DNA of 64,000 bases from a bacterium (lineage in GTDB: Bacteria > Zhuqueibacterota > Zhuqueibacteria > Residuimicrobiales > Krinioviventaceae), in assembly GCA_963693055.1 (NCBI GenBank), contig OY843751.1, positions 2,560,001 through 2,624,000 on the forward strand, read 5' to 3'. Of the stretch, positions 1 to 64,000 are shown piece after piece. Position 1 is the stretch's first letter. Every line of letters begins with the position of its first letter. The translations under genes and the position numbers were made by a program. Below the pieces are notes generated by a model that saw nothing but the letters and a program-made list of their open reading frames with translations, was not told the DNA's origin and made no database searches.

Positions 1-1621
1 CAATGACAAATAAATCGTCTCCACCAGCATAGATGACTTGTAAATTTTTTTTAGATCCTTCTGGATTTAAAAATGAATAGCTTTTATTGGTTTTACTGCA
101 TAATGCATTCAGAAATAATTTGAAATAGTAATTCAGATTTCGGGAAAGGTTTGACAGGCTTTCAAAAGTTAAATTATTGCCAAATCCTTTTTGCATGATT
201 TTTCCCAGGTTGTCAACGTCCATACGCAATCCTGCAACATATTTCACACCTGTTGCAGTTTGAGAAAGCAAATCTATTCCTGCAACACTATCATCTCTAA
301 GGGAGGCAAGAGCTTCTTCCAGGTACTTTTTATCAGCCAATTCAATTTGAGCTTGAAGAGCAATCTTTTCTTTTTGAATTTCCTTTTTTATTGCATCGGG
401 CATGTCTTTGATTTTTCTTAAATAAGTTTTACTGTAAACAGGCAGAGTATGCTCAGATAACTCATTTATGATATCAAAAGAGCCTTGATAAATAATGAAT
501 TTTAGATTACTGTTATCCTCTTTTCCATCACTTAGTTTATAATATTTTTCGTCAATTTGTATTGAATCAGAGCTTTCATTGTCTGTTGCATATATATATT
601 TGACATTTGGTATCTTGTTGCCTAGTTTTGACAATTTATCACAAAAAGGACATCTTGCTAATCCTGCTTCTTCATCGAGTATGAGGTTTGCCTTTGTATC
701 GTCTCTGGTACAAATATCACAATGCATAAAATGTGGGTCATTTTTATCTATCCATTCAAACTCGCCTTGTTCAATTAGGCTTTTGAATTTTGCTTGTTTT
801 TTCTCAAAGATTTTTAATGAAATTTGGTTTAATAACTCATCCAAATTGTTCTCGATTTGAGTTTCCTCACACTCAATAGCATCTATAGACACATATAAAA
901 TTCCGTTAAATTCATTATATAACCATTTGTTGATTCTGTAATCAATTTCATTAATAAGTTCTTTATAATTTTCAGGTTTACTTGCATAAAAATAAATACT
1001 TCCCCCGCCATTCATAAGCACATTGACTTGGTGAAGATTGAATTTCTCCATAACTGTTTCAATTAAATGCCAAGATAATAATTCAATATAAAATGATCGT
1101 GCCCTTAAATTTTTCAATGCACCGCTGGATGTGATATTATAAATGAAATTTTGTATTCCGGAAAGGTCAACATTGATTAATAAATTTCCATTATGATTAT
1201 GGTGTGTCGCATTGTAATCAATTACAGCTTTAGCGGCTTTGATTTTATATGCATCGTAAATTGAAATATTTTCATTTTGTTGTGCAGGTAGATTCCCTCC
1301 ATACATTTCTAAAAGGAAGAAAAGTTGAGAGCAATTTAATGATTCAAGATATGATTGATCAAATGCCTTTACATTAGTTGCAATGTCCATTATAAATTGC
1401 TGTTTTTCGGTATCAAACATCTGGTCTTGTTTGAGTTGAGGATAATATGGCTCAAATGTTAAACGATATGGAGGTACGTAATAAGGACTGTCTTGATCAT
1501 CTTTAAAACTTACTAGATTAAATATAGATCGCAAATAGTTGGGTGTAGATTGTTCACACCAGCTTTTTATCTCTTCAAGTCCTTGAATAAATGTTGGTTT
1601 TAATATATCATTCAAATCCAA
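1..1621 (-). CDS. cas10: Type III-A CRISPR Cas10/Csm1 (runs off left edge; apparently HD-less)
   Basis: Not in the ORF track because it has no stop in the window. Manual translation from TTG at 1621 (GGAGG upstream) gives LRSIF, ISIYDAYKIKAAKA, DLSGIQNFIYNITSSGALKNLRARSF, a CDIC...CPFC zinc finger, LRMDVDNLG and IYAGGDDLFVI. First and last motifs are in the same frame. Confidence 0.93.
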   Translation of the reverse strand, partial: MDLNDILKPTFIQGLEEIKSWCEQSTPNYLRSIFNLVSFKDDQDSPYYVPPYRLTFEPYYPQLKQDQMFDTEKQQFIMDIATNVKAFDQSYLESLNCSQLFFLLEMYGGNLPAQQNENISIYDAYKIKAAKAVIDYNATHHNHNGNLLINVDLSGIQNFIYNITSSGALKNLRARSFYIELLSWHLIETVMEKFNLHQVNVLMNGGGSIYFYASKPENYKELINEIDYRINKWLYNEFNGILYVSIDAIECEETQIENNLDELLNQISLKIFEKKQAKFKSLIEQGEFEWIDKNDPHFMHCDICTRDDTKANLILDEEAGLARCPFCDKLSKLGNKIPNVKYIYATDNESSDSIQIDEKYYKLSDGKEDNSNLKFIIYQGSFDIINELSEHTLPVYSKTYLRKIKDMPDAIKKEIQKEKIALQAQIELADKKYLEEALASLRDDSVAGIDLLSQTATGVKYVAGLRMDVDNLGKIMQKGFGNNLTFESLSNLSRNLNYYFKLFLNALCSKTNKSYSFLNPEGSKKNLQVIYAGGDDLFVI

Positions 1622-1640
1622 ATTAATTACCTCCATATAG

Positions 1641-2627
1641 TCATTCTGTAATAGTTACTCTTATTTTCCCCAACCCAAAACTTGTCCCTTTGCCGATGTG
1701 GAGGACCTGGCTCTGCAGCAGAAGGGGAGTGAATCCATTTATGTTGCCGGCAAGAAGGATATCGCCGATAAAGCCGCCGATCTCCATTTTTGTGTTTTGC
1801 CGGGAGCTGTACCGGTGCCAGTCCTGCCATTTCAGATGCGGGTCCATAATTGCCACTTCATTTGCCTGGACAAGATAGGGGTGGAAGTGCCAGTCGATTT
1901 CATTTTCCGGAGCGTAGAAATGCGCGAGCTCTAAAAGGCGCCGGAGCATTTTAAACACCAACAGTCGGAAAGAGAAATCCATTATATATTGGTCTTCGTA
2001 TTTTAATCGGGTAGGCGTGAGAAACCGGACTTGAACCTGGTCGTGCTCCGAATCCTCATAGTGCGGATGAGTGGGGATTGCCTGGGCGCAGAGGGATTCA
2101 GTTTCTCCTTTGTAGATCAGTGTTTCGGTAAAAGTGTTTTCTGCCAGGGAATGTTGTTCCGGATTTATCCAATAAACATTATGGAGTTGGAACGGCAATC
2201 GCTTTGATGAAAGTCCCCGTTTGGCCATGAGACTGATGGAGTAAATAATGTATGGATAAAGCGCTCCAATATTACCGAGGAGCGTCAGGGTAAAGCTGAA
2301 CGTATCGCCCTGGGCATACTCGGTTTTTTGATCAAAAGCGTCTATGATGTATGGCCGGGGAGAGGTTGGTAATTTGCTTAAAAAGGGCGGAGGGGTTCCC
2401 TCGACATAAGTCTCAAAAATTTTTGTGTAGGTACACTGGCTCCGGAACAGGCAGGATTGACAGGATTCCTGTTTTTTCTGAATGCAGACAGTCCGTTTTA
2501 ACGCACTGCCAAATGCTCCCCTCAGCATGGATCCCTTAATCCTGGGCAGTGTGCATACCTGTTCGGCCTGAAGAACGAATTTCAGTTTCAAATAGGGAAT
2601 AATAGGAAGACAGTAATCCACGGTCAT
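1641..2627 (-). CDS. cas6: CRISPR pre-crRNA processing endoribonuclease Cas6
   Basis: GSMLRGAFG at the N-terminus, CxxC cluster, FLTPTRLK, and the C-terminal glycine-rich loop HIGKGTSFGLG; lies directly upstream of cas10. Confidence 0.93.
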   Translation of the reverse strand: MTVDYCLPIIPYLKLKFVLQAEQVCTLPRIKGSMLRGAFGSALKRTVCIQKKQESCQSCLFRSQCTYTKIFETYVEGTPPPFLSKLPTSPRPYIIDAFDQKTEYAQGDTFSFTLTLLGNIGALYPYIIYSISLMAKRGLSSKRLPFQLHNVYWINPEQHSLAENTFTETLIYKGETESLCAQAIPTHPHYEDSEHDQVQVRFLTPTRLKYEDQYIMDFSFRLLVFKMLRRLLELAHFYAPENEIDWHFHPYLVQANEVAIMDPHLKWQDWHRYSSRQNTKMEIGGFIGDILLAGNINGFTPLLLQSQVLHIGKGTSFGLGKIRVTITE

Positions 2628-2795
2628 ATCCCTTTTGTAAAAGATAAATGATAGTATTATTCAAGATGATTCAAATATAAAACTGCCCCAAAACAGTTCA
2701 GTTGTCCCACCAGTAACTGTTAAGGATATTCAAAATATAGAACATTTTAAAATATCAAATTCCGCCCATGGCACAATTGTGAGTCCGTGTAATTG

Positions 2796-2824
2796 TATAT
2801 AAGCATTTTCACAGTAAAGGTCAA
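2796..2824 (-). promoter_or_regulatory. Putative sigma70 promoter for the cas operon
   Basis: Minus strand TTGACC-N17-TATATA about 170 bp upstream of cas6. Confidence 0.4.
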
Positions 2825-2872
2825 GATGAAAATAAAAATTTTTCGAGTTTAGTGGTTTTATTGTGCAAGTGA

Positions 2873-2975
2873 TCAGTATTCGGTTATCAGTTTTCAGAGC
2901 CGCCAGGGGTCCTTTTGTATTCCATGTTTTTGTATAGAGCTGACAGCTATTAGCTGATAGCTAACAGCTTGAAGC
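2873..2975. repeat. Repeat-associated segment, copy A (similar to 5745-5812), plus 7-bp AGCTGAC-type tandem
   Basis: tcagt..cggttatcagttttcaga..cc..gggg..ttgtattccat is shared with 5745-5812, then agctgacagctattagctgatagctaacagct follows. Confidence 0.75.
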
Positions 2976-3008
2976 CAATCCCATCGTATTGATTAGGTCT
3001 ATTTACAG
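2976..3008 (-). CRISPR. Orphan CRISPR repeat (33 of 37 nt)
   Basis: caatcccatcgtattgattaggtctatttacag is identical to the array consensus except for the missing leading gtct. Confidence 0.9.
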
Positions 3009-3772
3009 AGAAATGCATGGTTCTTTACTATGAGGTAGAGAAGGGTAGCGGCTTTTTCTTCAAAGCTGGGGTACAAATCCCTGTCTCCCAATGACTGACG
3101 GATTTGAGTGATAGCACTCTTGAACCCGTCACCCCGTTCATGTCCAAATACAGAGGAGTTAAAATCGCTTCGCATTTGATCAATAACGGCCATATAGTCT
3201 TTGTATGCCGGGTAGACAACGGATTTTTCCGTTTTACCTTTTTTATCCAGGGATTCATGATCATAATCGTCTAAAAGTTTCAGACCCTCTGCATACAAAT
3301 TTAACCAGTCGTAATCCTTGTTCGATGCTTTTTGCTCTATAGCCCGACTTATAATATGAATTCCATCCTTAAGATGTTGAACTTCTTGTTGTTTCTGTGC
3401 CAGTCTTTTTTCATTGATGGTATACCCTTGTACTAACAATTCTCTCAATCTTTTAGTTGCCCATTGACGGAATTGAGTACCTCGTTGTGACTTTACTCGA
3501 TAACCAACTGATATTATGACATCAAGATTGTAAAAAGCCACAGGTTTATCTGAATTTGCAATATGCATTTTTTGCATATTGCTTTTTTTTTCAAGTTCAT
3601 TTTCTTGAAATATATTATTCAGATGGCGGGAAATCACTGATTGATCTCGTTGAAACAACTGTGTTAATTGCTCCTGATTGAGCCAAACTGTATCCTCATT
3701 AAAACGAACTTCAACAGCAGTTTCGTTATCATTTGTTGTATAGATTTCAATTTTGTTTTCAGTATTATCCAT
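2999..3772 (-). pseudogene. RhuM-family protein with Fic/Doc domain, 3'-truncated by a CRISPR repeat
   Basis: RhuM motifs (TVWLNQEQL, YNLDVIISVGYRVKSQRGTQFRQWAT) are followed by LYPSFEEKAATLLYLIVKNHAF. The expected xDGNKR is replaced by repeat-derived LCK*. Likely start is ATG 3772. Confidence 0.88.
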
Positions 3773-3865
3773 TATGTGTCTTGTAAGATTAGAGTCGTGA
3801 TGAATGAGCCGTACATACAAGGTTATTTAACAAACTATTTGGAAACATTCAAGGGTATTTTGAAA

Positions 3866-5296
3866 CAGGGTACCCCCGATTTTTTTATTCGAGGGCCAAA
3901 AATAATTGATTTTTGTCACCGGCATGATTATTACACTTTAATTTTCTGAGCTTTATATTGGGTAAAATGATCCTTAATGCCTTTGCCAGTTTATAATAAA
4001 CAAACCCAATAAACTCGTTTAATTTCCTTCTATACACCAACGGAGCTTGAGATTGATCTAAAATATGTAAACAAATATTATCCAAATGACAATAGATAAA
4101 ACTCATGACATTCCAAAACAGGGCATTAAAATTTTTTAGCGCAACATACCTTTTAAGGCAAATGTCTTCAAGATGATAATCATTTTTTATTTGACGATGT
4201 ACCTCTTCAATTTTCCACCGGTAACCATAGCCTTCCATGGTAATCTCTATGGCCTCACGTTCAGTCTCTGCCGGTATAAAGCTTAAAAACCAGCTTTTGC
4301 CTTTGCCAGGTTCAGTGACTGAAATCAGCCATAATCCGGTGTTCATTGGGCCATCCCCATACTGCTTTGGCAGATATACCTTACGGGCACCGCATTGAAA
4401 ACATCGCTTTATCAGCCTGTTCCGGCGTTTTTTCTGCACGGTAATTTCAGTACTGGGACGGATTTTTTCGGCATATTTCTTTAAATTCTTCTTTACTCCT
4501 TGAACAAATATATCCCGGTACCCGGTTTGCCGTATTATAAAGTGTTGTTTTTGCTTAATCCATTTGTTCATCAGTTTGCTACGATCACCTCCGCGATCAT
4601 AAACAACTATCTGTTCTCCATGAATATGTTCTCGAATCGTGTCCACGGATTCGAGGATTTTCTTGTTCTCTGAAATACCTTTGCCTTCTTCCTGATCCGT
4701 CGCCCAAAGCGTACTCACCAGCGGCATGATGGATGTACCGGTTTTATCAACTCCAATGATATTCAGTTGCCAGTATCCATTCCCTAGTTCTTTGGTACTA
4801 CCATCATAAACACGATCAAGCCCTTCCATCTTTTCCGCATAAGGCTTGATTATATCACTCATATCTGCTATCAAGTATTTCGAATCCGAAAACCTTCTTT
4901 TGTTTATTTTCAGATGACTAATGGTTAATTCTCTGTCAAATCCTGGGCGGCCCAAGTGGCTAGACATTCGTTCTGTTGTCTTTTTTAGGCTCGTCTCTTC
5001 CTTTAGGGTTGATGCGATTTTATTTAAATGTACATGCCCGGAGCAAAGTATCCCATAATGCATGTCTCTGATAAATTTATAGTCCGGTCGGTTGAATTCT
5101 GCTTGATATTTCGCTGTCACTTGATTAAGTTTTACTTGGACTCGTTTTGTGATGTCCATGGGTTGCCTCCTATATTATGGTCTGTCAACTATAATGAGGC
5201 AACCTTTTTTTATTTTTACAAGCTTTTTTTGCTTCTATCTCCATTATTTTTTATTACTTACAGTAATATGATTTGTGATTTTTCGGGGGTGTCCTG
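3866..5296 (-). mobile_element. IS4-family-like insertion sequence, 1431 bp
   Basis: Imperfect terminal IRs CAGGGTACCCCCGA (3866-3879) and TCGGGGGTGTCCTG (5283-5296); 10-bp direct repeat TATTTTGAAA at 3856-3865 and 5297-5306. Confidence 0.92.
3885..5159 (-). CDS. DDE transposase (IS4 superfamily)
   Basis: IADMSD, VYDRGGD and the YREK-like YGYRWKIEEVHRQIK signature. Confidence 0.92.
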   Translation of the reverse strand: MDITKRVQVKLNQVTAKYQAEFNRPDYKFIRDMHYGILCSGHVHLNKIASTLKEETSLKKTTERMSSHLGRPGFDRELTISHLKINKRRFSDSKYLIADMSDIIKPYAEKMEGLDRVYDGSTKELGNGYWQLNIIGVDKTGTSIMPLVSTLWATDQEEGKGISENKKILESVDTIREHIHGEQIVVYDRGGDRSKLMNKWIKQKQHFIIRQTGYRDIFVQGVKKNLKKYAEKIRPSTEITVQKKRRNRLIKRCFQCGARKVYLPKQYGDGPMNTGLWLISVTEPGKGKSWFLSFIPAETEREAIEITMEGYGYRWKIEEVHRQIKNDYHLEDICLKRYVALKNFNALFWNVMSFIYCHLDNICLHILDQSQAPLVYRRKLNEFIGFVYYKLAKALRIILPNIKLRKLKCNNHAGDKNQLFLALE

Positions 5297-5332
5297 TATT
5301 TTGAAAGGGGGAATACATTTTGTGTGAAAAAT

Positions 5333-5894
5333 AATCCCATCATAGTTAATAGGTCTTTCCAGTCCATTATCATGGATAAAATGTCAGGTCGTTCAAAAGG
5401 TTTTGGGTCTCAATCCCATCATAGTTACCAGGTCTTTTCCAATCTTGTTTGAGGGGCTCCTGATCTTGCAAAAACTTATGGTCTCAATCCCATCGTATTG
5501 ATTAGGTCTATTTACAGTAGGCTATTTCGAACAAGACGGCCAGACGCGAGCACAATTGTTGTCTCAATCCCATCGTATTGATTAGGTCTATTTACAGCTA
5601 TTAGATAAAGAGGGTAGTATGAAAAAGAAAGCTGGAATAGTCTCAATCCCATCGTATTGATTAGGTCATTCCACGTGAGACGTGAAACGTAAGACGGTAA
5701 ACGATCTTTTGACCTTGCGAAAATGTCAAAGAACGGGGGAGTTGTCAGTCATCGGTTATCAGTTTTCAGAACCACCCGGGGGTTCGTTGTATTCCATATT
5801 TCTTGAGCTGAGCGTCAGTCGGTCCCTGAGTAGACCGCCGCCAGGCGGACGTACCGAAGGGCAATCCCATCGTATTGATTAGGTCTATTTACAG
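5333..5894 (-). CRISPR. CRISPR array, 37-bp repeat CTGTAAATAGACCTAATCAATACGATGGGATTGAGAC (minus orientation)
   Basis: Repeats at ~5333-5363 (degenerate), 5407-5443 (variant), 5481-5517, 5561-5597, 5640-5674 (variant end) and 5862-5894 (lacks 4 nt). Four spacers of 37-43 nt plus one ~190-bp interval. Minus orientation inferred from the ATTGAGAC 3' handle, degenerate repeats at left, and cas genes on minus. Confidence 0.92.
5674..5861. repeat. Composite insert in the array: 7-bp CGTGAGA tandem, copy B of the 2873 segment, REP-like hairpin
   Basis: cgtgagacgtgaaacgtaagacgg; then cggttatcagttttcaga...gtattccat; then gtccctgagtagaccgccgccaggcggacgtaccgaaggg with a CCGCC/GGCGG stem. Confidence 0.65.
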
Positions 5895-6262
5895 TCAATC
5901 AGATTGGATATTACATCATAACCGCATTTGTGTCATTTGTTCTCACCAACCTGGGATGGATACTATTCAAAAAGGACAAGACAGAACCGGTTGAAAAAGA
6001 CCATCTTGACCATCCTTGTCAAAAAATTCTGATATTGGAACAGGATTTTAAGAACCACAAAGATGTGGTCAAGAACCGGATTGATTTGAATGAACGTCGG
6101 TTGAACGCACACGCGAAAGACCTGGATGTATTGCGGGAAACCATCGTGAGACAGGAACAGAACAATAACCATCTGAACGAGAAAGTAGATGAAATCAAGG
6201 CCGAGATTAGTAAAATAACAGATTTTTTATACAGTGGTAAATGGAAATCGGTTAAGTCATGA
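5895..6262 (+). pseudogene. Small phage membrane/coiled-coil protein (holin/XhlA-like), 5' end lost at the CRISPR repeat
   Basis: The frame NQIGYYIITAFVSFVLTNLGW is open right from the repeat edge with no ATG/RBS; hydrophobic helix followed by coiled coil. Confidence 0.55.
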
Positions 6263-8837
6263 GCAACCAGGTACTGAAAATCACCCACGTTAAAGGCCTG
6301 GTGACCCACGCTGATCCGCAGGACATACCGGTGGATGCTGTGAGCCGTTTGGCCAATCTGCGGCCGGTAAACGGTAAACTGGTGCGGACATTCGGATACG
6401 GACAGAACTTTTCCCGGGACCGGCTGGCAGTACTGCGTCAGGAGGGCAAAAGCGTATACTGGGACGATTCCAAAGTGTGGGACGATGGTGACTATTGGCT
6501 GGACAATACCGACATTGATGAAAGCCTGGGCGATCCTTTTGACCATGTCATTGTATTTGAAAACCGTAACCTGGGCTACTGTCCTTATGCCACCGGTGAA
6601 GGTTATGTTATTATTGCCTATCTGGTGGATACGGACACCGGCCTGGTGACCTTGAAGTACTGGGACGGGGATTCCTGGGAACTGTTGGCATCCACCGGTT
6701 TGATGGTCAATGCCCTGGGCAGTTATTACCACCATAAAGGCAACAATCCGGTCATTCTGCACAACGAGATATTGAGGATTTTACCGGGAGCAACCGGCAA
6801 GATCAACGGTAATAACGCCGAAGGCATCTGGATCGGATATATAGACCGGGATATCTTTGACGAACACTATACCGCAGGGACATCGGAAGAAGTGAGTGAA
6901 GAGACCGCGGATTATGTCAAAGGCTTTTACAATTACAGCAACAGCGTACCGGCGCCGGATATCTCTGCATCCGGATTGGACCCGGTATTGACCGATGAAC
7001 CGACCGGCGGCAGTCTGAACCCGGACGGGAATGAACTGGTCTATTTTTACAGGTTATCCTATGTCTATGACGGGGTAAACGAAAGTGCCTTGTCCGAGAC
7101 CCTGTCCAAATCTTTTAAACAAAACACATTTTTGAAAATGGCTTTGACCTTTACCAAAGCCGAACACAATAAACGTATCACCGCAGTAAAAATTTATCGA
7201 AGCAGCTATGCCGATGCCGGATTTCAGCAAATCCACACCCTGGACTTGACCCGCAAGACCGATAAACTGAAAAGCGTGGACGGTATGGCCAGCGGCCTGA
7301 GCCGGTTTTACATCCCGGGACTGGCCTATTATAATTTCGATAATACCGAAAGCTACCGAATCGGTGTCCGGGTACCGGGCGATACCGGCGCATTCACCTA
7401 TAACGCCATCTCACCGCCAAGCGGTACCGGTAATGTCATATTTGTAACATCCAGTACCCTGAGCGGGGATTACTGGGACTATGAATGGATCCTTGAATAT
7501 TATGACGCCAGCTGGGTGCCAATTGACAGTGGTACATCCGGTGTGTTTGCCGGTACCCATACCTTTATATCCACAGAAGTTGACCTTGGTAATGAAAACC
7601 AGGCCGGAGGAATACTGTACTGGCCATCCATTGCTTACGAGATCAAGGAATCGGTGAACCGTGCCATCCGAATATACATTGCCATACATATACCTATACC
7701 GACCAGACCATGAACATTTACTCCATTACAACCGGTTTGTACTGTTATTATAAATATCCGGGAGTTGGCAAAGAAGTACTGTACTTTTTTGATACCGGGC
7801 TGTTGGCCGGTGAAGCGCATCCTTATGCAACCGAGGTTTCCAACAAGGTCAACGGTAAATTTGCCATCTATGCGTACGGCAGACTGTTCCAGTACAGTGT
7901 AGTGCTTGACCCGGATTACAAACAGGAAGTGCATATGGACTAGCTGACCTTTTCCGAACTGGGACAACTGGATGTAACACCCGTCGGTAATGCCATTGTG
8001 CCGCCGGACCGCACCGGTGGAGCCGGTACCGGTATGGCTATGGCTTTTGGTTCCATTATACTGATGAAAAAACAGGCCCTGTTCCGGCTGGACATCAACG
8101 ATCCCGCTGATCCGGTAACCTGGTCCATCAAGGAAGCCAATTTCAGCCGCGGCAATGTCGCGAAAAAATGTTTTGTGCAGGTAGGTGAAACATTGTACAT
8201 CTGTTCCCATGACGGCATCTATTCAATCGACCTCAATGTACTGACCGCGGCAGACGAAACCCCGATGCTGCATAACCGCATATCCGAAGACATCAATGAT
8301 ATATACATGTCTCTGAGCGATTCCTCCGAGAAACCTTACATCTCTGCCGGATATGATCCGTTTCACAGCGAGATCGTGTTCCAGTTAAAACCCGGACAGA
8401 CCTATGCTTACAATATCCTGGAACAGAGCTGGCGCCAGAGCGATACTGACGCGGACATGGCCCTGGCAGTCAATGACCAGGACGGCAACCTGTTGATTGT
8501 GGACAATACCCGACAGCTGCTGTTGTCACCGGTGGTGAAAGAGGAAAGCGGGTTCTGTGTGCGCAGCAAGAACGTTCTGCTCTCATACGAACGGGCCAAA
8601 GTGGTGCGTTACGTCAAGGTGCGGTACCGGTCGGAGGAGAAACTGATCATCAATCTGTACGCCGATGGTAACACCGAAACCCCGGTGAAAAGCGGGACAC
8701 TGTCGGAATTGTCCGAACCCGGCTGGAAAGGTGTGTCGCTGCGGTATTATTGTCATTCATTTTACATTGAAATCTGTTCCGAGAGCGAGGGCGTCCCGGA
8801 AACCGAAATATATGAAATCGTTGTTGAACACGATTAA
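6259..8837 (+). pseudogene. Large phage tail/stabilisation-type protein, fragmented
   Basis: ORFs 6259-7713, 7710-7943 and 7998-8837. Probable frameshift near 7700 and an in-frame TAG at 7941-7943 (7710 and 7998 share a frame). Beta-rich C-terminal part typical of podoviral stabilisation proteins. Confidence 0.6.
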
Positions 8838-8851
8838 AGGAGATTTTAACC

Positions 8852-9526
8852 ATGGCCGATGGTGATATAACCAAAGATTTATTGAGTGAACTGGCATTAC
8901 AGCTTGAAGACGCGGACGAAGTGAAATTTACCCAGGCTGCCAAGCTCCAGGCCCTGAACCGCTCACAAGTGAGGGTGGCCCAGATGCTGCACGACGCCTA
9001 TTTGACTGAATTCCAACATGTGGATGAAGACGTGGACGCATCATCCAGGATCATTGATATATCTCAATTAAACGAGGGAAAAGGCGTTTTCAGGGGTGGA
9101 GAAGGCATTGTCCGGGTGCGGATCAAGATCGGTGGTGATGACGCAAAATTGAAATGGGCCACGGAACTGGATTTTAAAGAGGACATCAAGCGCACCCAGA
9201 ACACGCTATTGGCCGGATCGGATACCAATCCGCTGTATTATGTGTTTAATGGGCATATTTATATTCTGGTGTCCACCTATGACGAAACTACTGCCAATGT
9301 GTACTATTTGCAAATGCCGCCAAACATGTCAGAGAGTGTTGATCCGATCCTGAATCCTTCCTTACACCAGATACTGCTGGACCTTGCCGAATCCATCTGC
9401 TGGAAAATGGACAATCAACATAACCGCAGTGCAGAGGCCCGCACCAGTGCTTTTGAAGAGATTAAGGTTTTGAACGGCCGGTACACCAATCCCGAAGGCA
9501 TCGGCACAAGCAGCCGGAGGAGATAA
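8852..9526 (+). CDS. Phage head-tail adaptor/tail tubular-like protein
   Basis: AAGGAG RBS; helical N-terminus (LQALNRSQ) and YYLQMP...PILNPSLHQILLDLA resemble adaptor proteins; position in the module. Confidence 0.55.
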   Translation: MADGDITKDLLSELALQLEDADEVKFTQAAKLQALNRSQVRVAQMLHDAYLTEFQHVDEDVDASSRIIDISQLNEGKGVFRGGEGIVRVRIKIGGDDAKLKWATELDFKEDIKRTQNTLLAGSDTNPLYYVFNGHIYILVSTYDETTANVYYLQMPPNMSESVDPILNPSLHQILLDLAESICWKMDNQHNRSAEARTSAFEEIKVLNGRYTNPEGIGTSSRRR

Positions 9527-9531
9527 ATCGC

Positions 9532-10305
9532 ATGGACCCCATTACAATCGGCGCATTGGTCAAAGGCGGCAGTGCTCTCGGCAAATACGCCTATAACAAA
9601 TGGTTCAACAAACAGAAGAATTTTGATGATACCCCGGGCGGCCGTCGAATGAAACTGCTGGCCAAAGAAGGAGTGTACAATCCCCGCGTCACCCGCACTA
9701 TACTCGGACAGGTGGGCAAAGCCACCGGCAGTACTGCCCAGATTGCCAAAACCAACCTCAAAGGTAATTTGATCGCCAGCGGTATGGAAAACAGCATTGC
9801 CGGACAGGGACGTATAGCCAGTATCGACAGCCAGCGTATGGAGAAAATAGGGGACGTGGCTGCCGATCTGGCCACCAAAAACGAAATGTCCAAAGTGGAA
9901 GCGCAGGACAAATACACCATGGCCAAACAGGGATACCAGGACAGAATCAAAGCCATGGAACAGGAAAATACCGGCAACCTGGTGAGCGGACTCATCAATA
10001 CCGCGGGCAGTTATGTCATGGGCAAGGCACAGCAGACCGGTATGGAAAATATTGATTTTTCGGATCCTTCTTCCCTGACCCAGTGGGTTGCTTCACAACC
10101 TGACCAGGCCAAAGCCATGTCCCAGCTCCGGGACCTGGCTTATTCCAGTTATTACGGCGGTAAAGGCGCCAGTGCGGTGAGTGAACAGGACATATTGGGA
10201 CTGCTACAAAAAGACCCGGCAAGGGCCGGACAGACCATACAGATTTTGAATGAACTGGGCATGCTGCCGAAACGGATACTGAACTATTTAAAAGCCGGGG
10301 AATAA
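9532..10305 (+). CDS. Putative phage internal virion/DNA ejection protein
   Basis: MDPITIGALVKGG start, Ala/Gly/Gln-rich helical composition, downstream of tail genes. Confidence 0.5.
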   Translation: MDPITIGALVKGGSALGKYAYNKWFNKQKNFDDTPGGRRMKLLAKEGVYNPRVTRTILGQVGKATGSTAQIAKTNLKGNLIASGMENSIAGQGRIASIDSQRMEKIGDVAADLATKNEMSKVEAQDKYTMAKQGYQDRIKAMEQENTGNLVSGLINTAGSYVMGKAQQTGMENIDFSDPSSLTQWVASQPDQAKAMSQLRDLAYSSYYGGKGASAVSEQDILGLLQKDPARAGQTIQILNELGMLPKRILNYLKAGE

Positions 10306-10310
10306 CACAC

Positions 10311-10394
10311 ATGGCAGAGAAACTGGACCCGAAAAAGCTTGAGAAACTGGTCGGTCTGTTCCAGTCCCCGGTAGACGGCCTGGAGGCCGCATGA
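10311..10394 (+). pseudogene. 27-aa stub of the next phage gene
   Basis: MAEKLDPKKLEKLVGLFQSPVDGLEAA* begins 5 nt after the previous stop. Confidence 0.4.
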
Positions 10395-10567
10395 AATACA
10401 AAGCCAGGGAAAAGCTTTCGGCGGTGGTGCGAGTATACGTATTGGGAGAAAAAGTCGCGGTCGTCTGCCGCGACTTGCACATCTCCCGCCAAACCTGGTA
10501 CCGCTGGGAAAAAGAGTTTCGCTCTGCAATTGGAAAGATTTGGGGTGGGCTGAAAAAGTTGAATTAA
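10391..10567 (+). CDS. Small helix-turn-helix protein (58 aa)
   Basis: Manual translation MKYKAREKLSAVVRVYVLGEKVAVVCRDLHISRQTWYRWEKEF..., a transposase-type HTH; ATGA overlap with the stub. Confidence 0.6.
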   Translation: MKYKAREKLSAVVRVYVLGEKVAVVCRDLHISRQTWYRWEKEFRSAIGKIWGGLKKLN

Positions 10568-10912
10568 ATCAAATGGTTGAATAGAAAATCTGATTCCCTT
10601 TTTTATTTAAAATAATTCATATTTCAATTGCATGTTTCTACGAAAATACATTTATTAAAATATTCAAACATTAAACTGATACGGGGTATCTTGGGTGGAA
10701 AACTTTTATATGTTATGACGATCTATACTCATGTACCTAACAATGGCGATTAAGGTATTCGCAGCCCAGTTGATGATCTGTAGCAAAGTGTAATCTGGAA
10801 TACAAGTCGTATAACATAAAATTATGGTCATTGTTTTTTTATGATAACATCATGTTTTTATTGTAATTGAGTCAGAATATCGTGATTTGTTAAACGACAA
10901 GTATTTGCATTC

Positions 10913-10952
10913 TATAATTGGTTATCAAACTCGTTAAATACTATGTTAGAAT
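10913..10952 (+). promoter_or_regulatory. Putative -10 box (TATAAT 10913-10918) and attI-like crossover core GTTAGAAT (10945-10952)
   Basis: GTTAGAAT is the reverse complement of ATTCTAAC, which starts attC1; no attC hairpin upstream of it. Confidence 0.55.
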
Positions 10953-10969
10953 GAAAAAGGAGAAATCGA

Positions 10970-11872
10970 ATGTCAGAGGACAATCAGAAAACTACCAAGT
11001 TCGATGCAGCAGCATCCAAACTCAGATCGGTGACTAGCGGAGCCCTGAGACTTACGGTTATCATTCTCTTTGCCGTCGTGGCATGGCGAATAGCTTGGTC
11101 GAATTTCAGTTTGGATCTCAGTAAATTCGATTTTACTGATCTTCTGGCTATGATTTTAGCTCTCTTTGCGATGGGGATGTCGGTGGCTTTTTACTTTAAG
11201 TCCACGGATTCAAGCAATCAATTCTACGACAACATTTACAATTTCACGCAAAAGACATCTGAAATTCTTGGCCGTATTGAAGAACGATTTGGTGAGCGAC
11301 TTAAGCATCTTGACGAAGGCTATGGGAGAATGCAGTCGCAGTTCGATGGAATTGCAAAGACACCAGGCGAGATTGAAAAGGAAGTTAAAGAAACAGAGGG
11401 AAAAGAAGAGCAAGAAAAAGAGAAGCTCGAAGAAGCCAAAAAGGCAATGCAAGAGATGATGGAGACGCTTGCTGAAAAAGCAAAATTACAGCAAAAAGAA
11501 AAAGAGGAATTCTACCAGAAGATGGGTGAACTCGCAACCGAGAGAGACTTGGCACAACAAAAACTTCGCGAGCTTGAAGAAGATCGTGACGGGATGAGGC
11601 AACAACTTCATATGATGGAGCGGGACATGATGGAGGATCCAGAGCTACATAATCCAATAGTAATGGAAATACTTCGTCACCCTGAAATACGACATCTACT
11701 TCGAGATGGTACTCCTGCCCGCATCATTCGAAGACAGGCTCAGCGTCTTTTTTCTGAGATGCCGATACAATTTCTCAAACAACTGCGCGAAGCCGGAATA
11801 ATCAACGAAAATAACGAGCTAACCACCGCTGGCGGGCTAATGCTGCGATCGATGTCACGACGATATAGATGA
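10970..11872 (+). CDS. Cassette 1: two-TM, coiled-coil protein with C-terminal winged-helix-like tail
   Basis: AAGGAG RBS, two hydrophobic helices, E/K-rich coil, LREAGIINENNELTTAG. Confidence 0.8.
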   Translation: MSEDNQKTTKFDAAASKLRSVTSGALRLTVIILFAVVAWRIAWSNFSLDLSKFDFTDLLAMILALFAMGMSVAFYFKSTDSSNQFYDNIYNFTQKTSEILGRIEERFGERLKHLDEGYGRMQSQFDGIAKTPGEIEKEVKETEGKEEQEKEKLEEAKKAMQEMMETLAEKAKLQQKEKEEFYQKMGELATERDLAQQKLRELEEDRDGMRQQLHMMERDMMEDPELHNPIVMEILRHPEIRHLLRDGTPARIIRRQAQRLFSEMPIQFLKQLREAGIINENNELTTAGGLMLRSMSRRYR

Positions 11873-11875
11873 AGA

Positions 11876-11927
11876 TTCTAACAAAGGCATCCACACGTAC
11901 GCGCGCCGGTGATGCCAGCCGTTAGCT
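11876..11927 (+). other. attC site 1 (52 bp, unusually short)
   Basis: TTCTAAC...GGCATC..GATGCC...GTTAGCT. Confidence 0.8.
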
Positions 11928-11944
11928 TTTATGGAAGATAGACT

Positions 11945-12598
11945 ATGGAAATTGCTAAAATTATTCTAGAATACTTAAAGGTTACTATCTGGCCTATCAC
12001 AACCTTTATATTATTACTAATTTTCAAAAAAGATATTTGTAAAATTTTAATGCGATTGAAAAAAGCAGATTTACCTGGCGGTATATCTCTTGAAACATTT
12101 CCAGAACAAATTGAAGAAGCAAAATCTTTATTAATAGAAGTTAAGGAAGAAAAGAAAGAAGAAGATAAATTAAGAAAACAAATATATGCTACAATTCCAT
12201 TAACAGAAGCAAACGCAAAAATGATAACATTAGGTCTTGCACCATCACCTTCAGGTCTTGAACTTGATAAATACAAACAATTAGCTGAACGAGATCCAAA
12301 CTTAGCACTTGCAGGACTCAGGATGGAACTTGAAATAATGTTGAAAAATTTGGCAAAAGGCTATAAAATCAATATTAACAAAAGGGCTTCAACGACGAAC
12401 ATTACTAAGGAATTGAAAGAAAAAAATGCTATAACTAAAAATCAATCTGATTTAATACACACAATTATAAATTTAGCAAATGCCGCTGTTCATGGTGTTA
12501 AGGTTACAAAGTCTCAGGCCAATGATATCCTACAAATATCAGAAACATTAAGAGATCAATATATTAATTGGCTGAGTTGGGGCTTTACTGATAAATAA
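11945..12598 (+). CDS. Cassette 2: N-terminal TM protein with DUF4145/HEPN-like C-terminus
   Basis: WPITTFILLLIFK TM helix; LRMELEIML...INLANAAVHG resembles a HEPN fold with a degenerate RxxxxH. Confidence 0.6.
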   Translation: MEIAKIILEYLKVTIWPITTFILLLIFKKDICKILMRLKKADLPGGISLETFPEQIEEAKSLLIEVKEEKKEEDKLRKQIYATIPLTEANAKMITLGLAPSPSGLELDKYKQLAERDPNLALAGLRMELEIMLKNLAKGYKININKRASTTNITKELKEKNAITKNQSDLIHTIINLANAAVHGVKVTKSQANDILQISETLRDQYINWLSWGFTDK

Positions 12599-12601
12599 TA
12601 A

Positions 12602-12725
12602 AGCTAACAATTGTTTCCAGCGGATCGCTAAAGCGATCCACTAAATTCCACGTGGACGTGGAATTCGAAATACAACATTCGGGACGCTTGCTCTTGGCTC
12701 GCGACCGCTGAAACAGACGTTATAA
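12602..12725 (+). other. attC site 2 (124 bp)
   Basis: AGCTAAC...TGTTTCCAGCGG/CCGCTGAAACA...GTTATAA. Confidence 0.9.
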
Positions 12726-12758
12726 GTAATCTCGAGCCTCGCGCAAAGGAGTATAAAT

Positions 12759-13318
12759 ATGAAATGTTCCGTATATATAGCAACAAGTGTAGATGGGTAA
12801 TTGCAACACCTGATGGAGGTGTTGATTGGCTGCATACAGCAGGTAATTTAGAAGCTGACATGGGCGATGAAGATATGGGGTTTCGTGATTTTATGGACTC
12901 CTTAGACTGCATGATAATGGGGCGTAAGTGCATGGAAATGATTTCCAATATAAACTTAACCCCAGAACAATGGATTTATGGTGACATGCCTATTTTTGTA
13001 CTCAGCAATACAGTTAAAGAGGCTCCTGAAAATCTTCGAGGGAAAGTTGAAATGTATTCCGGCAATATTAAAGAATTAACTTTAAAGCTCGAGAAGAACG
13101 GATATACACACGCATACATTGATGGTGGTTCCACTATTACATCGTTTCTAAATCATGGCCTAATTAGCGAAATGATTATAACCAAAGCCCCTGTACTTTT
13201 AGGCGAAGGTCTTCCCCTTTTTGGAAAAATCAACAAAAAGCTAAAGTTAGAAAATACTGAAGTGAAATCGTTCCCAAATTACTGGTATCAACTTAAGTGT
13301 AGCGTAAATTACTTATAA
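12759..13318 (+). pseudogene. Cassette 3: dihydrofolate reductase/RibD-C family protein with early frameshift
   Basis: The true start ATG 12759 gives MKCSVYIATSVDG* (TAA 12798). The rest (IATPDGGVDWL, IMGRK, YIDGG, PVLLGEGLPLF) is in another frame, consistent with a 1-nt deletion. Confidence 0.85.
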
Positions 13319-13384
13319 CAAATGCATGCACCGGAGCTTCCCGCCGCTGTCGCTCTAGGAACCCCGGTGATGCTGGTGTTAGGC
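13313..13384 (+). other. attC site 3 (72 bp)
   Basis: TTATAAC...GCATGCACCGG/CCGGTGATGC...GTTAGGC. Confidence 0.9.
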
Positions 13385-13403
13385 TTTAACAGGGAGGTGG
13401 TTT

Positions 13404-13877
13404 TTGATCCAGATCTACAAGAATCTTTATGTTGGTGAAGATTTTGAGTGTTTTGATGATAAAGAGAAGTGGGTCACTGTCCATGCTTGTAAATCTCCAT
13501 GTCATCAGCGAATCATAGGCTATAGAGGTAGTCTTCCATCGAACCATCCACACTATTTAGTTTATGAAAATGATAGAAACTTGTATTTAAATATTATTGA
13601 TCCCCCCATCCCACTCTTCAAACTAGAACTTTTTACAACTTTTCTTAAGTTCGGAGCGAAGCATTATAAAGAGGAAAAATTAATTTTCATTCATTGTAAT
13701 CGAGGTGAGTCTCGAGCACCATCGTTAGCACTCCTCTTTTTAGCAAAACATTTAAAGGCTATTGACAACAATTCATACCAAACTGCGATGAGTGAATTTG
13801 CTGCAATTTACCCCCAGTATAATCCAGGAAATGGGATAAGAAAATTTCTGACTGAAAACTGGACAATAATAAAATGA
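13404..13877 (+). CDS. Cassette 4a: dual-specificity/tyrosine phosphatase-like protein
   Basis: IYKNLYVG N-terminus and catalytic HCNRGESR (HCxxGxSR); GGAGG RBS with TTG start. Confidence 0.88.
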   Translation: MIQIYKNLYVGEDFECFDDKEKWVTVHACKSPCHQRIIGYRGSLPSNHPHYLVYENDRNLYLNIIDPPIPLFKLELFTTFLKFGAKHYKEEKLIFIHCNRGESRAPSLALLFLAKHLKAIDNNSYQTAMSEFAAIYPQYNPGNGIRKFLTENWTIIK

Positions 13878-14596
13878 TAATGATTTTTTTTGATGAAACT
13901 GGTGATTCAAAATTTAAAGAATATTTTGGCATTTGTTGCGTCCGGATTAATTCCGCATTCTATACACAAGTTAAAAGAGAATTTCAAAGTATCCTTGAAT
14001 CAAACCAATGGGACACAAATATTGAGTTCAAAGGATCGCATTTATTTTCAGCAAATAGTGGCGATACTAATATTACTATCGATCAGAGGATCAATATAGC
14101 TGAATCCTTAATAGGTTTAAATACTGCGAATAAAAATGCACGGATTTGCTTCTCCTATTTTAGCAAAGTATCAACCGACCATAGAAGTGATTATTTAGAA
14201 TATTTGCCTATATTATTGGATAAGGCCCTTCCAAAAGTAAATCATAAAAACGGGAAGGATATTGTTACAATCCATTGCGATAATAGAAGCGATATTTCAA
14301 TCAATGAGGTCCGAGAGAGCATTATGCCGATCATATCATCAAATGAATATACATTATTTGAAGATGTCTCGATGCCGAATTCTCGATTTGAAACTGTAGG
14401 CTTATTATACGCTGATTTAATCGGATATTTGATCGCCAGAGTTGAAACAATTAGTTCAGATGCGGAATTGTTCGAAAATATTCCACAGGATCAATGGGAA
14501 AACAATGGTAAGGTTAAAAAATTGAAATCATCAACAAAGCTATTGCAGCAGATAAAAAATATAAATTTATACAAAGTTAAAGGTAGTCAAGGCTAA
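13874..14596 (+). CDS. Cassette 4b: DUF3800-like (RNase H-like fold) protein
   Basis: FFDETGD N-terminal motif, EFKG, and LLYADLIGY; ATGA overlap with the phosphatase gene. Confidence 0.7.
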   Translation: MIMIFFDETGDSKFKEYFGICCVRINSAFYTQVKREFQSILESNQWDTNIEFKGSHLFSANSGDTNITIDQRINIAESLIGLNTANKNARICFSYFSKVSTDHRSDYLEYLPILLDKALPKVNHKNGKDIVTIHCDNRSDISINEVRESIMPIISSNEYTLFEDVSMPNSRFETVGLLYADLIGYLIARVETISSDAELFENIPQDQWENNGKVKKLKSSTKLLQQIKNINLYKVKGSQG

Positions 14597-14719
14597 CAAG
14601 CTGCTGCACGCGACGGCTGGCGCCGTCGCTTTTGACAGCTTCGCTGTCAAAAGCTTTGGTAGATTTCGTGGCTTATGCTGATTAGCTTCCAGCCGCCGCG
14701 CGTGAGCAAAGTGTTAGCT
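14591..14719 (+). other. attC site 4 (129 bp)
   Basis: GGCTAAC...TGCTGCACGCG/CGCGTGAGCA...GTTAGCT, with internal hairpin CTTTTGACAGC/GCTGTCAAAAG. Confidence 0.9.
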
Positions 14720-14750
14720 GCTCAAGGCATTTCCAAAACAAGGAGATTTA

Positions 14751-16421
14751 ATGAAATTACCAGAACCACAAACAAGAACATTTTCTAGTCTAATCTCAGA
14801 AATAGAGAAAGGCCAGATTAAAATCCCGCAGTTCCAAAGAGACTTTGTGTGGACAATTCAAAAGTCTGCTGGGTTAATTGATAGTGTTATTAAAGGTTAT
14901 CCGATAGGCACTTTTATTTTTTGGAAAACGAAGGACAGGCTGCGCTCTGTTAGGGATATAGGAATTCAAGTTTTGCCGGATCCTGAACTGGGTGAATCTG
15001 TAGATTATGTACTTGATGGACAGCAACGATTAACAAGTTTGTATGCTTGCTTGAAAGGGGTAAGCATAAAACGAGAAGATAGCAAGAAGATTGATGACTT
15101 TTCAAAAATATATATAAATTTAGAATCTGATGAAGATGAAAAAATAGTTACAACGGAAGTTGATGAAGAAAAAATCGATCACCATATAAGTATTCTTGAT
15201 TTGCTTACGGGAGATTTCACCGTTTTAGCATCTTATCCTGCTGAATACCATGAAAAATTAAAGCTCTACAAGAATAGGATTGAGAGCTACCAATATTCGA
15301 TTATTCAAGTTAAAGAAGCACCCATTGATATTGCAACAGAAATATTTACAAGGATTAACGTTGGAGGAAAACCCCTTTCCTTATTCGAAATAATGGTTGC
15401 AAAAACATTTGATTACGAAAAGGATTTTGATTTATCTGAGAAGTTCGAACAACTAATTGATAATCTTAAGCCTCACGATTACGAAACAATATCTGATGCT
15501 ACAGTATTGCAAGTTGTTTCAATGATTATTTCTAAAGAATGCAAGCGTCAAGTAATATTGAAGATAGATAAAACTAAGTTTATTGATACCTGGGATAGGG
15601 CTGTTGACTCAATTGAAAGAACGGTTGAATACTTTAAAAGTTACTACAGAATCCCTGTTTCTCAGCTACTTCCATACAATGCATTAATAGTTCCTTTTTC
15701 ATATTTCTTTTTTCATCATAAAGATAAACCTACAGGGGATAAACAAAAATATCTACAAGACTTTTTTTGGCGATGTTCGTTATCAGGTCGTTATTCATCT
15801 TCTGTAGAGAGTAAATTAGCTCAGGATATAAAGAGAATTGAAAATATTCTTGAAGATAAATTGCCGATTTATGATTGGTCAATTGATTCCTCTAAGGATT
15901 TTATTATTGATAATGGCTGGTTTAGTGCGGGAAGGAGCTATATTAAGGCAATTTTATGCATATACGCATATCATCAGCCGAAATCATTTATTGACAACTC
16001 TCTGGTGAACATTAGTAATTACTGGCTAAAACAGGCTAACAGTAAGAACTATCACCACTTTTTTCCTAGGGCGTATCTAAAAAAGCAAGGAGAGGAGGAA
16101 CACTATATTAACCATATATTGAATATCACAATAGTGGATGATTTTTTGAACAAGCGTGAAATAGGTGCAAAAGCACCTTCAAAATACATGAGCCAGTTCA
16201 AAAAGATTAATCCTGAAATAGAGTCCTCAATGAAATCACATCTTATTAATGATTTATATGGTTTTGGTGTTTTGGAGGATGACTATGATTCTTTCTTCGA
16301 AAGTAGAGCAAATTTGCTCAATAAGGAAATAGAAAAACGAATCATAAAGCAAGAAGTTGATAGAAAATCGCAGCCAGATATTCAGGATGATTATGAGGAA
16401 GAACCAACTGTTACAGAATAA
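14751..16421 (+). CDS. Cassette 5: DUF262 + HNH-like protein (GmrSD type IV restriction-like)
   Basis: IPQFQRDFVW, LIDSVIKGYPIG, VLDGQQRLTSL, FTRINVGGKPL and C-terminal HHFFPR...NITIV..LN. Confidence 0.9.
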   Translation: MKLPEPQTRTFSSLISEIEKGQIKIPQFQRDFVWTIQKSAGLIDSVIKGYPIGTFIFWKTKDRLRSVRDIGIQVLPDPELGESVDYVLDGQQRLTSLYACLKGVSIKREDSKKIDDFSKIYINLESDEDEKIVTTEVDEEKIDHHISILDLLTGDFTVLASYPAEYHEKLKLYKNRIESYQYSIIQVKEAPIDIATEIFTRINVGGKPLSLFEIMVAKTFDYEKDFDLSEKFEQLIDNLKPHDYETISDATVLQVVSMIISKECKRQVILKIDKTKFIDTWDRAVDSIERTVEYFKSYYRIPVSQLLPYNALIVPFSYFFFHHKDKPTGDKQKYLQDFFWRCSLSGRYSSSVESKLAQDIKRIENILEDKLPIYDWSIDSSKDFIIDNGWFSAGRSYIKAILCIYAYHQPKSFIDNSLVNISNYWLKQANSKNYHHFFPRAYLKKQGEEEHYINHILNITIVDDFLNKREIGAKAPSKYMSQFKKINPEIESSMKSHLINDLYGFGVLEDDYDSFFESRANLLNKEIEKRIIKQEVDRKSQPDIQDDYEEEPTVTE

Positions 16422-16426
16422 ACTGC

Positions 16427-16507
16427 AGCTAACAATCACATTCACTCGGACAGCAAAAAGCGCCGCTTCGCTCTGCCTTTTGCTGCCGGTGATGTGAAGC
16501 GTTATAA
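16427..16507 (+). other. attC site 5 (81 bp)
   Basis: AGCTAAC...TCACATTCAC/GTGATGTGA...GTTATAA. Confidence 0.9.
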
Positions 16508-16693
16508 AGAACACACACTAAAGTAACAACTCTTCCAACATCCCCCTTATTTTTCCTAAACTTACCTCATTTTTCACACCAATTCTGTCACTCCTTGCAC
16601 TACAATATATAGATTATTCTTGCATCAAAGGAACCATATATAATATATTTCATTTTATTCCATAAACATAGGTGTAAACGAAAGGAGAATCCT

Positions 16694-18360
16694 ATGGCTA
16701 AAGTGGATGAATTTCTGTTATCACTGCATGCAAAAGAAATCATTACCAGTTTGCGGTCTATGAAAACGGCAAATAAAAAGTCATAACCATCCGGGATGAC
16801 GCGCTGGTGCGCGGATTAAAGAATATGGGAGCTGAAAAAGGACTGCGTTTTCTGGACAATATCAATACGTGGTTACGGGCGGTCAATACCATGCTCAATC
16901 CGGAATTTATACTGACCAATTTTGAGCGGGACTTGCAGACCGCCCTGATCAACATATCCGGTGAACAAGTTAAAGGACTGAAACGTAAAGTTGTTAAAGA
17001 CATTCCCAAAGCCATGAAAGGGATCATGTCCGAACTGCGGGGCGAAGGAGAAGGAGAGTGGGCAGACCATTTTCAGTCTTTTAAAGCTGAAGGCGCGAAA
17101 ACCGGCTGGTATGACAATACATCATTGGAAGAAAAACAGAAACAGTTTGAAAAGAAAATCCGGTTTTACAGCAAAGGCAGCAAGTGGGCCCAGATGGCCA
17201 AAGCCACAACGGATTTTATCTGGGATTTGAACGAGACTGTTGAAAACGCCGTCCGTCTGGCCGCTTACAAGAACGCCATTGATGCCGGGTACACCCGGAA
17301 GCAGGCCGCCAATCTGGCCAAAAACCTGACCGTCAATTTTAACAAAAAAGGCGAAATTGGTGCTGCACTTAATAGTTGGTATCTTTTCAGTAATGCCGGA
17401 ATCCAGGGCGGCGCTCGCCTGGTCACTGCTTTAAAGAGCCCTAAAGTACAAAAACTGGCCGTCGGACTGGTAGCGTTCAGCTTTTTACTGGATATGTATA
17501 ACCGCTGGTATGATGAAGACGAATATGAGAAAATCCCGGAATACATCCGCGACACCAATTACGTGCTCATGATGCCTAATGGCAAATATCTCATGATCAA
17601 ACTGCCCTATGGATACAATGTGTTTAACGTCATGGGCAATGCCTTTGCAGAAGTTTATGATATGATGGGTGAAAAACGGACCACATCCCGGGAGTTGCTG
17701 CACCAGGGCGGTCGTATTATGAGTAATTTGGTTGACGCTTTTAATCCACTGGGAAACAGCGGTTCAGTGATACAGTTAATCATGCCTACAATATTCGATC
17801 CTTTAGCCCAGATCGGGGAGAACAAGAACTTTTTTGGCGATCCTATCAGAAAAGACCAACCGGCTTATGGTACCAAAGTACCGGAAAGTCAATTGTATTT
17901 CAAGGGTGTAAATCCCTTAACCCGGGCTTTTACGGATTGGTTAAACCGCGCCTTTGGCGGTTCCGAGGTGAAACAAAGCAGCAAATATACAGATATTAAT
18001 CCTGAAAATATCGATCATTTGATTGAATATATTGGCGGTGGTTTGGGCCGCATGCTGGCAAACACTATAACAACCGGTATGTCCCTAATCAAGGAAAGCA
18101 AACTGCCGGACCTTAACAAAATCCCCTTTGTCCGCAAGGTGGTAGGAGAAACAACGGACTGGACAGAAACACAGAAACTGTACGGCATGTTGGAGGAAGC
18201 AGGTCGTACCGAATACACAGAAACCGAAAAGGAGCAATTTTACAACGATTTGGCCGCGGCTTTTGAAAATGGGTTGATCGACAAGACACAATATCGTCGA
18301 GTCAGGAGTATGTTCAATAACGCCCAGGCCAAACTGCAGCAATCCCTACAGCCGCAATAA
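16694..18360 (+). pseudogene. Remnant of a phage large polyvalent protein (LPD38-like C-terminal domain)
   Basis: NPEFILTNFERDLQTA, AANLAKNLTVNFNKKGE, LFSNAGIQG, LPYGYN, NKNFFGDPI. Upstream broken pieces: MAKVDEFLLSLHAKE, then a frameshift and ENGK*KVITIRDDAL. Confidence 0.75.
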
Positions 18361-18458
18361 GGCTTTATATTATTGATCACTCTTTTCTCTGACGATTGAC
18401 AACAACCGGATAAGCTGAACGCATATCCGGGAACCTGTTCAACATTGGAGAAAAACCC

Positions 18459-21400
18459 ATGAAAAAGCTATTTGCAGCAGTCGTATGTCTGTTACTGATT
18501 TTCACATCCATCCTTGCGCAAAAACCACCACTGAATGTTGACAGTCTTAAGATCGGTGAAAAGAACGTCACCGGTTTTTTTGACGCATTGGATGAAGAAA
18601 ACAATCTCACATCTGTTGGAGTAGGAGATACATCTATATCAAGGGGCAAACTCAAGGACAGCGCAGTCGATTCCAGTAAATTGGATACAGACGCAGTCAT
18701 TACCGACAAGATCAAAGATGACGCCATCAGTAGTGATAAGATCAAAAAAGACGCCATTTCCAACAACCATATCCAGGACCATGCAGTTGATTCCAGCAAG
18801 ATCGCAAACAAGGCGGTCAATAGTGATAAAATAGATGATGATGCCGTAACCGCGAACCAGATCGCGGCACTGGCCATTCAAACCGCGCATCTGGGTCCGG
18901 GAATTGTGGTCAATACCAAACTGGCTGATGGCGCGGTATTTGGGGACAAAATCGCGAATTACGGTATCACCAGCCTGAAAATGGCCAATGCTTCCGTGTA
19001 TGAACGGGCCATTGTGGACGAAGCCGTGACTACCGATAAAGTCAAGGATGGTACCCTGACCGAACAGGACCTGTCCCCGGAACTGCTTGCAACCCTGAGC
19101 CTGAAAAGCCGGTTGACACTCAATCCGGATGATCTCACCCTGGAATTATACATCACAGACCCGGACACCTTTTTTCGGGTGAAAGAACTGGGGATATTGA
19201 CCTCACACCTGGCTGACGGAACGGTCACCTCTGCCAAGATCGCGGACGGTACCATTACCGAACAGGACATCGGCAACCGGCAGGTGACCGAAGACAAACT
19301 CGATGACTGGTCCGTCTCCACTGTAAAAATGAGAGACCGGGCCGTTACCACCGTCAAGATCGATACTGGCGCTGTTACCAATCCCATCATAGCCCATGAA
19401 GCGGTTACCACGGACAAAATATCCGATTTACAGGTTACTACTAAAAAGATTGCAGATGAAGCGGTCACGGTTGACAAACTGGATGAAGACGCGGTTACCA
19501 CTCCCAAGATCAAAGACCGTAACGTCACCGAAGCCAAACTGGCTGACGGAGCGGTCAATTCAAGAGGGATCGAGGACAGCAGTATAACCCGTCAGGACAT
19601 TGATTATATCATTAACAACATGCTTGACCGTGCGGTAATTGGGAACTATCTGCCAGACGATATTACCCTGGAACTGACGGTAATTGATAATGATACCCTC
19701 TGGCAGGTCAAAGATGCCGGTATAACCGCCGGTAAACTGGGTTCCGGGGCAGTAATGAATGAAAAACTTGCTAATGATGCGGTAAGCACAGAAAAGATAC
19801 TGAATTACACCATTCATCTCGCGGATTTACACCCGGAAGTTCTTGCAGGTTTTCTGACTGCCGATTCCATTTATAACCTGGGCAGTAATATCCTTTTCAT
19901 TGAACCGCATGACGATATCCAGGCTGTTATCGATACCATGACAAACCGGTCCGCGTCAAACTGGTACACATTGCTGTTGTCACCCGGTAGACATACCCTA
20001 ACCCAAACCCTTGATCTTTATCCATATATTACCCTGATGGGACTGGGAGACCCGGATGATACAGAGATCTATGCGAACATGGATTCATCCCTGGTTGAAG
20101 CCGATTCCGGACTGGTTACCATCAAGAATATGACCTTTCGCAATGATGCCGTATTAACCACCGGTGGTTTGTCCTGGGGACCGAAAAGTCCGGTACGTAT
20201 CAATATTTCTTCCAGTCTGAATACCATCCCCAGACCGGTTACCTTGGAAAACCTGAATATCAATTATTATTGTAACAACGTCGGCGCGGACATTTCCGGG
20301 ATATATCTGAACGGTTATTTTGACAGCTATCCTGACTGGGGAACGATCATCAGAGACTGTTTTATACAAAGACTGAGCGCAGGTGTCGGCAATTATGGTA
20401 TACTGATCAGTGCCACCGGCGGCAGCAGCTCGATCAATTCACTGGCCAACAGCTTGATTATTGAGGATTGCAGAGTTTACAATTGTCATTATGGAATATC
20501 AATATCCAATGTGCAGCAGGAATTCGTTTATATCAAGGACTGTATCACCAATTTATGCAATATCAGTATCGGGGTGAGCTCTACATCCGCGGAAAACACC
20601 GGGGACAATGATTGTATTGTCAATATATTGGGTGGTTCGATTGTCAATGGTCCCAGTTATGATATTGAAGCCAACGGCAGCTCAAACTGTTATGCAACCG
20701 TTAATGTCAAAGGCGTACGTAATAATCCGGCCAACGTCTATGACGGTACCTATGCGGTTATAAACAACCTCGACAATCCCGAAGGAGGGGTAACAACTGT
20801 CAGTATCCTGGACAACACCATTGCAATGAATGATATCTCACTGCCAGTACAGGAAGAAATTCGGGATTCCTCCCGTGTAACCTTCCAGGCAGACACATTC
20901 AAAGTCGCAAGTGATACGGTCAAAGTCTATGCGGATGCCGACGGCAACCTGGTGCTGTATGACAAACTGAAAGGGGAAAGAACATTGACCGAACTGACAG
21001 AAGCGTCCAGCGGCGCCGGTCTTACCGGTAATGTCATGTAACTGGAACCTGCTGACGATATCGAAGATTCGCTTGAAGCGTTGGCCGCCACCGCATCGTC
21101 ACCCTGGACCATTTTGATGGCGCCCGGGAAATATACCTTGTCCGGTGATATTACCATCCCGTGCGGAAACTTTTCCATAATTGGATTGGGAGAACATCCG
21201 TCCCAGACCGAAATTTATTACAATGCTAATGATAATATCCTCTCTGCAGGCGGAAACAACTGGGGACTGTATAACCTGAAACTGCACCGGAACCCCACAT
21301 CCAGCAATACGTCTTATATGATCTATGCAACCTATTCAGACGCAGCGAACCCTGGACAGTTCCGGATCGAAAACTGTGTTATAGACGATTCCACATCCGG

Positions 21401-22277
21401 AGGAGGGGCAATACTAATCCAGAACAAACAGGCCGTCAATTCCGTGGTCCGTAATTGCGAGTTTTACCAGCGTTATGGGACAAGGGCCAATGGAGAAGCG
21501 ATATCTGCGGAATGGGCGGCCGGTGCGGTTTAATTTCCCGGGTCAGATTATTCTTTTGTTGTTTATGGCTGCAAGTTTGACAACTGGGATTATGCCATTA
21601 ATCATAACGGTTCAGTGCTGCATAGTTACTATGAAAACAATGTGTTCAGTTTTTGTGATTATGGTTTGTATCTTTACGCCAGAAGTTCATCAAATGCCAC
21701 CAATTTTCATCTTGAAAGCAATACCTTTATGGGCTGTGATGATGATGTCTATTATAACAACAGCAGTACAAACATTCTAAACGTTTGGGACAATCAATCA
21801 GAAGGAAAGAGAAACCGGTCTTTTGCGTCTGGTGACAATTTCAATGTGTTATACCAGCATGCCTATGTCAACTTTTATCTCAACTATGGTACCGACACCA
21901 TTACACCATCCCTGACACAGAATACCTGGGCACGCATTGCGGGACATTCTGGCAGTTATAATTATGGTGGATATGTGGAAGGGGATTCGTGTAAGATCGA
22001 CGCTGATGGATTTTACAAACTGGATGCTACTTTTACCTTTACCGGTACGGCATCTGATGTTTATGAATTTGCACCCATGGTAAGCGGTTCGTTGAATATG
22101 AACTGTGCCGTATCCTGTGCAACAAGCGGGACCGATAAAGTCACTGTATCTATGAATGGAATCCTTATTATAGGTGCTGATCAGTGGGTGAGTATGTGGG
22201 TACGGAATACCGGAGACGGTGACAGTCCAACCATTTTACAATCAAACTGGTTATTGACCAAAATACGGGATAATTAA
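18459..22277 (+). pseudogene. Repeat-rich tail fibre/spike-like protein with N-terminal signal peptide, broken by two in-frame TAA
   Basis: 10-aa AVTTDKIAD-like repeats followed by beta-helix-like domains. ORFs 18459, 21081 and 21615 share one frame, separated by TAA at 21039 and 21531. Confidence 0.75.
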
Positions 22278-22452
22278 ACAGGACAGAAAGGAACCCACCC
22301 AAACCCAACACCTGTCCTACCGGCTCCTGTCCATGGCAGGGGCTATTTAAAATAAAAATAAATTTTTTGAATGTGAATTTTCTATGGGCTTATTTTGGGC
22401 TTTTTGGTGTTATATTGTGCTATATTTTGGTGTTTTAGGGGTATTTTAGCAA

Positions 22453-22482
22453 CAAAAAAGCCCCTGAATTTTCAGGGGCTAG
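22453..22482 (-). terminator. Intrinsic terminator-like hairpin downstream of the tRNA
   Basis: AGCCCCTGAA-TT-TTCAGGGGCT preceded by an A-tract on plus (T-tract on minus). Confidence 0.7.
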
Positions 22483-22508
22483 TTCTTGTTTTTTAAGGCT
22501 TTAAGTAG

Positions 22509-22582
<74 letters not shown>

Positions 22583-22594
22583 TCATAGTTAAAT

Positions 22595-22623
22595 AATATA
22601 GTAAATTAGATTACAAGAGTCAA
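22595..22623 (-). promoter_or_regulatory. sigma70 promoter of the tRNA
   Basis: TTGACT-N17-TATATT on minus, just upstream of the tRNA. Confidence 0.6.
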
Positions 22624-22636
22624 GCTATTTATTAAA

Positions 22637-22668
22637 TAAAAAAAGCCCTGCAAGTAGTTACAGGGCTT
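22637..22668 (-). terminator. Intrinsic terminator after the oxidoreductase gene
   Basis: AAGCCCTG...CAGGGCTT stem with a T-tract on minus. Confidence 0.7.
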
Positions 22669-22676
22669 AAATTTTA

Positions 22677-24002
22677 TTATTTTTTGTCAGATCCCGGAGT
22701 TGGCCATTTTTCCAACATACCAATATCACCTAGTTTATATTCTTTGGGTCCCAATGTGAGATCAGAATTCATTGCTTCTTCCCAGGTAACCAGTTTACCT
22801 GTATATGCTGACATTCTTCCCATAATAGCACACATTGTAGAAATTGCTGTCAATTCTGCTTCAACAAGAGGGGTATTGTTACGAATTGATGTAACAAAAT
22901 CAATATGCTCCTGAATATATGGAGATACCGCTACATTGTTTGTAGGTTCACCATTTTCATCTGTTGGGTAGCCATATTTCCAGGCTTCTTCACCATCCGG
23001 TGTCCAAATTGTATCTTTGCAATTTGAAGAACCTTTTGAACCCATAATAAATTCTGATACATTGTTTTCACATCCATTAATCTGACGACACATGCTATGA
23101 ACATGCATTCCGCTTTCATATACAAAGTCTACACTAAACATGTCATATTGATCACCAGTAACACGACGATGACGAGCGCCAAAGCCAACTGCGCTAACTG
23201 GTTTTTCACCTGTAAACCAGTTGATTACATCAATATTATGTACATGTTGTTCAACAATATGATCTCCAGAGAGCCAGCACCAGTTTACCCAATCGCGAAT
23301 ATTGTGTTCCATTTCGGTCCAACCACTTTTGCGAGTACGATACCACAATTGTCCCTGATTCCAGTAGCAGTTTGCAGAAACTATATCACCAATTGCTCCT
23401 TTTTTAATCAGATCGTAAGTGGTTACATAATTTCGTTGGTGGTGTCTCTGAGTACCTGTTACAACGCAAAGGCCCAGACTTGCTGCTTTTTTTGCATTAC
23501 TCATAATTGAGCGGGCACCCGGAGGATCTACAGCAACAGGTTTTTCCATGAATACATGTTTTTTTGCATTTACTGCGGCAGCAAATTGTGACGGACGAAA
23601 GTGTGGGGGAGTAGCGATTAATACAATATCTACACCTGAATCAATCACTTTTTCATAAGCATCAAAGCCAACAAAACATTTTTCATCTGCAACAACATTA
23701 TTTTTTTCTTTTGCCAATTTTTCCTTGCAGGTTTGGAGTCTGTCATTAAAAACATCACCCAGTGCTACAATTTTTAAATTGGGTCCTGCACTTAGAAAAT
23801 TCAATGCAGCACCGGTACCTCGACCACCACATCCAATTAAACCTGCTTTTAATTCTTTACCATCGGGTGCCTGATCAAGAAAAGTGGGAAGGTTTGAAGT
23901 ATTGATTTTGCCACCACTATTACACGCCATCATTACAGCGCCGGCAGCTGCAACTGTACCAATAAAATTACGACGTGATACATTACTTTTTTCTTGTTGC
24001 AT
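22677..24002 (-). CDS. Tat-exported Gfo/Idh/MocA oxidoreductase
   Basis: SRRNFI Tat motif, GLIGCGGRG, HVFMEKP, GDHIVEQHVH. Confidence 0.92.
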   Translation of the reverse strand: MQQEKSNVSRRNFIGTVAAAGAVMMACNSGGKINTSNLPTFLDQAPDGKELKAGLIGCGGRGTGAALNFLSAGPNLKIVALGDVFNDRLQTCKEKLAKEKNNVVADEKCFVGFDAYEKVIDSGVDIVLIATPPHFRPSQFAAAVNAKKHVFMEKPVAVDPPGARSIMSNAKKAASLGLCVVTGTQRHHQRNYVTTYDLIKKGAIGDIVSANCYWNQGQLWYRTRKSGWTEMEHNIRDWVNWCWLSGDHIVEQHVHNIDVINWFTGEKPVSAVGFGARHRRVTGDQYDMFSVDFVYESGMHVHSMCRQINGCENNVSEFIMGSKGSSNCKDTIWTPDGEEAWKYGYPTDENGEPTNNVAVSPYIQEHIDFVTSIRNNTPLVEAELTAISTMCAIMGRMSAYTGKLVTWEEAMNSDLTLGPKEYKLGDIGMLEKWPTPGSDKK

Positions 24003-24028
24003 GGTCCTACTCCTCCGAATTAATTATG

Positions 24029-25639
24029 TTATAAATTTTCATCATTCACTTCACAAACTACGCGAAAACCCACATCATTACTATCAGAATACCACCATTT
24101 GCTTTTTGGCATTTGTGGGTCTGTCTTCATCCATTTATCATATTGTGTAAAATCTCTGTCAGCACTTCGCAATTGTGATGCATCATTCTTGAATGATCCA
24201 CCACGAACTACAAATTCTTTACCAGATTCTGGTCCTGTAGGATTTGATATATTCCCTTGCTTTTTATAAGTAGAATATATATTGGGTGCATAATAGTCAC
24301 TACAAAATTCTCTAACATTACCCAACATATGAACCAGACCAAATGGATTATTGATAACAGCATCTGGTGTTTGTGTTATGCCATTGCTGTTTTCTTTATA
24401 TACAACATATGTATTAATAAGCGTTGTGTCAACACCAAAGATTCTGTTCCAGAAATTTTCACTGGAATATGACTTGGGATCACCACCCCAAAAGTAGGGT
24501 GTTTCTGAAAATCCTCTACAAGCATATTCCCATTCGGCTTCGGTAGGAAGACGATAGGTTTTGCCAGTTACTTCAGATAACCACTGACAATATACTTCAG
24601 CTGCGTAATGTGTCATTGTAATGGCTGGTCGTTTACCTTTTCCAAAACCTTGATCAGGATTTCCATAGGGGGGAGTGGGGCCCGTAATAGCATCTAGTCC
24701 ATCGCTTGAGGCTTTTACCACTTGAATTTGTGTGTCAGATCTTCCTTCTTTATTGGTTTGAGCATAAAATGCTTCATATTCGTCCCAGCTTACTTCGGCT
24801 TTACCTATCCAGAATTTTTTCATCTGTATTTCTACCCGCGGCCCTTCATCATTTTCTCGATAGGCTTCATTTTCAGGGCTGCCCATAATAAAGCTACCTT
24901 CTGGAATTGCAATCATTTCAAAATCTACAGTTGTATTGGGTATTTGTTCTGTAAAACTCCCGAATTCGTATACATATGTTGGTTTAGTGTAAACTTGTTT
25001 TTTTTCAACAGTAGCGGCACCAAAAGTAATTTCCTGTTCTGCTTCTTCCGAATAATGTCCTACATGTAAATGGCAATTGATACATTCCAGCTCTTCAGGT
25101 TTTTGAGTGTAATACAAGTGTGCATCTTCACCTTTTTTAGATAGGCCAATTGGAAACAAATTGGCATGACAAGAAGTACAAGACTCTTTAAAAGTAAAAT
25201 TGACCGCATGTTCCAGGCGCGATTTTTCATCCCAGTTGATTTTTTCTATGTCTTTGAACAATTTACCATAAAAATCCTTAAAACCAGATTTTGCTTTTTC
25301 AGTATAATAATATGCATTACCTGCAGGGGGTAGGTGACATTCAACACAATGTACAACAATTCCGTACTTGTTGTCGAAATGTGGTGATTGTTTCCAGGAA
25401 ATTGTAGAATGTGGGTGAACGTGACAGCTTGCACAAAAATCATCTGATGATGTATATTTTATCATTACATTAAACATTATGGTAATAACAATACCTATAA
25501 TAATACCAATTGGCCATTTTTTGATTAAAATAAATTTAAACAAAGAATATATTGCTTTTAACGATTTCCATAGTAGTTGGAAGGATTTTTTTAACATTCT
25601 GATGATTCCTGTGTAGTGTATGTAATCTTTTACAAGCAA
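24029..25639 (-). CDS. NapC/NirT tetrahaem cytochrome fused to an FGE-sulfatase (SUMF1) domain
   Basis: TM helix, CASCH, CVECH, CTSCH, CINCH; then FIMGSP, YRLPTEAEWEYACRG, MLGNVRE, GFRVV. Start codon uncertain. Confidence 0.88.
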   Translation of the reverse strand: MLVKDYIHYTGIIRMLKKSFQLLWKSLKAIYSLFKFILIKKWPIGIIIGIVITIMFNVMIKYTSSDDFCASCHVHPHSTISWKQSPHFDNKYGIVVHCVECHLPPAGNAYYYTEKAKSGFKDFYGKLFKDIEKINWDEKSRLEHAVNFTFKESCTSCHANLFPIGLSKKGEDAHLYYTQKPEELECINCHLHVGHYSEEAEQEITFGAATVEKKQVYTKPTYVYEFGSFTEQIPNTTVDFEMIAIPEGSFIMGSPENEAYRENDEGPRVEIQMKKFWIGKAEVSWDEYEAFYAQTNKEGRSDTQIQVVKASSDGLDAITGPTPPYGNPDQGFGKGKRPAITMTHYAAEVYCQWLSEVTGKTYRLPTEAEWEYACRGFSETPYFWGGDPKSYSSENFWNRIFGVDTTLINTYVVYKENSNGITQTPDAVINNPFGLVHMLGNVREFCSDYYAPNIYSTYKKQGNISNPTGPESGKEFVVRGGSFKNDASQLRSADRDFTQYDKWMKTDPQMPKSKWWYSDSNDVGFRVVCEVNDENL

Positions 25640-25821
25640 TTTTTTGTGGATTAGAGGATATACTTAAATATATTACTTTTCAGGATTTTATGCAAGGTAA
25701 TTTCAGCGATTTATCGTAAATATCAATCGTGATTTCATTTTGTTAATACCATCTTTTTTCTTGATTTTAAACTATATAGAACTTAATTTAATAAATCATT
25801 TACAACAATGAGGAAGTTATA

Positions 25822-26526
25822 ATGCAAAGCAGAGCCCGTATGCCCCAAAAACAATTAAAGAAACCCTCAAAAAAGTTTTCTTTGATTCCTTTTTTAATAT
25901 TATTTGTTGTACTTTTGGTTATTATTTTGGTATACTGGCATTTTAAAGCCCGAAGTTCAAATTTAGATTCTTTTACAGTTGTTGAGCAAAACACAAGTAA
26001 CATAACTTATGAAGAACAAGAAAATCTACAAGCAATGCAGGATTCTGTTATTGAAACGCCTGTAGAAGAGCCCCTTGTTACGGAAACTGAGCTTGTAGCA
26101 GAACCAGAGCAAGATATTAAAGAGACACCTGAAATTCAACAATCGAATGAGTATACCGCCAACTTTTCAGATAAATATGATAGTGCGTTAAAATTGTTTT
26201 ATGCTACCAAATACCAGCAAGCTATGGATATATTTTTGGAGTTAAAGTCTCAATATCCTGAACATTCATTTCAGGTGAATTGTCAACATTGGATTGGTGA
26301 ATGTTATTTTGGGTTAGAAAATTATACCAATGCCCTGGCTGCATTTCAAAAGGTTTTAACTTTTGGGAAAACATATAAAACTGATGATGCGTTGCTTATG
26401 ATTGGGCGCAGTTATCAAAAAATGGGTGATAAAATTAACGCACGTTTGTATTATAATCGCCTACTTAATGAATATCCAAATAGTGAGTATCTTGATAAAG
26501 CCCAATGGCACATGTCCCGTCTTTAA
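25822..26526 (+). CDS. Membrane-anchored TPR protein (CpoB/YbgF-like)
   Basis: N-terminal TM and TPR repeats (HWIGECYF, DDALLMIG, YPNSEY). Confidence 0.75.
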   Translation: MQSRARMPQKQLKKPSKKFSLIPFLILFVVLLVIILVYWHFKARSSNLDSFTVVEQNTSNITYEEQENLQAMQDSVIETPVEEPLVTETELVAEPEQDIKETPEIQQSNEYTANFSDKYDSALKLFYATKYQQAMDIFLELKSQYPEHSFQVNCQHWIGECYFGLENYTNALAAFQKVLTFGKTYKTDDALLMIGRSYQKMGDKINARLYYNRLLNEYPNSEYLDKAQWHMSRL

Positions 26527-29165
26527 CGGGCATCAAGAGCTTGTCTGATAATTTGTGCAATACTACTCATAGTTAGAGGTTTAAAGACAAATTCTGTAAT
26601 ACCCAACTCTTTAGCTTTTTCCATAGTAATGTTTTCACTGTATCCCGTACAGAGAATGACCGGAATTCCTGGCTTTATTTGACTTACTTCTTGGGCTAGT
26701 TTTACTCCATTCATTTTAGGCATTGTAAAATCTGTAAAAACAAGATCATAACTTTCAGGATCAGCTTTGAAAAATTCAAGAGCTTCAAGACTGTCAGTTG
26801 TGACAGTTGCATTATAACCCAATTGTTCAAGAATTTGTTTGTTTAGCTCTACAATTTCAACTTCATCATCCACAAACAGGATTCTTTCACTTCCTACAGG
26901 TAAATCTTTACTTTGTTCTTTAATTTCTTCTGAATCAATATGAACAGGAAAGTAGATGTTGAATGTCGTACCATGTCCTGGTGAACTTTCTACATTAATT
27001 TCACCATCATGACTAATAATAATACCGTGTACAACTGATAAACCCAAACCAGTACCTTCTTCGTTTTTAGTCGTAAAGAATGGTTCAAAAATTCGATCAA
27101 GTGTAGAAGCTTCCATACCCTCACCTGTATCTTGTACAACCAGTTTCGCATAATGTCCTGATGGTAATTTAAAATTGGGAGAAGATTGGTCCATTTCTAC
27201 CACATTCAATGAGATTATTAGCGTACCTCCACTTTCACGCATTGCATGAAAAGCATTAACACTCAGATTCATGATGACCTGGTGAATTTGTGTGGGATCC
27301 GCTAATACTGGTTTACAATTACTATCTATTCTCTGGTCAATTTCAATACTGCTGGGAATTGATGCACGTAAAAGTTTTAATACTTCTTTGATTATTGTTT
27401 GAATATAAATGGGACGTCTTTCTTGTTCAACTCTGCGACTAAATGTTAAAATTTGATTTATCAAGTCTTTGGCACGATACCCGGCTTTTATAATATGTTC
27501 AACGTATTTCTTCAAGTTGCTGTCTTCCGGAACTCGTTCTACTAACAATTCAGAATAGCCCAGAATGGGTACCAGAATATTGTTAAAATCATGCGCAATA
27601 CCACCAGCCAAAGTTCCTATAGTTTCTAATTTTTGTGTTTGTCGAAGTTGTTTTTCGAGTTTCTTTTCATCAGAAACATCTCTTACAACATTTACAAAAT
27701 GAAGGAGGTTACCATTTTTATCAGTTATTGGAGAAAAAGTAGATTCTCCTTCAAAGAGCTCGTTGTTCTTTTTCTTGTAATATAGTATACCACTCCACTT
27801 GTTGCCTTCTTTGATTGTCGTCCATATTTTATCAATTTTATTATTATTTTCTTTAATACTTAGAAAATCAAATGAAGAATTACCTAATGCCAGTTTCTGT
27901 TCAAAGCCAGTAATCTTTTCAAAAGCGGGATTAACATATTTTACAATATTATTTTGATCTGCAATCATTACAATTTCAATTGAATGATTGATTGCTTCTG
28001 CCAACAGTTCAAGTTCTGCCTCTGATTCTTTTTTCTTGGTGATATCGGTGATAAGCACCAGAACATTTGTAATTTTGTCATCATCACTTTTGACAGGATA
28101 AATTCTTGTTTCAAACCAATAAAGCATGTTTTGTATTTCAACAGGTGTTTCATGAAAGATTTCTTTTTTCGTATCTATGACTTGATGGATCATTTCAAGA
28201 TATTGCAGAGCGATCTTTTCAGGAATAATGTCGAGAATAGATTTTCCAATGATATCGTATTGATCCATTTGTATTTGTTTTGCTGCATTCTGATTTATTA
28301 AATTTATTGTACCTTTGTAATCAATCATGCAAATGGGTTGCCCCGAACCTTCGATTAAGGTCCTATATCGTTCTTCACTAATACGTAGAGCATTTTCAAT
28401 CTTTTTTTGTTCTGATATATCGTTGGTTATAATTCCCATGCCATTTGATACTTTGAAAGCTTTTAACGATATATATTGGTCTTCTGAATTGGATCTTTTA
28501 AACTTGACTTCCGATTGGTAGGGTTCTCCGGTCTCAATTACTTTTTTATATTGCTCAAATCTTCCTGATTCAATAATACCCTTTGATATTTCAGTGATAT
28601 GTTTACCAATTATATTTTCTATATTCGGGCTGTAAAATTTATGAGCAGTATCATTATAACTTTTCAGGTTCATATTGTTGTCAAAAAACGAGAAACCTGC
28701 TCCTGCTGAATCCATAAAACCTTTGAAAATTTCTTCAAATTCTTTCAGGTCTTTTTCAGCTTCAATCTTTTTCATTAATTCTGATTTTTCATTCAATGCA
28801 CGCACCACGACAGGAACAAGGCGAAATAAGCGATCTTTTACAACATAATCCCAGGCACCGGCTTTGATTGTTTCGGCGGCTGTTTCTTCATCAATTGCGC
28901 CTGTTACGACAATGAATGGTGTAAGAGGTGCATATCTTTTAGCAATTTCCAGTGCTGCAAGACCGTTAAATTGGGGAAGGTGATAATCGGCTAGGATGAG
29001 ATCGGGTTTTTCATTAACAAGTTTTTCAGTAAAAGAATCTTCAGTATTTGATGTGAAAAACTCGCAGATCAGTTCAGAGTTCTTTAGTTCATGTTTTGTT
29101 AGTTCAATGTCATAAAGATTATCTTCAAGAATTAGAATTCTCAAAGTTCTATTTTCCATATTCAA
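26523..29165 (-). CDS. Hybrid histidine kinase REC-PAS(x3)-HisKA-HATPase-REC
   Basis: ILILEDN...DYHLP, PAS repeats, GGIAHDFNN, FTTK..GTGLGLS, C-terminal VDDE...DFTMP. Confidence 0.93.
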   Translation of the reverse strand: MNMENRTLRILILEDNLYDIELTKHELKNSELICEFFTSNTEDSFTEKLVNEKPDLILADYHLPQFNGLAALEIAKRYAPLTPFIVVTGAIDEETAAETIKAGAWDYVVKDRLFRLVPVVVRALNEKSELMKKIEAEKDLKEFEEIFKGFMDSAGAGFSFFDNNMNLKSYNDTAHKFYSPNIENIIGKHITEISKGIIESGRFEQYKKVIETGEPYQSEVKFKRSNSEDQYISLKAFKVSNGMGIITNDISEQKKIENALRISEERYRTLIEGSGQPICMIDYKGTINLINQNAAKQIQMDQYDIIGKSILDIIPEKIALQYLEMIHQVIDTKKEIFHETPVEIQNMLYWFETRIYPVKSDDDKITNVLVLITDITKKKESEAELELLAEAINHSIEIVMIADQNNIVKYVNPAFEKITGFEQKLALGNSSFDFLSIKENNNKIDKIWTTIKEGNKWSGILYYKKKNNELFEGESTFSPITDKNGNLLHFVNVVRDVSDEKKLEKQLRQTQKLETIGTLAGGIAHDFNNILVPILGYSELLVERVPEDSNLKKYVEHIIKAGYRAKDLINQILTFSRRVEQERRPIYIQTIIKEVLKLLRASIPSSIEIDQRIDSNCKPVLADPTQIHQVIMNLSVNAFHAMRESGGTLIISLNVVEMDQSSPNFKLPSGHYAKLVVQDTGEGMEASTLDRIFEPFFTTKNEEGTGLGLSVVHGIIISHDGEINVESSPGHGTTFNIYFPVHIDSEEIKEQSKDLPVGSERILFVDDEVEIVELNKQILEQLGYNATVTTDSLEALEFFKADPESYDLVFTDFTMPKMNGVKLAQEVSQIKPGIPVILCTGYSENITMEKAKELGITEFVFKPLTMSSIAQIIRQALDAR

Positions 29166-29219
29166 TTGATTACCCCTTTACTGATTTTTATTTATACTAC
29201 TTGAATTATTTTTACTCAT

Positions 29220-31193
29220 TTACTCCAGAGTAAAATAAAATGTTGAACCAACATTTTTTTTAGATTCAACCCAAATTTTTCCACCATGTCTGGATACAAT
29301 TCTTTTAACTATAGCGAGTCCTACTCCTGTTCCTGTAAATTCATCATTTCTGTGTAATCTTTTAAATACATCAAATACATTATCTGCATAATGCATATCA
29401 AAACCTACACCATTATCCTTAACAAAAAATATACCATCATTTTCGATTATACCTATTTCAATCAAAGGATTTTCAGTTTTGCTTGAATATTTTATAGAGT
29501 TTTCCAAAAGATTCATATATATCTGTTTCACAAGCGAGGCATCTGCCCTAATGTTTTTATTTAGAGCAGAATCTATATTGATTTGTAATTTTGATTTTTG
29601 AATATCAATATTTAATGTTTCAAAAACTTCATCGATAACTGTTCTAATATTTAAATTTTGTTTTTGTAATGGCTTTCTGTTCATTCTTGAAAAATTCAAT
29701 AGATCATTTATAAGTTCACCCATATATTTAGAGTTGTCGTGAACTATTGAAAGGTGTCTTTTACCGTCGTTTGAAAGGTTCTCTAGCTCATCCTCTAATA
29801 AAATTTTTGTAAAACCATGAATTGATCGAAGTGGTGCTCTAAGATCGTGTGAAATAGAATATGAAAAAGCTTCAAGCTCTTGATTTGCAAATTCAAGTTG
29901 ATCAGTGTATTTTTTTATTTTCTCTTCACTTTTTATGCGTTCTGTAATATCTCTATACACAACGCCAGCAAGATTAATTTCATTGTTTGCATTTATTATG
30001 GGTAAGAAAATGGATTCTAAATATTTCTCACTATCCTTAATTAAAACTTTATCTATTACCTGTATTGTTACCGGGTTGTTGAATGTATTAGATAGTCTAT
30101 GTGAAAACAAATTTGCCAGTTCTGGTAAATGATTCAAAGCGGTTTCTAATTTTTTATTGAGAAAATCATTCTTGTTAATTTCAGTGTGTTTGATAAATAC
30201 CTGGTTAGCAAAAACAAACTCTTTGTTGCGGTTCCATACTGCAATACTATCCAATGTCGAGTTGAACATTGCTCTAAATCTTTCTTCACTTTCTCTCAAC
30301 TCTATTTCAATTTGTTTTCTTTCGGAGATTTCTTTTTCCAGAGCTTTATTTATTTTATCCAGCTGTTCTGTTCTTTTAATAACCCGTTGTTCCAGTTCCT
30401 GGTTAAGCTTTAATATTTCCTGCTCATTTATTTTTCTTTCAGATACATCCTGAAAAACCAATTGGAATGCTGGTTTGCCTTTATATTCAATATAATTTTG
30501 TTTTGCTTCAACATATATTAATGAATTATCTTTTTTGATGAGCTTAAATTCGTTTATATCAATGCTGTTATTAGGATTTAAAAAAGACTCTAAAGAATCC
30601 TGATGTATTATTGATTCAATGGAATTACCTATAAAATCTTTGGCAAAAGACCCGGCCAGAGCATTTATAGCTGCAAGATTAAGAAACAATATACTTTCTT
30701 TGTCATAAACCAAAATTGGAATAGGGGAGAGTTGAAATAATGACCGGTAACGTATCTCACTTTCCTGAACAGCATCTTCTGCTTGAGATTTTGCAACATC
30801 ATGAATTTCTATTACTTCTAAAAATTGATTGAATGCCTGGTAAAGCTCGTTAACCTCTTTGTTAAATTGGGAATTCAAACGAATGTGATAATTTCTTGTT
30901 TTTGATATTTCTGATGTTGCATTTGTGAGTTGTTTGATGGGTGAAAATATACTTTTTTTGAGATAAAAGATAATTAGCAGGGAGGTGAGTACTATGAAAA
31001 GATCAAGTATCCATAGAAAATTTAGATTATTAAAATTTGCCTGGTTAACAACTAGTGTTAATTGTTCTTGATGAGAATGACTTTTCAGTAATAATAAGAT
31101 TAGAACGGCCGAAATAATACCAGCGAGTAAAACACTTGCAAGTAAGAGTGATATGATTTTTTTTGATAATTGTACTTTCAAACATTTTTCCAA
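29220..31193 (-). CDS. Membrane HAMP-PAS sensor histidine kinase
   Basis: Two TMs, FSYSISHDLRAPLRSI, DNGVGFD, GTGVGLAIV. Confidence 0.9.
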   Translation of the reverse strand: MEKCLKVQLSKKIISLLLASVLLAGIISAVLILLLLKSHSHQEQLTLVVNQANFNNLNFLWILDLFIVLTSLLIIFYLKKSIFSPIKQLTNATSEISKTRNYHIRLNSQFNKEVNELYQAFNQFLEVIEIHDVAKSQAEDAVQESEIRYRSLFQLSPIPILVYDKESILFLNLAAINALAGSFAKDFIGNSIESIIHQDSLESFLNPNNSIDINEFKLIKKDNSLIYVEAKQNYIEYKGKPAFQLVFQDVSERKINEQEILKLNQELEQRVIKRTEQLDKINKALEKEISERKQIEIELRESEERFRAMFNSTLDSIAVWNRNKEFVFANQVFIKHTEINKNDFLNKKLETALNHLPELANLFSHRLSNTFNNPVTIQVIDKVLIKDSEKYLESIFLPIINANNEINLAGVVYRDITERIKSEEKIKKYTDQLEFANQELEAFSYSISHDLRAPLRSIHGFTKILLEDELENLSNDGKRHLSIVHDNSKYMGELINDLLNFSRMNRKPLQKQNLNIRTVIDEVFETLNIDIQKSKLQINIDSALNKNIRADASLVKQIYMNLLENSIKYSSKTENPLIEIGIIENDGIFFVKDNGVGFDMHYADNVFDVFKRLHRNDEFTGTGVGLAIVKRIVSRHGGKIWVESKKNVGSTFYFTLE

Positions 31194-31509
31194 AAGTTAG
31201 TGTTTTATAGAAAATCAATAGGGTCAGGCTTTTATTACTAATGTTTTGGAAAAGAATCAGCTGTTTCAAAAATATATTTATTTCCCTAAATCCTTGGCTT
31301 TATATAAATTAGAGAATATTTTTTACAAATCAAGAGAAAAAATAATTTTAATCCTTTTAATCATAAAATTCTATATGAATTGTGTAGAATTTGTCACTTG
31401 ATTAATACTGAATTTTTATTTACTTTAACTATTAATTTTGTGTTGTGAGTTTTCTTTCACCAATTTCATAATATGTTTTTCAACTTGATAACACCAAAAG
31501 GAGCGTTGG

Positions 31510-33147
31510 ATGAGTTTTGCATGGCCTGATTATCTGGTTTTTATAAGCTATATAATCATCATTGTGAGTCTTGGTCTTTGGGTTTCCAGGAGTAAAAAAG
31601 GTCACCAAAAGAATGCACAGGATTATTTTTTAGCAAGTAAATCTTTGCCCTGGTGGGCAATTGGAACATCTCTGATTGCAGCAAATATTTCTGCTGAACA
31701 GTTTATTGGAATGTCTGGTTCTGGTTTTGCAATAGGTTTAGCAATTGCCACTTATGAATGGATGGCTGCTCTTACTTTGATTATTGTTGGTAAATTCTTT
31801 TTACCTATCTTTATTGAAAAGAAATTATATACCATTCCAGAATTTATAGAACAACGCTTCAATACCACTTTAAAATCTATTCTTGCTGTTTTTTGGATTG
31901 CGTTATTTGTGTTTGTTAATTTAACTTCTGTTTTGTTTTTAGGTGGTAAAGCTCTTGATACTATTATTGGTACAGGTGATGGCAGCCTGATTGTTTACGC
32001 TATTTTGGTATTGGCCTTTATTGCTGCTGCTTATTCTTTGTACGGTGGCTTGTCTGCAGTTGCATGGACCGATGTTTTACAGGTAGCATTGTTGGTTGTT
32101 GGTGGTTTAATTACAACTGTTATTGCTTTGAATCATTTAACACCTGATGGTGGTCTTGCTGCTGGTATATCTCATCTTGCTAGTACAGCAGGTTCTAAAT
32201 TCCACATGATTCTAAGTCGTGACAATCCCGAGTATTTCAACCTGCCAGGTATAGGTGTTTTGATAGGAGGTATGTGGGTTGCCAATTTGTATTACTGGGG
32301 ATTTAACCAGTATATTATTCAACGTGCATTGGCTGCCAAGTCATTAGGTGAAGCTCAACGAGGATTAGCGTTTGCAGCTTTTCTTAAATTAATTATTCCT
32401 TTGATTGTTGTTATTCCCGGTATTGTTGCATGGGTAATGTTTACGCAGCCCGAAGGTACGGCCATGATTGCCGGTGTGCAAGATGCCTTTTTAAAAGCGA
32501 ATGGAGATGTAAATTTTGATAAAGCATATCCCTGGTTGATTAGTGTATTTATTCCAACAGGTTTAAAGGGATTGGTTGTAGCTGCTTTAACTGCTGCTAT
32601 TGTATCATCTCTTGCATCCATGTTGAATTCCACTTCAACCATTTTTACAATGGACATTTATAAACCTTATATGAGACCAAATGCTACAGATAAGCAGATT
32701 GTTACCGTTGGTCGTCTTAGCGCCGGTATTGCTTTAATTGTTGCAGTTACACTGGCACCAATTATGAAAAACATTCCGCAGATGTTTCAATATATTCAGG
32801 AATATACAGGTCTTGTAAGTCCTGGTATTTTGGGTGTATTTTTAATGGGTCTGTTCTGGAAAAAAACAACAACTCGTGCAGCTATTACTGGTGTGTTGGC
32901 TTCTATTGTTATCGCTTTATTGTTAAAAGCTTCATTCATTGATCTTCCTTTTATGGATCAAATGTTTTACACCCTGATATTAACAATTGTTATTATTGTA
33001 GGTGTTACTTTGACTACTTCTGATAAAGATGAAGATGAAAAAGCGATTGTTTTGACATCCAAAGTTTTTAAAACAGATTCGGTTTTCAATATTTCTTCTT
33101 ATGCTATATTGATAATTCTGGTTGTATTGTATACAGTTTTTTGGTAA
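31510..33147 (+). CDS. Sodium/sugar (galactose/glucose) symporter, SSS family
   Basis: DYFLA, ANISAEQFIGMSG, YWGFNQYIIQRALAA; adjacent to galK. Confidence 0.92.
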   Translation: MSFAWPDYLVFISYIIIIVSLGLWVSRSKKGHQKNAQDYFLASKSLPWWAIGTSLIAANISAEQFIGMSGSGFAIGLAIATYEWMAALTLIIVGKFFLPIFIEKKLYTIPEFIEQRFNTTLKSILAVFWIALFVFVNLTSVLFLGGKALDTIIGTGDGSLIVYAILVLAFIAAAYSLYGGLSAVAWTDVLQVALLVVGGLITTVIALNHLTPDGGLAAGISHLASTAGSKFHMILSRDNPEYFNLPGIGVLIGGMWVANLYYWGFNQYIIQRALAAKSLGEAQRGLAFAAFLKLIIPLIVVIPGIVAWVMFTQPEGTAMIAGVQDAFLKANGDVNFDKAYPWLISVFIPTGLKGLVVAALTAAIVSSLASMLNSTSTIFTMDIYKPYMRPNATDKQIVTVGRLSAGIALIVAVTLAPIMKNIPQMFQYIQEYTGLVSPGILGVFLMGLFWKKTTTRAAITGVLASIVIALLLKASFIDLPFMDQMFYTLILTIVIIVGVTLTTSDKDEDEKAIVLTSKVFKTDSVFNISSYAILIILVVLYTVFW

Positions 33148-33219
33148 TTGTAAAACCCGGTGTTATTTTGTTTGATTTGTACTAAAGCACCGGGTTGTTA
33201 TATATTATATTGAGGTAAA

Positions 33220-34371
33220 ATGGATTTTATAACCATTGCAGATAAGTTTAAAGATCATTTCAAATCTATCCCCAGAATTTTCAGAGCCCCAGGTCGGGTA
33301 AATCTTATTGGTGAACATGTTGATTATAATGATGGTTTTGTATTACCAATTGCCATAAATAATTATACTGCTGTTGCTATGACTCCACGACAGGACCGAA
33401 TGCTTTGGATATGGTCTGAAAACATGAAAGAGTTGAAAAAGATTGATCTTGATGAAATATCACGCAAACAGAACCATTGGAGTGACTATATTGCAGGGCT
33501 TGCTAAATTATTAGAACTGAATGGTATAAAACTGACAGGGGCTAATCTTTTTATTGAAAGTGAAATTTCTATAGGTGCAGGATTATCATCGTCTGCGGCT
33601 TTGGAAGTATCTGCATCATTGGCATTATTAAATTCTGTTGATGTAGTTATGGATTCGGTTAAACTGGCTAAACTTGGTCAAACTGTTGAAAATCAATTTG
33701 TGGGTACAAATTCAGGTATAATGGATCCGTTTGTATCGGTACATGGTGAAAAAGATAAAGCGATTTTTCTGGATTGCCGCTCATTAGATTATGAATTGAT
33801 TTCTATACCTTCAGATGATATTAAAATTGTTATTTGCAATACTAAAGTCAAACACGAACTTGGAGAATCCGAGTATAACAATCGTCGTTCTGAATGTGAG
33901 GCCGGTGTTAAAGTATTAAAAAAATCTCTTGGTAAAATAAGAGCATTACGTGATGTTACCAAAGATCAATTTAATGAATTTCAAGATCAATTGATGCCCA
34001 ATATCAAAATGCGTTGCAGGCATGTTATAAGTGAAATTGAACGTACCCGACTTTGTGCTGATGCGTTAAAGAATAACGATCTGGTAACTTTTGGTAAATA
34101 TATGTATGAATCTCATGACAGCCTTCGAGATGATTACCAGGTCAGTTGCAGAGAATTAGATGTTATGGTTAATATTGCGTCCAAACAACCCGGAGTTTTG
34201 GGGGCCAGAATGACAGGCGGTGGTTTTGGAGGTAGTACTGTTAATTTGGTAAAAACTCAACATGTTGGTAGATTTTGTGAAGCTATTTACACAAATTTCA
34301 AGAAACAAACAGGTATTGAACCTATTATCTATATTTCTACCGCGGCAAGGGGCGCAGCCGAATTCTTTTAA
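33220..34371 (+). CDS. galK: Galactokinase
   Basis: APGRVNLIGEHVDYNDG, GAGLSSSAA, GARMTGGGFGG. Confidence 0.96.
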   Translation: MDFITIADKFKDHFKSIPRIFRAPGRVNLIGEHVDYNDGFVLPIAINNYTAVAMTPRQDRMLWIWSENMKELKKIDLDEISRKQNHWSDYIAGLAKLLELNGIKLTGANLFIESEISIGAGLSSSAALEVSASLALLNSVDVVMDSVKLAKLGQTVENQFVGTNSGIMDPFVSVHGEKDKAIFLDCRSLDYELISIPSDDIKIVICNTKVKHELGESEYNNRRSECEAGVKVLKKSLGKIRALRDVTKDQFNEFQDQLMPNIKMRCRHVISEIERTRLCADALKNNDLVTFGKYMYESHDSLRDDYQVSCRELDVMVNIASKQPGVLGARMTGGGFGGSTVNLVKTQHVGRFCEAIYTNFKKQTGIEPIIYISTAARGAAEFF

Positions 34372-34510
34372 ATTTGCATCAATTTTACTTTTATCAAATC
34401 ATCGGAATAATCAATATTATTAACCCGTTTTAATTTATAGAAATTTTGATTTCTTGGGGTGTTATTTATTATAAACTAATCTGTTTTTAACAGATAAGGA
34501 GTTTTTTTTA

Positions 34511-36685
34511 ATGCAAATGATTCATATTGTATCAAACAGGTTACCTACAAGTATAAGTAAAAAAAACAACAAGCTTTCCTTTAAACCTAGTGCTGGAGGA
34601 CTTGCTACGGGCTTAGGGTCTCTTTACAAAAAATATGATAGTTTATGGTTGGGATGGCCCGGTATTATACCTACAAATGATGATGAAAAAAATGAAATCA
34701 AAAAAAACCTGGTACAAGATAGAATGTCACCGGTATTTTTAGGTAAGGATGATATTGAAAAATATTATGAAGGATTTAGTAACAATACAATTTGGCCCTT
34801 GTTCCACTATTTTACCCAATATACTCACTATCATCAGGATCAATGGGAAGCTTATGTTAAAGTTAATAATATATTCTGTGACGAGTTGATTGACAAAATA
34901 CGTCGTGATGACATTATCTGGATTCATGATTATCACTTGTTACTTTTGCCTCAAATGATCAGAGAAAGAATACCTGATGCTACCATTGGTTTCTTTTTAC
35001 ATATCCCATTTCCTTCGTTTGAAATTTTCCGTCTGCTCCCCTGGAGAAAGGAAATTTTGGCAGGCTTGCTTGGGGCTGATTTAATAGGATTCCATACTTT
35101 TGATTATGGCCGTCACTTTATGAGTGCAGTAACCCGTATTGCTGGTCATGAAGTAAAAATGAACCGCATTACTCATGAAGATAGGGTAACGCAGGTCGAT
35201 TGTTTTCCTATGGGGATTGATTTTGATAAATTTGCCGCAGCACCAAAAAAACAAGCTGTGCAGAGAGAAAAAAAGAAATTTTTAAAAAGGCTTACATCAT
35301 CAAAAATTATTATATCAATTGATCGATTAGACTATTCCAAAGGATTATTACAAAGGCTTGAAGCGTATGACATGTTTCTTCGGGAAAATCCCGAATACCT
35401 TGAAAAAATTGTTCTTATAATGGTTGTCGTTCCTTCACGTTCCCAGGTTGCAAATTATCAAGATCTAAAACATCAAATAGATGAAATGGTTGGACGAATT
35501 AATGGTGAACATGGCTCTGTAGGTTGGATTCCCATCGTCTACTTGTATCGTTCATTTTCTTTCAATGCGCTTTCCGCATTATACAGCATTGCTGATATAG
35601 CATTAATAACTCCGTTGCGTGATGGCATGAACCTTGTAGCAAAAGAGTTTATAGCCAACAAAAAGGATGACAAAGGTGTTTTGATAATGAGCGAGTTGGC
35701 TGGTTCTGCTGACGAGTTGGGAGAAGCTATTTTAATAAATCCCAATGATCAGCGAGATATTGTTGAAGCTTTGAAACATGCACTGGTAATGCCTGAAGAA
35801 GAGCAAATCAAGCGTAATCTTGAGATGCAACACAAAATCAAGCGTTACAATGTAAAGCGTTGGGCTGAAGATTTTGTTGAAAGACTTGTACAGGCTAAAG
35901 AGCTTCAAAATTCTTTGAAAATTAAACAACTGTCCGCAAATTCAACCCGTAAAATTGTCACTTCATATAAAGAGGCTGAAAAACGGTTGATTTTTCTGGA
36001 TTATGATGGCACTTTGGTACCCTTTTTTAAGAATCCACTCGATGCAAAGCCTGATAATGAGTTGTTAGAAATTTTAAAAGCGTTGGCTGCTGATTCTAGA
36101 AACAGTGTGGTAATTATAAGTGGTAGAAGTCAGGAAATTATCGAAGAATGGTTCGGAGAACTTGAGATTGATCTGGTAGCTGAGCATGGGGTGTGGTTAA
36201 GAGAGTTGGGACATACCTGGGAAATGATTGATTCTTTATCTCAGGATTGGAAAAAAGATATTAATCCGATTCTTGATTTATATGTTGAACGTACACCAGG
36301 TTCTTTTGTTGAAGAAAAAGGATATTCACTGGTATGGCATTATCGTAAAGCTGATGTTGGTTTAGGTGAACTTCGAGCCAGAGAGTTAATTGATACTTTG
36401 AATTATTTTACTGGCAATCTTGATCTTCAGATCCTTGAAGGTAACAAGGTGATTGAGATCAAAAATAGTGGTATTAATAAAGGCAGAGCTGCTATCAAAT
36501 GGATCAACCGTGAAGAATGGCCATTTATTATTGGCATAGGTGATGATTGGACAGATGAAGATTTATTTAGCGCAATGCCAGACCAGGCTTTCTCCATACG
36601 TGTTGGTTTTGTATCCACTTTGGCGAAGCATAATATAAAATCCTATATTCAGGTTAGAAAATTATTGCGCGATATGATTGATTGA
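34511..36685 (+). CDS. Bifunctional trehalose-6-phosphate synthase/phosphatase (OtsA-OtsB fusion)
   Basis: VSNRLP, WIHDYHL, FLHIPFP, DRLDYSKG, DGMNLVAKE, then HAD motifs FLDYDGTL and GDDWTDED. Confidence 0.95.
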   Translation: MQMIHIVSNRLPTSISKKNNKLSFKPSAGGLATGLGSLYKKYDSLWLGWPGIIPTNDDEKNEIKKNLVQDRMSPVFLGKDDIEKYYEGFSNNTIWPLFHYFTQYTHYHQDQWEAYVKVNNIFCDELIDKIRRDDIIWIHDYHLLLLPQMIRERIPDATIGFFLHIPFPSFEIFRLLPWRKEILAGLLGADLIGFHTFDYGRHFMSAVTRIAGHEVKMNRITHEDRVTQVDCFPMGIDFDKFAAAPKKQAVQREKKKFLKRLTSSKIIISIDRLDYSKGLLQRLEAYDMFLRENPEYLEKIVLIMVVVPSRSQVANYQDLKHQIDEMVGRINGEHGSVGWIPIVYLYRSFSFNALSALYSIADIALITPLRDGMNLVAKEFIANKKDDKGVLIMSELAGSADELGEAILINPNDQRDIVEALKHALVMPEEEQIKRNLEMQHKIKRYNVKRWAEDFVERLVQAKELQNSLKIKQLSANSTRKIVTSYKEAEKRLIFLDYDGTLVPFFKNPLDAKPDNELLEILKALAADSRNSVVIISGRSQEIIEEWFGELEIDLVAEHGVWLRELGHTWEMIDSLSQDWKKDINPILDLYVERTPGSFVEEKGYSLVWHYRKADVGLGELRARELIDTLNYFTGNLDLQILEGNKVIEIKNSGINKGRAAIKWINREEWPFIIGIGDDWTDEDLFSAMPDQAFSIRVGFVSTLAKHNIKSYIQVRKLLRDMID

Positions 36686-36699
36686 TAAAGGAGTTCATT

Positions 36700-37944
36700 A
36701 TGAAAACATTAGACGATTATAGGTATATCATTGGAGACGAACAATTAGCTGCAATTTATCAAAATGCACGAAAGCTATATGGTAAAGAAATTATTCACAT
36801 AAATTCTACTTTTATGGGAGGTGGTGTAGCTGAGATATTAACCAGCTTGACCCCTTTGATGAACAGTGCTGGAATTTCAGCAGACTGGCGTGTTATTCAT
36901 GGAAACATTGATCTTTTTAATATTACCAAGAAATTTCATAACAGTTTGCAGGGAGATCCTATTAATCTTTCTGAAATTAAAAAGGAGCTATATATCCAGG
37001 CAAGTGAGAATTTCTCAGCATATGCAAATCTGGATTGTGATGCCGTTATTGTGCATGATCCACAACCTTTACCATTGATCCAGTTTTATCAAAAAAAGCA
37101 ACCCTGGATTTGGCGTTGTCATATAGATTTATCAAATCCTGATAAAGATCTTTGGGAATTCCTGAAAGGATTTATTCTGCGTTATGATATGACAATTCTT
37201 TCTCATGAACAATACAAAAAACAGGATCTGCCCGTAATGCAGAAAATTATTCAACCTGTTATTGATCCATTGACTTTGAAAAACAAAGATCTGGACGATG
37301 ATACCATTAATGAATATATCAGTAAATTCAATATTCCTACAGATAAACCATTGCTGACACAAATTTCACGTTTTGATAAATGGAAAGATCCTCTTGGTGT
37401 AATTGAAGTGTATAAAAAGGTCCGTGAACAGGTTGATTGTCGTTTGATTTTGTGTGGAAGTATGGCCTCTGATGATCCTGAAGGTATTGAAATCTATGAA
37501 ATGGTTAATGAGAAACACAAAGACCTTATTGATAGTGGCGATATTATACTTATGACACTTGAAAACCATATTCTTGTAAATGTATTGCAGAGAATTTCAA
37601 CCGTTGTAATTCAAAAATCTTTGCGAGAAGGATTTGGTCTTGTGGTTACAGAAGCATTGTGGAAAGAAAAGCCTGTTGTTGCTTCAAAAATTGGAGGCAT
37701 CCCGCTTCAGATTGAAGATGGTGTGCATGGTTATCTGTTAGATCCTTTAGACTTTGATGGATTTGCTGATCGTATCATATATTTAATGAAAAATCCTGAC
37801 AAGGCAAAAGATATGGGTAAAGCTGCAAAAGAGTATGTTAAAGAAAAATTCTTGATTACCCGCTTGTTAAATGATTATATGGATGTTTTAAGCCAGGAAT
37901 TAGGTAATTATACTTTGTGTTATTATACACCTAATGGCAGATAA
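36700..37944 (+). CDS. treT: TreT-like trehalose glycosyltransferring synthase (GT4)
   Basis: HINST..GGGVAEIL, VHDPQP, WRCHID, SRFDKWKDP, QKSLREGFGL; ATG 36700 after AAGGAG. Confidence 0.85.
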   Translation: MKTLDDYRYIIGDEQLAAIYQNARKLYGKEIIHINSTFMGGGVAEILTSLTPLMNSAGISADWRVIHGNIDLFNITKKFHNSLQGDPINLSEIKKELYIQASENFSAYANLDCDAVIVHDPQPLPLIQFYQKKQPWIWRCHIDLSNPDKDLWEFLKGFILRYDMTILSHEQYKKQDLPVMQKIIQPVIDPLTLKNKDLDDDTINEYISKFNIPTDKPLLTQISRFDKWKDPLGVIEVYKKVREQVDCRLILCGSMASDDPEGIEIYEMVNEKHKDLIDSGDIILMTLENHILVNVLQRISTVVIQKSLREGFGLVVTEALWKEKPVVASKIGGIPLQIEDGVHGYLLDPLDFDGFADRIIYLMKNPDKAKDMGKAAKEYVKEKFLITRLLNDYMDVLSQELGNYTLCYYTPNGR

Positions 37945-38009
37945 AAACTATTTTTTCTTAATTAAAAAAGGCTTACATTCTATTTCGTAAAAATGGATTT
38001 CCTTTTAGG

Positions 38010-38915
38010 ATGCTGATAATGAATCGATTTTTTATTTATATGTTAAGCCTTTTTTTTATTATTTCAGGCTGTCAAAAATCACAAGAAAATACTCGAGCAA
38101 AGATCCAGGTTGCTGCTTCAATCATGCCATTGGTAGATTTTACGCAGCAAATTGGAGGGGAACAAGTTGATGTTTTTCAAATCATTCCACCTGGTTCAAA
38201 TGCTCATACTTTTGAATTAACACCCCAACTTGTAAAAAATATTGCAGGTGCTGATTTGGTCGTATTAAACGGTTTAGGGCTTGAATTTTGGGCCCAAAAA
38301 CTTGATCAAATTATTGATCCTGATAACATAATAAATACCTCTGCAAATATCAAAATCCATGATCTACATGAAGGCCATCATCATGAACATGATGATGATC
38401 ATGAACTGCATGTGAATCCTCATATTTGGTTGGATCCTGTATGGGCATCTCAACAAATTATTATGATCCGGAATGCTCTAATCCATATTGATAAAGATCA
38501 TAAAATTGATTATGAGATGAGAGCGGATACTTTACTAAAATCTTTGGATAATTTAACTGTTTCTATAACAGATTCGGTAAATACATGGAGTCAAAAACAG
38601 TTCATTTGCTTTCATCCTGCATGGGAATATTTTGCAGAACGTTTTGGTTTGACCCAGGCAGCTATTATTGAACCTTCTCATGGAATGGAACCCGGACCTG
38701 CAAAAATTGCAGAGATTGTGGAAACAGCCAGAAATATTCAGGCCAGGGCAATATTTACCGAAGCTGAATTTCCAGATGTTTTGAGCAAGACAATTGCACG
38801 TGAAAGTGGAATTGTTACCGTAGCTCTTGATCCCCTGGGAAGTACTAAAGGTATAGATAATTATATTGATTTAATGCATTATAATGTAATGCAGATGTCT
38901 AAAGCATTGAAATAA
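38010..38915 (+). CDS. znuA: Zn/Mn ABC transporter substrate-binding lipoprotein
   Basis: Lipobox ISGC, HTFE, His-rich loop, NPHIWLDP. Confidence 0.88.
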   Translation: MLIMNRFFIYMLSLFFIISGCQKSQENTRAKIQVAASIMPLVDFTQQIGGEQVDVFQIIPPGSNAHTFELTPQLVKNIAGADLVVLNGLGLEFWAQKLDQIIDPDNIINTSANIKIHDLHEGHHHEHDDDHELHVNPHIWLDPVWASQQIIMIRNALIHIDKDHKIDYEMRADTLLKSLDNLTVSITDSVNTWSQKQFICFHPAWEYFAERFGLTQAAIIEPSHGMEPGPAKIAEIVETARNIQARAIFTEAEFPDVLSKTIARESGIVTVALDPLGSTKGIDNYIDLMHYNVMQMSKALK

Positions 38916-38922
38916 GTTCACT

Positions 38923-39744
38923 ATGGAAGAAATTAATAATACTGTAATATCTACAGAACATCTTTATGTAGCATATGAAGATAAATTGATCCTGGATGAT
39001 ATTACATTTGAGATCAAAAAAGGACAGTTTTGGGGTATCCTTGGTCCCAATGGATCTGGCAAGACCACATTGCTTGGTGCGTTATTGGGATTGGTTAAGC
39101 CTTTATCAGGTAAAATACATGTATTGGGTCAATCACCTGATAAATTGGGCCCCAAACGTGATTTATTAGGGTATGTACCTCAATATACTCAGGTTGATCT
39201 TAAATTCCCCATCAAAGTCAAAGATGTAGTAATGCTTGGGCGTACGAGGAAAATGGGGATAGGTAAACGGCCTGGGAAAGAAGACTGGCAGGCTGTAGAA
39301 AAAGCTCTTGATTTGGTAAACCTAAATAATCTTAAATATAGACAAATAGGCCGGTTATCGGGTGGAGAAAGACAGCGGGTTTTAATTGCCCGTGCTTTAG
39401 CGTTAGAGCCGGAAATACTTTTTCTGGATGAACCTACCGCTTCTCTGGATGTAGGAGCCACAGAAAGTTTTTATGAATGGTTATATTCCATGTACAAGAA
39501 TTTAAATATCACCCTTGTTCTTGTTTCTCACGATGTTGGAGTCATATCGAAATATGTAGATTCGGTAGCCTGTTTGAATGGGCGATTGGTTGCGCATGGA
39601 TTACCGGAACAAATATTAAATAATCATAATCTTGAAGATATGTATGGTTGCGATGCTGTTTTCTTTCATCATGGCAAAGTTCCCCATATTGTTGTTGCTG
39701 AACCGGAATCTAAACCTTATATCAGAGGAAACGATGTTGATTGA
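38923..39744 (+). CDS. znuC: Metal ABC transporter ATPase
   Basis: GPNGSGKTT, LSGGERQR, LDEPT. Confidence 0.9.
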   Translation: MEEINNTVISTEHLYVAYEDKLILDDITFEIKKGQFWGILGPNGSGKTTLLGALLGLVKPLSGKIHVLGQSPDKLGPKRDLLGYVPQYTQVDLKFPIKVKDVVMLGRTRKMGIGKRPGKEDWQAVEKALDLVNLNNLKYRQIGRLSGGERQRVLIARALALEPEILFLDEPTASLDVGATESFYEWLYSMYKNLNITLVLVSHDVGVISKYVDSVACLNGRLVAHGLPEQILNNHNLEDMYGCDAVFFHHGKVPHIVVAEPESKPYIRGNDVD

Positions 39745-40579
39745 TCTGTTTCAATATACTTTTATGCAACGGGCTTTGGCAGCATCAACCATAACCGGAA
39801 TTGTTTGCGCAGTTATTGGAGTATATGTTGTATTGCGCGGTATGGCTTTTATCGGTGCTGGTATTTCACATGCTTCGTTTGCCGGTGTTGCATTGGGTTT
39901 CGTATTGGGTATTAATCCTTTTTTTACAACAATTGTTTTCTGTATACTTACTGCATGGGGTATTGGCATTGTAAGTGATAAACAACATGTAAAAGAAGAT
40001 ACAGCAGTAGGAATCTTTTTTGCATCAACCATGGCTTTTGGTATTTTGTTGATTGGTTTTATTAAAGGATATACCATTGATTTGTTTGGTTATATCTTTG
40101 GTAATATATTAGCTGTTACACAATTTGATGTTTGGTCAGGTCTTGTTCTAGCCGTTGTAGTGGTAGGCAATATAATTTTCTTTTATAAAGAATTTTTATT
40201 TATCACATTTGATCCTGAAATGGCCAAAGTTACCGGAATTTCTGTACGGTTTTTTAATTTTTTAATGCTTACGCTAGTATCGCTTACTGTTGTCATATCA
40301 ATCAAGATTGTTGGAATTGTTCTTGTTTCTGCATTGATTGTAACACCTGCCGCATCAGCTTATCAATTGACTGATGATTTTAAAAAGATGATGATTCTTG
40401 CAATTGTGTTTGGAGTTGTATCATCATGGGCTGGTCTATTATTTTCAGCTATTTTTAATTTTCCTTCAGGAGCCACCATAGTATTGACTGCCACTTTGAT
40501 CTTTTTTATAACGTTTACATTTTCACCAAAGCGCAAAAACCTGAAACTACGCATGAAAAAACTTTTATCTGTGAACTGA
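39734..40579 (+). CDS. znuB: Metal ABC transporter permease
   Basis: FMQRAL, ISHASFAG, FGNILAV; ATG 39734 after GAGG. Confidence 0.9.
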   Translation: MLIDLFQYTFMQRALAASTITGIVCAVIGVYVVLRGMAFIGAGISHASFAGVALGFVLGINPFFTTIVFCILTAWGIGIVSDKQHVKEDTAVGIFFASTMAFGILLIGFIKGYTIDLFGYIFGNILAVTQFDVWSGLVLAVVVVGNIIFFYKEFLFITFDPEMAKVTGISVRFFNFLMLTLVSLTVVISIKIVGIVLVSALIVTPAASAYQLTDDFKKMMILAIVFGVVSSWAGLLFSAIFNFPSGATIVLTATLIFFITFTFSPKRKNLKLRMKKLLSVN

Positions 40580-40583
40580 GAGT

Positions 40584-41318
40584 ATGAAGCTAAAGATAAC
40601 AACGATTTTTGATAATTACGCATTATCCGATGAATTTAAAACTGAATGGGGTTTTTCCTGTATTATTGAATATGGTAATGAATTTATCTTATTCGATACT
40701 GGAAATGATTCCAATATTTTGTTAGAGAATATGAAATTGTTGGGATTTGATCCTAACGACATTACCCAGATTTTTATTTCACATATGCATTGGGACCATG
40801 TAGGAGGGCTTCTTGGATTCCTCCAAATTAACTCAAAGGTGAGATTGTTTCTGGTTGCCTCTGCACTTGATGATGATATTAAATATATGAAACAATACGT
40901 GAAAAGCATTGTACTGATTGATTCCATAACTGAGATATTACCAGGCGTATTTTCTTTAGGAGATATGCCTGGATATCTTAATGAACAGTCATTGCTTGTA
41001 AAGGTGAATAGTGGTGTTGTTGTTATTACTGGCTGCGCCCATCCTGGTATTGATTATATTCTGGATACATGTCAATCCATGTTTCCTGGTGAAACGGTAA
41101 AGCTCTTGATGGGTGGTTTTCATTTATTACACGATAACCAAAACCAGGTTTCAGCTCATATTCAATATTTATTGCAATCTAATATTGGTCATATTTCACC
41201 CTCTCACTGTACAGGAGATGAAGCTATTGATGCCATAAAAAATGCGTTTGGCGATAAATATCTTCAAGGTGGTGTAGGTTTTTCAACAATTTTTGATCTA
41301 GATGAGGAGGTATTATGA
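40584..41318 (+). CDS. MBL-fold metallo-hydrolase
   Basis: WGFS, FDTG, SHMHWDHVGG, GCAHPG, GGFHL, HCTG. Confidence 0.9.
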   Translation: MKLKITTIFDNYALSDEFKTEWGFSCIIEYGNEFILFDTGNDSNILLENMKLLGFDPNDITQIFISHMHWDHVGGLLGFLQINSKVRLFLVASALDDDIKYMKQYVKSIVLIDSITEILPGVFSLGDMPGYLNEQSLLVKVNSGVVVITGCAHPGIDYILDTCQSMFPGETVKLLMGGFHLLHDNQNQVSAHIQYLLQSNIGHISPSHCTGDEAIDAIKNAFGDKYLQGGVGFSTIFDLDEEVL

Positions 41319-41674
41319 AAGTAGCACATTATACCGATATACCAGCAAAAGTATTTGGCAGCGAAGCGCCAAATACATCAATCCGTGTTTTGATCAATGA
41401 TGAAAATGATAATGCACCTGTTTATAATCTAAGAATGATTGAGATAGGTGTTGAAGGAAATACACCTGACCATTCTCATCCATATGAACATGAGAACTTT
41501 GTTGTAGAAGGCAATGGTGCAGTAATGATTGATGGTACCTGGTATGAGTTGAAACAGGGAGATGTTGTATTAGTTCCGGCTAATATTCGACATCAATATA
41601 AAAACACGGGTAACTCTGTCTTTAAATTTCTTTGTGGAATTCCTAATTCCAAAATTCAATCTGTGATTGAATAG
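41315..41674 (+). CDS. Cupin domain protein
   Basis: HSHPYEHENFVVEG...VPANIRH. Confidence 0.9.
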   Translation: MKVAHYTDIPAKVFGSEAPNTSIRVLINDENDNAPVYNLRMIEIGVEGNTPDHSHPYEHENFVVEGNGAVMIDGTWYELKQGDVVLVPANIRHQYKNTGNSVFKFLCGIPNSKIQSVIE

Positions 41675-43055
41675 CAGATTGTGTTTTTATTTTATCTATA
41701 ATAAAAACAATTAAAGTACTAACCAATCCCGGATAGATCGGCTCAATTGAAAACAGTGGTATTGATTGACCATAAGCTGGTTTTAATATAGTCCAACCCA
41801 ATGAAAAAAACGCTCCCGCCAGAATGCATACTTTAGCCCCGGTTGTACTCATTTTCAATTTGTGAAAAAAACTGCTCACAACCGGAATTAACAATGCCGG
41901 GGTTGTAATTGAACCTAGTTGCTTCCATAGTTCAATTACAGATTGACCATACAAAGCTAATCCTATAGAAAAAATTGTTGAAATAATTAATCCGATACGA
42001 GTATAGTATTGGATGCGGTTTTCATCTTTCCCTGAAAATCTCCACAAACAATCCCTGCCAATGGTTATTGCGGCTAAAAGCGAATAACTGTCAACTGTAG
42101 ACATAATTGTTGCAAGCAAGCCCGCAAAAAATAGTCCTGTTACAACAGGAGGTAATACAGTAACTGCCAAATCAAGATAACTGGTAACCGGATTTGAAAG
42201 ATTAGGCAAAATCGCTTTAGCGTAAAGTCCTGTCATTGTTGTTAGAAAATCAAAAAATATCCAAAATATTACAGAGATTATAATTCCCTTTTTTACAACA
42301 GAGGGATGACGAGCTGCAAAGCAACGCTGATAAAAAGCCGGTTCAACCAATGTTGATAATGCAATAAAAAACCACATGATAATGTATATGGCTCCTTGTC
42401 CACCATGCCATACAAAATGGGTAGGAGGTAAGGAAGTTTTTAGAAAATGGAATCCTCCATAGTTCTGAAAACAAAATGTTAGTAAAAGAATAAATCCTGT
42501 AAACATGAGCGAAAATTGCAAATAATCCGTTTTAACAACAGATTTAAAACCACCGGCAAAAACATAGATAAAACTGAATGATGCACCTATGACAATTCCT
42601 ATCCAGAGAGGCCAATTGAAAAAGAATTGCAGCAATACACCCAGCATCAAGACATAAGCTGCTGGTGCTGTAAATATGAACACAAATACAGCACCCATTA
42701 AAGATACTGGTTTGTCATAAGTCTTTTCCAATAATTGAGGAATAGTCAACAGCTGAGATGTCTGAACTTTTTTTGCTAAAAGAAAAGCGAATAATAATGC
42801 TGCTGTATAATATGGAACACCAAATACAATCCAGTTCGAGATCCCGTACAAGTAAGAGAATTCACCTACACCTAAAATTCCCCCATACCAAGTTGACACA
42901 AGAGTTGCTACAAATGCCGGCAATGTTAATTGTCTGCCACCTAGAAGGAAATTATTTGCATCCTTATTATCTTTTGAGCGATAAAAAGTTAGACCTAAAA
43001 TAAATACGAATAAAAGATAGAGTAATATGATCAATGTATCTATTAAAGAAAGCAC
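41643..43055 (-). CDS. Sodium:solute symporter family protein
   Basis: FLLGGR, STWYGG, FYQRCFAA, ATIMSTVDS. Confidence 0.88.
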   Translation of the reverse strand: MLSLIDTLIILLYLLFVFILGLTFYRSKDNKDANNFLLGGRQLTLPAFVATLVSTWYGGILGVGEFSYLYGISNWIVFGVPYYTAALLFAFLLAKKVQTSQLLTIPQLLEKTYDKPVSLMGAVFVFIFTAPAAYVLMLGVLLQFFFNWPLWIGIVIGASFSFIYVFAGGFKSVVKTDYLQFSLMFTGFILLLTFCFQNYGGFHFLKTSLPPTHFVWHGGQGAIYIIMWFFIALSTLVEPAFYQRCFAARHPSVVKKGIIISVIFWIFFDFLTTMTGLYAKAILPNLSNPVTSYLDLAVTVLPPVVTGLFFAGLLATIMSTVDSYSLLAAITIGRDCLWRFSGKDENRIQYYTRIGLIISTIFSIGLALYGQSVIELWKQLGSITTPALLIPVVSSFFHKLKMSTTGAKVCILAGAFFSLGWTILKPAYGQSIPLFSIEPIYPGLVSTLIVFIIDKIKTQSAIQSQIEFWN

Positions 43056-43137
43056 ATTATTTCCGGATTAGTTGATTGATATGTTTAAAGAATGGTAAGA
43101 GTTTTTAGCAGGGAATACGTTCCCCCCAATATGGTGC

Positions 43138-43620
43138 TTATATAAATGTTTTAACAATTTCATTTTGAATGGTCTGCAAGTCTGAATAGGCTTTGTTGAT
43201 TTCACTTATTTTGGATTGCAGCTTTTTCATCAGTTTTTGCTTCTCAAGACCATTTCTAAAAATGATCAACAGATCATCATTATCCCAGGGTTTTTCAATA
43301 TATTGAAACAAGCCTACTTCATTAATAGCTTTAATAGCATTTTCTTTATCAGCATAGCCGGTTAATATGATTCTGGGTACTTCGGGTTTTAAATCTCGAA
43401 CTTTGGCTAAAAAGGAAATTCCATCCATTTCAGGCATTAAATAATCTGAAACTACAAGATGTACATCATTTTCTTTAATGTAATCCAGTGCTTCACTTGC
43501 CAAAGTAAAGGTTTTTACCTGGTAATCTGTTTCCAACATGAGGAATGAATTCAAGCTTGAAAGTACAATCTCCTCATCATCAACAATTACTATACTTTCT
43601 TTATCTGAACTTTTCTCCAT
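43138..43620 (-). CDS. Response regulator (REC plus coiled coil)
   Basis: VDDE, SDYLMPEMDG, LTGYAD, KPW. Confidence 0.92.
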   Translation of the reverse strand: MEKSSDKESIVIVDDEEIVLSSLNSFLMLETDYQVKTFTLASEALDYIKENDVHLVVSDYLMPEMDGISFLAKVRDLKPEVPRIILTGYADKENAIKAINEVGLFQYIEKPWDNDDLLIIFRNGLEKQKLMKKLQSKISEINKAYSDLQTIQNEIVKTFI

Positions 43621-43727
43621 GATTTACTCCTGAAATATCCTTTACAAATCAACCATATTGTCAATTTATTATAACATGAAAAGTAATAAATAATATTATC
43701 AATCTCAATAGTAAAATTTTGTTTTTT

Positions 43728-44186
43728 TTAATCTTGATTTGTATTTTGATTAGTGGGAATATCTATTCGAACGCGTCCAACAAGCCGACGTAATCTTTTC
43801 GACATGGTTTTAAGTACCCCTTGAGTGATACGTGTGTGATCAGATAATAAATCATAAAAATCGTCACGATCTATGCGAAGCAGGTGTGTTGGTTCCAAAG
43901 TTTTTGCAGTAGCAACTCGAGGTTCATCATCAAAAAGGGCCCATGTGCCCATAACATCTTTTTTACCTGCATCCATGATTTTCTGTTCATTGTGGCTAAC
44001 TCTCACAAGACCATCGACAACAATATACAGAGCATCTGACGGATCTCCTTCTTTATAGATCACATAATCCGTATCATAGTTGTATTCTTCTGTTATTGCT
44101 GCAATAAAAGCCAAATCACCTGTTGTTGTATTTTCAAATACATCAACCTCTTGCAGCAGTAATACTTTTTCAATGATTGTGAGCAT
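43728..44186 (-). CDS. Stand-alone cyclic nucleotide-binding domain protein
   Basis: IYKEGD..DALYIVVDG, GTWALFDDEPRVATA. Confidence 0.88.
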   Translation of the reverse strand: MLTIIEKVLLLQEVDVFENTTTGDLAFIAAITEEYNYDTDYVIYKEGDPSDALYIVVDGLVRVSHNEQKIMDAGKKDVMGTWALFDDEPRVATAKTLEPTHLLRIDRDDFYDLLSDHTRITQGVLKTMSKRLRRLVGRVRIDIPTNQNTNQD

Positions 44187-44196
44187 ATAACCTCGT

Positions 44197-47001
44197 TTAA
44201 TTTGCCATCATTTGGTAATATAAACCTATTGTTTGTTTTACCAATGGATCATTATTGATATTCAAATTTTCGACAAGTGTGTTGTATTCAGATTTTTTTA
44301 ATACTGAAATATAATAAATTGTACAACTTTTTAACCAGCTATTATTAACTGTTAATAAAAACGTTAATGCATCTGTTTCATCTTTAATTACATGATGATG
44401 ATCCATTTGCAAAGGTTTATTTTCAATCTCACTTTTATCGTCTTCAAGCAAAGGGAGAATGATTTTTTTTAATCTTGAATGTAAAAGGTTATCTAAAAAT
44501 TCCACAGCATTTGCTGTGCTGTCGTTTTGTTGACTCGTTACAGCAAGATATGCATTGTAAATGTCTCCGGGGGGATAATAAAGTCCCAATAGTCTAAATG
44601 TTCTTTCTAAAATATCTTCCATATGTTCTGTTATTGATCTTGACAATAACAACTTGGCTTTAATTTGCTGTTCTGTTAAATCTTTAATATTATTAGAAAA
44701 TACCTGATGAACTGATAACAAATTATAATATTTTTCAGTTTCTGTAAATATAATATCTTCTATTATTTCTAATTCAAATTTTAACATGGGATTTCCATCC
44801 CGTAATTTATTCAATGCCTTTAACACCCTGTATCTAAAGCCGGGATCCCCGGTATTTATATGATTAATCAAAATGTTTGCAGAATCTTGTGTATTGATCG
44901 ATGATAAAACTTTGGGAATAGCATACATTAGCCTAAAATCTGTTTCTTTGTTATGTAAAATAGAATCCATTTCAGGTAATATGGCTTCACCATATAGAGC
45001 CAAGGCATTTCTTGCAAGTGTTTTGTGTGTTTTATGAGTAAGGTACTCTGTCAAAGTTGGAATGAATAAAGGATCTCGGGTATTTCCACTTTGAACAATT
45101 GCCGATTGTACAACAGCAATTGATTCATCCTTTAATAATTCAAGCATGTATGGATATAACAACTTTTCAGAACTGATGCCAATAACTTTGGTTATTGTTA
45201 TGTTTATGAAATTCCTTTGATTACTGTCTAGTTCACGTATACAACTCTGTTGAATAAATTCATGGTAAAGGTCTGATATATTTATTTTTTTACGAAACAA
45301 TGCATCGTTCTTGAATTGGATAGATGCTGCCAACATTGCCGCACTACATATTTTATAATCACTGTTGGATATTAAAGCGCCTATCAGATTCTCACTTTCT
45401 TTATCATGCCTGAGTAAAAACAAAATAGCTTCAACTTTGATGTCAAAGTGATTGTCGCTCAACATATTGCGAACTTTATCTATAAATGCATCTGGTTCGT
45501 AATTTTGAATGATTTCCAATGTTTTTAATCGTATTTGATGAGATTTATGGTTCAATAAATTATGTAGAATGGGTGCAAGTTGTGGGTTAATATTATTTTC
45601 CAGTAGATCTAGCACATATATCAACTGCCGGGTATTATCAGTTTCCAGTATTTGCTTAAAATAGGCAACCATGGTTGCATCATCAATTTTAGTGGTTTGT
45701 TGACTGGGATCAATAGATCTTTTTTCAATGGCTAGTCTGAATGAATTCAGGTATTCACTTTTTACTTTGATGATGAGATAAAGCCAAACTATGATTAACA
45801 GAATAATAACAATGCTCAAATGCGCTACAGATAAATGAAGATTTGTAACCAGTATGATTAATAAAAGTCCGCTTATACCCGTAGCAAGACTATCAATAAA
45901 AACATCAATAAATGCTTTGGTTTGGTTTTTCATTTTACCAGGTATTGGAACGGTTAACAGTTCCAGCCCTGCTTTATTTATGGATTGTTTGAAACCACCA
46001 TCCGCAACTTTGATGATTATTGCTGACCAGAGTGCCGGTTGAAGTAAAATACTTATGGCTCCGGCTAAAATACCAACAGGCAGGAAATAGAGCGACGTTG
46101 CAACGCCAAATAATTTAAATATTCTACCGGTGAGAAACATTTGTATCAATAAAGACGCCACACTGAGATTCGACAACCAAAACCCAAAAAATGCTGTAAG
46201 TTTATCTTTATCTTTAATGATATCACTTGCAATTGCATTAAACTGGTAATCGACCAGGTTGGCTACCATAACGCCTACACCCACAATTAATGCCAGATAT
46301 AACAAGTGGCGTGATTTTGATATGATTTTGATTGCGTTACCCGGTTTTTCACCTTTACGTCTTTTTTCTTCTTTTAATAATTTTTGAGTATAATTATCAC
46401 GGGTATCTTTTTGCCATATTAATGATAAAAGTACAATACATATAATTAAAAAAAGCGCACAAAGTAACAGCATATTCGACGTGCCAAGAATAGGAGCCAG
46501 CAAACGAGTCATATAGCCCCCGGCAATACCTCCGGAAATAGCTCCTGAGCCTATAAAGCCAAACAGGCGTTTGGCTTGTCTGGCATCAAATACATAATTG
46601 GCTAATAACCAGAATTGAGATGTTGTTATGACACCAAATAACGCAACCCAGATATATATAACAAAAAAAAACCAGCCTGCATTATAATTTATTTTTAATA
46701 ATCCCCAGAATATTAACAACGAGAATATAGATATTAATAAGGTACTTTTTATTAATTTATTAAAATGTACCCTTTTAGACATGCGTGTATATAATTCAAT
46801 GATGCCTGCCGCAAAGACAGCAACCAGCATAAATGCCCATGGCAGCATATGCACACCATAATGCGTCAGAAATAATGAATTTCGTACTGGTTTGGCAATT
46901 AGTAATGAAGCAATAATCAGAAAAATGTATGAGAACATTAACAGTGTTTTATGAACTTCATTTTGTTTTATGTTAAATAATGTATTAAAAATTCTGGACA
47001 T
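44197..47001 (-). CDS. Npt1/Npt2 (Tlc, AAA family) nucleotide transporter fused to HEAT repeats
   Basis: KPVRNSLFL, SQFWLLAN..FDARQAKRLFG, LVDYQF, TKAFID, then a long helical HEAT-like tail. Confidence 0.85.
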   Translation of the reverse strand: MSRIFNTLFNIKQNEVHKTLLMFSYIFLIIASLLIAKPVRNSLFLTHYGVHMLPWAFMLVAVFAAGIIELYTRMSKRVHFNKLIKSTLLISIFSLLIFWGLLKINYNAGWFFFVIYIWVALFGVITTSQFWLLANYVFDARQAKRLFGFIGSGAISGGIAGGYMTRLLAPILGTSNMLLLCALFLIICIVLLSLIWQKDTRDNYTQKLLKEEKRRKGEKPGNAIKIISKSRHLLYLALIVGVGVMVANLVDYQFNAIASDIIKDKDKLTAFFGFWLSNLSVASLLIQMFLTGRIFKLFGVATSLYFLPVGILAGAISILLQPALWSAIIIKVADGGFKQSINKAGLELLTVPIPGKMKNQTKAFIDVFIDSLATGISGLLLIILVTNLHLSVAHLSIVIILLIIVWLYLIIKVKSEYLNSFRLAIEKRSIDPSQQTTKIDDATMVAYFKQILETDNTRQLIYVLDLLENNINPQLAPILHNLLNHKSHQIRLKTLEIIQNYEPDAFIDKVRNMLSDNHFDIKVEAILFLLRHDKESENLIGALISNSDYKICSAAMLAASIQFKNDALFRKKINISDLYHEFIQQSCIRELDSNQRNFINITITKVIGISSEKLLYPYMLELLKDESIAVVQSAIVQSGNTRDPLFIPTLTEYLTHKTHKTLARNALALYGEAILPEMDSILHNKETDFRLMYAIPKVLSSINTQDSANILINHINTGDPGFRYRVLKALNKLRDGNPMLKFELEIIEDIIFTETEKYYNLLSVHQVFSNNIKDLTEQQIKAKLLLSRSITEHMEDILERTFRLLGLYYPPGDIYNAYLAVTSQQNDSTANAVEFLDNLLHSRLKKIILPLLEDDKSEIENKPLQMDHHHVIKDETDALTFLLTVNNSWLKSCTIYYISVLKKSEYNTLVENLNINNDPLVKQTIGLYYQMMAN

Positions 47002-47021
47002 TCAGTAATTTGCACCTGTAA

Positions 47022-48350
47022 TTATTGATTAAAGCTGGCAACTCTTTTTTTATTTTCAATACCAATTGCTATGGCAATAATTATCCAGATTGTGACTAGT
47101 GCAATGTTAAACAGCGCAAACTGTTTGGTATGAAATGCTAAAAAATTTGTACCCAGATAAACAACCAATGCCGATAAAACATCACCTGCCCTTACAAAAA
47201 ACGTATCAATTGCCTGTTTGGCATTATACTTTTCTTCACGGGTGGTTGGAAGGAACAATACTTGTCTTACTGTATTCTGTAAAGAATAATCTGTTGAATT
47301 TTCAAATATCTTGGCCCATTTTACAAACATTAAAACAGGATAAAAAGCCATAATAAAATAACCGCCCAATGCAATAAATGGGAGAACCAGTAAAGCAACT
47401 CGAATACCTATATATTTTAAGATCCTTGAAACCAGAAACAATTGTATGATTAATCCCGCAATGTTGACAATGGTAAAGAAATCAGCATAAAATTTTCCAA
47501 TGTATTCTTTAACCATATCACCCGAACCAGGATCAGTTATCATTTTTGATGCGGCTTCAGTAACTGTTCTTCCAAGAATGTATTCACCTGTTGTATTTAC
47601 CCAATTGAGAAATAATAATAAAAACGCAATCAGCAATAGATATTTGTTTTTAAGAACCAGACCAAATCCATTGCCTTTTTTTAAAGGTTCAACAATGACT
47701 TGTTTTATTTCATCATTCAACTGGACAGTGTTTTTTTGACGTTTATCTACCAGGTTTGTTAACAATAAAGAAATCAATAACAATGCTCCAGAAAGCAGCA
47801 ATAACTGATAAACTCCTAAAACACCTATTAATCTGCCTGTGATATAGCTTCCAAAAACTGCACCTGATGAAGCTCCAAAAGCAACAATAACAAAGATCCG
47901 TTTACCATCTTCCGGAGTATACAAATCATTGGCAAATGACCAGAATTGAGCAATTACCATAAGATTGAAAATTCCAACCCATAAATAAAAGACAACGCCC
48001 AGGGGTACATTAAACTGGGCCAGGATATAAAACACAACTAAACACCCTGTAAAAAACAGTGTTACAATATTTATTAGCGGCTTACGTGGAAAACGGCTTG
48101 CAAGCCAACCATATAATGGAACAACTCCCAGTAGTAATATCGCTTGTCCCGCAGCGGCATAGCTTTTTACTTCTGCACCACCACCGGCAAGAATTAGGGC
48201 TTCTCTAACCGGTTTAATGATATAATAAGAAGTTAAGAGTAGAAACAAGTTGACGAATAACAACAGCGCTGATACACCTTCACCAGCCTTAACTTCGGTA
48301 AAGATGTTTAAAAATCTTTCCAGATAACTTTTAGATCTGTTTTCCAACAT
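47022..48350 (-). CDS. Npt1/Npt2 family nucleotide (ATP/ADP) transporter
   Basis: YYIIKPVREALIL, QFWSFANDLY, ENSTDYSLQNT, KYNAKQAIDTFFVR. Confidence 0.88.
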   Translation of the reverse strand: MLENRSKSYLERFLNIFTEVKAGEGVSALLLFVNLFLLLTSYYIIKPVREALILAGGGAEVKSYAAAGQAILLLGVVPLYGWLASRFPRKPLINIVTLFFTGCLVVFYILAQFNVPLGVVFYLWVGIFNLMVIAQFWSFANDLYTPEDGKRIFVIVAFGASSGAVFGSYITGRLIGVLGVYQLLLLSGALLLISLLLTNLVDKRQKNTVQLNDEIKQVIVEPLKKGNGFGLVLKNKYLLLIAFLLLFLNWVNTTGEYILGRTVTEAASKMITDPGSGDMVKEYIGKFYADFFTIVNIAGLIIQLFLVSRILKYIGIRVALLVLPFIALGGYFIMAFYPVLMFVKWAKIFENSTDYSLQNTVRQVLFLPTTREEKYNAKQAIDTFFVRAGDVLSALVVYLGTNFLAFHTKQFALFNIALVTIWIIIAIAIGIENKKRVASFNQ

Positions 48351-48417
48351 GACAACTCCGGTAATTTTGATTCTAGTAATATATTTATTTTATGTACATT
48401 ATAAAAGTCGTTTTTTT

Positions 48418-50016
48418 CTAATGGGTTACTCCTACCAGTTTAATTTCTCCATTTTCCCTTTTAATGATATGGAATTCAGCAGGGGGCAAATAATCTTTGT
48501 TATTTAATTTAGAAATATTTACTACAAGATAATTGTCTGCTTTAGCAAACATTTCAGATGATAGGGGGATCAATATTTCATCATTATTTACCTGATATAG
48601 AGTATTGTTTGATTGGATTAAATTTGCATCGTCTTTAATATTTAATTGATAATATTGAGAATCCTGATTGTCTACAATGCCAAATGCAATATCCTTTAAC
48701 ACAAGTGTGTCGTTTTTTATTTTAATAAATTCAAGGGGGGTAACCTGATTTAAATAATATTTGAGCACTTTGGTTTTTCGTCTTTCAAGGGTTGCCAACA
48801 TGTACTTTGCTGCCGCTTTATTAGGATAATGAGCTGAATCAACCAGAGCATTTAAATGCTCCAAGGTTACATTTGAAAGAATTTTGGCCGCCCAATAATT
48901 ATCACCAGGCTGACTATATTGTATAGGATCAAAAGGATGAGATTCTTTCCATTTTTCCGGTTTGAATAGCGTTGCCTCAAATGTGCCCACAGATGGCCAG
49001 GGTGTATAGCTCGCTTTTTCCCAATCCTGCACCAGTAATCCCATGGTAAAGAAATTAAGGAAAATATCATTTAAACTGAAATTATGATTAAAGCCGGCCC
49101 ATAATTTTTTACTTCTTGTGGCAAACGTTCCAAAAGCATCATCAAAATCTATCATATAATGTTTGACGTATCCTTTATTCTGTTCGCCTACATAAATGTC
49201 AAAAAGGTTGTCACTGCCAATTTCTGACATGTTGGTAAAAGAGGCAAACACCCGTAACGCTCTCAGAATTCTTCGCTCCTCATGAGGAAAAAGATCATTG
49301 GCGTCTTCATGCCTTACACCTTTGGAAGGTGAAGGTCCCATTGGTAATCCCTCAATAATACGGCTTGCAATGGATCTAAAAGATCCATTCTCAGGCTCAA
49401 CCGTGCGGGATAAAATTTTATCAAGCCCTGTTTCATCAAGATCGCTCGTTGAATCAATCTGTAAATCTCTACGCTCAAAATAAAACAATTGATCTTCAGG
49501 AACATTATATCCAAAACCCCAAAATAGTCGATTTACAATAAATGATGTTGAGGTAGCAATAGACGGATATCCTTGTGGGTCCATTTTCAACATATAATGA
49601 TTATCATTACTGTCTTTAATAAATAAACGTGGGGTGGTATCTGCTTTGCGCACTCTGATAACAGTCAAGGGTGGGACAGGGGGACCAAATTCTGTTGGTC
49701 CTTTAGCAAGTTCTGCTGGTGTAATGTCTTGGTAACCCAATCTCGGGATATACCAGCTTGAAGCCGGAACCTGGTCCATGCTGTTTACATCTCTGGCCTG
49801 GTTATTGGGTGCAATAAAAAAACTTTCAACTACTGGCTTGGGGGCCAATACATTTGCATAATATTCGAAACGGTTGTTGAATACTGTTTTGGGTAAAGGG
49901 ATAGGGGATATATCATTATAATACATGACCGGTTCTTTATCTGCAAAACGATACGTTTGTGGCGCGCATGCACTGAATAATACCATGAATAATAATATGT
50001 GTCTGATTTTGATCAT
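48418..50016 (-). CDS. Uncharacterised lipoprotein with kinase-like motifs
   Basis: ATG 50016, lipobox LFSAC; YMLKMDP, DNLFD, YMIDFDDAFG. Confidence 0.6.
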   Translation of the reverse strand: MIKIRHILLFMVLFSACAPQTYRFADKEPVMYYNDISPIPLPKTVFNNRFEYYANVLAPKPVVESFFIAPNNQARDVNSMDQVPASSWYIPRLGYQDITPAELAKGPTEFGPPVPPLTVIRVRKADTTPRLFIKDSNDNHYMLKMDPQGYPSIATSTSFIVNRLFWGFGYNVPEDQLFYFERRDLQIDSTSDLDETGLDKILSRTVEPENGSFRSIASRIIEGLPMGPSPSKGVRHEDANDLFPHEERRILRALRVFASFTNMSEIGSDNLFDIYVGEQNKGYVKHYMIDFDDAFGTFATRSKKLWAGFNHNFSLNDIFLNFFTMGLLVQDWEKASYTPWPSVGTFEATLFKPEKWKESHPFDPIQYSQPGDNYWAAKILSNVTLEHLNALVDSAHYPNKAAAKYMLATLERRKTKVLKYYLNQVTPLEFIKIKNDTLVLKDIAFGIVDNQDSQYYQLNIKDDANLIQSNNTLYQVNNDEILIPLSSEMFAKADNYLVVNISKLNNKDYLPPAEFHIIKRENGEIKLVGVTH

Positions 50017-50017
50017 A

Positions 50018-51373
50018 TTAATAAAATGAAACTCCAATATCTGCGTGTAATCGTAAGCCTTCTGAACCATAAATGATTTTAATATTTGCCATTTCATCAT
50101 CTCTGCTATGTAAATCAAAAATAAAACCTGCCGCCCAAACCGAGTGAGTAAAAGATAGTTTTCTATAATCAGAACTTGCTGTAAGATAATCTGCAAAAAT
50201 ATGAGCACCAATATTTTGAGATAATGGCCAGCTATACTGAATTGATGGTATTAGCAAATGATTGTCTAACCTGAGATATGTTCTTTCATTTACACCTCTA
50301 AATTGCTCATGATGGGGATATTCTGTGAATGGAATAATCTTGTTTTTATCTAAATTGCGAATCGCATGAACCGTTAATTTAGGGGTCAAGATTCTGTTGT
50401 TATTTAATACAGCAAACCGTTTATAAACCGTAATGCCAGATTTCAGAGATAAATTGGGATTGTTACCAAATCCTCGGTTTATACCTGTATAGGCTTCAAA
50501 AATACTTCCTGTCGAAAAATATCGGGTGTTGGGTTGTGAATCAAATTTTAAGGACAGTTCATTATACCATTGATTGTAAGTTGAATTCATGCCTGGTATA
50601 GAGCTTGTTAAAAATGTATGTGAAACCCAATTATCACCTTCAAATGCATCTTTGACTATTCTCTGGTCAAATGATGTCATTAAATAAAAATTGAAATTAG
50701 GCAAAGGTTTATAACCGGAAATGAGACGGACCGCTGTATGCTCTTGAAAAAAATATCCATATTTTGACTTTGGATTTTTTACATACTGGTTTCTGGAATC
50801 ATTTCTGGGATCGGCTCCAAAACCATAATACTTTCTATCATCATCGTATTCATGTAATACTTCAAAGTTGAGTCGAATTAACCGGTCGTCATGATTTACA
50901 AAATAGGATGCTCGTGTTTCTATTTTATATTTTTCTTCGTCAGCATATTTTGCTTTGAGCGTTAATTGAACAGGAGATTTTTTCATGATAAAGTTGATGC
51001 CTATGCGGGGACGCAAACCTGATGTAAGACTGGCAGTAGGGTACCAACCCAAGGTTTTATCCTGTGTAAAGAAAATATATTCCAAATCGTTTATAAATTT
51101 GGGATTATTGACAAGCTCTATACCATAACCTGATGCGTATTTGATACCTGCGGAAAATTGTTCAGGAACAAACAATACTGTTTTTTTTAATGTATATAGT
51201 GCTCTAAACCCTGCTTTTTCATCTCGCTCAATTCCACGTATATGCATATATGCTTGTTGAGATGTTGATAAAGTCTTTTGCTTTACCTGCAATGAATCCG
51301 TGTTATTGGTGTTAGCAGCTAATGCAGAATATATGATAAATTGTAATATTGTAATATATAATAGCTTTTTCAT
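50018..51373 (-). CDS. BamA/TamA-like outer-membrane beta-barrel protein
   Basis: Signal peptide, YYGFG, FRG..R motif, terminal aromatic (GVSFY). Confidence 0.6.
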   Translation of the reverse strand: MKKLLYITILQFIIYSALAANTNNTDSLQVKQKTLSTSQQAYMHIRGIERDEKAGFRALYTLKKTVLFVPEQFSAGIKYASGYGIELVNNPKFINDLEYIFFTQDKTLGWYPTASLTSGLRPRIGINFIMKKSPVQLTLKAKYADEEKYKIETRASYFVNHDDRLIRLNFEVLHEYDDDRKYYGFGADPRNDSRNQYVKNPKSKYGYFFQEHTAVRLISGYKPLPNFNFYLMTSFDQRIVKDAFEGDNWVSHTFLTSSIPGMNSTYNQWYNELSLKFDSQPNTRYFSTGSIFEAYTGINRGFGNNPNLSLKSGITVYKRFAVLNNNRILTPKLTVHAIRNLDKNKIIPFTEYPHHEQFRGVNERTYLRLDNHLLIPSIQYSWPLSQNIGAHIFADYLTASSDYRKLSFTHSVWAAGFIFDLHSRDDEMANIKIIYGSEGLRLHADIGVSFY

Positions 51374-51418
51374 TCGTAATATTTTCCGCAAGTGTGTCTT
51401 AAATATTATCGAGCATTT

Positions 51419-53506
51419 TCATAAATTGAGCAATTGATCAAGATTGGTTGGTATTGTTACTGTAAAAGTAGTTCCCACATCTTGTTTGCTTTTTACAGAT
51501 ATGGTGCCTTTATGATCTTCAATGATCTGGTAGCAAATAGATAGGCCAAGACCTGTTCCTACCCCTACACCTTTGGTAGTAAAGCCTGGATTGAAAATTT
51601 GGTCAATTTGTTCCAAAGGTATACCTTTGCCGTTATCTGTAATTTCAACAATGATTTTATTATTTTTATGTTCTGTTTTTATTTTTATTTTACCCTTGCC
51701 GGATATTGCTTGTCTTGCATTTATTAACAGATTCAAAAAAACCTGATTTAATCTACCAGGATAGCAGGATATGATAGGTAATTTCCCAAATTCTTTGATA
51801 ATGGTAATATCATGTTTTATTTCATGGTGAATGATGACAAGCGTGTCCTCAATTCCATCATGGATATTTGCTTCTTTTAATTCAGCCTCATCCAGACGTG
51901 CAAAACTTCGTAACCGTTTTACAATATTGGTGACACGTGTTGTGCCTGATTCTATAACCCGATTCGCGTCATTAATGATGCTAAGAGATTTAAAGATCTG
52001 AGAATTGTTTTCCAGTATTTCAGGATAGTTTTCAGACAACTCGTTTTGGAGCTTTGAAACCGCCCTAACCAGCGTATTATGCATACTGTTAATTGCACCC
52101 ACAGGAGTATTTATTTCATGGGCAATGCCGGCAACTAACATTCCCAATGCACCCATTTTTTCTGATTGAACCAATTGGGCTTGGGTTTTGCGTAATTTCT
52201 GGTTTGCCTGTTCAAGATTGCTCATTACGGATTTAATTTCCGTAACATCATGGGCAATACCAATTCGTTCAATTAATTCACCATCAAAATTATAAATGCC
52301 CGTTGTGTGAGAGATAAACCATCGCCAGTTGCCGTCTTTATGGCGTAATCTGTAATTATGTTCTACATGTTTATCAAGATTCTTGTTGTCTTTGAATGTG
52401 ATATTGTCGTCAGGATGTATGAGGGATTCCATGGTTTTCCCAATATAATCTCTGACCCTGTGTCCGGTTATTTCCTGGAATTGAGGTGAAATGTAGGAAA
52501 AAGTATTGTCCGGTTTCATGGAGAATATAATATCCGTTGCATTTTCAACCAAACTCCGGAAACGTGTTTCAGAAACTTTGAGCGCTTCTTCAGCATTTCT
52601 TCTTGCATTAATATTATAAAGTGAAGCAATGTATACTTTTTCACCACCAATTTCATTTTTAACAATTGACAATATCATCCAGATAAATGAACCATTTTTA
52701 TGTTTTATCTGGAGTTCGTGGTTATAAAGATGCCCCTTTTCTTTCATTATGTTTTCAATAAATATTCTATCACAGTTTTCATGATAAAATTCTAATGTGT
52801 CTTTTTCTAATAGTTCTGATTCTGAAAATCCGGTTATATCAGATAATGGTTTGTTGATGTATAAAGTTTTTCCGTCATTTACCCTGCTGATAATATAGGG
52901 AATAGGAGATACTTCAACGATTGCTCTTAATTTATCATCAACCGTTTTTATGTCTGTAATGTCAACAAATAACCATGCTCTTCCCAGTGTTTGAGTGCTT
53001 TCCTTATTCATAACAGTAATGGATGAAAATGAAAGAAAACGCTGTGAAGGTTTAATAGTCATTAAAGAACGGCTGAAAAATTCTTTGTAATTCGAATCTT
53101 TTTTGTAGGCTTTGTCCGGATTTATTTCAAGCTGTTTGATTATTCTCCGAAATTCTTCTGGTTCTTTAAAGCATTTTTTTAACTTGGGCAACAGGTCCTG
53201 AAAGGGTTTTTGGGTAATTTCGTTATCCTTGAGATCAAAATATTCGGAAACCTGCTTATTAAACGATGTAACTATACCTAGCGGATTCACCATCAACATT
53301 GCACTGTTTGAACTGTCTAATACAGCTTGTAATTCATCTCTGCTTATAGACAATTCATTAAGCAAGGATTTTAATTGCTTGTTTTTTTCTTCAAGTTGTT
53401 CCTGAACCGACAATAATGCTACATTTGCATTAGCTAACTTGATTGCCGCTTTTTCAAGATCACGTTGGTTGTTTTTAGAGTTGGTATCGCTCTTCAATAT
53501 TGTCAT
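51419..53506 (-). CDS. Cytoplasmic PAS sensor histidine kinase (NtrB-like)
   Basis: QLVQSEKMGALG..VAGIAHEINTP, LNQVFLNL, FTTKGVGVGTGLGLS. Confidence 0.92.
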   Translation of the reverse strand: MTILKSDTNSKNNQRDLEKAAIKLANANVALLSVQEQLEEKNKQLKSLLNELSISRDELQAVLDSSNSAMLMVNPLGIVTSFNKQVSEYFDLKDNEITQKPFQDLLPKLKKCFKEPEEFRRIIKQLEINPDKAYKKDSNYKEFFSRSLMTIKPSQRFLSFSSITVMNKESTQTLGRAWLFVDITDIKTVDDKLRAIVEVSPIPYIISRVNDGKTLYINKPLSDITGFSESELLEKDTLEFYHENCDRIFIENIMKEKGHLYNHELQIKHKNGSFIWMILSIVKNEIGGEKVYIASLYNINARRNAEEALKVSETRFRSLVENATDIIFSMKPDNTFSYISPQFQEITGHRVRDYIGKTMESLIHPDDNITFKDNKNLDKHVEHNYRLRHKDGNWRWFISHTTGIYNFDGELIERIGIAHDVTEIKSVMSNLEQANQKLRKTQAQLVQSEKMGALGMLVAGIAHEINTPVGAINSMHNTLVRAVSKLQNELSENYPEILENNSQIFKSLSIINDANRVIESGTTRVTNIVKRLRSFARLDEAELKEANIHDGIEDTLVIIHHEIKHDITIIKEFGKLPIISCYPGRLNQVFLNLLINARQAISGKGKIKIKTEHKNNKIIVEITDNGKGIPLEQIDQIFNPGFTTKGVGVGTGLGLSICYQIIEDHKGTISVKSKQDVGTTFTVTIPTNLDQLLNL

Positions 53507-53582
53507 CCGTTTTAATGGTATGTGGTTTATTGAAATTACTCAATACTATAGAACGTAAACTTGACCATCAGGTTTCCTTTTT

Positions 53583-54557
53583 TTAGAACGAATCCAGATT
53601 ATAGGTAATTCCAAAAATTGGTTTGTTATCAATAATAGATATACCGGGTACAATGCGGGCATTTCTGCTTTCATGCATATAGATAATTGCTTTAGACACT
53701 GCAATACCATAAACAGCCCCCATAAAAACATCTGATGGCCAATGGGATTTATAATCGATACGTTGAAAACCAACTGTGGTTGCAATACCATATGCTATTG
53801 TAGAGAATGCCCAATGATCAACATGATGTGATAATACGGTTGCCAGTTGAAAGATGTTTGATGTATGTCCTGAAGGAAACGAGCGGTCTCCATCAAATTC
53901 AAAGAAATAGGGACCCTGTTCATCATTAGGTCTTGATCTGCCAATGATTCTGTGTAAAATTTGAACACGTGTGTTACCTTCAAAAATCATAGACTCTAAC
54001 AATTGAACCGAAGCCTCTTGTAAATGTTCTTTTTTCAAGAGATATCCTGCAAAGAAACCACCTATATAGTATGGGTGGGTATTACGGGTAAGTCCCGAGG
54101 GTTCGAAAAAATTACCCACTTGTAATACCTTTTTATACACCCGATCGTTATTATGTCTGTTCAAAAAATCATATATTTCCTGGTCTTTATAATACAATAA
54201 ACCAAAAGTAGCCAGTATGGAGCCTAGTTTAATTGCCGAGTTTTTATCAATTCGGGCAGGGGAGGTAAGAATATATTTATAATCATCATAAAGGAATTTG
54301 GTATTGTGTAGAATTAAATCCAGACTTGAATTGTAGCTTTGTACAACAGGATTTAAATTTTGTCTTGATGCTTGAAAAGTGGTATGTTGATTTTGTTGGA
54401 TTTGCAGGGTGTCAGTTTTAGTGTCGTTGGTTTTGAGTGTATTTTGTTCGTCTCCAATGTCACTAGTAGGAGAATAATGCTGTATAATATCACCTTTATT
54501 CTCAAAACCCAATGCTATTGAAAATCCGAATATAAAATATAAAAGTAAAATTTTCAT
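53583..54557 (-). CDS. PAP2-family phosphatase, exported/membrane
   Basis: GRSRP, SFPSGHT, RIDYKSHWPSDV. Confidence 0.88.
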   Translation of the reverse strand: MKILLLYFIFGFSIALGFENKGDIIQHYSPTSDIGDEQNTLKTNDTKTDTLQIQQNQHTTFQASRQNLNPVVQSYNSSLDLILHNTKFLYDDYKYILTSPARIDKNSAIKLGSILATFGLLYYKDQEIYDFLNRHNNDRVYKKVLQVGNFFEPSGLTRNTHPYYIGGFFAGYLLKKEHLQEASVQLLESMIFEGNTRVQILHRIIGRSRPNDEQGPYFFEFDGDRSFPSGHTSNIFQLATVLSHHVDHWAFSTIAYGIATTVGFQRIDYKSHWPSDVFMGAVYGIAVSKAIIYMHESRNARIVPGISIIDNKPIFGITYNLDSF

Positions 54558-54677
54558 AATAATTGATTTTTTACATGATATTGGATGAATTTGTGTTTTC
54601 TAATACAAGAATCCTAATATAAAAACAAGTATTGAATTTACAAACAATAATTGAAAAATGTTCACCATTGCTCTATT

Positions 54678-54693
54678 TGGCACAAAATTTGAA
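54678..54693 (+). promoter_or_regulatory. Possible sigma54 (-24/-12) promoter
   Basis: TGGCAC-N5-TTGAA about 60 bp upstream of 54750; the -12 element is imperfect (GA, not GC). Confidence 0.3.
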
Positions 54694-54749
54694 AAACAGA
54701 AAATGATTAATATATTTGCTTTCCATACTTATTATTTTGGAGGATATCT

Positions 54750-56717
54750 ATGTCTCTCGGTACTGATATAAAAATACTTTTGGTTGAAGATGCTGCGGTT
54801 ATGCGAAAAATGGAATTAAAGACATTAAAGTCGTTGGGCTTTGAAAATATTATTGAAGCCCCTGACGGTCAGGCCGCTCAAGATATCCTGGAAGCAGACA
54901 GTTCAATTCAACTTGTGATCAGTGACTGGAACATGCCCAATAAAAGTGGTTATGAACTTTTAATATGGGTGAGACAGCATGATACGTATAAAGATTTACC
55001 CTTTCTGATGGCAACAGGTCGTGGTGAGAAAAAAGAAATGGCCAAAGCAGATAGTGCCGGGGTTAGTAGCTTTATTTCAAAACCTTTTGATGCCAGTGAA
55101 TTGAGTGAAAAGATCCAGGAAGCCTTTGGTATGGGACAACCAGCCGAGAAAAAGATAAATCGGGTAATACAAACAGCTCCTTCCGGTAAAATATTGCTTC
55201 GTATTGGCCATATTCAAATAACTGACCATTTGGTTCTTGGTGTTCTTAAACATTTGATTAAAACAGGAGAATTAAAGCCCCAAACATTTGAATTGGATAC
55301 CCTTTGTTTGTCAAGTTGGAACCCTGTTGCAAAATCGCTTGAAAGCGGTGATATTGATGGCGCTTGTGTGCTTGCACCTATAGCTATGGATTTGTTTAGT
55401 TATGACGTGCCAATCCAATTAATTTTATTTGCTCACCGAAATGGAAGTATATTTGTACGTAACCGTAAGGGTGATGAATATAGAGAACCTTATGAAAATT
55501 TCTTTCGTGGTAAATCTTTTCTGTTGCCACACCTTATGTCTATACATAACATTCTTGCTCACATGTTTTTCAGCGGAATCGGTTTAAATGCAGGATTTGC
55601 AGGTGATGAAGGTGTAGATGTTAACTTTGAAGTTGTACCGCCTGTAAAAATGCCGGAAATTCTTGCCAATAATGAAAAAGCATGTGGTTACCTGGTTGCT
55701 GAACCTTTGGGTACAAAAGCGATTGCCAGTGGAATTGCAGAATTGCAGTTTATTTCAAGCGAATTGTGGGACAACCATCCTTGTTGCGTTGTTACAATGC
55801 AGCAAGATATTATTGACCAACATCCCGAAGTTGTTCAGGAATTTACCAATATGCTGGTTTACGCGGGCAAGTTGATTGAAGAAAAACCGGGAATTGCCGC
55901 TGAAATTGGTGTTGAATTTTTAGATCCTAACAAAGTTTTAGGCCTCAAACCCGCATTAATTAAAAATGTATTAACAGAACCCAAGGGTATTAAAACCGGT
56001 GATTTGTATCCATCCGTTGAAGATCTTGATCGTATTCAACATTACATGCACGATAATATTGGTTTAGGAAATATTATTGATCTGGATAAATTTGTAGATA
56101 TGCGTTTTGCTGATGTTGCCTGCAAAGATACTGATGTTAATAAACGTTCATCTGTAGTTAGGTCTGAAGATAAAGTTCAGGATATTCTTGTTAGAGATAG
56201 CGGATATCAGGCAGTTCAGTCTGAAAAATCAATGATCAATTTAGAAGGAAAATATTTATCTTTTTCAATGGGCAAGGAAGAATATGGAATTGATATTTTA
56301 AAAATCAAAGAAATTATTAAAATGCAAAATATCCGTTCCATTCCCAATTTACCACCGCATATCAAAGGCGTTATTAATTTACGTGGTAGTGTAATACCGG
56401 TAATTGATCTGCGTCTTCGTTTTGGAATGACACCCATGGATTATGATGAACGCACTGTAATTATTGTTTTGGAAATATACTACCAGGGTCGAACTGTAAT
56501 GATGGGGGTAGCAGTTGATTCTGTTTCCGAAGTTTCTGACATACACGTTGCAGATATAGATGAAACGCCATCATTTGGTGTGAATACGCAAACAGACTAC
56601 ATTCTGGCAATTGCAAAACTCAAGGGCCATGTTAAAATCCTTTTGGATATTGACAAAGTTTTAACCCGCAATGAAGCAGAGATAGTAACCGAGATGTTTC
56701 AAGACGCAGCTCAATAA
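54750..56717 (+). CDS. CheY-like REC + CmpA/NrtA-type binding domain + CheW fusion
   Basis: ISDWNMP..KPF; GHIQITDHL, LAPIAMDL, VAEP, HPCC; YGIDILKIKEII, GVINLRG, VDSVSEV. Confidence 0.85.
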   Translation: MSLGTDIKILLVEDAAVMRKMELKTLKSLGFENIIEAPDGQAAQDILEADSSIQLVISDWNMPNKSGYELLIWVRQHDTYKDLPFLMATGRGEKKEMAKADSAGVSSFISKPFDASELSEKIQEAFGMGQPAEKKINRVIQTAPSGKILLRIGHIQITDHLVLGVLKHLIKTGELKPQTFELDTLCLSSWNPVAKSLESGDIDGACVLAPIAMDLFSYDVPIQLILFAHRNGSIFVRNRKGDEYREPYENFFRGKSFLLPHLMSIHNILAHMFFSGIGLNAGFAGDEGVDVNFEVVPPVKMPEILANNEKACGYLVAEPLGTKAIASGIAELQFISSELWDNHPCCVVTMQQDIIDQHPEVVQEFTNMLVYAGKLIEEKPGIAAEIGVEFLDPNKVLGLKPALIKNVLTEPKGIKTGDLYPSVEDLDRIQHYMHDNIGLGNIIDLDKFVDMRFADVACKDTDVNKRSSVVRSEDKVQDILVRDSGYQAVQSEKSMINLEGKYLSFSMGKEEYGIDILKIKEIIKMQNIRSIPNLPPHIKGVINLRGSVIPVIDLRLRFGMTPMDYDERTVIIVLEIYYQGRTVMMGVAVDSVSEVSDIHVADIDETPSFGVNTQTDYILAIAKLKGHVKILLDIDKVLTRNEAEIVTEMFQDAAQ

Positions 56718-56733
56718 AAAAAAGGAGCTGCAC

Positions 56734-57606
56734 ATGAATAAACAATTACGAGCGCTGTACAGGGATATGATAATCGCCATGGGAGTGGAGGGTTTGACTA
56801 TCCCTGTCACAGCAGTGAAATTTTTTAAAAATGGGGATACCATCCCTGATAAAATTATGGATTATCATCCCGATGATTTGACAGTCACCAGTTGCCAGGC
56901 TACCAAGCAGGCATCCTTGGGTGATGCTGTTTGTTTGACTCGTGATAACATTGGCTGTATTGCAGCTGCAATAACCTTTGGGCTTGTTGATCAGTATGAT
57001 GACAAACCCCTGGGTAAATCAAGAGTTTATACTGATATTATGCGTCAACAGTCAGATGCTTTGAATGATTTTATACCACCTTCACCCAAAGATTTTACTT
57101 CAGGCGTTGTATATGCATGCAAGGATTCCAATAACCCAGATTTCTGTTTGTTCGGCCATGACGACAGTGGAAGATTCAAGACTGTAGAGTTGGCCCAAAA
57201 TGCGATCAGTGAGATGATGGCTATTCAACCTGCAACAATGAACGCAGTCTTTTTTTGTTCACCTGAATTTGATGAAATAGAGCTTGAACCTGATATTATA
57301 GTATTATCGGTGAGACCTGTTGAACTGGCAAGAATTATACAGGCCTATCAATTTACAACAGGTAAGCGTGTTACTGCCAATATGGGTCCGGTACGTGTAG
57401 TCAATTCGGATCTGATTGTTCGTCCGTATTTAACGCAAGAGATGAATATTTCAACTTATTGTATAGGTGCACGTCTTATTGCCCAGTATGAAGCAGACAA
57501 GATGGGAATGGGTATCCCATATCACACTTTTAAATTAATTGCAGAATCAATGAATACCTCTAAAACAGGATATCCTTTTCACTTGTACCCAGGTGCTGAT
57601 GATTAA
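56734..57606 (+). CDS. DUF169 family protein
   Basis: VTAVKF, TSCQA, IGCIAA, YCIGAR, MGIP. Confidence 0.7.
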   Translation: MNKQLRALYRDMIIAMGVEGLTIPVTAVKFFKNGDTIPDKIMDYHPDDLTVTSCQATKQASLGDAVCLTRDNIGCIAAAITFGLVDQYDDKPLGKSRVYTDIMRQQSDALNDFIPPSPKDFTSGVVYACKDSNNPDFCLFGHDDSGRFKTVELAQNAISEMMAIQPATMNAVFFCSPEFDEIELEPDIIVLSVRPVELARIIQAYQFTTGKRVTANMGPVRVVNSDLIVRPYLTQEMNISTYCIGARLIAQYEADKMGMGIPYHTFKLIAESMNTSKTGYPFHLYPGADD

Positions 57607-57623
57607 GACGTTACGGAATTGCT

Positions 57624-59057
57624 ATGAATAACTATGTGAAAATTTTGATTCGTAGGATGGCCCATATAACGGGTACCGAACTTACACCTGAACATTACCG
57701 CGTTCTGGAATATACCTACGATTATTATAAAAAAAATCATGTGGGTCCCATGCATTATAACATTAAAAAGAATTTGGGATTCTCGCAATCTGATCTTCAA
57801 AAGATGTTTCCATTTGGTTTAAAATCTGTTTACACATGGGTAGATATACCTATCCAGACACCTGATCAATCATGTAAACCTTTTCCCGCAATTAAGGTTA
57901 AGAATTTTAGAGAAGTTTATCTTGACCATAATGCTACTACATATGTCAGATTAAAAATTGTTACTGCTCTTGAAAAATATTATTCCGGGAAAATGGGTTT
58001 TGGGAATCCTAGCAGCAGTACAGAGCCGGGAAAAGAATCTTATGAATATATTGAAACTGCACGGGCACAGATAGCCAGATGTCTGGATGTTTTACCACAG
58101 GAAATAATTTTTACAGGTAGTGGGTCAGAGGCCAATAATCTTGCTATCAAAGGTATTGCATTTCAACATCTTGAAAACAAGGGCCATTTTATTACATCTA
58201 AAATTGAACATTCCTCAGTACTTAAAACCATGCAGTTTTTGGAATCTATTGGATTTACTGTTACCTATCTGGATGTTGATGCTAAAGGGAAAATAAATTT
58301 AGAACAGCTTGAACAATCCATTACTGAAAAAACATTGCTTGTTTCTATTATGATGGCAAATAATGAAATTGGTACTATTAGCCCGGTTAATGAGATTTCT
58401 GAAATATGTCAACGATATAATGTACCTTTAATGATGGATAGCATACAGGCATTTGGTAGAATACCAATAAAACCTAAAAATCTTGGTATTTCTATGCTAT
58501 CGCTTTCAGGACACAAAATTTATGCTCCCAAAGGAGTTGCTGCTCTTTATGTTTCAAATGATATTCCGCTGATACCTGTTATCCACGGAGGCAGTCAGGA
58601 ATTTGGATTGCGCGCAGGTACAGAAAATGTTGGACATATCATGGCATTAGGAAAAGCTACTTTATTAATTTGTCGTGACATGGATACTGAGACGAATCGG
58701 CTTTTAGAGTTGCGGCAGTTTTTTCTGGACAGTCTTTACAATATAGAACCTGATCTTATCGTTAATGGTTCATTAAAGGATCGTTTACCTCATAATCTCA
58801 GTATTGGCTTTCCAGGTGTTGACAGTGGAGCATTACTTTTAGGCCTTAATCAAATCGGTGTTTATTCGTCTTCAGGATCTGCCTGCAGTTCCGGCAATGA
58901 AAGAAACTCTCATGTTCTAAATGCCATTGGCGTTGATCCTAAAAAATATGGTACTATTCGTTTCAGCATGGGATTAAGAACAACTCGTGAAGACCTTGAA
59001 TATGTGTTGACATTGTTACCCCAGATTTTAAAGCATCTCAAATCCAATCAATCATGA
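57624..59057 (+). CDS. iscS: Cysteine desulfurase (IscS/NifS) with N-terminal DsrC/TusE-like domain
   Basis: YLDHNATT, GNPSS, SGHKIYAPKG, SSGSACSS; N-terminal LTPEHYRVLEY..DYY....GP...LQKMFPFG. Confidence 0.85.
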   Translation: MNNYVKILIRRMAHITGTELTPEHYRVLEYTYDYYKKNHVGPMHYNIKKNLGFSQSDLQKMFPFGLKSVYTWVDIPIQTPDQSCKPFPAIKVKNFREVYLDHNATTYVRLKIVTALEKYYSGKMGFGNPSSSTEPGKESYEYIETARAQIARCLDVLPQEIIFTGSGSEANNLAIKGIAFQHLENKGHFITSKIEHSSVLKTMQFLESIGFTVTYLDVDAKGKINLEQLEQSITEKTLLVSIMMANNEIGTISPVNEISEICQRYNVPLMMDSIQAFGRIPIKPKNLGISMLSLSGHKIYAPKGVAALYVSNDIPLIPVIHGGSQEFGLRAGTENVGHIMALGKATLLICRDMDTETNRLLELRQFFLDSLYNIEPDLIVNGSLKDRLPHNLSIGFPGVDSGALLLGLNQIGVYSSSGSACSSGNERNSHVLNAIGVDPKKYGTIRFSMGLRTTREDLEYVLTLLPQILKHLKSNQS

Positions 59058-59118
59058 TAACTATATGTTTATAATATTTTTTTTTGTATATTGATTCATT
59101 AATATTTAAAACAAAATC

Positions 59119-59814
59119 TTGATGAATATTTTTGAATTTAAGAAATTAATTTTGTATATAGACAATCATTTACTGGTTGCAAATAAACCGGCGGGTTTAC
59201 TGGTACAGGGTGATCAAACCGGTGATTCAACATTGTTGGAACTGAGTAAAGTTTTTCTTAAACATGAATTTGATAAAAAAGGTAATGTCTACCTTGGTCT
59301 TGTTCAGCGGATTGATCGTCCGGTTTCTGGAATTGTTGTATTTGCCAGAACATCCAAAGCAGCGGGACGATTGAGTGAAGCCATACGTCAAAGACAATTC
59401 CGTAAAACATATGTAGCTTTGGTGCAAGGTGTACCTGATCAACAGGACAAGTTGATTGATTATCTTGATCGTAATGGTGTTACCAGTATTATTGTTGATT
59501 CAGATACTGGAAAAAAAGCCGAGTTGTCTTATAAAAGACTTGATAGCAAAAAAAATGTTTCTTTGCTTGAAATTGATCTGCATACAGGAAGACATCATCA
59601 AATCCGTGTCCAGTTTGCAAGTCGAGGATTTCCCATTTTAGGTGATTTTCGTTATGGTTCCAAAACTCGGTTTGGTAACAAGGCCTTGGCTTTACATGCG
59701 AGTCGTCTGACATTGCAGCACCCGGTTAGTAAGGAATGGTTGACATTTAACAGTTGTCCGGATATGTCTTATTGGCCAATTGATTCAGAATGTAAGGAGA
59801 TTATATTTAAATGA
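59119..59814 (+). CDS. RluA-family pseudouridine synthase
   Basis: NKPAGL, QRIDRPVSG, TGRHHQIRVQ, PILGDFRYG. Confidence 0.92.
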   Translation: MMNIFEFKKLILYIDNHLLVANKPAGLLVQGDQTGDSTLLELSKVFLKHEFDKKGNVYLGLVQRIDRPVSGIVVFARTSKAAGRLSEAIRQRQFRKTYVALVQGVPDQQDKLIDYLDRNGVTSIIVDSDTGKKAELSYKRLDSKKNVSLLEIDLHTGRHHQIRVQFASRGFPILGDFRYGSKTRFGNKALALHASRLTLQHPVSKEWLTFNSCPDMSYWPIDSECKEIIFK

Positions 59815-60824
59815 GTATATTGATTACAGGAGGGGCAGGTTATATTGGTAGTCACACCTGTCTCGAATTGTTAAATGCAAATAAAGATATTGTTGTAATA
59901 GACAATCTTGATAATAGTAAGCAAGAATCACTCGAGCGAGTGCAAAAGTTGACAGGTAAGCAATTAACATTTTATAAATATGATCTCTTGGACCTGGATG
60001 CAGTTGAGCGAATTTTTAAAAATCATGATATAACTGATGTTATACATTTTGCAGGCCTCAAAGCCGTAGGTGAATCAAACACAATTCCACTGCATTATTA
60101 TGACAATAATATTACCAGTACGCTCAATTTGTGTAAAGTGATGAAAAAGCACAAAGTCTTGAATTTGGTGTTTAGTTCTTCAGCAACAGTTTATGGTGAT
60201 CCGCACACTGTACCCATTCTTGAGGATTTTCCACTTGGACCAACAAATCCATATGGTAGAACAAAATACATGATTGAACTGATATTGCGTGATTTGTATG
60301 CATCTGATTCAAATTGGAATATTGCATTGTTGCGGTATTTTAATCCTGTAGGTGCACATAAAAGTGGACAAATAGGAGAGGACCCCAATGGAATTCCCAA
60401 CAATCTATTTCCTTATATTGCTCAGGTAGCTGTAGGAAAACTTGAAAAACTTGCTGTGTTTGGAGGAGATTATCCAACCCACGATGGTACCGGCGTAAGA
60501 GATTATATTCATGTTGTTGATCTTGCAATAGGTCATTTACGAGCTTTGGACCGGTTACAGGAAAATCCCGGACTTGTAACCTATAATTTAGGCACGGGAC
60601 AGGGATACAGCGTTTTGGATGTTGTAAAAGCATTTTCAAAAGCATCAGTAAAAGAAATTCCATATAAAATTACAGATAGACGCACGGGAGATGTTGCATC
60701 ATGTTATGCGGATCCTGCTCTTGCACAAAAAGAATTAAACTGGTGTGCTACTCAAACAATTGATGACATGTGTGCAGATAGTTGGCGCTGGCAATCTAAT
60801 AATCCTAATGGTTACGAATCATAA
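59811..60824 (+). CDS. galE: UDP-glucose 4-epimerase
   Basis: TGGAGYIGSH, HFAGLKAVGES, YGRTK, LRYFNPVGAH. Confidence 0.97.
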   Translation: MSILITGGAGYIGSHTCLELLNANKDIVVIDNLDNSKQESLERVQKLTGKQLTFYKYDLLDLDAVERIFKNHDITDVIHFAGLKAVGESNTIPLHYYDNNITSTLNLCKVMKKHKVLNLVFSSSATVYGDPHTVPILEDFPLGPTNPYGRTKYMIELILRDLYASDSNWNIALLRYFNPVGAHKSGQIGEDPNGIPNNLFPYIAQVAVGKLEKLAVFGGDYPTHDGTGVRDYIHVVDLAIGHLRALDRLQENPGLVTYNLGTGQGYSVLDVVKAFSKASVKEIPYKITDRRTGDVASCYADPALAQKELNWCATQTIDDMCADSWRWQSNNPNGYES

Positions 60825-60834
60825 GGAATTCAAT

Positions 60835-61179
60835 ATGAAAAAGATATTTGAAAAGGCTTTGTTAGATATAATCATTACGGTTGTAATTCTGTTAACGTTG
60901 TTTACAGGCCATGTTTTTATCCGATGGTTTTTGTATCTTTATACACCTGTAATATTAGCAGCCCGAATTATTGCACTTTTTAGTAAAAAAGTAAAAAGCA
61001 GCAAGGGTGTTAGTGATTGGATTTTTCATCTTTTATATGCTATTAATTTTACTGTATTGATTATAGACCGTTGGTGGGTGCTTGCTGGCATGTGGCTGTT
61101 AATCTGGATATTGGCATTTCTATTCTCACGTAAAAGATCTGTGCAACAACAGTCCGCTAAACGTATGCGTAAAAGATAA
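60835..61179 (+). CDS. Small membrane protein
   Basis: ATG after AAGGA; several hydrophobic segments. Confidence 0.65.
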   Translation: MKKIFEKALLDIIITVVILLTLFTGHVFIRWFLYLYTPVILAARIIALFSKKVKSSKGVSDWIFHLLYAINFTVLIIDRWWVLAGMWLLIWILAFLFSRKRSVQQQSAKRMRKR

Positions 61180-61203
61180 TTCAATCTCTACCGGTAATGC
61201 CGA

Positions 61204-62340
61204 ATGCAATCAGATAAGCCTTATATTGTTCTTGTGGGTCCAGTTAATCCCAAAACAGGGGGGATGGAAACGTATATCCGTGCGCTTTTGGATTCTCAAG
61301 AGGCTGAAGCTATTGATCTACAGCTATTTGATATTTCCAAGCCCTGGGTACGTAAAAAACAATCCCGTAAATATACGGGATATGCGGCATCTATACGACG
61401 AAATTTTTTGGTTTCCTTTACAAGCTATTTCCAATCGCTGAGTTTTCTTGTACGATTTACTTACCGTATATTCAAAAAAAAACCAGATCTGGTACACCTG
61501 CATACGGCATCATATACATCATTTTGGGAAAAAATATTTTATATTCATGTATGTAACTGGATGCGTGTTCCCGTAATATTGCATGTACATGGTGCCTTGT
61601 TTGATAATTTTTATTATAAACAAGCCTTGTTTGTGCGAAAATATATTCGACATATGTTGAATAAATGTGATCATATTTTGGTATTATCTCAGTATTGGTA
61701 TGACTTGTTGTCTCGTTTGACGGATCCTCGTAATGTTACCATCGTACCTAACGGTGTTGATACCTTAGTGTATTCTGAAATTGTTTACCCCAAATCCGAA
61801 ATCCCTTCCATGTTGTTTTTGGGCGAATTGTCTAAACGTAAAGGGATATTTGATTTATTAAAAGTGATTCAAGCCTTGGCTGTGGATTTTAAGGATTTTC
61901 TGGTATATATTGCAGGTCCGGGCGATACTTTGGAAATTAAAAAACTAGCACAAGATTACAATATTGAAAAACAGATATATTTGATGGGACCGGTCTTTGA
62001 TCGGGAAAAATTGCAATTGCTACAATCATCCTGGATTTTTATTTTACCATCATATGCAGAAGCCCAGCCCATGTCTATAATTGAGGCAATGGCTTCAGGT
62101 TCTGCCGTAATCAGTACCAAAGTAGGCGGCATACCTGAAATGGTCATTGAACCCGAAAATGGCTACCTCACCGATCCCGGGGATATTCAGCATTTAAAAA
62201 AAGTTGCCGAGTTGTTATTGAACCACAAGCAATTGTGTGAAAAAAAGGGGATAGCTAATATCAACAAGGCGAAAGAAATATTTGATATTAACATTAACAT
62301 GCAAAAGATATTAAATTGTTACTATTCGCTCTTATCCTAG
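61204..62340 (+). CDS. Glycosyltransferase family 4
   Basis: GGMETY, VPNGVD, LPSYAEAQPMSIIEAMASG. Confidence 0.9.
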   Translation: MQSDKPYIVLVGPVNPKTGGMETYIRALLDSQEAEAIDLQLFDISKPWVRKKQSRKYTGYAASIRRNFLVSFTSYFQSLSFLVRFTYRIFKKKPDLVHLHTASYTSFWEKIFYIHVCNWMRVPVILHVHGALFDNFYYKQALFVRKYIRHMLNKCDHILVLSQYWYDLLSRLTDPRNVTIVPNGVDTLVYSEIVYPKSEIPSMLFLGELSKRKGIFDLLKVIQALAVDFKDFLVYIAGPGDTLEIKKLAQDYNIEKQIYLMGPVFDREKLQLLQSSWIFILPSYAEAQPMSIIEAMASGSAVISTKVGGIPEMVIEPENGYLTDPGDIQHLKKVAELLLNHKQLCEKKGIANINKAKEIFDININMQKILNCYYSLLS

Positions 62341-62451
62341 TGTAGCATATTGTTTATATGATTTTTAACTTGCTTTTTAGTCGATTTTTTTATATAATAT
62401 AAATCGTTTGTCAAATTAGATTTGACAATTTATTTAAATTATGGTAAATAA

Positions 62452-63339
62452 ATGGCAAAAAAACAAGATTACATTATTGGCGGTATAATTCTGACAGTAA
62501 TTGCTTTTTTCGGAATTTTGTTTATTATCGCAATTGTAGGGCTTGGCAGTCAATCGGATGTATCTATTGTTTCTGGTGGAGATAAAGTTGCTGTTATTGA
62601 ACTTGAAGGTATTATAACCAGTCCGCATGCCATTGTTCGTCAATTTAAAAAGTTTGATGAAGATGAAAGTGTAAAATCCATTGTATTCCGTATAAACAGT
62701 CCCGGTGGCGGGATTTCAGCATCACAAGAAATATATGAACATGTTCGTCGGGTGCGAGATGGAGGAAAGCCCATCGTTGCTTCTATGGGAACTGTTGCTG
62801 CTTCTGGTGGTTATTATGTTGCTTTGGGAGCGGATGCAATTATGGCAAATCCGGGTACTACTACAGGAAGTATTGGGGTTATAGCCGAATTTCCAAATTT
62901 TAAGAAATTAATGGAAAAAATTGGTATAGAGTTTACAGTAATAAAAAGTGGTAAATTTAAAGATACGGGTTCACCATATCGTGATATTCGTCCTGAAGAA
63001 CGTCAGTACTTACAAGCCTGGATTGATAACGGTTATGAGCAATTTCTTGAAACTGTAATACGTGAACGGGAATTGCCCAGAAACGATGTCCTAAAAGTTG
63101 CTGATGGCAGGATATATACTGGTGAGCAGGCAAAGAATTTTGCACTTATTGATACACTGGGTACATTTGAAGATGCAATTACACTTGCCGCTGAGCTCGG
63201 TGGAATAAAAGGTAAACCCAAATTGGTTAAAGAACGTCAGAATAAAATTACGTTATATGATATTTTAACTGAAGATATTCAAATCTTGTTATCTGAATAT
63301 GTAGGTTTGTGGCCAGAGGCTAAATATTTATTTAGATAG
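62452..63339 (+). CDS. sppA: Signal peptide peptidase SppA (36K type)
   Basis: RINSPGG, AASGGYY, GSIGV, KSGKFKD. Confidence 0.94.
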   Translation: MAKKQDYIIGGIILTVIAFFGILFIIAIVGLGSQSDVSIVSGGDKVAVIELEGIITSPHAIVRQFKKFDEDESVKSIVFRINSPGGGISASQEIYEHVRRVRDGGKPIVASMGTVAASGGYYVALGADAIMANPGTTTGSIGVIAEFPNFKKLMEKIGIEFTVIKSGKFKDTGSPYRDIRPEERQYLQAWIDNGYEQFLETVIRERELPRNDVLKVADGRIYTGEQAKNFALIDTLGTFEDAITLAAELGGIKGKPKLVKERQNKITLYDILTEDIQILLSEYVGLWPEAKYLFR

Positions 63340-63375
63340 AGCATAGAGTTTACCCTGAACTGAGGTAAATCCATT

Positions 63376-63654
63376 ATGAAAAAAGCAGATATTGTTCGAA
63401 TTATTGCAGAAGGAACAGGTTTAACGCAGGTTGAAACCCAGGCTGTTGTAGACGGTTTTATTGCTACGGTCAGTTATGCTCTAAAAAATGGAGAACGAAT
63501 TGAATTACGCGGTTTTGGAAATTTTAAAGCTGTCAAGCGTAATGCCCGAATGGCCCGTAATCCGAAAACAAATGAACCTGTTGAAGTGCCTGAACATATG
63601 ACTGCAGTATTTAGGCCTTCCAGAGATTTAAAAGATTTTTTAAATAAAGAATAA
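63376..63654 (+). CDS. HU/IHF DNA-binding protein
   Basis: IELRGFGNF, ARNPKT, FRPS. Confidence 0.93.
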   Translation: MKKADIVRIIAEGTGLTQVETQAVVDGFIATVSYALKNGERIELRGFGNFKAVKRNARMARNPKTNEPVEVPEHMTAVFRPSRDLKDFLNKE

Positions 63655-63676
63655 TTTTAGTAAGGAGGTGATTACT

Positions 63677-63769
63677 TTGCCAAGCGGAAAAAAGAGAAAA
63701 AGACACAAGATTGCTACACACAAACGTAAAAAGCGCTTACGTAAAGATAGACATAAAAAGAAAAAGTAA
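63677..63769 (+). CDS. Small basic protein, AURKAIP1/COX24 (bS22-like) family, 30 aa
   Basis: AAGGAGG RBS, TTG start, MPSGKKRKRHKIATHKRKKRLRKDRHKKKK; below the ORF-track cutoff. Confidence 0.85.
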   Translation: MPSGKKRKRHKIATHKRKKRLRKDRHKKKK

Positions 63770-63838
63770 AATGATTTTGGGCTGAGAAATAAATCTTGGC
63801 CCTTTTCGGTTTAACAGTATTCAATGTTTGAGCGCTTT

Positions 63839-64000
63839 ATGGATTTATTTGACCAGACAGATTTTGAACACATGTATTCAGTTTCTGAGATCAATTCTGA
63901 AATTAAAGAGTTGGTTGAAACTTCCCTGCCTGCTATTTGGGTACAAGGTGAAATATCCAATTTCACCCACCATTCTTCCGGTCACATGTATTTTTCACTC
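63839..64000 (+). CDS. xseA: Exodeoxyribonuclease VII large subunit (5' part)
   Basis: YSVSEIN..IK...WVQGEISNF...SGHMYFSL, open to the window end. Confidence 0.92.

Follow-up and report, generated by a model that had tools for sequence, protein, structure and literature searches.

A CRISPR spacer in a reduced type III-A array of a likely KSB1 bacterium points to a Patescibacteria RRM gene

The 64,000-nucleotide stretch of DNA analysed here (the window) contains a small CRISPR array with a spacer that corresponds to the RNP1 region of a Patescibacteria-type RRM gene. The spacer source points to Patescibacteria rather than to the host, a bacterium likely of the KSB1 phylum to judge by the names borne by the nearest relatives of its LeuRS. 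We read the spacer as an inherited record of contact between a Patescibacteria cell and an earlier KSB1 host, not as active defence, and give this reading a probability of about two in three. The features on which the argument draws are as follows.

1..1636, minus strand: 5′ part of cas10/csm1 (783 aa, GGDD intact, no HD domain)
1641..2627, minus strand: cas6, its product 46% identical to the Cas6 of an RT-cas1-bearing locus in the relative G004
2999..3820, minus strand: RhuM-family gene with a lone repeat (2972-3008) at its end
3866..5297, minus strand: insertion sequence (DDE transposase 3885-5159) immediately next to the trailer end of the array
5328..5363, minus strand: terminal repeat on the trailer side, degenerate, of array-A type, hairpin intact
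5364..5406, minus strand: RRM spacer, 43 nt; its plus strand is the sense strand of the Patescibacteria-type RRM gene, RNP1 region
5407..5443, minus strand: repeat of array-A type with two changes, which would supply the 8-nt 5′ handle of the crRNA
5444..5676, minus strand: remainder of array B, with three spacers and three repeats of a second type (5481, 5561, 5640)
5677..5894, minus strand: leader-like unit of ~180 bp (putative leader) and a lone repeat (5858-5894)
5930..22277, plus strand: phage-like structural genes (adaptor, LPD38, tail fibre) and defence-type genes, the cargo of an integrated element
22506..22582, minus strand: tRNA-Met, the integration site of the element

The spacer, whose plus-strand reading is IIMDKMSGRSKGFG, is a CRISPR spacer by definition: it is unique, falls within 30-50 nt, lies between regular repeats and has cas genes adjoining. 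It sits where the original prediction placed it, at 5364-5406 between repeats at 5328-5363 and 5407-5443, and its proposed coding content, the RNP1 region of an RRM protein, is equally borne out. With the peptide pattern IIMDKM[S/T]GRSKGFG, which allows Ser or Thr at one site, all 121 matches checked lie in an RRM-like frame. The peptide continues as FVEM, FVQM, FVEF or FVTM in 120 of them, the remaining one being incomplete, and one related gene was assigned to RRM_1 (E value 1e-21). A chance look-alike can be ruled out: a match with three mismatches is expected ~1e-11 times in 401 genomes, and the reversed-pattern control returned 0.

The predicted crRNA of this spacer is the minus strand, and three features of the locus confirm this orientation. 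The minus-strand repeat hairpin leaves an 8-nt 3′ tail, the usual Cas6 handle; the cas genes lie on the same strand as the predicted crRNA; and among 153 distinct spacers of this repeat family, drawn from the host and four relatives, the plus strand is purine-rich in 105 and pyrimidine-rich in 42 (p = 2e-7). The purine bias is what a plus strand of mRNA sense would give, and the crRNA would therefore be antisense to the RRM mRNA, as originally proposed.

Array B, which includes the RRM spacer, comprises five repeats, with a degenerate repeat at 5640 on its leader side. The two repeats that flank the spacer had been described as sharing deviations from the consensus. Both instead follow the consensus of array A (CATCATAGTT; 20 repeats, genome 2553448-2554955, outside the window), which rules out a special regulatory repeat variant. 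The hairpin of the repeat at 5407-5443 is predicted to be weakened (-1.2 vs -5.6 kcal/mol). Since the spacers next to this array-A-type unit belong to a different repeat type, spacer order need not be chronological: the designation of the RRM spacer as the oldest is right by position, at the trailer end, but not as a statement of age.

Units related to the leader-like unit are found at ~2870-3008 of the window and at genome 2797294-2798413, and a promoter scan of the leader-like unit itself gave no clear minus-strand promoter. Array C lies at a distance of ~230 kb from the cas genes; beside it, repeats of three types are intermingled and several copies of a ~270-bp tandem unit occur (L002 about 9290-11030, genome 2797294-2799027), each with a partial repeat, 180 bp of leader-like sequence, a terminal repeat and zero or one spacer; such units also occupy window 2870-3008 and 5640-5894. 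The arrays look as if they recombine through these leader-like units. When window 5200-5950 and L001:12330-14040 were compared with contigs from three runs of the host's own sample (X1-X3), other contigs were seen to carry related repeats with different spacers, so further arrays of the same repeat family exist in the sample.

The associated type III-A module contains Cas10/Csm1 with GGDD, Csm2, Csm3, Csm4 and Cas6. Beyond the window, its operon extends through csm2, csm3, csm4, a gene for a 304-aa Mrr-like nuclease candidate, a CARF effector, array A and an integrase. An HD-less complex had been predicted, and the Cas10 match indeed begins at model position 91, with no HD pair in the N-terminus. 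As a whole the module (L001:14044-19404 plus window 1-2627) is reduced: the HD domain, csm5 and cas1/cas2 are all missing, with no csm5 match anywhere in the host genome (the control search was positive in 4 of 14 genomes). The 304-aa protein, encoded where csm5 usually sits, has a weak Mrr-type nuclease likeness (atlas score 0.89) that is a lead only. The tail of the CARF protein is TIR- or glycosidase-like, and the effector had 0 matches among solved structures. The locus resembles type III-A (Csm) systems in its cas6, cas10, csm2, csm3, csm4 and CARF effector genes, its 37-nt repeats, its 8-nt handle and its antisense bias. It departs from them in its missing HD domain, csm5 and cas1/cas2, in arrays that mix repeat types, and in the Mrr-like candidate at the csm5 position.

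The module resides on an integrated element of ~30 kb, bounded by the integrase and by 45-bp copies of the tRNA-Met 3′ end (22506-22550, repeated at genome 2552127-2552171). Similarity to a genome of the same genus, G001, begins at tRNA-Met. Several partial copies of the tRNA-Met 3′ end are present in the host, at genome 2551768-2551796 and 2552127-2552171, with at least five in G001 (L172), which suggests repeated integration at this site. The insertion sequence at 3866-5297 has six more copies in the genome. None of 38 candidate Cas10 relatives on viral contigs was confirmed.

The donor search places the spacer closest to cellular genes of Patescibacteria. The peptide pattern matches at least 120 loci in a genome scan that covered 15 of 64 parts, with ~530 estimated in total. 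Among the matches listed, 105 of the 120 loci bear Patescibacteria-group titles; the other 15 are titled as Bacteroidota (4), as other phyla (3) or as unclassified (8). The three loci titled as other phyla, among the matches listed, have Patescibacteria-like RRM starts. Records L009, L119 and L122, with Gammaproteobacteria or Bdellovibrionales titles, contain Patescibacteria-type RRM genes, and mislabelling or binning contamination is possible.

At the nucleotide level, the best identity among the matches listed is 39/43, found in 13 loci, and one genome, G465, of 401 from the family of one top match reaches 40/43 (93%), with 0 in the reversed control. ATP synthase-like genes, judged from translation, adjoin the 40/43 match. 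Both classes of match thus have at least 90% identity to a non-viral region of another taxon, as spacers against foreign prokaryotes do. A perfect protospacer was not found: in the metagenome collection, an exact 41-mer and a five-wobble pattern each returned 0. Over its whole length the spacer resembles Paceibacteria genes, but a target in a conserved motif gives near matches in many lineages and so does not allow the donor lineage to be pinned down.

A virus or plasmid carrying a Patescibacteria-like RRM gene would reduce the spacer to ordinary immunity against mobile elements, which we consider unlikely. Spacers with known targets mostly match mobile elements, according to the available text of PMC12612501, and since for most spacers of the present arrays no target is known, sampling of the local virome is poor. 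Against such a source, 0 of 2.9 million viral contigs (IMG/VR) matched any of three patterns, the degenerate core motif included. Phage and plasmid records held nothing credible, the best phage match being 25 nt or 79% and the best plasmid match 23-27 nt; the T4 matches, 25-nt partial ones only, were rejected as a source. The ATP synthase-like neighbours of the 40/43 match likewise speak against it. Within the collections searched there is no viral or plasmid source, and the predicted cellular RRM target is supported, with cellular RRM genes giving the best matches. The array A spacers had no phage match, and an array C spacer (genome 2798946-2798989, pentapeptide-repeat) that weakly matches pentapeptide genes of Listeria phages over 35-38 nt was not counted, its match being probably of low complexity.

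The three runs of the host's own sample also contain a candidate target. A foreign contig present in all three (49,324 nt in X2) is identical to positions 5375-5405, 31 consecutive bases, and matches the whole spacer at 37/43, with mismatches, by eye, at crRNA position 1 and at five of the last 11 positions. Its flanks continue an open RRM frame (LIT before the core, AFVKY after it), with three amino-acid changes relative to the spacer and an unchanged core. The word depth of the contig is 44 in X2, ~110 in X1 and ~42 in X3 (the last two worked out from tabulated data), compared with ~3-14 for host contigs, word depth being no cell share.

The exact 31-mer was found in 0 of 401 Paceibacteria genomes, 0 of 7 genomes of a small class and 0 of 401 across the phylum (partly overlapping samples); 14 of the 401 Paceibacteria genomes lie within three mismatches of the core. 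The independent-site probability of an exact 31-mer is ~0.001 among peptide-bearing genes and, the number of such genes in the sample being unknown, we estimate the chance of a coincidental identity at a few per cent. The flank resembles a 23-protein AFVKF group, in which the four members that carry a taxon name are Pacebacteria or Patescibacteria, and 21 of 30 residues agree, by eye, with the protein P0251. These ~30 codons suggest a Pacebacteria-like organism. A taxon search with a short motif returned 0 of 251 Patescibacteria genomes, a looser motif 1 of 131, and the contig's own protein is absent among the 120 matches listed. Since six of 43 bases and three amino acids differ, the contig is probably a cross-reactive target rather than the donor. 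Among the 31 distinct type III spacers, one has such a cellular match; no targets of array-A spacers were seen on same-sample contigs (15-19 of 30 bins covered).

An active role as a symbiont sensor is improbable. In this case selection would maintain a crRNA that is actually produced, it would recognise the RRM mRNA at its most conserved stretch across many Patescibacteria lineages during attachment, and leaking RRM mRNA would activate Cas10 and, through the CARF effector, dormancy or death. Consistent with a sensor are the antisense orientation within a repeat family of strong strand bias, the intact GGDD motif of Cas10 and the presence of a CARF effector. Pairing of crRNA positions 2-32 with the same-sample RRM mRNA is predicted to be perfect, and the flank of that mRNA is non-complementary to the handle. 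The depth of the foreign contig against that of host contigs, and the 14 Paceibacteria genomes near the core, fit as well. A sensor, however, requires symbiont mRNA in the host cytoplasm, which is assumed only, and would have to work with a weakened hairpin in the handle-donor repeat and without Csm5. There is no second such match among the array A and B spacers, the spacer was not found in 40 relatives, and random insertions would be antisense half the time. The more far-reaching version, in which a signalling-only, prophage-borne guide captured from RNA serves as a broad alarm for attached ultra-small symbionts through a conserved mRNA stretch and implies cytoplasmic exchange between KSB1 and Patescibacteria, is quite improbable.

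A cellular donor outside Patescibacteria, such as a neighbouring Bacteroidota cell or a previous host of the element, is very unlikely. The element is mobile, and among the matches listed the same peptide occurs in four Bacteroidota-named loci and one unclassified locus with a different N-terminus. These genes, however, differ from the spacer at 8-12 positions, compared with 3-4 in Patescibacteria, again among the matches listed. The repeat family and Cas6 are shared with relatives in the KSB1 phylum, which lack the motif. In addition, type III-A is described as selecting against antisense self spacers in the available text of PMC8860593.

The host genome itself, a single contig rated 100% complete, gives no near-perfect site for the spacer. 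Its one RRM gene is identical at only 30/43, which rules out self origin; the RRM motif was found in 0 of 166 other host-phylum genomes, and the self-derived spacer of the original prediction falls on these counts. The 30/43 match lies within the range of other non-duplicated spacers (62-75% best match in the host genome), and a non-RRM host site fits about equally (13 of 42). Its expectation of 0.03 under a simple base model is in line with distant homology. Every sixth base in the pairing of a type III guide is flipped out. That the guide acts on the RRM transcript of the host itself, sensing it or knocking it down, as first suggested, is the least probable reading of all: crRNA positions 1-15 pair with the host mRNA except at position 6 and Cas10 lacks a DNase domain, but there are 13 mismatches in total with a block at positions 21-26, the sequence tracks the foreign gene and not the host's, and, with the spacer not found in 40 relatives, there is no conserved guide with a fixed host target of the kind that defines a regulatory mini-array.

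RNA as the source of the spacer had also been suggested, with a search for RT-Cas1 elsewhere in the genome as a check. No RT-Cas1 was found in the host, where no RT is fused or adjacent to cas1: the only RT belongs to a retron III-A and the only Cas1 to a type I-B system. The position of this RT beside a PRTase rules it out as a CRISPR RT; the retron (PRTase and RT, L004:6362-8951) lies directly upstream of an umuDC-like pair. Of 166 host-phylum relatives, five carry the repeat family. In two of them, G004 and G040, it is served by a cas1 gene next to the array and an RT gene immediately upstream of this cas1; the remaining three assemblies yielded no cas1. For the two RTs, the highest-scoring models are CRISPR-linked RT models, and the G004 locus is type III-D-like. 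RT and cas1 are separate genes in these KSB1-phylum type III loci (G004 L164:700-2751; G040 L167:11003-13008), the G004 cas1 has an internal stop, and S_4TM and SAVED domains are found among the neighbouring effector genes.

Because both relatives with cas1 beside the repeat family have an RT upstream, capture of the spacer from RNA in an earlier host is plausible, and this part of the suggestion survives even as the host itself lacks RT-Cas1. We place RNA and DNA capture at about even odds. An RT gene adjoining cas1 is a described arrangement of type III loci in the available text of PMC5513706, and G004 and G040 show the same adjacency. Type III spacers are described as entering both ways round, with selection then acting as a filter, in the available text of PMC8860593. 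The host locus lacks both genes, so an RNA origin of the spacer is not established.

Inheritance from an earlier host is the preferred account. A fragment of Patescibacteria RRM DNA or mRNA would have entered an earlier cell, likely of the KSB1 phylum, presumably through cell contact or DNA uptake. An RT and Cas1 module, since lost by the locus or borrowed, would have integrated it, and the spacer would then have been carried along during array recombination on the element. A processed crRNA would be loaded into a Csm complex capable of signalling only, with Cas10 producing cyclic oligoadenylate for the CARF effector, and this signalling would depend on entry of Patescibacteria RRM mRNA into the host cytoplasm. 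Present activity of the spacer is doubtful: the repeat that would donate the handle has a weakened hairpin, there is no Csm5, no companion spacer shares this kind of target, and the target RNA comes from another cell. We infer that the spacer is inactive.

Host spacers directed at Patescibacteria are already known, and the present case adds to such reports. As far as its main text goes, a bioRxiv preprint on wastewater genomes (10.64898/2026.09.16.751625) describes 44 links from host spacers to Patescibacteria, among them type III-E spacers of Ca. Phosphoribacter against Ca. Lutisaccharimonas, with 0 mentions of KSB1. The Phosphoribacter case is similar in its larger bacterium, type III system, ~40-nt spacers and match to a Patescibacteria chromosome (there with 1-3 mismatches). 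It differs in that its targets are repeated ORFs of unknown function rather than a conserved RRM gene, and in that its pairing is backed by FISH, whereas the present one is known from sequence alone. Its system is type III-E; here a likely KSB1 host carries a reduced III-A module on an integrated element. Two subsurface sets described in the available text of PMC12612501 have ~3% of their spacers matching foreign prokaryotes, and such spacers may be undirected by-products. The RRM spacer resembles these in deriving from a chromosome of another phylum (there in the same habitat). Ca. Altiarchaeum, as cited there (Esser 2023), has hundreds of spacers against its DPANN episymbiont, compared with one of 31 here, and a single spacer lends a host-symbiont pairing only thin support. 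From its available text, PMC13059738 concerns a symbiont's own arrays and has no bearing on a host spacer. Neither a KSB1 host nor a conserved core-gene or RRM target was found in the literature searched, although the supplementary tables of the preprint could list one.

The spacer singles out a candidate pairing of a KSB1 bacterium with a Paceibacteria- or Pacebacteria-like cell and makes it testable, with a specific same-sample contig as a candidate for binning and probing. For most Patescibacteria, no host is known. Methodologically, unmatched type III spacers can be translated and compared as peptides, an approach able to reveal cellular donors missed by searches at the nucleotide level. 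Should the spacer be no more than a by-product of DNA uptake, it would add one case to the roughly 3% of spacers that derive from foreign cells. With a type III guide that acts on RNA and a repeat family linked to RTs, the case also bears on whether symbiont RNA may reach the host cytoplasm.
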